A stretch of DNA of 64,000 nt, from NCBI RefSeq assembly GCF_003704095.1, contig NW_020846216.1, positions 186,001 through 250,000 of the forward strand, written 5' to 3'. Of this stretch, positions 1-64,000 are shown one piece after another; within the stretch, counting starts at the first letter, position 1; each line of letters starts with the position of its first letter. The translations under genes were made by a program, and so were the position numbers. The DNA is from Pocillopora damicornis (Eukaryota). The notes beneath the pieces are model-generated. The model worked only from the letters and a program-made list of their open reading frames with translations, made no database searches and was not told where the DNA came from.

Positions 1-3000
1 AGACCAATCTGCAGTGTTCCTGGTGCAGATATTGAAATTCTTGATAGAGTCACTGATAATTATGGGTGGTCTTTCAGGTATGATGTACATACCTAAGTTT
101 TTAAAAATTGTTTTAAAGCGTTTTTTGCAAGGGACTTTCAAGGTCATAACTGCTTAAATTGTTGGTAATAATTATTGAAATACTTGCAGATACCAGAGAA
201 GACAATGTGCCTCAGTTAACATGCCAAAAAAAAGCAAAAACTCAAAATTAAATTCATTTTTATGTATGTAAAAAACTGGACAAAATCTCCGGCTATCCAA
301 GGAGTTGGGCAGAGCAAAACCTATATTTGATTGGACATTGACTGTTGACTAGCCATTATTCTGAGCCTTAATCTTGCATTCCCAAGTTAGCAGAGTCAAT
401 TTAGAACATTACAGTTAGAATCTAAGTTACAGAACTACTGTAAGGCAGCTTTATTGATTACTGATTTTATTAATGACATACCTGGTGTATTTTTAAATTT
501 CTTTTCTTAGAAAAACTGGAGAGACCACAAAAGCACTTAATCTTGGTTCTTATAACTACCTTGGCTTTGCGGAAAATGTGGGTCCATGTGCTGAGGCTGC
601 TGAGAAAACAGTCCTTAAATATGGTCTGGGAGGCTGTAGTCCAAGACATGAATATGGTGAGCTAAACAACATTTCTGTAGCAGAAAATGATCAGTAGTAG
701 AGCAAATGCCAACTCCTCTGGGGTTGGACTAGGACTTTGCATTTCACGTAGTACAGCGTGGGTGCCACAGGCTAGCAACTTTTATGTCTTTGGGGAACTG
801 GTAAAACTTTACTTCTACAGAAGCTTTTTGAGTAGGGTATCTAGACGTTTTGTATCAGAGTCCTCAGTAATTTCTCCAAGAGTGCAAAGTTTGTAATTGA
901 GCCCATACAGTCAGCACTTATCTTGGTTTCTGCAGTATGAAGTGCTTAGGAGAATTATTTCTCCTCCCTGGATGGGGATGCTAGTCTGCCTTAAGGTTAC
1001 CCCTAAGCACTTCATCAAACTTCCCAAACACTTTGCCAGTACTCATTTATACTCCTGGGTGGAGAGAAGAATTGTGAAAGGAAAGAGTTTTGCCTACAAA
1101 CACAATAATGACCCCAGTCAGTTCTTGAACTCAGAGCTCTTGACCCAAAGTCCAGCACATCAGCCATTGGGTCATTGCTTCCCCCAGATTGCTTTTCCAA
1201 GAGTGCAGCTGTGGTAATGCTGGTCCAGAGCAAGGTTGCCCATTAGGCAGTGTTTCCTCAGCTTTCCCTCACAAGTAATTGTTCAGAGGATTTTGTTTCC
1301 TCTCCAGGAACTCTTCACATTCATGATGAACTGGAAGCTCTTGTGGCGCGGTTTCTTAATAAGCCTGCAGCAATAGCTTTTGGAATGGGTTTTGCTACAA
1401 ACTCCACCAACATACCCACTCTTGTGGGGAAAGGTGATTTGATTGTCAGTGATGAGTTGAATCACTCCTCCCTTGTTCTGGGAGCCAGATTGTCTGGGGC
1501 TAAAATAAAAGTCTTCAAACATAATGGTAAGAATTGATGATTAATTTGATTAAAGAAATCTGGTAAATACTGCAGGCCATTTTACAAGGAATTCATCATA
1601 CTGTTAATCCAATGATTGGGTATTGTAGTGAGAAATTTTATTTGAATTTTAGACATGAAAAGCCTGGAGAATATTCTTCGCGAATCTGTTGTTCAGGGAC
1701 AGCCACGCACTCACAGACCTTGGGGAAAAATTCTCATCATTGTTGAAGGAATTTACAGGTATGTATTAACTGAGGTAAAATGCAAGTTGGACCAATGCAG
1801 ACTGAAGGCAATGCCAGCTGATGTTGTCATGTTAAAATTTAACATTGGTTGAATGAACTGGCAGGGTCTGTTGGGGTTTTACATCTCCACTGTGTTGACT
1901 GAACACTTTTAACCTGAAGAGTGACTAAAATCTAAGTTCTCCTTACAACATCACCCCTGAATCAAACATCAAGGTCATGAGAATAAAGAAAATGATCATC
2001 AACTTAAGAAGCTAGAAAATCTTTAGAGATCAGTATGGAGAATATGCTTGAGTTGATAACAGGATGTTATGTATACTTATAATGGTGTAAAGGGCGAAAA
2101 ACACTGATTTGCTCATGAATACTGCAATTTTTTGTAAATATTGGTAGCTCACACCTTCCCATCATCTTAAAGATTACATTAGGACTTTTCTTTTTTTTTA
2201 CTCTAGTGCGTTGTCTTTGTATATTGTTATGAGAAAATCAATGCTTTTTGGTTTTTGATTAAAGCATGCATGTATTGTGAATGAACCAATAATACTGTAT
2301 ATGGGATGGTGCCATAATCTCCAACGCTAGGCCCAGAAATATTGCTTTCAGAACATAGTGGGACTTTAAATATATATGAATTTTTCTATAATTCATTGTG
2401 TGCCACTTAATTTGTTATGAATTTTTGTTTAATCTCCAGTATGGAAGGTTCAATTGTGAGATTACCTGAGGTAGTAGCTCTTAAAAAGAAGTACAAAGCT
2501 TACCTTTTCCTTGACGAGGCTCACAGTATTGGTGCTATGGGCCCCAATGGAAGAGGTGTAACAGACTACTTTGGGGTGGACCCTGCTGATGTTGATATCA
2601 TGATGGGAACATTTACAAAAAGTTTTGGTGCAGCTGGGGGATACATTGCTGCAACTGAGGTTAGCATTGAAAAGCCTTGTTCTCTAGCTGAAGGGGGTGC
2701 TTGGGAAAAACCCCAATTGATCTTGTGATTGACCACTAGATTCTCCTGTTAATTTGTCAGTTAATTCCTTGTTAAACAAAAGGAGAAGTTGGTGTTGCAT
2801 CAAAAGGCACTCAGGGCTTTTTTATTTGCAGTCCTTCAATTATGTATATCCATGAATCCATTTCCTGTGATTCATTCTGAGAGATTAATTAATGTGAGAC
2901 ATCAAATCAAAAACATTCTTGTTAACAAATGATGGTAAAAGTTTGGTTCTGATCATTTTATCTCTCTTGTTGTGCCACTCAGATGGTTAACTTAGTTTTA

Positions 3001-5733
3001 TTTTGCAGGAAATAATAAACCATATCAGGGGAAGTTCCCACAGTGCTGCATATGCTTCTTCCATGTCACCCCCTGTTGTGATGCAGATTATTGCTTCCAT
3101 GAAGATGATTATGGGTGAAGATGGCACTGACAAAGGTTTGTTTATCTTAATAATTCAACCCTTCAGAATGACAAGCATTCACTAATTTCTCTTTACAATA
3201 ACACGCCTGAATCACTTATTAAGGTCATGAGAATAAAGGAAATGATCACCAACTAATGATACTCTTGATTGTTAAACAAATTCTCCTCGTCAGCACTTTA
3301 GAAAATGTATAGAGAATAGTAAGGAGAATGTGCATACTGATGCTTGGGTGTAAAGGGTTATTACATGGTGTACCTACAATACAGTGATCATGTGATCTAC
3401 TTGGGTGAGGTGCTCAGCATGAAGTGTTAACCAAAGCGCACATATATGAGGATTTGACCACCAGTCAGTTCCATTGTTACTTTCAGATGAACTACTTGTA
3501 CCAACTGAGTGACAAACTTTTTTTTTTTCTTCTTGTCAATTTTTAATTTGCAGGAAAGAAACGACTCGTTCAATTGGCTGAAAATTGCAAGTAAGACAAA
3601 AATTCTGATATCTTTGGTTAGATTGTAGAGGTTTGTGGATTAATGTACACAGAATTTAATAAATAGGAAAGTTAAGAGTTTTTAGCAATGAAGGCCAGGG
3701 GCGCCTGACATAACAGATACGTGTTGCTCAACTATATTCTGATTTGGACAAAGTAATAGTGTCAGCATCATTAACAGTTTGTATGTACATGTAGTTTAGT
3801 GCTACTACATTATAGCCAATTCTTTAAAAACGATTAACCATCAAGAATAGAAAAACAAAAGGCGTACCCCATGTATACTAATGAGGCGGATGTATCAAGC
3901 TTATGCACGCACGTGCGATATTTTGACGCGCACATTTCTTTTTTTATTCGCACTTGCATGCGACGTTTGGTGCGTATTATGTGCGTTTTTTTGGTTAACG
4001 TACATCTTAGCGGTACTGTACTCACACCATCTTTCCTCCTTTAGCTAAGCAAAGTTTGTAGATTAAAAAAAATCGTGTTTATCATTAATTGGAGTCAGTC
4101 TTTTGACGCGTTAACTTCCAAGATCTGATTCATATATCTCCCTTAACATGTAACCATTACTGTTCAGGTACTTCCGACAGAGACTTAAGCAGATGGGATT
4201 TATTGTGTACGGTCATGATGCCTCCCCAGTCGTCCCTCTTCTTCTCTACATGCCAGCAAAAATCGCGTAAGTGAGACGCTGATTACACTATCAGTACGAT
4301 ATCAAGCAGACAAGTGATGAGAATAAAGAAAAATATAAATCAGGGGATTATTGGTCGATACAATTCCAAATTCTCCAAACTAACATCATATGAATTGTAT
4401 AGTAGATAGTAAGGAGAATTTTTAATGAGATCTTGGGAATGAAAGGGTTAATAAATGGATTCCGTGTTCGGTTATATATGACAGACTTGCAACCCGACAC
4501 TTAGCGTGTAGAGCAGGTGTGAGAATGCTGAGCATTTTCTCGGTGAAAATCATAACTGGCTTCTTTGATTTAATTTAGGGTAGCGGAAGAAAGGGGGCGA
4601 GCGACGGTTCAAGGGNNNNNNNNNNGGGTGGCCGGATGAACGATCGCGACCTCGTAGCACCCACGCTCTAATAAGACGCTTGCATTGCAGGCTACCCAAA
4701 ACTTTGTTTTCTAGGTGTGGTTAACCTGTGGTTTCGCTCTGTCGTGTGCTATATTGCGCCATGTCGAGGCTATGTGAGAGAGGAATACTGATAGTTTCCT
4801 TTGCATACTTATACAAAAAAAAAGGAATTTCTTTGTTTTTCTGTTTGTGCGTGTTGACGCTAATGCTTTTTTTCTTTTAGTGCATTTGGCCGTGAAATGC
4901 TGAAAAGGAACGTTGCTGTGGTTGTGGTTGGTTTTCCTGCCACCCCTCTCATCGAATCTCGCACCAGATTCTGCCTGTCTGCCGCGCATACCCGTGAAAT
5001 GCTGGACAAGGTGGGTGAGAGCTACTGTTGCTATGGCATCGAATCTTCTAACAGAGGCACACTTTTCCTTGGGAACCCCTTGTGATAAAAACAGCGTGAC
5101 AAAGAAAAAAAAACAACAAACAAACAATAAGTACTCAGTAGTCAACACCCACAGGGTTCTGCAATTTTAGAGAAGGAAATAAAACTAAAGAACCCAGAAA
5201 AAATAAATTGGGATAAATCTTCTTGGAATTAGGAAGATAGTCATCAATAATCTCGACTTCGTTCTGACGCAAAATGTGGGAAAAAAATGAGCCCCTCTGG
5301 ATATAGGAGTACTCAACAATCTGTTACCAAGACTGGATGCTCTCGAATATCTTGTCTTGAAGTTGAATTTATTGGTTGAGGCTTTGGATAGTGCAGTTGA
5401 CTTTGGCGCGTCGAGAGGAACTCTGAGAGTCCCGTGCGGCGCTTCTTTTTTTTTTTTTTTTTTTTTTTTTTTTCGGCGTGACTCTCGTGATGAAACTCGC
5501 CCGAAAAGGATGCACCTCTTGTAGTCTAGGTATTCCTCGATTCAAATTGGATTCGTGAGTTGTTTTGGTTTACATGGATGTAAAAAAATCCTCTATGCCA
5601 CTTATCAGTGTTTTCACGTGTAGTGTTAATTTTTTCCTTTTTGTAATATTTTTTTAATCAGGCTTTGGAAGCCATCGATGAAGTAGGTGACATTCTTCAA
5701 CTCAAATACTCGAAACAGACACAGAAGAAATAA
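1..5733 (+). CDS. SPTLC2: Serine palmitoyltransferase LCB2-type subunit (SPTLC2/3-like), copy 1; 5' end lies outside the window
   Basis: Exons with GT-AG sites and consistent phase: 1-77, 511-656, 1308-1526, 1653-1758, 2440-2659, 3009-3135, 3554-3590, 4168-4266, 4881-5010, 5662-5733 (TAA). Motifs [37 protein letters not shown]-lysine motif GTFTKSFG and [23 protein letters not shown]. Confidence 0.95.
3155..3361. mobile_element. About 200-bp non-autonomous element with TTAA-CCCT...AGGG-TTAA-like ends (piggyBac-type MITE), intronic copy
   Basis: Shared core (tcatgagaataaaggaaatgatcaccaact...ttgttaaacaaattctcc...gtaaagggtta) recurs near 1905, 25232, 36810, 37660, 39807, 43258 and 45801. Confidence 0.65.
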
Positions 5734-7276
5734 CTGGAGCTACAGAGGTCACATAGAAACAAAACACTTTAACATAGACATGAAATAACTGGTATTATTG
5801 TTTCTTTAAAATAATAATAATATTTGAATGTTACCCACACTGCAATGGCCACAAAAGAGTATGCTCTTTTTTTACTTGTAAGGCAAAGGTTTAGTTGCTG
5901 TGGTCGAACTTCTCTAGGAATTTTTAAATTAAATGCAAACCACACAAAAATTTTCTTCAAAGTGCGAGAGACTGGGAACTAGGTGTAGTTGTGAACTTTG
6001 AGGTCCTGTCAGATCAGGCTTTGATTGGCGAAAAGTTCTGCCCAACTATCCTTGAGGTACTTGCTGGGTATCTTAGCAAAGTGCTTGGCTTATATTTATT
6101 GAAGGACTTTATGTGCTAATTTTTTCTTCCTTTTCCCCATAAGTCTTACAAATAAGTTCTTGCGAGAGGTTTCTGTTTTCTTCGCCTAGCCTCTTTTCTG
6201 CATCGTTTCCGTTTCCGAACATTTTGCAGTACATTAAGAGAAATAAACCAATTTTTAATATCTGTTTCCTACACACTAAAACAATTATGCAACTCGACTT
6301 TGGTGCATAGTTGTTAAAAATGGCCCAGTTATTTACAAATTTATTTGATATCAGTTAAGGGAAGACTCAGCATATGGATATTGATTTTTTTTTTTAGACA
6401 ATTTATACTTTTGGTCTACTATTATTATAAAAAAAAAATGAAGTGCTCTTTCAGAGCGTTCCCTGCTATGTACAAACAATAGCGATATTAGTTTAAGGAT
6501 GCCTCAGAACGCAGATATTATTTCTACTTTTGGTGTAGATATATTTAATCCTATCATAAGATCTTGGTTTTATAGTTGCTTTTCTTAAATGGGGAAGGGG
6601 TGTGATAAAAACCATGTAATAGATAAATGTGGACAGTACCGTTTGAAAGCTGAATGCTTAAAGTTTTGATTAATGACAATCGAATGGGAAAAGATGTAGT
6701 TGTGTTAAAATATAAGCTCTTTTAAAGCCATCACTAACAGTGATTGAAGACGGAGCTTTGTAATTGAACAATTTTTGTTAATAGGGTTGATAAGCACAAG
6801 AATGAAGTGATGCTAGCAATGATGTAGAGAAGTCTTAAACAATTGCCTCTGCAATAAAAGCATTTTGAAGATGAGAGTGCTTATTTCACTTTGTCCTGTG
6901 TAGCAGAATAATGATTGCTATAGAGTTTAGTCCTGCTTAGAGAAGTGGCGTATCATACAGCAGCCGGCTTTATCGTAACTTATTTAACCAATACCTAGTG
7001 GGGCCTTGTCGTGCTTTAGTCGGAGACTGAATCCGCGACAAGCTCTTACGGCTGTGACTCTCTTAGCAAGTGGGAATGCATGTATTTTACGGCAATCGTC
7101 ACCTGCGAATGATCTCACAGAACCCCGCGGGTAATGTGGCGCGAAAAAAATGCAGGAACATGTCTGATTTTTAAAGCTTCCACGAGTCACAATCAATTCG
7201 AGATAAATTGGGTCTGTACGTATCAATGAGTTTTTTGGTAAAAATTAAAATTCTCGTGTGATATTCATATTTCAGC

Positions 7277-9055
7277 TTTAAAAGCTAGAAGCAGTCTTTA
7301 AGGATAATTTTGATAAAGACGGTGAAATTGACCTCATGTTCATCTTAGCTCGCGTGATGGGTAAACCGCGTGACCAGATAATCGCGGGACTCGAAATATT
7401 AGGCAGAATGAGATGAGGTAACGCTAGTAAGGGGATTAACATAAATTGGAATAGTCATTTTCTAAATTACTGCGAAAGTTTCATTGAAAGCCCAAGGAAG
7501 AGCAAGAACTGAGTTAACTGCCAGTTACTTATTTCATAAATAACACAAAACAGAACAGTGTAAGTTCCTTTGGTAAAATCCCATAATCCAGTGTTTGACT
7601 GCGGCAAAATATATCTTGTCAAGTCATGACTTATTAATATTATAACACAGAATGAATAGTTGAGAAAGCCTCCGGCCATGCAGGTGCATGTTAATTTATG
7701 GGAAAGCGTACTTAATCGCTCAACAATATGAAGCAATCATTATTCGTTTTTTTTAATTTTTTTAAATTTTTTTTAAATTTTTTTTTATCTTCAAGATATG
7801 GAGCAATGATTCAATTTTTTTACGAGAAAAGGTACTTTCAATTATCGAGCACAAAACGACAACATTACACATCGGACAAAGGTAATGACTAAATTACGAC
7901 TTCTCCTGCTAAGCTTAAAGAAAACCTGGGTTGATAAAAACACTGCTTAACATGACAATTGTCCGACTCCACCAAACTCGGCTTCTACGCTTAAAATATT
8001 GTTTGTTCATACAACAATAACACCATAACAACGGTAGAAGTAAGCCGTAGGCTAGCTTGCAAGCACTGAGGCCTTCACTATCAGCGCTTCAGCCTGCGAG
8101 TGTTTTTTTGCCCGGCACNNNNNNNNNNNNNNNNNNNNNNNNNNNNNNNNNNNNNNNNNNNNNNNNNNNNNNNNNNNNNNNNNNNNNNNNNNNNNNNNNN
8201 NNNNNNNNNNNNNNNNNNTTTAAAAGCTAGAAGCAGTCTTTAAGGATAATTTTGATAAAGACGGTGAATTGACCTCTTGTTCGTCTTAGCTCGCGTGATG
8301 GGTAAACCGCGTGACCAGATAATCGCGGGACTTGAAATATGAGGCAGAATGAGATGAGGTAACGCTAGTAAGGGGATTAACATAAATTGGAATAGTCATT
8401 TACTAAATTACTGCGAAAGTTTCATTGAAAGCCCAAGGAAGAGCAAGAACTGCGTTTTCGCCCATAGCTGCGAGTTACTTATTTCATAAATTACACAAAA
8501 CAGAACAGTGTAAGTTCCTTTGGTAAAATCCCATAATCCAGTGTTTGACTGCGGCAAAATATATCTTGTCAGGTCATGACCTATTAATATTATAACACAG
8601 AATGAATAGTTGAGAAAGCCATGCAGGTGCATGTTAATTTATGGGAAAGCGTACTTAATCGCTCAACAATATGAAGCAATCATTGCTCGTTTTTTTAATT
8701 TTTTTTTAATTTTTTAAAATTTTTTTTTATCTTCAAGATATGGAACAATGATTCAATTTTTTTACGAGAAAAGGTACTTTAAATTATCGAACACAAAACG
8801 ACAACATTACACATCGGACAAAGGAAATGACTAAATTACGACTTATCCTGCTAAGCTTAAAGAAAAGCTGGGTCGATAAAAACGCTGCTTAACATGACAA
8901 TTGTCCGACTTCAGCTGGATTACCACCAAACTCGTTTGTTTGTTCATACAACAATAAAACCATAACAACGGTAGAAGTATGCCGTAGGCCAGCTTGCGAG
9001 CACTGAGGCCTTCACTATCAGCGCTTCAGCCTGCGCGTTTTTTTTTGCCCGGCAC
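7277..9055. repeat. Near-identical direct duplication of about 840 bp (7277-8118 and 8219-9055) flanking a 100-N gap; probably an allelic assembly overlap
   Basis: Both copies begin tttaaaagctagaagcagtc and end tttgcccggcac. They differ only by SNPs and small indels, and both abut the gap. Confidence 0.85.
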
Positions 9056-9425
9056 CGGAGGATAGGCCTTGCACGGGGTCTAACACAGTGCCAAGACTTC
9101 CCAGCAAAACGTTGCCCGACTCTTCTCAGATCTCAGCTTCGGCGGAGAATCGCGCGTCCTGCAGTGCTGAAAAAAATACATTTGGACAGGTGCGACCTGT
9201 TTTATTTATTATGATTGCTCAGTTGTTGATGATAGGTTTAGATCAAACATTCTGGCAAGTATAAACAAACCAAGTCTCGTCAGAACCTTTCATGTAGGAT
9301 TGACAAGTAAGATACAATAAAGTCTGTCGTATTCTTGAAGGCGCTTTCATCTCATTTGATTGACTTTTATATTATACTGTTACGTCACGCAGAAGCTTGC
9401 AGCCTTGCACGGTTAAAAATTTAAA

Positions 9426-12400
9426 ATGGTGGCCGGTACTTATGCAACGCGGCGAGTACAACATTCCATGAAAAATGGCTTTCCAAAGGGATCCAACGGC
9501 TTTGCAAGCCACCGGAGAGAGTTAAACACAGAGCTGGAGGAGGATCTCGAGGAGACACCACTGTTTATCGCTGTTATGACATACTTGTCGTATTTCTTCT
9601 TGATAATCTTCGGTTACATGCGTGACTTCATGCGCAAGTACGGATTAGAGAAGTCCAAGTCTGTTAAGGAAACAGGAAATCAGGTAAGGATATCACTTTA
9701 ATTAAAGAATCTTGTCTGTGCTTAGATGAAAGAGAAAGTAATTTTACTTTAGGCTATGCAATCTCTAAACCTTGAATTATAAATTAGGCAATGTAATTCT
9801 ACCAGCGCTTAACCCTTACGTATAAAGAAACATTTGTGACTCGCTATGGCAAGTACAACATTGAACCCTGTTTAAGTCGCAATGAAAAAAAAAGGGTAAT
9901 ATTTGAAATTAATTACTACAGTCACAGATGAGTTACGACTCGAAGAAACCGACAGAACACGACATTGATTTATTAGTCAAGAGCGTGAAGTTGTAAATAA
10001 TCCGATTGAAAGCAATGTGTGGCAAGAACTTGCCAGAGTACTTTTTATCAGTGATTAAAGGAAAGCTACAAGCAAAATTACTTCAACTCTTGTGCCGAAA
10101 GCTGAAGAAAATTTTGATATGTCTATACAAAATTACGGAGGTGTGTTTCATGACCTATGGACTTTTAGCCTAACGCATGCTCAATGGGTGTAATACTCGG
10201 TGGCGTGACCAAGCGTGATCTTGGGGCACGTGCAATGAGCAGAACGTTTGCATAGTGGATGAAGAAAATGTAAACGCATTACGACCTTCTTTCAAACGAA
10301 TTGGATAAACTCAGGCTGTGATCGTCTCTATTAAGTACTAAACGGTGTTTTTTTGTAACCTTCTAATGTTTTGATGTGTGTCGCAAACGGTTGTGCAAGC
10401 GTTGAAGCGTAAAGGATATCTGTTTCTTTGATATTTATTTATTTTTTATGAAACAACATTAACATACGTTAACCACGATGAGAAGCATTTGAATTTTGCT
10501 CAGACGAGTAGAACAATGGTCGGTATTGGGTAACTTTGAGTATGTAAACGTATTTTCCTCAGAAAAGTTAAGGACAGGAGAATATCAGATGTTGATATTC
10601 TCTAGTTAAGGTTTAATATCACGCGTGTTTTCAGAAGTTCCAGAGGTTGCTGCAACTTCTGAAAACACAAGTGATAAAAATCCATAATTTTACGAGGAAA
10701 AATGCGTTTACTTGTTTATGATGTAAAGGACAAAATTTCTTTTCCCTGTTGAGCAATTGTGTAGGAGCCATTTCAATTTTCAGGTAACCTCAATAAATTG
10801 TGTTAATTGACGCACGAATCGGCAGAATTAAATTTTATTTTTGTACAACAACGCCAAAGCAATGAAACCAACCCTGCTGAAAAATAATTTGCTATCAATG
10901 GCATTGTAATACTTACATTACATGACCGTTACTCATTGGTCACCAATTCAGCAAGTTTGCAAATTGAATGACCAAAAGTTTCATCTACCCGCCATGGTGA
11001 TCAAAAAGACTGTAGATGGAAGTGCTGTCAAAAAGAGGCTTCTTTGTTTATCATGAGATGATTAACCTGTCTATGGTTTTCACTGATTGCAGGGTTTTGT
11101 GCCGCTTTATTCCGACTTTGAGAGTTTCTATACACGAAATCTTTACACTCGTGTGAGGGACTGTTTTAACAGACCCATTTGTAGTGTTCCTGGCGGAGAG
11201 GTCGCGCTCGTGGATAGAGAGTCTGAGGACTGGAACTGGACTTTCAGGTAGCTTTAAAGTAATTCCCCCAGAACTTTGTCAAAGTTTGACCGATTAGACC
11301 CTACTCTCTCCCCCTCCCCCTCCCCCCCCCATTTTTTTTGAAAATGTTAGCCACGCTCCTGTGCAATCCATGTGAACCTTCTGTGATGATTTTACAAGGG
11401 ATGCATTCAGCGGTCTCTTGTGTCATGTAATGATGCCCAAGTGCCTGGCAACTCTATTTTACTCTGACAAACTACCCTTTCAGGGTCTTTTTTTAACACC
11501 AACATAAAGGAAACTTAGAAAGTCTAGAAATGAATCAAAAAGCATATCATATACCAATGAAGCTCTTTTCAACCAGAACAATAATTCCCATCAATTCGCT
11601 TGCTCTAAGTAGTTTTTGCCAATTTTCACGACATTCCAGCGAAGGTTTGTTTTTATTTTTCAAATAACCTTTGTACACTTTGGTTTTTGCACAACATATC
11701 TACTATTTAATTGCTGTTTACGTGCACTTATATCTTAACTATTACTGATCAGGTTAAAATGAATTGTTTTGTTTAGATACCCAGGAACGACAACAAAGAC
11801 TGTCAATCTTGCTTCTTATAATTATCTTGGGTTCGCGGAGAATTCTGGGCCGTGTGCAGATGCCGCTGAACAGGCTGTTCGTAAATATGGCATTGCGGGC
11901 TGCAGCTCAAGACATGAATATGGTGAGTCAAAGTCCGGGAGATACTTGTTCTGGCGCTGACGTTTGACTACTGTGTTACTCCCGGAAATGTTGGTGGTGC
12001 TGTGCGGCGTGATTTTTAAAGCCCTTTCATTATTTCAGATTTGAATGTAGGAGTTACATGTACCGGCTTTTTCAGAGAAANNNNNNNNNNNNNNNNNNNN
12101 NNNNNNNNNNNNNNNNNNNNNNNNNNNNNNNNNNNNNNNNNNNNNNNNNNNNNNNNNNNNNNNNNNNNNNNNNNNNNNNNGTGCGCGGCCGGTCAGAATG
12201 GATCCCCTCGCGCATGCCCGACGTTGGTCTGTTCTCTGCTAAGCCTTAAATTCTATTGGTCGATGGCCAACCGACCAACAACCTCGTTTTAGGGATGCTT
12301 CTCCTCTAACGAGAAAGGAGCGCACAGTTCATATACTTCAGTTTCTTGTGGACAAAATACTGTCTCTTAGGAGAGGCGTGTATCTCTTGGCGAATCCACG

Positions 12401-13326
12401 AATCGAGGGCGAGAGCTTTAATAGCTGAAACCGATTTTACAACTTGCGTAGAATATTGTTTTCTTCCGTTTGCTCTAGATTGTTTGTCCTAAGAGCCATG
12501 CAATCTTGTTTCTTCATTTGTCTCTGTGCCAAAACATCTCGAAAAGAGTGTAACGCCACTTTCTTTTCTTTTTTCGCAAAGCATCAATTTCCCTATTCCT
12601 ATGTCTGTGCTAGAGTTTTCTTGATTATTTTATCTGCATTTGAATAAAAACTTCTGTTAGATTGTTTCTGTACATTGAAGTTTAGAGAGGGTTACTTCTC
12701 GTCTCAAGTTGACGTTTTTCCTATGTTCTCAGGAAAGCAGAGGCTTACCAGATTGGCACAGAATTGCAAGTATGTGGAATTATATGAAGACTTAAGCCAA
12801 TTTTTTTTCCCTACAAAGGCTTGAGCCAATTATTTAGCTGAACCACAAATATTTTGTGAGGCAGGCCACAGCTGGGAGTCGATATTTCCTTGCCATCTCA
12901 GTTGGCGCTTACGAAAGATCTTAAGGATCTATCGCGTCTGGTTCCATATGCTAAAACAATGCCCCTCATTATTAGTGCTGCGGCACGAGCGTTTTGCCGT
13001 CCGCAGAAAGTTTGAGACCGGTCAGCGGTTTACGAGAGGGTCTGCTAGTAATTGATGGAGCACTTTTCAGATGGGGGCCTAATCACGGGATAAAATTTTC
13101 CCCATTTCTCTAAATCGTCCCTACTTACATCCCCTAATGATGATTAAGAAACCATCGCGCTGCGAGAGTAGTCACCTCCAACATTATTTCATGACTTGAC
13201 TTAATCTTTGTGCTGTTTACATGACAGGTACTTCCGACAAAAGCTGAAAAAGATGGGCTATATAGTGTACGGCCATGATGCCTCAGCAGTAGTACCCATT
13301 CTTCTTTACATGCCGGCAAAAACGGT
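9426..13326 (+). CDS. SPTLC2: Serine palmitoyltransferase LCB2-type subunit, copy 2 (partial; middle and last exons probably in N-gaps)
   Basis: Exons 9426-9683 (MVAG...[15 protein letters not shown]...GYMRDFMR), 11093-11247 ([34 protein letters not shown]), 11777-11922 ([13 protein letters not shown]), gap 12081-12180, 12733-12769, 13228-13326 ([31 protein letters not shown]), gap 14007-14106. Intron positions match copy 1, and no stops or frameshifts are visible. Confidence 0.88.
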
Positions 13327-13444
13327 GTAAGTTTTCTTTTTCCTTTGATAAAGTGAATGAAAATAAACTTTAAGAGCTCCAGTTGCGTTGAACCTTACCT
13401 CTTAGTGGGCACACTTAAAAAATTTGCCTCTATGTTAGTAGGGA

Positions 13445-13652
13445 AGTTACGAGAAAAGTGACCAACTTTGTAACCAACGAGAACTAAAATGTGAAAATGT
13501 AAAAGCGCGGGGAAACGCGGGCGACCAAGTCGTGATTGGCTTTAGTTTTGCATCTGATTGGTCGAGAGAGTGGCGCGAGTTTTCTGAACCAATAACAGAG
13601 CAAAGGAAAGCCAAGCCAATGCAATCCCGGACTACTTGCGAGACTCGATTGA
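13445..13652 (-). repeat. Dispersed repeat family of about 250 bp (ccaatcagatgcaaaactaaa / cgcgttttcccgcgct core)
   Basis: Related copies at about 15970-16235, 32960-33130, 36090-36300, 43550-43800, 53720-53985 and 59250-59500, in both orientations. Confidence 0.7.
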
Positions 13653-15668
13653 GGGAACACAGATAACGCAGTGGTGGGTTGCTCTCGCGCTGACCGCGAG
13701 TCGCCTGGGTCCAGTTCGCTATTGGTTTTCTTCGAGGGTTTTTCTCTGGACCCTTCTTTTTTTCTTCCATCACAAAACCCAAGTCTTATTCGAAATGGAA
13801 ACAGTAGACGAACAACCATTCTGTGTATGCGTTACTGCTAAATTCTGTTAATTTATCCTGATTTCACTTGTCTCTCTTTAAATGAGCTTGTTTCATGCTC
13901 CTATCAAGAAAACAGATTGAAATGTATGAAAGAATGCGCTAAAACGTGTGTTTATTACCTCAATCACTGACCCAAGGATGACGTTTTGTTAAGGTTTAGG
14001 ACGATTNNNNNNNNNNNNNNNNNNNNNNNNNNNNNNNNNNNNNNNNNNNNNNNNNNNNNNNNNNNNNNNNNNNNNNNNNNNNNNNNNNNNNNNNNNNNNN
14101 NNNNNNAATGCCTCTTTTTATGGGATCAGTCATTATTTTACGCCTGGGGAGGATCAGTTTGAAATGTTTTACTTAGGAATTAATGGGACATTGGATCTGA
14201 TTATTAAGGAATTATTTTTGCCTTAGCTTTCAGCTAAGATTTAAGGGGATCATTCTCTCTAATTTATGAAGGGACCTAGTCCTCGATAGCTCCCAACGTA
14301 AATAGGACACAGTTTATGACGTCCTCAAAGGACGTAGCCTATACGGGCCCCATTTAGCATATACTCGTTATAGTTAAGTAACCAGAGTCTAGTCCCAGGG
14401 CCCCTTATTCGCCATCCTAAAATTTGAGGGTAGAAGCGCCCTGGAACGAGGTTGGTAAAAAGCAATAGAACGATGATAAAGCCTGAGTATAGTTCTGTAG
14501 GTTGGTAGGAGAAAGTAATTTTAATTTACCCACATTTTCTAGAATTAAAAGCATCTCAAAATATACGTTGGATCCAGAATTGCAAGGAACTGTTTTTGTT
14601 ATGACACAGCATGGTTTGGTTTTCAAAGAATTGTTTGACGATGTAATTCAAAGGGGGAAAAAACATTGAAATACCAACCATTTTAAATGGTTAAAGTTAA
14701 GTGTCGTATTTTTTCAAGCTCTATAGTTGGCATAAAACTCGCGAGACTGTTTAGTTTGAAATTAAGAAAAGGGAAGCTGATTGAGTCACGTTGACTAAAA
14801 ATTTGTATAGCCTAGTTTAGCTCAGTTATACAAATTTTCGTTTACGGTTTTTTAACCATCAGAGTTTAAAGCTTGACAAATAAAAAAATAAAGTCAGTGA
14901 ATGAAAACTTAATTCGTGTCGAGAGTGAATCAGATGTGTGTTGTGACGCAGTTAAGAAATATCTGAGATGCTACCAGCGCCTTTTCTCATGTTCTCCTAA
15001 ACTCCCATCTAAGTTTTTACCCCGGCCACAGTTCACCCGATACTGACAAATTTATTCATGACCCATCACCAATTTCACCCGTATTATGCCCTTTTTTTTT
15101 CCTTTTTTCAGCCTGAGAAAAATATTACGTTTTCCCACTTGCAAAATTTTATTTTGCGCCTCGGTGGACTTTTGATGGAAGTCAGAAAGCTTTGCTAGTT
15201 ACTGGGTCTTGACTGGATGTTTAGCTTTAATAAACAACAAACGAGTGTCTTTGTAATTCCTGCTCCCGCTTCCCGCCCTCCCCGGCCCCTGTTCTCCCAG
15301 GCTCCCGCCCCCTGTCCCCTTCCATTTTAGATGACGCAAAATATGGCTCTCTGTAACTAATATATTTCGTTTCACGTCAACTCAGCCTTTAGGATCAAAG
15401 ACACATACACTTATAATTAGTCTCTGGAATTTTTTGATGGCTGTTTGGCACATTATTCAGCATGTGCTCCTGGAATATGCAACCGAGCTGCGAAAAAATT
15501 TAGGTTTTAAATATCGAGCATCTTTCCTTAAATAGCTGTGGATGAACTGGAAAAAAAAAGCAGGAGGAGAGGGAAACAAACATTTTTTCACGCATATTTT
15601 TGTTATTAAAAAAATTCGTGTCTGTAAAGGCCCAGAACTTGTACTGGCCGGAACCACTTCACCCAGCG

Positions 15669-18600
15669 TTAAAAAGGTGAAATCTCACGCCGTAGATTTG
15701 CTCTCATGAGCTGAAAAACAATGAACGAAAAATAGAATCGGCACAAATCATTCATACACTTTGGACGTTTGATTAACCATTTCAGTAACCTATTTGACGT
15801 CCGAAGTCAATACTCAAATTCTCCCAGCGGAAATCACCACTCAGAGGTCAAACGAGGTCAAACTGGCTCCTCCCCCTTACGCCAGAAAAATTATTTCGAA
15901 TTTATTGCGTTGTGTAAACCATTCTGGAGGCGGAAGAGACTCCACCATGTGTAAGTTGTAGAATAAGGTAATTTTCGATCGAGTGTTGAAAGTAATTCAG
16001 GATTCCATTGGTTTTGATTTACTTTGCTTTGTGTTTGCTGCAGAAAACTCACCCCACCCTCTCAACCAATCAGATGCAAAGTAAAATCCAATCGCACCTT
16101 GGTCATCTGCGTTTTCCCGCTTTGGGCGGTACACTTGTTTTTAACCGAGTTGTCATTGGCTATTGACGTATTTCCTTTGCTCTGATTGGCCCTTGTACTT
16201 GCTTTGGTTTTGATTTACGACACTTAATCACAAAACCCTCACTGACCATAATTCTTTGAGAAACCTCATTCTATGTTAAGAGACCATCAGGAACCGTCTA
16301 TGAGGCTACATTTCAGAGAGAGACTTACCGATTTCCTCTCTTCTAACGTGAGTTCCTCTAGTCCCATAACAAACGCGACCTTGGTTAGCGCGCATTCGAC
16401 CGTCATGTCTCCCCCGAGGACTACTCCTAACTCAACAAGGCCCTGTGTGAATAACGAATCACAATCTAAAACTCGGACATTTTGTGGTTTTCGAGATTTG
16501 TTTAGCTTTAGTTCTGTAGCGGGTACATCTAAAAAGCATATCTTGATGAAAGCAAAAACGGCAAACGACCAGCTCGTTATCCTTCTATTAATCTTTCCTG
16601 GTACTGCCTAAGTCTTTCTTAAAATCTTTCCTAATATTTTCCTAGGAAATCTAAGTTCCTTCTCCTCAAAATTCTCTACAAAGCTGACGAGAAGATTGAG
16701 GTCAATGGAGAGTGTCAGTCACCTTCCTTCCCTCTCCCTTTAAATACTTAAAAATGTACACAATGAATAAGGTCCTGGAAAACATATTCTTACAAAACTG
16801 CATTAGGCATTTAGTCAGTACCTTTTCCACAAACTCGCTAGAAACATCATGTGGCCCCCCACGACAAGGACAACAGGTGACAATGACCACACCCTTGTCC
16901 GTCGCTTCTTTGACCGCCTCAGTAAGATCAGTTCTCAAGTCTGGTATATTGCCACTTCCATATGTTACCAGGACAACACCCTCAATTGGAGGCTCTAAAC
17001 ACCCTTTTATCTGAATATAAGCAAATAGAAGGTAACAGAAAGGATCAAAAGCTAGGCAAACATCATTTGGGTTTGGAGGGCAAATCCAGTGTAAATTTTA
17101 AACCCTTTGTAACTTGTTTTCTTTGCTCTAATTAATTCTTTGCTACCTGGCATTAATTAGCATCCATATTCTCCATACTGATCTCTCAACATTTCCTTTT
17201 CATTTTTTGTTGGAAAATCAAGAGCTTCTAAATTGGTGATCAAAGTTTTTCTACATCAATCTTCTAAAATGACATTACAACATACCATTTGTATTGGGAT
17301 ACCAGGGAACATAGGAAGTAATGCTATGTTTTGGCTCATCTTTGTGTGGAGTGTGAAACATCCTTTATGCCTTGGATCACCAGAATAATTCCATTCAACT
17401 AAGTAATGACAAAAATTATTTTCAATAAATACTGGTAGCTGGTCAACCTGTTAAATTAAAACAACTGTGATTGCATGCTACACAAGCAGAGCATGGTAAA
17501 ATCTGTGCAATGAGCTGCTGAAACTGGCAAAAATTAGGTGCTAAAATGCTACTAAACTACTTTTAAAGGGCTACTTTTATAAATAAATTTTATATAGGGC
17601 TTATCAGATCAATGACTCTAAAGCATGGCTCTCTTGAAAGGCAACCAGTAAAAGTACAAGTTAGCTTGGCAAAAAGGCAATGGCTGGAACTGATGAAATC
17701 TTTCACAGAGGCTTTGGTACTGTCCTGCTAGCTTGGTTAGTGTACAGAACAAGACATGAGCATACACCACAGACAGAAGAAATTAGTTATAAATAAACTC
17801 ATTACCATCAGTAAAAGGTTATGCACTTACTGCCTCCATTATTGCTTAGTTTTGCCAGAGGAGGATAGCTTGGTGAGTCAAAAACAGAAAAACTCTTTGC
17901 ATCTACTTTGGTTGATTTATTTCCTCTAAGAAGCTTTCCATTAAAGAAAATTGTTACCTGTAGAGGGGGAAAGTTGTTTCTTAGGTGCCTGATATATAAG
18001 TGCAAAAGTACATTAAAATGGGTTTTATTCAAGTCAAAATCGCTTGCATAGTAATCATTTCCTTTCACCTGGCTCACTTTTATCCAGCTTAATGCTACAT
18101 ACATTTACCCCTTCCACCCCTGAGATCTAGTAAATCTATGTTCCTACCTCTGAAACTGCATAGTGCCCAGCAAACAACAGTGCACCACCCAGGTTATCTT
18201 TTGCATCTGTCTCTTCCTCATAAATTGGGGTCTGTGATAAAAGGAGACATGTGAAGGTTTTAATGAACTTAACTGACCATGTCTCTGTAAAGTGAAAAAT
18301 AGTATTTGACCAGAAATAGATACTAGCACAGCCCAGAACCTATTGTAATGAGATTTCAAAACTTATGCAGAAATCCTAGATTCAGGCAATATAAGGGTTA
18401 TTTTTTTATTACTCACAAGAAAATTAAAAGTTTTGTATACTTTCTACTCAATTACAGATTTTAAAATTCAGGTACTTCACTGCTTCATAATGCAATTGAG
18501 TGTAGTTTTAGGGTGACTTTACCACAGGTTCCGTCTATCTCAGATGCCAATATTTTTACCCACATGATTCCTTGACAATCTTTTGATCTTGAATTGTTCT

Positions 18601-19811
18601 ATTAATCATACTGGCACTCAATCAGCCTACAAAATAACACTTGGAAATTTTAACATGGTTTACCTGTGCTCCAGTGAGGACCACAGGTTTCCCAAGATTC
18701 TCAAGCATGAAAGACAGTGCTGATGCAGTATAAGCCATAGTATCAGTCCCATGTAAGATCACAAACCCATCATAGTCATCATAGTTGTTGGCAATCTCTG
18801 TGGCCATGTCAATCCAGTCCTTTGTGCAAGTATCTTTTGATTCCCGTATAGTACCAGCCTTCTTGATATCATACAATATTTTGCTGTTATCCTGATCATG
18901 TACACTAAACAAAAACCAGTCAAATAAGCCAATTTTTTAATTATCTCAAGTGTAAGGATGAGAATAATTCAAAAACATTACCGGGTATGTACTTGTTGAT
19001 CATACATTTCTAACAGTTCATCATGATCAGTTGTTGAATGCCAAGTCTGTAATTTCTTTAGTTATCCATGAGATACCCAAGATCTAAATTACATATATAG
19101 TTAACATTTCCTCCACTTTATGGATATATTTTAAAATATTAGTTTTGAAAGTACAGCATTCAACAAGAACCTCCAAGTGATATTTTCTTCCCTTCTCATG
19201 TACCAAGTCTGGCAAAAGTTCTAACAGCTTCCCCTTGCAGAGGCACAAATCTAATCTGCCTGAGCTCAGTTGTTAAATTAATCTTTAAGATGGAAGGCTC
19301 AACAATTGAAAAGTGTATTTCAACAAAAGAAGATTTATTTTAATGAGCTTGCAAGCTTGAGTCCCCATCAGGCATCAAATCTCAGATCTTCAGATTCTGA
19401 AAGGTAATACTTACAGCATGGCCAATCTCTCTGTTACACCCACTTTTCTTGCTTGAGGCACAGTGAAAGCAGCATCATGAAGCAATGGATGCCTTTTCAA
19501 CTCTTCAATGAATAAGTCCAAGTGTAGAATGCAAGGCTCTGAAATAGGAGGATTTTTCCTTTCCACTCACTCTGATTCTCATTGTTTTTTCATGCCATAC
19601 ACACTTCATGATTGGAAATGATGCAAGATATCTTTATCAATTTCACCTTCACAAGGGAAGTGACATGCAAAACATCTAAAACTATTAAGTCGATGAAAAA
19701 TTATAAATTAATTGGTATCATACCATTTTCAGAGAGCTTTTTCATTCCAACTGTTCCTCCAGTATATAGAACAAGGACCAGTGAGGACTTGGCAGGCGTC
19801 ATGTCACTCAT
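15669..19811 (-). CDS. ASPG: Type I L-asparaginase-like protein without ankyrin repeats (ASPG-like paralog A, about 373 aa)
   Basis: Exons (minus strand) 19724-19811, 19415-19538, 18664-18904, 18148-18231, 17831-17957, 17286-17398, 16822-17010, 16329-16442, 15669-15710 sum to 1122 nt in one frame. Motifs [54 protein letters not shown]; the protein ends LMRANLRREISPF*. Confidence 0.88.
15970..16235 (+). repeat. Copy of the 250-bp dispersed repeat family
   Basis: gagtgttgaaagtaattc...caaccaatcagatgcaaa...gcgttttcccgc...ctctgattggc. Confidence 0.65.
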
Positions 19812-21370
19812 AACGAAGAGATGGAGAATCTGGAAGCAGCTTATTGAGAGGAGTACTCTATAAACTCTCTTGCGCACTGCCTGGTGTCACTTCAGTGACT
19901 TCATACAGCCTAAAGATAGAAGCAAGAGTAGGAACAGGAAGCTAAGCACAGCATTTTCCCAAGCATCCCCCCCGTCACATCACCTCACAATCCCTTGAAC
20001 CCGTGTAATTAATTGAGGAGGTGATCTGCCTCCCCTACTGATAATGGTTGATCGCAATAGGCCACCTCCGGATAAAATAACAGTCGAGAAATATAGCTTA
20101 AAAAACGACATAGGAACAGTAGAGAAGAAGTCTGAATTAATTCATCCAGCACAAAAATGCATAGATAACGTTACCTAAATTTCCTCACAATAAAGTTCGA
20201 CGTACGACACCATTTTCGCTTTCTGTCTTTGTCAATATTCTTCAAAATATTGTACAGCTTACTTTTATGACACTTTCTTTAGCGGTTACTAACATCAAAT
20301 CCGTGACCCATCCACTAACCCCACTTTTTTAGCTCATTTGGTCACGAAACCACGTACAACATGTCACGCTACATAGCCACTGTGCGAACTAAAATCCGCT
20401 GGCCTGGTACAGAGGAACACCGGTTAATATGTACATACCGTGAAAAGTGTATGCAGTGAATATGTCACGCAAACGACAACAAATAAAACCTAGAAATTGG
20501 AATTACTCATAATGAAGGCTTTCCTTCTTAATAATCAATTTATATCTCCAGTCTGCGTCTGGAAAAGCATTCTACCGTTCACCGCCAGCATCCACCAACA
20601 TTATAAAAGAAGCCGGGAAATCGAGAAAATTTGGAATCATTTCGAAGTTCTTCGCAAATGTTTGGGGATACTCGGAACGGGTGGATGACATTACATTCGC
20701 CAAACTTCTCTGCGGTTGTCGTATTTGAAAAGTATTTACGAAAGGACAAATACCATCAGAGAGCACGTATAAATAGAAAAGTACATTTATAGAAATAAAA
20801 TCCACTTTTCATTTTGCAAAAGTGAGGATTAATGAGCGACTGGTGGCATGCAAAGAAGTTTGAATCCACATCACGCGTTAAATTCCTCACAAATGATCGG
20901 AGCAGTTCTCTAATTAGTGTTTTATTTTCAGTAGAGAATTAAAGAAAATTGAAAAATTTATTGTCTAGGTAAGATTATTAGTGGGATACACATCAATAAA
21001 ACCATCACAGCACTAGTTCAATTCTGAAGCCTAAATGTTTTCTAAGATATGAAAAAGTTGAAATTTCGTGCGTCAGAGCTTGCCATCGAGGGCGAACTAC
21101 CTGTCAAAGTTTGAAACGGTTTGGTTACAGAGCTGACACCGGCCTATTTACAAACACCAAAGGTGAGAAAGTATTGCATCCTCCTGTTTACATGTGCTGT
21201 GCGACAGAAAAACTCTTGTTGGTATTTCTGTGTTACATTCTCTGCTGTAACAATACAGCTTTCGAAAGCTGTTTAAACGCAGATCATGAGAAAGTAGATA
21301 TTAAAAGAGCGATTTGGCTTTTTGTAATGCTTCATCACCACAAAGCTTTGATCGGTGAGTTTTACCCAAG

Positions 21371-22225
21371 ATGGAGGCAATTTTTCATATCCTTATTGCG
21401 GCCAGTATTGTTGCTCTTGTCTCAGGCCACGGCCGGCTTATTGATCCACCCAGCAGGAACTCAGCATGGAGGTACGGTTTTGAAACGCCGAGGCAAGACA
21501 CAGATAATGAGCTTAACTGTGGCGGGTTTAATGTGCAGTGGTCTACGAACAAAGGAAAGTGCGGTGTGTGTGGAGACGCCCATCACTTAAGGCCTGGTAA
21601 AGCTCTTTATACCCATCCCGGAAAGTACGCGACGGGAACCATCACTAAGACGTACAAAGAGGGACAGGAGATTAAGGTGGTGGTAGACGTAACCTCCAAC
21701 CATCAGGGATACTTCACCTTCAGTGTGGGCGACATTGGCTCTCCTCCCATAACTCAAGAGAAGCTGAGCTACGTGTTGAGGCAGCCCAATGGCGACACCA
21801 AGTGGAAAATCAACTCGCACGGGAACGACGTGTTTACTATCAGGCTAAGACTTCCCAGGGGCTTGACATGTGATCACTGCGTGTTACAGTGGTGGTGGCG
21901 TGTGGGAAATAACTGGGGGTGTGATGGAAAAAGAGACTGTGGAATGGGTAAAGGACCACAGGAAACCTTCGTAAACTGCGCCGATATTAGGATCACGAAA
22001 AGCGACGGAAGTGTGCCACCACCGCCTGCTCCAACCCGCCCCCCGCCACCTACAGAGGCACCTCCGGAGCCTCCCAAGCCTACCAAGCCCATGCCCACCA
22101 ATGCTCCTAACCCGGAAGGTTGCAGGTCAATACCTCCGTACAAAAGTAAACAAATGGACGACTGGTGTCGCAGAAATTGCGCCACAGGATACTGCCCAGC
22201 AACTCACTGCAAGTGCTCAATGTAA
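21371..22225 (+). CDS. Secreted lytic polysaccharide monooxygenase, AA15-like, with Pro-rich linker and 6-Cys C-terminal module (copy 1)
   Basis: Intronless 284-aa ORF. Signal peptide ending VSG is followed by His1 (HGRLIDPPSRNSAW). Also LNCGG, GKCGVCGD, second His in TSNHQGYF, LPRGLTCDHCVLQWWW and QETFVNCADI. Confidence 0.92.
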   Translation: MEAIFHILIAASIVALVSGHGRLIDPPSRNSAWRYGFETPRQDTDNELNCGGFNVQWSTNKGKCGVCGDAHHLRPGKALYTHPGKYATGTITKTYKEGQEIKVVVDVTSNHQGYFTFSVGDIGSPPITQEKLSYVLRQPNGDTKWKINSHGNDVFTIRLRLPRGLTCDHCVLQWWWRVGNNWGCDGKRDCGMGKGPQETFVNCADIRITKSDGSVPPPPAPTRPPPPTEAPPEPPKPTKPMPTNAPNPEGCRSIPPYKSKQMDDWCRRNCATGYCPATHCKCSM

Positions 22226-24205
22226 AGAAGATCCCCATTACCTGAAGCTTGCATTGAATAAACTTGACAATAAGACTGTACTCGGGTTTGACTTTTGATT
22301 TCATTCGATGTATCTGTGGGTTAATAAAATGTATATCAAACCATTGAAAAGACTTATGTGTTTCTTCGAGATGACTGAGTTGTCTCTGCTTTGCGTTCAA
22401 CTTCATATTTCATCGTTACCAACATACCTGTGATTCCTTCTCCTCCTCAGCCCCCCACACTGCGAACTAAATATTTCCTGAAGATTTCTTAACTTTTAAA
22501 CCACACTTTACAATGAGTCAGTTTAATTATGACGAGTAACTATACATTTGTAACCACTCTTTTTCCACCAAATCACTGAGACTGGCAAATTTTCGAGGAA
22601 AACCTGCACTGTTTTATTCTTAATGAGAACTCCATGGGCCTTTTCTGACCTTTTTTAAAGGCTGGTATTTCATATGGAGGTCAATTTTGATTCTGGTGCG
22701 TTTCCTTCATTGACACGAGATTTAATATTTAAGCACCCTTACACATGCCCGTGCGAATGTATATCACCACTCTTTGTGAGAGGGGTGATAACCCATAATA
22801 ATAAGGATCATAAAATTATCCTTACGACGGTCAAGCGTTTAAAATGCAACCAGCGGGGGGAAGGAGAGGAGAGCGATACGTAATTTCTGCCGACGGCTAT
22901 TTTTTTTGTGTGTATACGTTTCAAAGATGTGCGCGACGCTTGAGCGCGAGAACAAACATGATCTTATTTTCGCGCTCATTTAATAAATCTTCTGCAGCTC
23001 TTGTTCCATCCACATGACATATGAGAGAATAAAGGGCCTGTGGCCAGACTAAAATTGGTGTGAAACCGTGGAGTCTAAACAGAATTTGGCGGTTGGAAAA
23101 TAGTTTTTGCCCCATCTTCTCATCGGGCAAAACTTTCATATTAATCTAACTTTTACTATACCTCCTATTTCGGCATTAGGCAACGATTTTGACGCCAGAA
23201 ACTGAGTTTAACGTAGAACTGTACGCAAGGATTTGGAAACGACCACGAGGATTAAGCAAAGACTGTTTTTTTTCTCTCGTTTTCTTTTCTTCCACTTTTC
23301 TTTTTTTTTGGAGGTTTTTATTTAGTTATTTAAGACACGTTTCCCGAAGGAACAAGCAACAAACGCGAAAATTACGTGCGCTACATTGATCAACTTTGCT
23401 TTTACTAGCATTAGAAATTTTGAAATGTAAGAGTGCGAATGGCCCTCGCATAAACAACGCTCATCTAAATCAGTTTAAAACCCTCCACTCTCCAGTACCC
23501 TCTCTCTTCCTAATTTGCAAACTAAACAACACCTATGTATGTACCTTATAAAATTTAAATGCCTACTTTTTTGTGATAAAAATTTAATTCGAGCTCAGTT
23601 TATATAAACACGACTATTTAATTTTCCGGCATCATATCTTCGATTCTCCACAATAACCTGCGTTTTACTCCAAACGAAATCAGCATTTTTCGTGATATTA
23701 AACGTGATATAGAAATGTATCGTCTCTAGAACAACCTTTGGCTCTTGACTATTCGCCATGTGTGTAGCTAGATCTCAACTGTGTTTACATCTTGTGCGCT
23801 TTTATTTACGAACCAAAAAAGTGTGAGTGCACTGTTTGCATATCCAGTACATATGTCGTCCAAACGCCAAAAATTCTGAGCAAGGTTTGAACACATTCTA
23901 CTGATGTTAAAATAAGCGGACAGCCAACCTGTTTCAACTTTACAGACCAGATGACAGTCGTCAACCCACGTAAGGGCGTTGCGTATGAGACAGGGGGAGG
24001 GGGAATATCCGCCTGTGATCCCCTCTTTGTTGTGAAAAAAGTGATACTTTGTAAAAGAGCACTTTGACGTGCTTCAGAGCGTTAATGCGACACTTAAGAA
24101 TCCCCCCCCCCCTGCCGCCTATGCGCCTATCACGTTTTAAATTGACCTGCTGCTCGAATGAGATCACAAACGCTAAGTAGGTGCCACACTGAGTTTTCGT
24201 GAAAC

Positions 24206-25051
24206 ATGGCAGCGAATTTGCAAGTTTTTATCGTACTAAACGTTATCACTTTAGTTCTTGGTCACGGTAGCCTTGTCGACCCAGCTAGCAGGAACTCGGC
24301 TTGGAGGTTCGGTTTTGATACACCGACGCAGCATACCGATAACGAGCTGAATTGCGGTGGCTTCAGCGTTCAGTGGAACACGAACAAAGGAAAGTGCGGC
24401 GTGTGTGGAGACGCGTACCATTTTAAGCCTGGTAAGGCTCTCTACACTCACCCTGGAACGTTCGCCACGGGAACCATCACTAAGACGTACAGAGAGGGAC
24501 AGGAAATTACGGTGATGATAGAAGTTACCTCCAACCACCAGGGATACTTCACCTTCAGGGTGGGCGACATTGGCTCTCCTCCCATAACTCAGGAGAAACT
24601 GAAATATGTATTGAGGCAGCCTAATGGCGACACCAGGTGGAAAATCAACGTGCCCGAAGACAAAATCTTTGAGATCAAGCTGAGACTTCCCAAGGGCCTT
24701 ACATGTGATCACTGCGTGTTGCAGTGGTGGTGGCGCGTGGGAAACAGTTGGGGATGCGATGGGCCTAATGACTGCGGAATGGGCAAAGGACAACAGGAAA
24801 CTTTCGTAAATTGCGCCGACATCAGGATCACGAAAAGCGACGGAAGTGTGCCACCACCTCCTCCAACACGGCCTCCCCCACCCACTGAGAAGCCTCCGAA
24901 GCCTACCGAGCCTCTGCCTACCAATGCTCCTAATCCGAAGGGCTGCAAAGCCGTAGGCCCCTGGACAGGTAACAAAGCCATAGACGAGTGGTGCGTCAAA
25001 AACTGCGCCAAAGGTAACTGTCCAGCCAACATGTGCAAGTGTCCGAAGTGA
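24206..25051 (+). CDS. Secreted AA15-like LPMO (copy 2)
   Basis: Intronless 281-aa ORF: signal peptide, HGSLVDPASRNSAW, TSNHQGYF, CVLQWWW, QETFVNCADI, Pro/Thr linker, then CKAVGPW...WCVKNCAKGNCPANMCKC. Confidence 0.92.
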   Translation: MAANLQVFIVLNVITLVLGHGSLVDPASRNSAWRFGFDTPTQHTDNELNCGGFSVQWNTNKGKCGVCGDAYHFKPGKALYTHPGTFATGTITKTYREGQEITVMIEVTSNHQGYFTFRVGDIGSPPITQEKLKYVLRQPNGDTRWKINVPEDKIFEIKLRLPKGLTCDHCVLQWWWRVGNSWGCDGPNDCGMGKGQQETFVNCADIRITKSDGSVPPPPPTRPPPPTEKPPKPTEPLPTNAPNPKGCKAVGPWTGNKAIDEWCVKNCAKGNCPANMCKCPK

Positions 25052-25231
25052 AAGGAACTGTAGTCTGAATGACGTCAAGTCTCTCGCTGGTATAAAGATT
25101 AAAGGGGCTCTGTGTAGATTAAGGGAAGTAAAATGTATGGTTTGGTAAATATCTGCATTTTAATAAATTCAAAAGGTGTGGGATACTTGTATAAATTTGT
25201 TTCAACTGATATTGACAGCTGTTACGCTATG

Positions 25232-25424
25232 TTAACCCTTTGACTTCTAGGAGTGACTAGCATTCAATTTTTCCTTACAACATTAGGGTCACGAGAATAA
25301 AGAAAATGATCGCCAACTAAAAAAGCTGTTGATTGTTTAACAAATTCTCCCTGACTACGCCTCAGGAAATGACTAAAGAATAGTAGGAGAGTATGCACAC
25401 TGATGTTAGGGTGTAAAGAGTTTT
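25232..25424. mobile_element. piggyBac-type MITE copy
   Basis: Starts ttaaccctttgac, carries the family core and ends gggtgtaaagagtt. Confidence 0.65.
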
Positions 25425-26181
25425 CGACAATGATACTGTGGCCTTATATAAATCGATAACTGTTTTAATTGGTATTTCTCAAAGTCTCGTTAGAAAATCA
25501 AATGCTTAAAATTTGGATGGCTGATAACTTTTGCTTTGAAAGCTTTTCCGTCGATCAAAATCAGTTTTCCTATCTAAAAAATGAAACGATGGAAAGCCGA
25601 TCGTAATTAGACACGGATTGAAGCACTTATTTACGTATTTATTTTCACAATGAAGGAAATTTACAGATCTAATACATGGCTTGCAGCGCGATTCAAAAAA
25701 TACCCAGCTGAGTATATATATATATATTGCACGCTTTGTCAAACCATAAAAACGCCAAAAAAAGAACGAAGCTAATATCCAGCCTCCTTGACCAAACAAA
25801 CTTGGTCAATAATCCCGAGCCCATCTTGCCCGCTCTTTTTATTCTGAATGAATAATGATATCAGCAATGGCTGAAGAAAATTCGGATGAGGAAACATATT
25901 CCGAATATCTTTTTTGTTTGCTCTTGAATTACCAATTTAATAGGGATTATAAGGAACATGAGTTCCATACAGGGATTTTCTTCGCATTTGAAAATGATCA
26001 CAATTCTTGAGATGAATTCCACGTTTTTATTTAATTCTGACATAATCAGGGAGTAACAATCTTTTAAGAACTATCTGCTGCTATATCCGGGTAAATGATC
26101 TTCAGATTAAGCAAGCCGCAATTTATTTACCTAATATAAACTTAGTGCATATACGTAAAAATTCGCTGCCTTTCAACACTG

Positions 26182-27063
26182 TTATTCACATTTACAGTGA
26201 GTGGAAGGGCAATAACCCGCTGCGCAGTTAGATGCACACCAGACATCCATATTGGCATCGCCGGTCCAGGCCCCTGTGGCTTTGCAGACTCCTTGAGGTG
26301 GTAAAGTTGGTGGTGCTGTGGCGCCAGGGCCTTCTGTTGGGGGAGGATTCGTTGCAGGCGCATCTGTATTGGGTTTCTCTGTCATGGGCGCGTTCGTGTT
26401 TGGAGCTTCTGTAGCACCCGGTCCTCCCGCAGACACAATCTTGATATCCGCGCAGTTAACAAAGGTCTCTTGTTTCTTGCCCAGTCCTACTCCGCAGTTG
26501 CCGTTTTCGTCACAGCCCCAGTTGTTTCCCACAGTCCACCACCATTGCAGTACGCAGTGATCACATGTCAGACCTCTAGGAAGGTTAAGCTTAATCGTGA
26601 ACTTTCCATTTTGGGACGAGTGAAGCTGCCATGTGTTTGAGCCATCTGGCTGTAACAGAACGTATGTCAACTTCTCCTGAGTGATGGGAGGTTTTTCCAG
26701 TTTTCCAAGGCTGAATCGAAAGTATCCTTGATGGTTTGAGGTAATATCAATCACAACTTCGATTACTTGACCCTCCTTGTAGGTCTTTGTTATAAAACCA
26801 TCACTTGCGTACTTTCCAGGGTAGACATACTTGGGGTTTTTGTCGTGATACGCATCACCGCACACGCCACATCTCCCGTTGTTAGGCCCATTCCATTGAA
26901 CGCTGAAACCTCCGCAGTTCAGCTCGTTGTCTGTGTACTGTCTCGGACGGTTGGGGAAAAATCTCCAAGCAGAGTTTCTGCTGGCAGGATCTATCATTCT
27001 TCCGTGGCCAGCCACAGCGACTATCAAGCAGGCAGTTGCGAAAAGGCGAACGATTTCTTTCAT
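26182..27063 (-). CDS. Secreted AA15-like LPMO (copy 3, convergent with copy 2)
   Basis: Intronless 293-aa ORF: signal peptide, HGRMIDPASRNSAW, TSNHQGYF, CVLQWWW, QETFVNCADI, T/P/A linker, then CKATGAW...WCASNCAAGYCPSTHCKC. Confidence 0.92.
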   Translation of the reverse strand: MKEIVRLFATACLIVAVAGHGRMIDPASRNSAWRFFPNRPRQYTDNELNCGGFSVQWNGPNNGRCGVCGDAYHDKNPKYVYPGKYASDGFITKTYKEGQVIEVVIDITSNHQGYFRFSLGKLEKPPITQEKLTYVLLQPDGSNTWQLHSSQNGKFTIKLNLPRGLTCDHCVLQWWWTVGNNWGCDENGNCGVGLGKKQETFVNCADIKIVSAGGPGATEAPNTNAPMTEKPNTDAPATNPPPTEGPGATAPPTLPPQGVCKATGAWTGDANMDVWCASNCAAGYCPSTHCKCE

Positions 27064-29319
27064 TCTAATCTAAATTGTCACAAACGTAACTGATGATACT
27101 CGGGTTGACCCGGCTAAATCTCCTTAGAAAATGAACTTACACAAGAGAGACTCAAGTTTAAATAAAGTGCTACTGAGGCTAATGAAGACTCTTTATAAGT
27201 ATCAAACAATAGGGTGACAAATTGCGTCCTTGAAAAGAAAAAAATAGATGCATCTACACGTACGCTATTCCGGGGATGAAAAGGATTTTCACCTTAAAAG
27301 GCTGGGTAAATAGGCTTGCTGTATTCTTTGTGGTTTTGTAAATATTGCTTGGGGCGTAGATTCTGTGAAAAGGCAAAATATTTATTCAGGAGGTTGTAGG
27401 ACCAACAAAACTGAACAAATGTTTCCGGTTAACAATATCGCAATATATAATATTATCATTGAGCCAACAATGACCAATATTTCAAGATCGATGGTTGTAA
27501 TAAAAAAAAAAAGCAAAAGCTTCGGAACTCCGAGAAAAAGAGGGAGAAACACGCCCTAATAAACAAGATCCATGTATTTTAATCTTCGCGTTTAAAAGAT
27601 CACTTATCGGATGAATTCATGAGATCAATAGGAAAATGTCACAGTATTAACCTTAGACTCCTCTAAAAGCGATCGTCACTAATATCCAAAGAAGTACATT
27701 TTTGGGGGGAATCTTTCAGCATAAAATGCTTTATTTGCCAGCGAAATAAGCGGCAAGCCCGAACGGAGAGTAAAACGAATAGAGGGCATTCATTTTATAA
27801 TTTTTGAATAGAATGGAGCTTCACGCCGAGAATTCAATTATTCGCCTAGTTTTTTACTTTCGCTGATGTCTCAGAATATCTATAATTTATGAGAAAGCAC
27901 TGTTTTTAGGAAATATTAGATTGGCTACTGATTTTCTTACACCGAAGTGTTCAATAACTCGAACTTAGAAAATTATAATTTGACCTTGATGTTTCTCTAT
28001 GCTGGGGCATTTTTACGAACGGTTTGCCAGAGAGGCGTTTTTAAACTTTAAACAGTTCGCTCATACTCAACAAAAGATTGCTTTATTTTTCTTGTCTAGA
28101 TAAGCGTGCAACTCAAATTGCATTGTTAACCTCATTCCTTCATTGTTCTATATTTTGTATTTAATATGTAATGCGTCAGGCCGCCGAGAAACAATAATGT
28201 CAGCGGTTTTTTTTTAGCCAGGGCTTTACAATTCGGTCGCCTTTGAAAGTTTCATAATTCTTTGAGAAGCTTTGCGAAGGACAATTTTCCTTTTACGAAA
28301 TATATTCAGAAACTTACCCCTATTGTCATTCTCATTTAATCCTTTCTTCATTTACAAAAATTTTTGCCTTAAACTTAGCAAACAGCTTGCATTAATGGCA
28401 AACAGAGATTTTTCACTTTCAGAAGATATTTCGCTCTTGGAATTTTGTAATATCTGGCCAGAGCTAGCAGGGGGCTCTAATATAACTCTGATCCGACTTA
28501 GCAAATAAAGAAACCTTGAACGTCATTCGTGCAGCTAGGGCACGAATGACGTCTGTGTTTGAGGGGGACAGGAGACGTAGTCGAGTATTTATTTCTATAT
28601 CTTGAGTTCTCTAGCCGCTTCCTTCCTTCCTTCCAGGTCCTCCATTAAAGAGTTATCATGATCACGTTTGCAAACACGGCTATGATTTTCAAGAACTTCG
28701 AATGCATGTGTACTCGTACTGATTTTTAAGTTGTCGCTGCTCAGTCTGATCATAACAACAAAAGTTCATGAAATGCAAGATTCTTGTCAAGTTCCTGAAC
28801 AGTTTAACAAAGCTTTCTTTACAAGTTTAGTCATTGAAAGCAAGTTGGACAGAACATTGTTTGCCGCAATTATAAAAATAGAATTTCTAAGAGTGTTGCT
28901 TTAATTAGTTAATTTCGATAGTTTCTTGATAAATATATTTAGGAGCATCGAGGACGATGCTCACTCACTCTAAGAAGGGAAGCATGTTATGAAGTATTTA
29001 GTTAGTCAGTTCAGTAATTTAAGTTATTCTTTTATATTTAGAATGTAGCTACTAGGAATTCAAAGTGTAAAGTTATTTGGGTTTGCGCTGTCACGATGAG
29101 TTTCCGAATTGTCTCTGTTTTGTCTAGCTTCCAAGTGGATGTGCGTAGTTTGTCAACTAACTTTGGTTTGATTTGGACCTACACGGAAGCTCTTTTTCTG
29201 GCTAACACAGTCAGAGGTTGATTTAGTTGATCGGAAGTATTAAAAACTTTCTTGTTCATTTCGAAGGTCTCGTGTAAAATTGTTTGGGTTGGTTTTATAA
29301 CAATAATAGAGGACAACAA

Positions 29320-29535
29320 TCATTTGAACTCATGACCTCTGAGATAAGGTACTATGCTCTACCATCTAAGCAAACAGGTCAATTGGGACGGAGCTGGTCA
29401 TTTTTTTGCTTCGTAATATACCCGTGAAATGATGAATCAATGACTGTAAATATATAAAAATCATACGTGTGAACCGCGGTTTAAGAAGTGAATTTAAAAG
29501 TGATCTTCGCAGTGATGAACACTACTGAAGCAGTT
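29320..29535 (-). mobile_element. Degenerate tRNA-derived SINE-like repeat
   Basis: The minus strand reads ...gcttagatggtagagcatagtaccttatctcagaggtcatgagttcaaa, with A-box/B-box-like motifs. No intact cloverleaf. Confidence 0.5.
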
Positions 29536-30978
29536 ATTTCAAATGACTAGAAGTGAGAAAAAAATACAGTATTGACTCTATTCATCCAGTGTATATCTCA
29601 GTTAATTTCAATAACAATACATGTCTAGCCGAATAAACACAGCGGTCAAATGTCTGCGGGAGTGCGAACGTTGCAATGACTTAGTGCTGTGCTTTTAAGC
29701 TTTCAGAACCAAGTTGTATTACACGTAAACGACCGCACAGGCCAGTAATTCACGGTGTTTTGAAATCGTCGATGTTTTTGGTAAAACTGAAATTAGAATG
29801 GTAAATCAACAGGATACATGTACTTGAATTAGCTTTGTGTTCGAAAAGTCTCGAATTTTCGTTTTTCCTACTTTTATTGCTATGGACGTTTCGAATTTCC
29901 TTTTTGCTTTCTTTTTGAGACAGCAGTTGTTTCAACACAGCAGTCACGGTTGCACATGCGCACTTAGATTCAAGCGGCATGGGTAATGTAGAGAACTCGA
30001 ATGAGACGTAGTTTTTTATAGCTTCTAATAAAATTTCAAAGTTTCTAAAGCCAAGACTTTTATATATTGTTGTTTCCACCCATTACTCTCTATTTTCAAA
30101 CAAATTTTAATACACGAATGAATGAATATAGGTAATGGCTTTGGCGCCCGCCACAATTCCTCCGGAGCCTTACATAATCCACGACCGGAAGTTTGTGGTT
30201 CAATTCCTCACAAAGAACCAGTTTTTTCTTTGTCCCCCCTAAAGTATCGTCGAAATCTCTTAGTTGATCTTTCTCACTTTGTACTAGCTTACACTCTCGT
30301 AGTTTGTTTCACACTTCGCATGGCGACGTGATAAGGTCGTCTGGAGGCTTGGCCGTGGCTGGCTGTTGTTATCCTTTGCTGTGTTAATAGTGTAGTTGGC
30401 GGTAAACACCGAGGGAAATGTGTGAAAAAAAAGAGGGACCATGTATAGCCATGCAATATCTCTTATGACGATAGCTGGTCTTTGTTTATCGCAGAAAGTA
30501 GAGGAGAATGAACTGCAGGAGCAGAGAATGTTGGCGTATTTCCCGGGATAGACATGCTCAACACATGCACAACAGAAATTCTCTTCACTGACTGTCAAAC
30601 AAGTTTGTTTCAAAGCTTTGAGAATTTAGTGACAGATCAGTAACATTACAGGGACCTCGCGTCGATGACCCTTGAAATTCTCGCTAGCTCTCTGCTTCCT
30701 TAAATAGCGATATCGTTGGGAGATTTGTAAAATGATCAAATCTAAACAGCAGAAAAGTTCGAGCCTTCGATTAAACAAATCAAACACAACTGAACCGACA
30801 AACGCGGCTTCCCTGCCAATAAAAATTGTTTCACTGACTTGAACGAAGGCGGCACAATTATTTGAAATAGAATTAATCAGCTGTGGCTTCGTAAAACAGC
30901 TAAGCTCATCTCCGAAAACACTCTTAGTAATTCTCAAACCAGGGAGATACAGCTCTGGATAGAAGCAGAGATGTAACG

Positions 30979-31660
30979 AATTTAAGAAAATGAACGACAC
31001 TTTTAAAATTAAAAAACATGTTTCCACTGTTCTTCTGTCATCTTCAGTTCTAAATAATACAAAGTACAAAGTTGAATTTAAAGTGTGTAAGAAAATGCTG
31101 ATTGGACAAAAGAAACAATAGTAACAGAATGATGTATGCATTTACAAGGAAAGTTTCAAGTTGGTGATTAAGAGTAGGTTTCCCCCATTGAATTTGGATA
31201 GCTTTGATTTTAAGTTGAAAGTTGTAGAAGCGTGATCTAGGATGTTAAAATACTCATCAGAACAAACAGTGCGACATTGTGGAGAATTGTGTAGATGTCT
31301 GAAAATTTGACAGGTCCTATCACTGACCAAGTGCTCACGTAGGCGTGTGGATAAATATTTAGAGGTTGACGAAACCCCTCGACATTTATTCACACGCGTA
31401 TGCGTGAGTACTTGGTCAGTGATAACACGTCGGCGAAACCTCGACATTTATCCACACGCGTACGTGAGTACTTGGTCAGTGATAGCATGTCGGTTGAATC
31501 ACTCGACATTTATCTACACGCGTACGTAAGCACTTGGTCAGTGATAGGACCTCTCACGTTTTCAGACATCTACACAATTCTCCACAGTGTCGCACTCTTT
31601 GTCAAGAACTGTCGAAACATGTTTTTTAGTTTTAAAAGTGTCGTTCATTTTCTTAAATTT
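30979..31660. mobile_element. Penelope-like retroelement remnant (GIY-YIG endonuclease 3' end) in inverted arrangement, with degenerate hammerhead motif
   Basis: The minus strand encodes STRLREHLVSDRTCQIFRHLHNSPQCRTVCSDEYFNILDHASTTF, typical of the PLE GIY-YIG C-terminus. The same segment recurs inverted at about 31500-31600, there are three roughly 60-nt tandem units at 31370-31545, and outer inverted repeats lie at 30979-31035 and 31604-31660. Confidence 0.75.
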
Positions 31661-33139
31661 GAGATACAGTTTCTTATTAGGAAATACAACACCTTAACTG
31701 TTCTTCATTAAAACAAAGAGAATCCCTTTTCCCCTTTGTTTGAGACACAAATCAATTCATTCTTTTTGCGATTTTGACCTTTCCATGTCTTTCTTTCTTT
31801 CATTTTTTTNNNNNNNNNNNNNNNNNNNNNNNNNNNNNNNNNNNNNNNNNNNNNNNNNNNNNNNNNNNNNNNNNNNNNNNNAAAGACATTAAAAATGTTA
31901 CGGGGTACGAAAATTGAGCCAAAAAAGGCATGTTCAAGTGGTGAAGGATCCTAGTCGTTTTCATACTAGCACTTCGATTTGCTTTGTATTAAAATCGATT
32001 TTTAGAATCACTGCCAATCATATTGGGTTTCCTCATTCGTGATGTTGAGAAAGAAAATCAGTGGGAGAGGGTTGATTTGTTACAAGCCCATGTAAGCTTC
32101 ATTCTGTTTCAAATCATCATATCATAACATGGAAGCCAATTTTGCCAGCTAAAAGTAACTGTGAGAAGTTAGAGAAGTTCGTGAACAAAGCAAAGCTTAT
32201 TTGAAGTCAAGATGCTTTTTGATTACAGTATAAACTAAACACCAGGAGCCGTGGAGCGCCTTAAATTTGTTTGACTACTCGACACCCGCTCACGTTAGAC
32301 CTGCCATTTCCTCTAAAAAAATCGCTGTTCTATTTCTGGCACATGAAGTCAAAGAACGATGAAATATACTTCGAGAACCAAATCACATAATAAAAAAGGA
32401 AAAAGGTCACTCTCCGTGTGAAACACAACAAAAATATCGTTCAAAGATTTTTATTTTAAGTCGACAATTTTCAACTTCACCTCGCCCTCTCTAGGAAAAC
32501 TATTTCTTTTCACCGTCAGTAGACAAAAAATTGTTGAAACTTCACAACTAGATAACTCTAAGGACAGAAATCGATATTCAATATAAATAGATAACTAGAT
32601 AACTCTTAGAACGGAAAATCAATGTTCAATATAAATAAAATACCCCAACAAATGTAGCATGGAAGTTTCAAATAGTGTTTTTCATTTAAATTCATGTCAG
32701 AAAAAATTTTAAAATATATTCAATATTATTAATAAAAATTCACTTTACACCCAAACAATCGAAAGAAGACGGTAAGATGTTTCCATTAACCGTTAAATTG
32801 CTGCTTGAAGTTTCAAATAATACCAGCTTCCGCGATTTCGGAAACTTCATATTTCAGCTACAATTTCACGTATCCGTTGTTTTACATGATCTCTCAGGCG
32901 ATTTTCTCTTCTGAAATTGAACAAACCATTGTTCAACGGGTTGAACGTCACAAAACTTGAATCAAACAATCACAACGGTCAATCAAAACAAAGGAAACAT
33001 AACAAGGAGCCAATGAGAACCCCTGGTCATAACAAGTAACCTGCCTCAGTGGCGGGAAAACGCGGGTGACTAAGTCGCGGTTTGATTCAGTATTGGATAT
33101 GATTGGTTGAGAAGCTGGTGCGACTCATAGATAAATCAT

Positions 33140-33300
33140 CGAATTACTTTTGGCCTCTGTTTCCGAGCGAGTCCTGGTGCTCATGCTTTCATACGTCATA
33201 GGTTTTCATTCACATCCGAATTAAACTCATTTTCACACGAACGGTTGACCACCAGGCCTTGTTTTGAAAAAGAGGCCAAAGTTTATTCAGAAATGGCCTC
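33140..33300. mobile_element. Palindromic MITE
   Basis: gaattacttttggcctctgtttc ... ttgaaaaagaggccaaagtttattc inverted arms. Confidence 0.55.
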
Positions 33301-33382
33301 TACAAGTGCGGATTCCTCTTAACACTGAATTGAAAATTGTTCAATAGTCGCATTGAGGTTACACGAGCTTTGTAGCTCCTCT

Positions 33383-36300
33383 TTACTGGTCAACTGCGTC
33401 ATTTGTCTTTTCTGCCGCCGACTGGAGTAGTTTCATCATTTCTCTGTTTTCAAAAATCTCTGCGTTTTTCAGCGGTGTAAAGCCGTAAAGGTCTCGCGAG
33501 TTCAAATCAACGCCGCACTCCAACAAAAATTTAACCGTGTTCACATTATTTCGACAAACAGCCTAAAAACAATGGAAAAAAAGGGAAAAACATATCAGTA
33601 TTTCACCGTGCACCACGCCCTATTTTTAACTCAAAATCACAAGCAGTCAGCCACTTAACTAACATATTAAAAACACGAGAGACAGACTGTTTCCTCTATT
33701 TAGCTCCGAGCTATTTTACCTCAGTATGAGAGAAATAATTGAACAAACTCACCACATGTAAAGCCGTTCTCCTGTCGTAATCACCAACATTAAAATCAAC
33801 TCCAGCTAAGTGCCAGGCCCGCAATCTATCGACCTTATCATCAGCGGCAAGAGAGCATATTTCAAGGGCTGTGTTCACGGTGGTGGGTCCTAAATGAGCC
33901 CCAAACTCCCTGAGAAGTAAAATGGCCTCCTCGTTATTACTACGAATGGCATCGTGCAAAGGGGTTTGTCCATGATTATCGAAAACGTGCGGCGAGGCAC
34001 CTTTCTCCAGAAGATACCGAATGACTTGCAGCTGACCCTCCAGGCATGCTACATGAATCGGAGTGCGGCCATCGTGACTTGTAGCAGCGCTTAATAAACC
34101 ACCCTGTAAACAAAATACGAAACAAATTATATGTTGCGTGAGGGAACCAATTAGATTGCAAGCGTGGTTCTGAAGCACAAAGCACTTCCATTAAAGCCAA
34201 TATTTCATCCCTGCTTCTTAGCCTCACAGGATGAGTGCTTTTCATCAAAGGCCAAGTCATTAAGGAAATCAATTGTTTGGGACTTAGATCCTCGCCAACT
34301 TCAGATATATACCTGTTGACGCAGGTCTTCCATAGCATCAATGTCGCCCCTTCCTGCAGCGTGACACATTAACACTGGAAATAATGCTTGCTTGATGAAC
34401 CTCACTTCCTGTAATAGAAATATGTGTGACACAGAAAAACAGTAAGTATGACAATCCAAAAGCCCAGAGCAATCCCGATTTAAGTTTCGTCCGCTACGCA
34501 CCGTTGAAACACCTAAATAAGTCATGATTGGCTTAGATTTTACATCTTAAAAGTTTGTTACATTGTACTTTTTCCAAGTCAGTTAACTGAGAGTACAAAA
34601 CAAATTGAAATACCCAGGGAATGGTAAGGAAGTGCTTCTAAGAGTGAACTTAGAAGATTTCACAGCTGTCTTTTCTTGTCACGCATGGGAGTGTTGCGTA
34701 AGAAGCCAAAATGAGGCCCTTTTTTCAGGCTGGCGGTGTGTAAAATTCCTTTATCTTAAGTAAGGAAAAGAGTAAGGAGATGAATTGTTACGACCTGATG
34801 AATGAACAATCAATGTATATTAGTAGCTCGAGAGAAAACTCTGAGTCGCAAAAACGTTTCCATCGTCCGTCACTTCCAGTCCACTATGATAAGGTAGAAA
34901 ATACTTGGTTACACCATCCTAGTACAAAAAAAAAATCTATATATAGCACCTTAACCAGGAGATATCAACGAAAGCAGTTCTAGCTACTTTCGAAATCCCT
35001 TGAAATCACTCAGAAATACCAGGAAAAAAAAAGGCAAAAAAAAGGCGTGGTAGGGAGCTTATTGCTAACGCCGATCTAAGCTTTGCTCACCTCGGTTGAA
35101 CCGACTTTGAAATGTGAAGCCACTGCATCGATCAGTTCATTGTCCCGCAAAGAAAACTGTTGCATATTTTCGTCTTTGTACGGTGTCAACTCTCCACNNN
35201 NNNNNNNNNNNNNNNNNNNNNNNNNNNNNNNNNNNNNNNNNNNNNNNNNNNNNNNNNNNNNNNNNNNNNNNNNNNNNNNNNNNNNNNNNNNNNNNNNNNN
35301 NNNNNNNNNNNNNNNNNNNNNNNNNNNNNNNNNNNNNNNNNNNNNNNNNNNNNNNNNNNNNNNNNNNNNNNNNNNNNNNNNNNNNNNNNNNNNNNNNNNN
35401 NNNNNNNNNNNNNNNNNNNNNNNNNNNNNNNNNNNNNNNNNNNNNNNNNNNNNNNNNNNNNNNNNNNNNNNNNNNNNNNNNNNNNNNNNNNNNNNNNNNN
35501 NNNNNNNNNNNNNNNNNNNNNNNNNNNNNNNNNNNNNNNNNNNNNNNNNNNNNNNNNNNNNNNNNNNNNNNNNNNNNNNNNNNNNNNNNNNNNNNNNNNN
35601 NNNNNNNNNNNNNNNNNNNNNNNNNNNNNNNNNNNNNNNNNNNNNNNNNNNNNNNNNNNGCGCTGCCTCGACCGTCATATCATTTCCTGAAATCACACCA
35701 GCTTCCACCAAAACCTAACACAGAGGCAAATACAGCTTGAAGTCACTCCAACCTACTCAAATTAGAAAATAGATGGAGAAATTTTCAATTGAAAGTCGAA
35801 AGTAATTGCAGGGATTTCGTTTGTATTTTCTTACTACAACGGAAACCCATCTGTTCATTTGCATCTTGATTAAAGTTTTGTGTAGAAGGAAGAATGAGTA
35901 GCTTTATAGCTCATTTTTTCGCAACAGAGTCGCCTTTCTTTTCACCAAACACCTAATTGACTGCAAGCTTAGCAGGCTGGCATCTTGTTGAATACGAATA
36001 CTGCCCGTTGTTATTTACTTCGCTCTCTAAACATTAGCGTCACATGTTGAGGGAGTTGCAGGGTGCTCTACAGTTATTTCTCAGTGCGCACTTTGATTGG
36101 TCCAAAGAAAACTCACGCCATTCACTCAACCAATCAGATGGAAAACCAAAGCCACACGTGACATGGTCACTCGCATTTTCTCGCCTTTCTGGCGGTTCGT
36201 CTGCTCTTATCCTGAGTTCTAATTGGCTCTTTGTGACATTTATATTTGTTCTGATTTGCCATGACAATGATTACATTGATTATAGCATTACAACTGAATC

Positions 36301-39300
36301 GAAATTCTTTCTAAAACCAAGAACATACCCTGCCTGTTGCATACGAATCCACAACATGACCGTACAAGCACTGAGTACAATTCACAATGATCACTCCGCG
36401 TTTAGCTGCAGCTCGTATTTCCTCCAAGAGCTCTTTTCGTGAATCAGGGCCATTACCACTGCCATAAGTCTCGAGAACGACTCCCTCGATTGGAGGCTCT
36501 AGAAAAGCATGTACCTGGAAGAGAGGAGAATGGGCACAGGAAATGAAAAATGATATGAACGATCCAAAGAACCTCAGCTGCTTCTTCCCCAATTGTTGTC
36601 TCACGACAAGGTCAATTGATGTAGAACGCAACGTTTCGACTGCTTACTGCTAGTCTTCTTCAGGCGATGGGGTCGACTGGTTGTGCACGGCATTATATGG
36701 TGGGTTGTGGCACAGCATTCTACATCAAGTGACCTTGTCGTGAGACAACAGAACAAACTTATAATATCATTCCACTACCACAATGAACAACAACCTATTT
36801 CATAACAATAAAGGAAATGATTGCCCACTAAAGAAGCTCTTGATTGTTCATGAAAGTCTCCTTGTCAGCAGCTTGGGAAATGTATAGAAAAAAGTATGGA
36901 GAACATGTATACTTATATTGGGTAAATGGATTAAACTATGGCTTATTTTTTCTTTTTTTTTTCATTTTTGTTGGTTTTGTTTTTGTTTTTTTTTGGTTTA
37001 TTTGTTTGTTTGCTCACAACGGTAATTGTGCAACTGTCAGGGTCTGTTAATTTGCGACTTTGGATTAAAAAAATGGGCTTCAGTATTTAGAATGGAACTA
37101 TAACTATATTTCGTAGAAAAGGTTGTGGTTATTCATTATGGTGAATAACAATAAAAGCTAAGTTTCTGTTTGTCTCACGATGTAGTCACGTGTGATGTAG
37201 ATCGCTACATCATACGCGACTACATCGTGAGACAAACGAAAAACTTAGCTTTTATAACTATATTGTTACCTTGTGCTTAGAATAATTAGAATGAAGAACG
37301 AAATGCAAGTGTTATCAGCAATGTTAGTATTGTAAATATTGTTGCATTTTAAATCATAAATCTTGTTAGTACTGCAAAAAATTTATATAAAAAGTAACAT
37401 GAAGCAGAGGCTGAGGATTTGAATACTAACTGCTTCCTGTGTAATTCCAGGGAAAATTCTCAGCACTCCTATACTGGAGCTCATCTTGGTATGTATTTCA
37501 AATTTCCTTGCTTGATTTTCATAAAACAGCTCCTCCCACTCAACTAAAAAAAAGAAAAAACATTGAATAAAATAAAGCTCTTTGAGATAAAAATGAGACT
37601 TGTACTTTGTTGTGTTACATCAAAATAAGTAAAAATTGAGTTTATGATGTAAATAATTGTTGACCCTTTGGCCCCTAAAAGTGATAAGCATCTAATTTCT
37701 CCTTACAATATCACCCCTGATTCACACATTACTATCATGAGATTAGAGCAAGTAATCACCAACTATAGAGGCTCTTGATTGTTAAACAAATTCTCCTAAT
37801 CAGCACCTCAGGAAATGAATGGAGAAAAGTATGGAGAATATACATGCTGGTCTCAGTGCGTAAAGGGTTTTAAAAAAGCCCCCACATTGAACCTTTCCTT
37901 GAACCTATTAAAAGGGACCACATTTGGACAAGTCATCCAAAGCTTGAACAACATTGCCCCCTACCTTCAATACCAGCTTCTACTGTTGCCAAAGGAGGGC
38001 AGTTTGGAGAGTCAAATGCACCAAATCTGCGTGCATCAACCTTCAAGGCACGGTTGCCACGGTACAGTTTTCCATGGAAGAACAAAGTCACCTGGCATAG
38101 GTTAAATTTAAAAAAATAAAGGCATTTACCAAATGCTTTTATTTTTAAGATAAATATGACAAAGTGATGATAATAATAAAAAACATTTTTAATAATTGTG
38201 ACACTGTTAATGATGATGATAATGATGATGATGGTGAAAGCATTAGATGTCCAAGTTTTAGGTTTTCCAACTAGTTTTAAAGAATATTTTTAGGGAGTAC
38301 TGATATAGTTTTTTAATATAATTATCATATGCAGTACAATATTATTATAATTTCTCTTTTTTCTTTTAACATCATTTTTTACATTTTAATTAAATTCTGA
38401 AGAGCCTCAATAGGAGAATTTAATAAAGTATAATACAATAATAATAATAAAAAGAGATGGTGAAAAAAAAGTAAGCCAGACTAACAAAATCAGTGTTCTG
38501 CAAGGCCCTGCAAACAATTTATAATTAAGCATTAAAAATACTGTATTTGGTGAATGTTGTTGATTTTTTTTTTTTTCATGAAAGTCACACAATTATCAAT
38601 TTTATACTTAAAATTTACCTCTGGGATGACATAATGGCCAGCAATCATTAGAGCTCCAAGAAGATTTTGCCTTCCATCATTTAGATGATCACTCAAAGCA
38701 TACTACACAAAGTAAATCCAGCATATTGATTTAACAAGTACATGCAGCAAACCAGGAGTCAATTGTCTGACATCTGAATGAATATAACTATACAAACCTA
38801 ACATATTTATGGTATATAATCATATAAATACTATAAGAAGGCAGGGTGGCCCAGTGGTTAGGGCACTGGACCTGTAATCTGGTGGTCCTGGGTATGAGCC
38901 TTCCACCCTGTTGCTTATTGGATTTGTTCTTGGTTTCCCGAAGCTCAACTCCTCGGCTGCACTTTGTTTAGAGCCAAATGTTCTGCCTCTGGCCAGATGG
39001 GATTTTTAAAACACTATATTTGTTTTCTAATTGCTGCCATTATTGCTATACTTATTAGTATCATTATTCATTATTATTACTTTTACTCACACATCATTCT
39101 GTGTTATTGATAGAGTTATGCAACTGTACAAACTTGCCTGAGAACCAGTGAAGATCACTGACTTTCCAAGGTTCTCAAACATAAATGAGAGTGCTGATGC
39201 AAGATATGCCATGGTATCTGTGCCATGAAGAATAACAAATCCATGATATTTCTCATAACATTCCTTGATTTGCAGTGCAATATTGATCCAGTCGTGAATG

Positions 39301-41272
39301 TCTTGATCTTTTGAATGAACAACTACATGACTCTCTTTCATCTCAAGAACATCAACAAACACACGTTTTCCATACTTGCTGACTCTAAGCGGATTAGAAA
39401 TAAACACAATAGTGTATGGTGAGCCAAATCTCCTGGCCACTTCATCTGCTAATGTTCATTTTACCAACAGACTTGCTAACCTTATTAACAGCTACCACTC
39501 TACACTCTGTATTGAAAGCTACAAGTTTGACACCTCGTCATGTCATTACGTTGACCAAGACATGTTACTCTTGAGGTGCCCTTCCCTACCTAGAAGTATA
39601 ATAAGGTACTGCCTCTCTCTCCACCTGGGAGTATAAATAGGTACTGACTTACTCCACCCAGGAGTATAAAAAGGTACTGTCTTACTCCACCAAGGAGTAC
39701 AAATAGGTGCTGTCTCACTCCACCCAGGATTATAAAATGGTACAACCTATCTCAGGAGTACACGAGTTCCAGCAAAATGAAGGGAAACCTAATGAAATGT
39801 TAGGTGTTCAACTTTTACACTCTAAAATCATTATGCATATTCCCCATACTGTTCTTTGTACAGTTCTAAGGTGCTGACAAGGAGAATTTGCCTAAAACTC
39901 AAGAGCTCCTGTAGTTGTTGACCATCTCCATTATTCTCCTGACCTTAATGTTTGATTCAGGTGTGATACTGCAAGGAGAAATTAAGGCTAGTCTCTCTAA
40001 GGGGTTAAGGGGTTAACCTGTAATAAACTTGCATCCAATCCAAGGGAGTGGCAACTCTTAGTCCTTTCACATTACAGAGACTAAGATAAGCCACAGCACC
40101 TTGTGAGCCATTTGCATTCACAATTACCCTCATGTTTTGCATTTTTCAGAGTATTATACATTTTATTCAATGTATTTGGGGTTAAATTTTATTCAGTGTA
40201 TTTTGGGGTCAAAGTGAAAAAGGAGTATTCATATTGAGAGCCTATGAATGCCAGAAATTGAAATTTTCTCATTTACTCACGGCATCACAATTGTGTCTGA
40301 TCCAATGCCCTCCTCTGGAATATCATCCAGTACATTGCTAAGGATGTAGTCAACATACTCCACATCATGCATCATGGGAAGCTTCTTCAGTTCTTTCAGT
40401 ACATGTTTCTTATCAAGATGGAATCCTGAAAAATTAGTGGTTAACTTTACAGGAACAAGTTGACTCCAAGGAGACTTATCAACATGCAGAACATGGGCTT
40501 GCACTAAATCTAGATGTAAGCTTTCATGTCAAACTTTGTAACAATCCTTTGAAAACGAAGCAAATACTACCCCACCCTACTGAAATTTTGTTTGTTTTTG
40601 TTTTATTAATTTGTTTGGTGGGGGGGGGGGGTATAATTGTCGATCCAAAAGAAAACCTCAAGTAATGTTATTTTGAGATCACCTATGGTTCTTATCCTTA
40701 TCACTGTGAGGTAAAAGCACCATCCACTTGTACTGTGCCATAACCTCTCCCATCTACTAACTCACTATTGAAGACCCCTTGCAAAGCACTCGGTCACATC
40801 ATATGATTTTATAATTCCTTACTTTGAAATGTTTACCTTCTAGGTTTGGATCTACCTTCCATCCAAGCGCACCACCAGTATACAACAACAAAACTTTACT
40901 GTTTACAACATTCTCGTGTGTGATAGGATCCTCCACAGGAACCGTGCCCAGACGGCTTTTCGACGGACTTGAAGAACCACCATCTACAGAGGACGAACTC
41001 GAAGACCGCGACTGAAAGAAACTTCTAGACAGCTGAGCATGAAATGATCGCCTATTCAATGCTACATCACCGTCAGCAGCGTCCGAGCTGGAAGTTGACT
41101 GCATTGTTTGTTTCCCTGCTGTAGTCGAGGGAAGATGTTTTGTGCTCGACGGTACCGCGCACTTTTCTGAGCCACCTGTTGTAACAACAATGCCGTCATT
41201 TTCACCGCATTCCGGAAGTGTTTTTAGGCTTTTCTTGGAGCTTGTAGATATTTTCTTAACAGGATCACTCAT
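33383..41272 (-). CDS. ASPG: Asparaginase/ankyrin protein (60-kDa lysophospholipase-like, paralog B) with Ser-rich N-terminal extension and TGGA in place of TGGT
   Basis: Exons (minus strand) 40837-41272, 40281-40425, 39138-39384 (GC donor), 38619-38702, 37965-38091, 37431-37543, 36329-36514, 35660-35714 (runs into gap), 35091-35197 (emerges from gap), 34313-34408, 33753-34103, 33383-33562 (TAA). Motifs HGTDTMAY and ETYGSGN; ankyrin repeats [29 protein letters not shown]. Confidence 0.9.
36627..36666 (-). ncRNA. Minimal type I hammerhead ribozyme motif (Penelope-associated type)
   Basis: Minus strand: CGC-CTGAAGA-A-GACT(agcagtaagc)AGTC-GAA-ACGT-T-GCG. Intact core, stem I CGC/GCG, stem II GACT/AGTC, palindromic ACGT stem III. 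Associated with 36-bp inverted repeats 36594-36629 / 36715-36750. Confidence 0.6.
37151..37255. repeat. About 105-bp near-perfect palindrome/hairpin
   Basis: ataaaagctaagtttctgtttgtctcacgatgtagtcacgtgtgatgtag-atcg-ctacatcatacgcgactacatcgtgagacaaacgaaaaacttagcttttat. Confidence 0.85.
37660..37871. mobile_element. piggyBac-type MITE copy
   Basis: ttgaccctttg...gtaaagggttt, full family core. Confidence 0.65.
38838..39010 (+). mobile_element. tRNA-derived SINE
   Basis: tRNA-like head ggcagggtggcccagtggttagggcactggacctgtaatctggtggtcctgggt followed by an unrelated body (ggatttgttcttgg...caactcctcggctgc...gggatttttaa). Confidence 0.65.
39585..39743 (+). repeat. Tandem repeat, about 31-nt unit x5, inside a SINE-like body (about 39520-40115)
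   Basis: Unit ctccacccaggagtataaataggtactgtctta repeated with small variations. Confidence 0.75.
39807..40016. mobile_element. piggyBac-type MITE copy (reverse orientation) inserted in a SINE
   Basis: Reverse-complement family core ending ggggttaa. Confidence 0.6.
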
Positions 41273-41962
41273 AACGTTCCGAAATCACCGGTAGAACAGT
41301 TTGTACGTCGGGTGGGGCAATGACCTTCGATTTCCCGGGAACTCGCCATCTTTGTTAGCTGAGCAACCGAGCCTTATTTAAAGACGTGAGAGGATTGGGA
41401 GGTGGTGTAGGTGCTGATGAAGCTATCGGGGAAGGAAAATTTTTCTAAAAATGGAAAGAAACCTAGAATAAATAATCATGCAAGGCTAAGGGTGTTTAAA
41501 GGAAAATCGGTTTTTGAAATGTGAAATGTGTGAAATGTATGTAAAATGTTAGGAAGAAGCAGCCATACTGCTCTGGTCGTTTTTACTCTGCCCGCAAGCT
41601 CTCATAGGTTGCAAGAGCAGCGAAATCTCTTGACTTGCAGTATCGCGTGATACTAACGTCACGTGCAGTTTAAAGCCTGTAAAAAGGAATTGACTAATTA
41701 TAAGGAATGAGTTCACCATGTGCTGCTTACAACTGCACGCCTGTTCGTTGTTGTTGTTGTTGTTTTTCTTTTTTGTCATTACTTTCGCACTTGTATCTCC
41801 CGATACATAACCAAGCCTAACTGTCATGGTCGTTTGCTCCAAGCGTAAAAAGGGGGTAACTTTCTAAAGAAGCTGTTTTGCTGCGTCGGTGGGGGAGTAT
41901 AACAAGACAATTTGATTTTATCAACTGAGGTGGTAATGTAAATCGCCACCGTGAAGAGTTTA

Positions 41963-42034
41963 AAAGCTGACGCTTCGAGCGTTAGCCCCAGGCCCTTCGC
42001 TCTGACGAAGGGCTAACGCTCGGTACGTCAGCTT
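41963..42034. repeat. Inverted pair of degenerate minimal hammerhead motifs
   Basis: agctgacgcttcgagcgttagccc ... gct-CTGACGA-A-GGGC-taac-GCTC-ggta-CGT-C-AGC; the GAAA core is mutated to GGTA. Confidence 0.6.
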
Positions 42035-43035
42035 AGAAACAATGTACTAATTTCGTAAGTTTAAGCGAAGTTTTCAGAAAAGAACGGAGAAACCATAGTT
42101 ACCCATAAGTTTCCTTTATTTAGCTTATTCTTTACAAAAATACAATCCTCGCCTTTAGGTTTTTTTTATCCCATTAAACAAACAAACAAAAATGCGATTG
42201 GCGTTTGCATGAACACGAACACTAACATATAATACTCCCTCAAAATGTGAATAACTAACTTGATAATTTTTACAAATAATATTTATCTGAGCGCATCCAG
42301 CCCCCTTCCCCTCACGCTTTTGTTTGTTTTGGATATATTATAAATATATACAAAATATATACAAAATAAATAACATCGTCATATCTTAAATGGCGAAACC
42401 CAAATCTTGAGCTCAGTTATCCCTCCAATAAATAACAGCTTTTAAAATGACCTTAAAATAATTTTCCCAATATTGCCAGCCAAAGAGTAATTTTCGAATG
42501 AGTATCGCAAAGAAAAAAATCATTCAGGTGTTTTTTAGTGGCTGTTACCGAAAGTCGTTTTCAACATCTCGTTGCCGACAACTAGTTTTCGATCGTTTTT
42601 GCTGCTTTGCCAATCGCGTAAGAAGTAAAAGTCGGCTACCTTGCATTCCTTCCTAAATAAAATGTTAAGTCACTTGCGCGTATTTTTCTTCAATTGAAAA
42701 CATAGCCTTCTGGCTGTCTCACTTGTACTACGATCCCTTTAACTGATTTTAACACATTCCTAGTTCAAAAAAAAAAATTACTTTAATTCTATCGGTCCAT
42801 TATCCTGTTCCAGGTGTTCAGCTGGTAAAACGAAGCGAAACGAGGCGATAGTAACGGATAAGTGTTAAAGAACGAGGGAGACTTTGGTCGGTTCGCGTAA
42901 TAGCGTTCTCCGGCGACTTGACCCAGGCCTCCCTGGTTTTTTTCACTCAGCCGCTACTTACTGAAAGCTTGGAACAGGCTGTTTTCCCATATTAAAAAAA
43001 ACAAACAAACAAAAAAAACATGTTAAAATAATTAT

Positions 43036-46000
43036 TCAAGATGATTCAGTTAGAGAGAGAACATTAAACTTCTTTAATCCGCAGTATCCGTCTAACATAT
43101 CGATAATATTGTGCAATTCATACGACTTGGCATTGTCCATGGGAGTGCTGCCAAAAACATCACGGAGGTACGGGTTTACACCATGCTCCAGCAAGAAGGC
43201 AACAGTCTCTACGTTGTTACGGCAAACGGCCTGCAATTCAGGAGAAGAGGAAACGTCTAAACCCTTTATACCTTAATCACATTATGCATATTCTCCATAC
43301 TGTTCTCTATACATTTCTTAAGGTGCTGACAAGGAGAATTTGTTTAACAATCAAAAACTTCTGTTGGTGACGTTCATTTCCTTTATTCTCATGACCTTAA
43401 TGTGTGATCCAGGGGTGATGTTGTAAGGAGAAATTAGATGTTAGTCACTCAAAAGGGTCAAAGGGTCAAACCCGGCAGGAAATGAGACCCAACCACTGGT
43501 ATGGTTTCAGCACCGCGCGCATTTCCTTTAAGCCTCTTAAAAAAGGAACCGAGGTAATCAACACAGTCAATCAGAAAAAAAAACATTAAATAAACATAGC
43601 GCTTGGAGTCAATGATAACTAAAAATAAAAACAAGAAAACTGCTTGAAAAAAGCGCGGGAAAACGCGGGTGACCACTTCGCGAATGGTATCATTTAGCTT
43701 TGCATCTGACTGGTCGAGAAGGAGGACACAAATTTTCTGCACCAATCACAAATAAATGCAAAGGCGGTGAAATCCCAGATTACATTCAAAATCAATTAAA
43801 TTTTGAGGGTCGAAAACTTTGAGCGAGTCTTTCTTACTGTCTACATTTTTTCTCCGAACTCACCACATGGAGAGGCGTTCTTTTATCGTAATCACTCGCA
43901 TTAAAATCCGCTCCCGCGAATTGCCACACGAGTAAGTCATCCACTCGATTTTTCGCAGCCAAGCGACAAAGTTCAACCGCTGTCTCCATAGAAGATTTCA
44001 TCAACTGAGCACCAGCTTTCCGAAGCGTTTTAACGATCTCTTTGTGCCGGAATTTAATGGCATCGTCCAGAGGGGAGCATTTAAATCTGTCTCGCACTTG
44101 CGTAATTGCGCCTTTTGCCAGGAGAAATTCGACCGCTTCCGTGTTGCCTTCTACACATGCGATATGAAGAGGAGTCCTACCATCGTAGTCCGTAGTGGCA
44201 TTTACATCAGCACCCTTAAAAAAAAAGAGAGGGAAAATCCTAGTAGGAAACAGAAAGGGTCTGGGAAGAAGTCCTAACCCCCCTAAACTTTGTTTTCTCG
44301 CTCACTCTCTCCACTCTCTCGCTCGTCCCCACTCTCTCCACTCTCTCGCTCGTCCCCACAACCGAGAGTTTCCTGGGTCAGAGTGGCAAGTGATAAAAGA
44401 GATGAAGGGAAGGCGCTTCGCTCTACGAGGAATGAGTACGAATCAGTCGTGGTTGTGTAAGAGGATCGGTGCGCGACAAAAGCAGACAACATAATGTGCA
44501 TACCCTACCTGATTAAGAAGTTCTTCCATTGTCCTCACATTCCCAGCACTTGTAGCACAGCTCATGAGCANNNNNNNNNNNNNNNNNNNNNNNNNNNNNN
44601 NNNNNNNNNNNNNNNNNNNNNNNNNNNNNNNNNNNNNNNNNNNNNNNNNNNNNNNNNNNNNNNNNNNNNNCTTTTTTCGTAAATGGATTTTTTACACAGG
44701 TGATGAGAAAACTCAAACTTATTCAGAAGAAGTTGTTATCGTGATCTAACACGAAATTCTCATGACTAATTTACAAGAAAATGTGTAACATCTAGAGGGG
44801 AAAATTAACGATCAGATCTTGGGAGTTAAAGGACTAAAAAAGGTGGTCAGAATGCTTCTAAACCTGAATTCATTACAACCCTAGATTTTTGAGAGGTGAC
44901 AACGTGAATGTGAAAGTGAAACATGTAACTCTAGTTTTCAATTTCTTACCTTTCCTGTGGCATATTGATCAACCACAGGACCATGGAGACACTGTGTGCA
45001 GTTGACAATTAATACACCTCGGCGAGTAGCTTTCTTTATCTCAGAAATAATGTCCTCACGGTTGTTAGGTGCATTTCCACACCCATACGTCTGCAGGACC
45101 ACACCCAGCATGGGTGGTTTTAAAAATGCTTGCACCTGAGGAAGAGAAATGAAATAAAAAAGGCAGTCATCAATCTAACACTTATGTGCATGTGTATGAA
45201 ATATGTACATGACTTTGTGTATATTTGAGCACCAAAGATTGTTGATGGGAATTCCATGATTACTGTCATTACTTACAGTTTCAGATGTAATCCCTGGAAA
45301 GAGCCTAAGCAGTCCAATGTTGGGATTCATGTTAGAACAAACTGTGAACTTGTTAACACTGTTTGAACGGAATATTGCATCCCACTGCACTGCAAGAATT
45401 AAAGAAAGTTGCACAGGCATTGGAACATTGCAGTCAGAATGTAACATCATTAGACATAACATATTTGACCAAAGGTTTACAAAAAATCTGAATTTATGGA
45501 GTGGTTACCTCCTAGCGATTGAATTAAGGGATGTGGGAAATATGACTATGGACCACTTAGACAAGTATTTGTAAAAATTTTTAAAGAATTTCATTTATAT
45601 TTTTGTATAAATCAGGTTGTCTGATAACTAGTTCTTAGCACCTCCAGAGAAATGACAACCGTATACTGCATTTTACAGATGAAAATGCACTTGCACTCAG
45701 CAATCTAATCAAAAACATTTCTGTCTATTTCCTTGAACAAAGGGAATGATTGACATTTTCATCACCATTTTCAAGGTAAGATGCATCTGAAAGATTCATT
45801 GATAACCATGTGACTCTAAGTGACAAGCATCTAATTTCCTTTACAACATCACCCCTGAATAAAACACTGAAGTCACAAGAATAAAGGAAATGATCACCAG
45901 CCAAAGAAGCTCATGACTGTTAAACAAGTTCTCTTTGTTGGCTCCTTAGGAAATGTATAGAGAACAGTATGGAGAATATGCATACTGATGTTACAGTTTT

Positions 46001-49000
46001 AAGGATTAGAAATGATTTTACCTTCAATGTTCACCTTCATGGTTACCAGGGGAGGAAGATTTGGGGAGGCAAAGGCATCAAAGCTCCCAGCACTCACTTT
46101 GGTGGAATGGTTACCCCGATATAAATATCCGGCAAAAAACAGAGTAACCTGGCATAGAAAAAACAAACTCAGTTCTCCCAACAAAAGAGAAATAAAAAAA
46201 GAGTAACATTTTAGAGATGTGCGCGCTCTTATTGGTTAAGGACTGCATCATATCTTGCTATTATCACCCAACGCAAGGTGATTATAGTGGGAGCCCTAAT
46301 TTCAAAATGGCTGCCTTGCGTTTTGTCAATGTTACCAAGAAAGTGATGGACATGATAGAAGAAAATTCAATTCCATAGAGGGCAAAAGATGCTATTAAGT
46401 TTGGCATAACACTTTCAAAAGAAAGATGTATAGTTTTTGTTAATGGAATTAAATGAACCTGTTAAATTGTAGAGGAAACTCACTGCTATTTCAATATGAA
46501 TAACTCTTTAAAACAATTGTAACAGAACTAACAATTTTAATTTATAAATTAAATGAATTTGCAACATAATTCAAAAGCACCAGCGCAGTTATACCAAAAC
46601 AATTATTCAGCTCAGGCTCAGTGAAGATTCTTCGATAATCCCCTCAACTTTGTCTTAGGCATAATTCAACAATGTTCACTTTGCCTTTGGTGAATAATTG
46701 TTACACATTGATTTTGTCTCACATTTAAAACCTACAATTACCATTTAATGCTTCCACATTCTCCATAAGGATACAGTATTTTTATCAATAATTCAATGGT
46801 GCCTTGTTTACTAGTAGAGATTTCCTTTAACAGAGGCAAAGCTAAAAACAAACCTCAGGAATAATGTAGTGACCAGCAATGACCAATGCACCTAACAGGT
46901 TGTCACGACCATCATTTCTCTGCTCATAAATTGGAACCTTGGAAAATAAAAATTCAATAAGTAAACAAGTCATTGAAAGACAAACCTAGAGTATCACCAT
47001 CCTTTCCATGCCCCTTGATGTTTGAAGGGTGGATAATTCCATCCACTGCAAAAATCTCGAAATGGTAGATAATGTAATAATATTTTTTTTAACACTTATC
47101 CACTGGATGCTCATTCATCTTTTGAATACAATCAATTGCCCTTTGAACAACTGGGCTCTGAACTGTTAGACTAAAAGATCAAAACTTAATTCTACCATCG
47201 TTACACTAAAGTTTCTATGCACAAAGAAAAAAATATACACACTAAAAACTTGACAGAATTTTCTGCAGACCTTCCCTCTCACTTTGCAAACTAACTGGTC
47301 AATGAAAATTTCAAAAGTGGGACATCTTACCTGTGAACCAGTGAAGATCACAGATTTCCCAAGGTTTTCCAGCATAAATGACAAAGCAGAAACACTGTAG
47401 GCCATTGTATCTGTTCCATGTATTACCACAAACCCATCATATCTACTGTAATTGTCTTTAATATCAAGTGCAATTTCCACCCAGTCTCCAATCGTCATGT
47501 TTGATGAGTCTTTGAGGGGAAAGTATTCTTTGATGTAATATAATACTCGCACTCCATGAGCTGATATGCTGTTTAAGTAATGGTACGCAACAAGTGAGTG
47601 TGCATGTTTGGAGAGCTTTTCTATGACATGCTAAAAGTGAAGCCTATCAGAAAACTAAAATAATTATAATTTTAAAAGGGGGAGGGGTGATTACATTTAC
47701 ACAAACTGCTGGTATATTTTTTTGGGTTTTTTTTTTAAGGATTTCCAGCTGTCATAAAAGTCTAACTACATGAATATACAATTAAGATAATTTTTTATCA
47801 GCTGCTGACATGTCACTCATTTTTCATTGTAAAGGCCTATGGTGCTCAAAGACATGCTTGCTTGTCACACTCGTTATCTGCATGGCTTATTTATCATTCT
47901 ATATATAAACATATTGTTAATTTGAGTCTGGAAACCCATTGCCAATCCCCTGTTAACCATTTTATATGCCCACTTGAATAAATGTCTTTCTATTCCCATT
48001 TATGGCACTATATACTTTTGTCCACTGGACTAACATCATGTCAGAATATTTAAATAACGTGGCTAGCAAATTGAGAATCCAACAAAAGTAGAAATTTTGT
48101 ACCTTGTGATATATGAAAAATATTACGGGAAATTTCAATAGTTTCATGAGAGAATTTTTCCATCAATAGAACAGTCCCTAATTTTAAGATTCTCAGAAGT
48201 TATTTTGTATCACCTTCAAATATAATTTCTAGCTGAGAAAACTAACTCCGGTAAAATTTCTGTGCGGAAATTTTACCCCAACTCCTCTCAGGTTGAAACA
48301 TTGTCGATCTTAGAGTGACTCTTCAACTGAGCGTTGTCAAAACAATCGATGTGGTTTCAGCTGCGATACCGAACAAATTTAACGTTCAGAGGTTTAATCA
48401 TTGACTTGGCTACGACGTGTATGCCTGAGCAAGTCACGCACGCATGTCGGTAAACAAATCGAACCCCAAAGATTAAGTAAACAATTTTAGGAGCTAAGTA
48501 AGCTTGATTAATATTGAGAGGCATCGTTGACATAGGTTTCAAAAAATTTGATTACGTTATGGTGCCCACTAAAAAAGGATGTATAGAAAATGATTTTGAC
48601 TCCCGTTTGTCCACGCCGACATTTAAATTGGATGAAACAATTCTACAATGCCTCTATCGACTGTTGTTTCTCGATCATTGACATCACTGACAACACATCG
48701 AACACATCAGCAGGGTATGAAAACAAAACATTTATCACAAAAGCCCAAATCATTAAACAGCTGAACACGCAGACATGTATAAATAGACTTACGGCATTGC
48801 TAACTCTTCTAGCTGTGAAGTACTGGCAGCGTTGTCACAGCTGAAAGACTTAAGACTTCCTTTTGGTTCAATCTTTGTATAATCCTCATCATACAACATA
48901 GGAAGTCTCTTTATTTGCGTCTGAAGGTGGCCAGATTTCGGCTGATATCCTAAACAAAGTAAAACAAAGCATATTTAATTGTATCATTGGGTTATCATAC

Positions 49001-58091: not shown

Positions 58092-61000
58092 TCATTCCTC
58101 CTGTTCAGCGGATTCTCCTTCTTCTACGTCGCTGGTTGCTCCTGTATAAATCAGAATCAAAACGGAAAATTAATGATAAAAAAAGGAAGGTAAGAGAGAG
58201 AATTGGATTTCGAACGGATAATACTTAAGGTGTTCTACATTTATCAGGTCTGGCCGAACCGAAAGCACTGGGTTTTTATTTTTTCATGGTGTTATTAGAG
58301 TGTTTTTTATCATTCTCAAAATTCTGTCGGAGATTGGGGTCGAATATAATTAAGATTTTTGATTAGCAGGTGTCACAAAGCGTGTCCCTTTTTATCGTGA
58401 GTTTTTAAAGAAATGTGAGAAAAAAATTGCAAAATTGTGACTTGTTTGGGAACCTAAATTGCTATTGCTAATGTAGGCGATTATTCAATGACCAAATTTC
58501 CTGCTATTTGGACAAGAGGTAAACATTGAAGATGAATAATGACTAGTGCCAGGCGAATTTACCGTGAACAATTTCTGTCACTTCTCTGCACAAGCTCGCT
58601 CAAGTTACGGCCCGAGGAGGGTCTGAACGTTATAGAACAACGTTATAGAGCAGCACTTATGAGCGGCTGCTGATGATGACGACTTACCCTGATTGGGGGT
58701 GACAGGTGCTTCACCTGGTATGGAACTGAATGGGGATTAAAAAAAAAGCGCAGTTTAGTTTGGCTGTAACCAGGAGCCTATTACCCGGAGCCTCCATACC
58801 AATTGTACCCTTGAGTCACCCCTGTCCTGTATCTTATTATTTTTAAAACTGAGATATGTAGTGGGTTCTTTAATTTTCCGCGAAAACACGCTGACGTTCG
58901 CATAAAACCCTAAAAAAAATGGCGGCCAAAGGCGAAGGCTGACCTCTATTCATTCTCTGCATGTGACATAAACAATAGAGGACTACAGCTCTCTTACGAT
59001 TGGCTATTATGTAAACACCCGCGAAAAACCCCGGGGGAGGTGCTTCTAACAATAAAAAGATACGGGACAGGGTTGACTCCGATGGTAAATATGGAAGATG
59101 GAAGCTTCGGATAATGGGCTCCTGCCGTAACTGAAGTTCGTCCTAAAAGTAAGTAAAATATAAGTGCTTCGTGAATGACGTAAGCTCATAGAGGAGCGCT
59201 GAGACTAAGGGTTTGAATTTTAAAGAAAGCAAGATACAATTCAACACCAATTTTCAATTAAGTGTCGAAAGTAATCCGGAATTTATTAGGTTTTGCCTTA
59301 TTTCGCTCTCTGATTGGTCCGAAAGCTTGCACGATTTTGTCAACCAATCAGAGTCAAAACCAGAAGCAGTCGCGACTTCGCGTTTCCCGCGCTTCAAGCA
59401 GTTTCCTTGTCTTTACTTTGAGTTCTCATTGGCTCCCTTTGATATTTCCTTTTGTTCTAATTGGCTGTTACGATGACTCTGGTTAAACGACATCCAATCA
59501 AAATGCGCTCTAGGTTATACCTTCTTCTTGATCCCGCCTCGTCTCCAGTCTCCTCCTCATGTTCCTCGCCAAACGGTGCCAAAGTCAATGGATTAAAACC
59601 GGACATGGGTTCTCCGATGATACCAACTCTGCAGGGAAAAGAAAACGTTGACTTGACATCACAGTTACTGTCACATTCCATCTTAACAGCATACTAGTCT
59701 AAAAAAACCATGTCCCATATTTCTTAGAATCTCAATAAGACTTATGGGGGTGTCTTTTGAAAGAAAATGTGCTTTGGATGGGGGAAACCTTTTTTGGGTG
59801 CAATAGACTTGAATTGGAACTCCAAAATTTTGGAATACCAGTCAAAAGGAATGGTACAAACTGAGGCAGTGATAGACAAACCATCGAATTTGAAGAAGAA
59901 GAAGAAATCTGAAAAAGCTTAATCTTTTCTGCAATGTCAGAACAAACATTTACGAAAAATGAGAACTGATAATTTTCTCTTTACATGTACATCATCAACT
60001 ACCACGAATTTACTTACTTGGGTTGAAGGATAAGACCCAGCTTTTCTTCTTCGTGTGGAATCTCACTGCAAAAATCATAATTTAATGAACATTTTGTGCG
60101 TCACAAGTGAGCAAAGAAGGAGCATCGTCGTGGCACTTGATACAGTTTCAGATGCAGTTCATAACCATTTTAAAATTTACCGAAGGAGACTACAAGTATT
60201 TGTTCATTGAGATAGATACACGAACAAGAGATGACACTTAACAAGCAGGAACAAGGATGGATGACATTAAAACGGATTTCTAACGAAGCGTGCTTGAAAA
60301 TAGTACACGAACCGTGATTTCACAGTGTGCGCGCGGTTACTTGGGCAGCGAAGGAAGGAAGGGGGTGAGTTTTCGCGTGCCTTGCCATTTTGAACACACA
60401 TAGCACCTGCTATGACATTTCAACAAAGTAGCATTTACGACTATTCTGCATGCAGAGCCAACCATCTGTCACTTTTTGAAAGGAGTTGAAAATTTCATGA
60501 CCATAATCTTACTTTTCCGACAAGGGAAGAGCTTTGGTGCGATCAAGAAACCACGGACTTGCTTCCTGTGAGGTCGGTAACAGGGACACCAGCACCGGAG
60601 AACGTTGGCTGTAGGAAAGAACAAACCTCGTCACAACTAGTCTCACGGGCATAATTGCTTTTTTTGTTTGAAATTTCAATGTCAAAGTGTAATAATGCAA
60701 GACCAAGAAGAGAAAATCAGTTTTAAAATTAAAATTTTATCATGAAGTTGTGAGTATCATTCAATTCGTACTTACTTGATAATTGACTTGATAGGCGGTC
60801 GCTTTCTGTGACGCAATCAAGGCAATGGCGATATTTAGAGGAGGTAAAGTATGGCAAGGAGACAATCACTTACATATACAGTTTAACTAATTCAAGAGCA
60901 TAATGTTCTGTAGCTCTGAAAGTTTGTCATGCATTTGGACTATGCTAGTGTGGAAATAAATTCTATCCACGGGTCCTAGACACCCGGGGTCTTAGGTGCT

Positions 61001-63430
61001 GAGATGAGAAGAAAAGCAGATGGAGTGGCCTTCCAAATGTCCTCGAGAGACGAGGCGGGCTGTGAGAGCTCTTTTGCATTAAGACAAAATAATGAATAGG
61101 GCATGGAGGGGAGGGTTAAAAAGTCATCCGGCCGGGACTTGAGCCCAGGCCTCTCGGTCCGAAGTGCCGAACTAATCTTTTTCTTGAAATCAATTGATAG
61201 ACTGTGAGTTGAACTGTAAAAAGGATATTAAAACACTTACGGTTTGAGCCTACGATATTCGGCAGGTGTCAACGGCTGCTTGGTGCTGTCTTTGAGGCGA
61301 TCCATAGCATACACCTCTGACAAGAAAAAGGTATGATATTTCAATTACGTTATGTTTCTTTCGGTGATGTGCCCCTGTGTTTAACGTTTCGTTATGTGAA
61401 GTCACGTGTGAGTACCTTCAACTGCTTGGGGTCGCCCTGCTGGGTTGAATGTGTCTGAACGAAACAATCTGATGAGAAAAGGTAAACTGAGTATGAATAA
61501 ATACCGAAATGAACAAAAATAGGAATTTTATCTTAATAGTGATGCTGATTATGATGATAATAATGATATGGCGATGACATTGACATTGACATTGACAGTG
61601 ACCGTGAAAATGACAGTAATAATAATAATGACAAGGATGATGTCAGTGATATTGATCATAATAAGAGATCATGGTCACTTAAATATTGATGATTTTTTTA
61701 AAAATATCTATTGTGTTAAATGAAATACGTACCTTCCCAGTTCTTTTTGTATTAAATCCAAATGTTGTCGTCTAAATGCAACGTAGGTCACAAATGCAGA
61801 AAATGGGTAAAGAGCCTTTGGAATAAGAAAATAATGAAATAAAAAATGTAGACAAATGCATTAAATGATCCAGCCAACCTTAAATTACCAGGCCCTTGTT
61901 GTTCAAAGGCTGAATAGCACTACCCACTGAATAGATTCCTATCCAGCTGACACAGTAGTTTTGTGAACACTTATCCCCTGGATAGCCATTTATCCAGTGG
62001 ACAGCACTATCCAACCTTTGAACAACCCAGGCCAGGCATGAAATGAAACCAATCATGTTCTTATAACTGTACATATAACAATGAACTTACCTCATAGAGT
62101 TCCCTGTCTCTGCTTGTGTATGAGCTACGTTGTCTAAAATTTAGCGAACAGCAAGTTAGAGACAACAACTGAGGGAATTTATTCCAGACCATGCCCTGGT
62201 TGTTTGAAGGGTGGATAACATTATTCACTGGCTAACCCTCGAACTCCCTTAAGTGACCAAGACAGCATTTCTCCTTACAATATCCACACAATATCAATCA
62301 GATAATTGATGAGAATAAAGAAAAATATCCTTAATTGATCCAATACTAAATTCTCCAAACTAACATAAGAATTGTGTAGTTGACAGTAAAGGAGAATTAT
62401 AAATTTGATCTGGGAATTAAAGGGTTAAATCTCTATCCAGTAGAAAGTTTCGCCAACACTGATATCTGCTGGATAGCAATTTATTCTTTTGATAGCTAGC
62501 AATTTTTTGCAGGATAGGGATTAATCTGTTGTATAGCATTATCCATCTTTTGAACAACTGGGCCCAGACTGATATACATGTATGTTAAGTTGACTCCAAT
62601 AAAGCAGGGTGGTCAATCCATGGCCATGGACCTGTTTTTTCCATATTATATCACCTAAAGGGAATAAAAATTTCCCAACCTGCTTTCCTCCTCCTCTAAT
62701 AATAAGATGAGGTGGAAAGTAAGATGGAAAATTATCATTTAAAGTGCTTCCTTGATTCCTTGACACATTTCCTAGTAAATCTAACACCAGAGCTCTCTCA
62801 TGATTCACATATAAATGTGTCGCATAAAAACTTTGTAAGGCTTCATTTTGTTACTTGCAGGTTTTGAGGATTCATGATCCCAAAAATATCTCTCACAATA
62901 AAAAAAAGGAAGCAAGATAGACAGCACAAAACAATTTACTTAATCTACCAGTCAAATGGAACATTCCGTAAGTGAATCAAAAGTGTCAGCTGTTCTCAAT
63001 GAATTTGGACTCACTAACAGAATTCCATCTATATTATTTTCACCTCTCAAGAGGTGCCCCATTACATGACTCAAAAAGTTGAAAAATTAGAAAATTCCAT
63101 CTATCTATCCTCTCTTTATGCACAGAAAATCACAAACATGTGAGTTCCCAGCAAAAATTTTGGTGATCTCAGGCTGAAAATTTGGTCCTGCTAAGCACTG
63201 AAAATACTACCAACATCCAAATAAAAAAATTCTGCAAATTAAATTTCATGTACATGATACTTCTTATCTTTTCTTCAAGAAATAATTACCTGCCACAGCC
63301 CATGTGATGTTTATCTTCCAGTCCAAGCCCAAGAACAAGTGTACAGTAACATTGTCCTAGAAGTCTCTGTGCTGATTCTTGTTTGGAGACAGCTGTTGCA
63401 AGCGCTTTTCTCTCAGCTAGACTTGGTTCA
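58092..63430 (-). CDS. PPP1R36: Protein phosphatase 1 regulatory subunit 36-like, 3' part (5' exons beyond the window)
   Basis: Phase-consistent small exons (minus strand): 63290-63430 (AQRLLGQCYCTLVLGLGLEDKHHMGCG), 62091-62133, 61733-61815 (FSAFVTYVAFRRQHLDLIQKELGR), 61416-61468 (LFRSDTFN), 61241-61316, 60776-60805 (KRPPIKSII), 60513-60608 (RSPVLVSLLP), 60018-60065, 59521-59628 (VGIIGEP..FNPLTLAP), and tentatively 58688-58725 and 58092-58141. These match recalled PPP1R36 motifs (YCILVLGL..DKHHM.CG, GRLFR, RSPV..LLP, VGILGEP). Confidence 0.85.
58771..59124. mobile_element. MITE with imperfect terminal inverted repeats of about 70 bp, in a PPP1R36 intron
   Basis: Left end caggagcctattacccggagcctccat...gagtcacccctgtcctgtatctt; right end reverse-complemented caggagcccattatccgaagcttccat...gagtcaaccctgtcccgtatctt. 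Confidence 0.7.
59250..59500 (+). repeat. Copy of the 250-bp dispersed repeat family
   Basis: ttttcaattaagtgtcgaaagtaatccgg...caaccaatcaga...cgcgtttcccgcgctt. Confidence 0.65.
61890..62035. mobile_element. MITE with ggcc.gttgttcaaag terminal inverted repeats
   Basis: ggcccttgttgttcaaagg ... cctttgaacaacccaggcc. Related copies at about 47010-47158 and 62190-62568. Confidence 0.6.
62232..62428. mobile_element. piggyBac-type MITE (second subfamily) nested in another MITE spanning about 62190-62568
   Basis: ctaaccctc...aaagggttaa interrupts an element with ends gccctggttgtttgaagg / cttttgaacaactgggc. Related partial copies at about 4286-4451 and 44745-44838. Confidence 0.6.
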
Positions 63431-63589
63431 CTGCGCAGAAAATGATACAAGTTAGCAATTGCTTTGTTTACTTCTTCTTTTCATTGTATTGCATGTATAA
63501 TTACATGTAAACTCTGTGGATGTCATAATTAAATACATATACGTCTTACCAATATCACACTTTGATGCATCATTTTTAAGTTACTTCTT

Positions 63590-63702
63590 GGATCAATATC
63601 AGTATCTGGGCAACTGCCCACATACCCCTCCCCTAACCCAACATTAACCCTAACTTGTTATCAATTGACTGATAGCAAGTTGTCAGATACTGATATCAAT
63701 CC
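63590..63702. mobile_element. Short MITE with ggatcaatatcagtatctg termini
   Basis: ggatcaatatcagtatctgggcaact ... agttgtcagatactgatatcaatcc, with internal cctaaccc motifs. Confidence 0.55.
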
Positions 63703-64000
63703 TACTTCTCTCTGCAGCACAGATCCTTCTTCTCTCTGCAGCACAGGAGTCATTTCACAGAAAAAAAATGGACCAAGATTTTACAGTTTAAATCTTATTT
63801 TTTCTTTGCACTTCACCTGCAGGCTCAAGGTACTAACCTAGAACATTTCTATAGCCCTCACACTAACATCATTCTAAAGCTAGCTTAGCCAAGCTAATAT
63901 AGATTTGGCTTCATCAGTATCAACAAACCACTCATTATCTTTCAGTAAATCTAAGGCAAGGCCACATTATGGACTCATAGAGGAAGGTGTAATGTAAACT

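Follow-up and report, generated by a model that had tools for sequence, protein, structure and literature searches.

Class 1 asparaginases of type 1, to which E. coli AnsA belongs (TIGR00519, PF00710 + PF17763), use five catalytic residues, one of which, Tyr(2)', is supplied by the complementary subunit (PMC8256714). In the numbering of the guinea-pig enzyme, Thr19 is the nucleophile, Asp84 and Asp117 hold the substrate's α-amino group, Met22 and Asp84 are selectivity residues, and Tyr308' and Asn272' come from the adjacent protomer (PMC12128190). Positions 20, 22 and 84 have been named as transition-state or selectivity residues (PMC12128190; PMC8256714), and direct displacement has been proposed for the guinea-pig enzyme (PMC8256714). 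No asparaginase activity was found for the T19A mutant of human ASPG in a report whose abstract describes the PAF-acetylhydrolase activity of this protein as also Thr19-dependent, and in which ASPG is a reported partner of SGK1 (PMC5443537). Mouse ASPG has lysophospholipase activity, according to a paper whose main text does not mention 'T19' (PMC12436650). The T12V mutant of EcAII is inactive, yet binds substrate like the wild type (PMC7567106).

The window, i.e. the entire stretch of 64,000 nucleotides of Pocillopora damicornis DNA analysed here, contains three ASPG-like genes, C, B and A, all on the minus strand (Table 1), and exon 3 of paralog B used as a query against its own genome matched these three genes only. 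When exons 1–7 of B are spliced together, the frame stays open and its product is identical to residues 1–446 of a database protein of 734 residues (P0289; NCBI XP_027050116.1, Pocillopora damicornis), and the later exons match this protein by tblastn, except for about residues 465–491, which lie inside the N gap of the window. Intron 3 (39137-38703, minus strand) is of the GC-AG type with a GC donor, and its junction, GSQ-YAL, agrees with the database protein.

Table 1. Positions of paralog B, its exons and key codons, and other genes of the window
Feature	Position	Strand	Content
Paralog C (P0288, 624 aa)	43036..49157	-	Canonical ASPG: Thr19, Asp84, Thr116, Asp117, Lys188, Tyr308, ankyrins
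Paralog B (P0289)	33383..41272	-	
Paralog A (P0547, 373 aa)	15669..19811	-	Thr19 kept, Glu84, rebuilt Tyr loop (CCPCRGGPHDVSSEF), no ankyrins
Upstream ATG of B, out of frame	41269..41349	-	AAGATGGCG context; opens 26-codon frame whose stop overlaps the B start
B exon 1	40837..41272	-	ATG; Ser-rich tail 1-109 (predicted disordered); conserved segment 106-125; asparaginase domain start with YTGGALGW; splice to exon 2 in RNA contigs
Codon GCG, Ala135 of B	40868..40870	-	Position of nucleophile Thr19 (guinea pig/human), equal to Thr12 of E. coli AnsB
Trp138 of B (Met22 position)	40861-40859	-	In exon 1
B exon 2	40281..40425	-	Acidic insert region; RNA contigs and spliced frame
B exon 3	39138..39384	-	His217 for Asp84 at 39317-39315; Ser218 (=Ser85); HGTDT with Thr249/Asp250 (=Thr116/Asp117)
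B exons 4-6	38702-38619, 38091-37965, 37543-37431	-	Lys321 (=Lys188) at 38043-38041
B exon 7	36329..36514	-	Asn405 (=Asn272') and Tyr442 (=Tyr308'), residues serving the neighbouring protomer's site
B 3' exons	33383..35714	-	Asparaginase C domain end (partly in N gap 35198-35659), ankyrin repeats, stop at 33385-33383
LPMO_10 genes (PF03067)	21359-22222, 24203-25048	+	Single-ORF; between B and A
LPMO_10 gene (PF03067)	26185-27069	-	Single-ORF; between B and A
Rhodopsin-family GPCR genes	50688-51785, 54159-55121, 56141-57223	-	Intronless; upstream of C
Class I/II aminotransferase-fold gene (PF00155)	1247-2725	+	Exons

The B protein consists of an N-terminal extension of ~125 residues preceding the asparaginase motif, asparaginase N (PF00710) and C (PF17763) domains and ankyrin repeats, with PF00710, PF17763 and the Ank families all above cut-off, in agreement with an earlier sequence-only reading of this DNA, which had described the ankyrins as retained. 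The protein also passes TIGR00519 (277.7 versus a cut-off of 260.5). Its AlphaFold2 model (mean pLDDT 84.4), computed from a 125-row alignment and replacing an earlier fold from a 6-row alignment (pLDDT 50), has a normal class 1 fold, with a tail that is disordered over residues 1–109 and an extension that is ordered from about residue 111, and its best Foldseek matches are gpASNase1 (rmsd about 2 Å, TM 0.94–0.95 on the target). By sequence, the ortholog P0003 has its best PDB match in 5dnc_A (E 2.8e-127), the structure of guinea-pig asparaginase 1 carrying T19A and bound to Asn. Judged by descent and modelled fold, B is a member of the ASPG or class 1 type 1 asparaginase family. It shares the fold, the Thr-Asp-Lys triad and the Tyr from the other protomer with AnsA, but lacks the first of the five catalytic residues, whereas AnsA lacks the ankyrins. 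Its domain order is that of guinea-pig T19A (5DNC) and of mammalian ASPG, the 60 kDa lysophospholipase, and with 5DNC it shares Ala at position 19; however, this Ala is natural in B and fixed across corals and an anemone, and B is set apart by Met22Trp, by Asp84His with three residues inserted ahead of the His, and by the N-terminal extension.

The sequence-only reading had proposed that B carries TGGA in place of the TGGT that holds the catalytic threonine, and this is exactly what is found: the codon GCG encodes Ala135 in YTGGALGWK, while C (49103) reads YTGGTIGMK and A (19766) reads YTGGTVGMK, as claimed. The PDB sequence alignment of P0003 places Ala135 opposite guinea-pig Thr19 and His217 opposite Asp84. 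All four runs over 40680-41690 cover the codon (the RNA read pair X24, the RNA contig sets X15 and X16, which are spliced to exon 2, and the DNA contig set X8) and no other letter is listed in any of them, so that ACG does not occur there; as the raw-read depth at the codon is 1 and contigs drop rare variants, the read evidence alone is modest. The orthologs decide the matter. The B-like set comprises 68 distinct proteins, many of them near-copies, whose best match among the three paralogs is B at at least 57% identity; 53 of these contain the motif, invariably with Ala, and the other 15 show no such motif, none having Thr. They include sequences of 12 named coral species (Pocillopora, Porites, Montipora, Acropora) and of Nematostella vectensis, in which the motif is YAGGAMGWK, with both threonines gone. 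Of 16 loci recovered by a pattern scan of metagenome contigs, 11 are genes or transcripts of coral B; the codon is GCT in all 11 as against GCG in the window, indicating that Ala has been retained across a synonymous change. The neighbouring LGW, which had been advanced as an argument against a sequencing error, carries weight in part: Trp at the Met22 position is unusual, whereas Leu at position 20 is ordinary and also occurs in the guinea pig, for which reason Ile20 to Leu was dropped as a notable change.

Selection on B was estimated by the Nei-Gojobori method, which is near saturation here and gives rough values: dN/dS is 0.031 and 0.061 for residues 126–446 against two full coral transcripts (dS >1), 0.05 for the ankyrins between two coral transcripts, and 0.27–0.35 for the N-terminal tail. 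The catalytic domain is thus under strong purifying selection (0.03–0.06). Identity within the domain is 83–86% for B and 81–85% for C among corals, and 67% and 72%, respectively, to Nematostella. Part of B falls in an assembly gap, which would suit a sequencing error, a private allele or a young pseudogene, and in prokaryotes the Thr-less motif does mark broken genes: the exact pattern YTGGAIGM, the only one scanned, had 22 hits in one genome each of 185,579 species, and the two that are asparaginase genes both have frames closing soon after the motif. Against this, Ala is present in 53/53 B-like sequences, is encoded by GCG or GCT, and lies in a spliced transcript whose dN/dS is 0.03–0.06; the ortholog and read data refute an error or pseudogene, to which we give a negligible probability. 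Paralog B is neither: a catalytic residue has been lost from a gene that is intact, transcribed and under purifying selection, as in a pseudoenzyme, and the gene has an open frame rather than the broken frame or neutral evolution of a pseudogene. The broader claim of a retained dead or repurposed enzyme is accordingly supported, given that Thr19 is the class 1 nucleophile, that T19A inactivates human ASPG, that the orthologs all have Ala and that selection is strong.

Two blocks in the tail of B, at about residues 75–125 (41272-40900, minus strand), are conserved as far as Nematostella amid fast evolution. The first is a basic-aromatic stretch followed by serines and the second is predicted to be ordered; they are possible phosphorylation or docking sites. 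Upstream of the gene, an out-of-frame ATG in the context AA(G/C)ATGGC is present in the window and in 10/10 other coral B loci with upstream DNA (L002, L006-L012, L014, L016; about five lineages). In these coral loci it lies 52–94 nt before the main ATG and opens a frame of 4–33 codons ending near or over the start; no upstream ATG of this kind is seen within 300 nt of paralogs A and C. It may be a uORF that has been conserved, or else a promoter motif of YY1/TISU-like type.

To place these changes in the active site we used an alignment of 125 rows, in which the 106 canonical rows are those with Thr at position 19, so that their 100% Thr is by definition. Of the 73 positions that are at least 90% conserved in the canonical rows, all six B rows differ at 6, namely 19, 20, 22, 84 and two others. 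Position 84 is Asp in 106/106 canonical rows and His217 in 8/8 B rows. The rest of the visible gene had been thought intact; this does not hold, as every B examined has this second fixed change in the pocket. The same claim is correct for HGTDT, the Lys and the Tyr, since Thr249/Asp250, Lys321 and Tyr442 are kept in 8/8 B rows, as are Ser218 (Ser85), Asn405 (Asn272) and the HGTDT oxyanion region, with Ala135, Trp138 and His217 being the fixed replacements. In terms of the features of an active class 1 asparaginase, therefore, B is without the nucleophile Thr and Asp84 but has the triad, Ser85, Tyr(2)' and Asn272'. A change of Thr187 to Leu was also considered as the loss of an allosteric site and dropped, as Thr is found in just 54/106 canonical homologs.

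Loss of Thr19 is uncommon in the family: Thr is present in 80/86 cluster representatives with the GG motif aligned (118 rows examined). Five other Thr-less ASPG-like proteins with ankyrins (P0093, P0400, P0335, P0339, P0381), eukaryote-like or unplaced, have Ala, Val or Asn at position 19, and none of the four placed on the tree belongs to the B branch. Since P0335 and P0339 cluster with arthropod rows, ASPG copies without Thr seem to be of several origins. These proteins resemble B in missing Thr19 but lose further site residues that B keeps (Asn272 in 5/5, Tyr308 in 3/5 and Lys188 in 2/5), while retaining Thr116 in 5/5 and Asp117 in 4/5, in what is a small control that may include some decaying genes. 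By comparison, B looks edited rather than decayed. No B-type protein outside stony corals and Nematostella was seen among the 120 matches listed for each of three homolog searches or the 150 of another, which is weak evidence of absence, and the ESM Atlas gave generic asparaginase clusters only.

From the two replacements it appears very probable that the own site of B is not an asparaginase. Public records do name B asparaginase, L-asparaginase-like or 60 kDa lysophospholipase-like, and its passing of the TIGR00519 cut-off would fit an enzyme still hydrolysing asparagine at a useful rate; such labels, however, stem from overall similarity, and with two residues for catalysis and binding replaced this is highly improbable. 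As Asp84 is His, binding of Asn by B is also doubtful, so that reverting Ala to Thr may by itself fail to restore activity. It is plausible, if speculative, that His217 and Lys219 make the pocket less acidic and that its ligand has no free amino group.

Paralog A differs from the conserved pattern at 8 positions that cluster in the Tyr loop. Of 22 positions of this loop, 14–18 agree with the canonical consensus in B and 15–16 in C, as against 5–7 in A, where CCPC is seen in place of the canonical CxQC-Tyr loop. At the Tyr itself A has Phe in the window and Leu in Porites; among 29 A sequences that span the loop, 25 carry Leu or Phe, and 4, which come from two of about four lineages, carry a Tyr whose register is shifted. 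On these sequences A shows the mirror pattern of B, with Thr19 kept, the Tyr loop rebuilt, Glu84 and no ankyrins, a mirror made imperfect by the four sequences with Tyr. A is found in Pocillopora, Porites and further coral records, and none was seen in Acropora, Montipora or Nematostella among sequences gathered with queries other than A itself. Going by neighbouring accessions and contigs of equal length, B and C apparently lie on one contig in records of Acropora, Montipora, Porites, Pocillopora and Nematostella, and are apparently joined by A in Porites lutea, P. lobata, P. harrisoni and Pocillopora damicornis. The LPMO_10 genes between B and A in the window encode a His directly after a hydrophobic leader and a Cys-rich tail. 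The PF00155 gene near the start of the window is one that we take to resemble serine palmitoyltransferase.

In a 32-row tree B forms one branch (100/99), C another (100/98), and A and B together a third (98/93). An origin of A from coral B later than the divergence of the anemone is rejected (p-AU 0.003) and a B+C clade is weakly rejected (p 0.024); the A+C grouping, at p-AU 0.088, is above rejection, and A is long-branched. A is likely to be the sister of B on this tree.

A general class of pseudoenzymes is known in which a paralog regulates its active counterpart within hetero-oligomers, and B likewise has lost a catalytic residue, is strongly conserved and lies beside an active paralog; a possible arrangement in which one sister gene (A) holds the cis-Thr and the other (B) the trans-Tyr would be particular to this case. 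We tentatively favour, at a probability of roughly 45%, the reading that B is a pseudo-asparaginase subunit that completes and regulates the active site of a partner in mixed oligomers. The B protein, with neither the nucleophile Thr19 nor the amino-binding Asp84 in its own pocket, is predicted to be unable to hydrolyse asparagine and would enter mixed dimers or tetramers with C and/or A. In a B:C or B:A dimer its intact Tyr loop and Asn would complete the site of the partner, its own site remaining silent, and for A, with its rebuilt Tyr loop, B would be an activating subunit. A different small molecule may be the ligand of the rebuilt pocket of B, which together with the Ser-rich tail and ankyrins may tune the activity or location of the partner. 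The mixed-oligomer reading is favoured because B keeps Lys188, Asn272 and Tyr308 while the five Thr-less proteins lose them in whole or in part, because its Tyr loop is near-canonical like that of C and the loop of A is rebuilt, and because four of its 6 differences are the pocket positions 19, 20, 22 and 84. The joint branch of A and B, the conserved linkage with C and A and the low dN/dS point the same way. It is weakened by the fact that B also retains Ser85, Thr116, Asp117 and Lys188, cis residues superfluous to a pure donor but needed by an enzyme or ligand binder, by the small size of the Thr-less control, by the incomplete loss of Tyr in A and its not being among the Acropora, Montipora and Nematostella sequences gathered, by the long branch of A and the surviving A+C grouping, and by the fact that C is complete by itself and in no need of a donor. 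It is conceivable, though unlikely, that hexacorals have split one asparaginase into half-enzymes, A providing the nucleophile and B the Tyr loop, with full activity in the A:B heterodimer only.

The retained cis residues would fit B being an active enzyme with a new substrate, in which the Thr249/Lys321/Asp250 triad activates water directly in a single displacement. His217, Lys219 and Trp138 would then reshape the pocket for a substrate that lacks a free α-amino group or bears extra negative charge, consistent with the changes being focused on the specificity positions 22 and 84, with the triad, Ser85 and HGTDT region being kept in all eight B rows, and with selection as strong as that on C going by the coral identities. 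However, the inactivity of human T19A and EcAII T12V and the reported Thr19 dependence of the PAF-acetylhydrolase speak against it, and since Thr-less proteins also keep Thr116 and Asp117, their retention may be structural; we regard such an enzyme as possible but not probable. B acting alone, as a homo-oligomeric metabolite sensor or scaffold in which a ligand closes the Tyr loop and the signal passes through the ankyrins or the N-terminal tail, seems rather unlikely. It would accord with guinea-pig T19A binding Asn uncut (title of PDB 5DNC), with the undiminished substrate binding of EcAII T12V, with the conservation of the ankyrins and the SGK1 partnership of human ASPG, and with cis and trans pocket residues that together fit an intact binding site. 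On the other hand, Asp84 is one of two carboxylates for the α-amino group (PMC12128190) and is lost to His, making sensing of Asn or Asp less likely, and there is no known downstream partner. The sequence-only reading had suggested an amino-acid sensor or scaffold; it is the sensor half of this that is weakened, as the ligand of a protein with His in place of Asp84 may be something other than Asn, Asp or Gln.

No paper on paralog B, and no hetero-oligomeric pseudoenzyme regulator among class 1 asparaginases, was found in the literature searched, largely outside subscription journals, and the words 'asparaginase' and 'ASPG' are absent from nine supplements of PMC13581030. As a pseudoenzyme candidate B is real and ancient, and apparently undescribed. 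Its presence in Nematostella, which is non-symbiotic, leaves a link to coral-algal symbiosis unsupported; B possibly bears on cnidarian control of ammonium release from asparagine. If the split between A and B is true, the A:B heterodimer would have one working and one silent ligand-sensing site, a natural AND-gate, and would let experiments tell the cis half of the type 1 mechanism, itself under dispute, from the trans half. The stony coral and sea anemone lineages split about 500 million years ago, and T19A, the mutation with which enzymologists kill this family, has been fixed in nature since before that split. B offers a way into the question of whether Thr(1) is dispensable for type 1 enzymes, and into what the ASPG fold and its ankyrins do besides catalysis.
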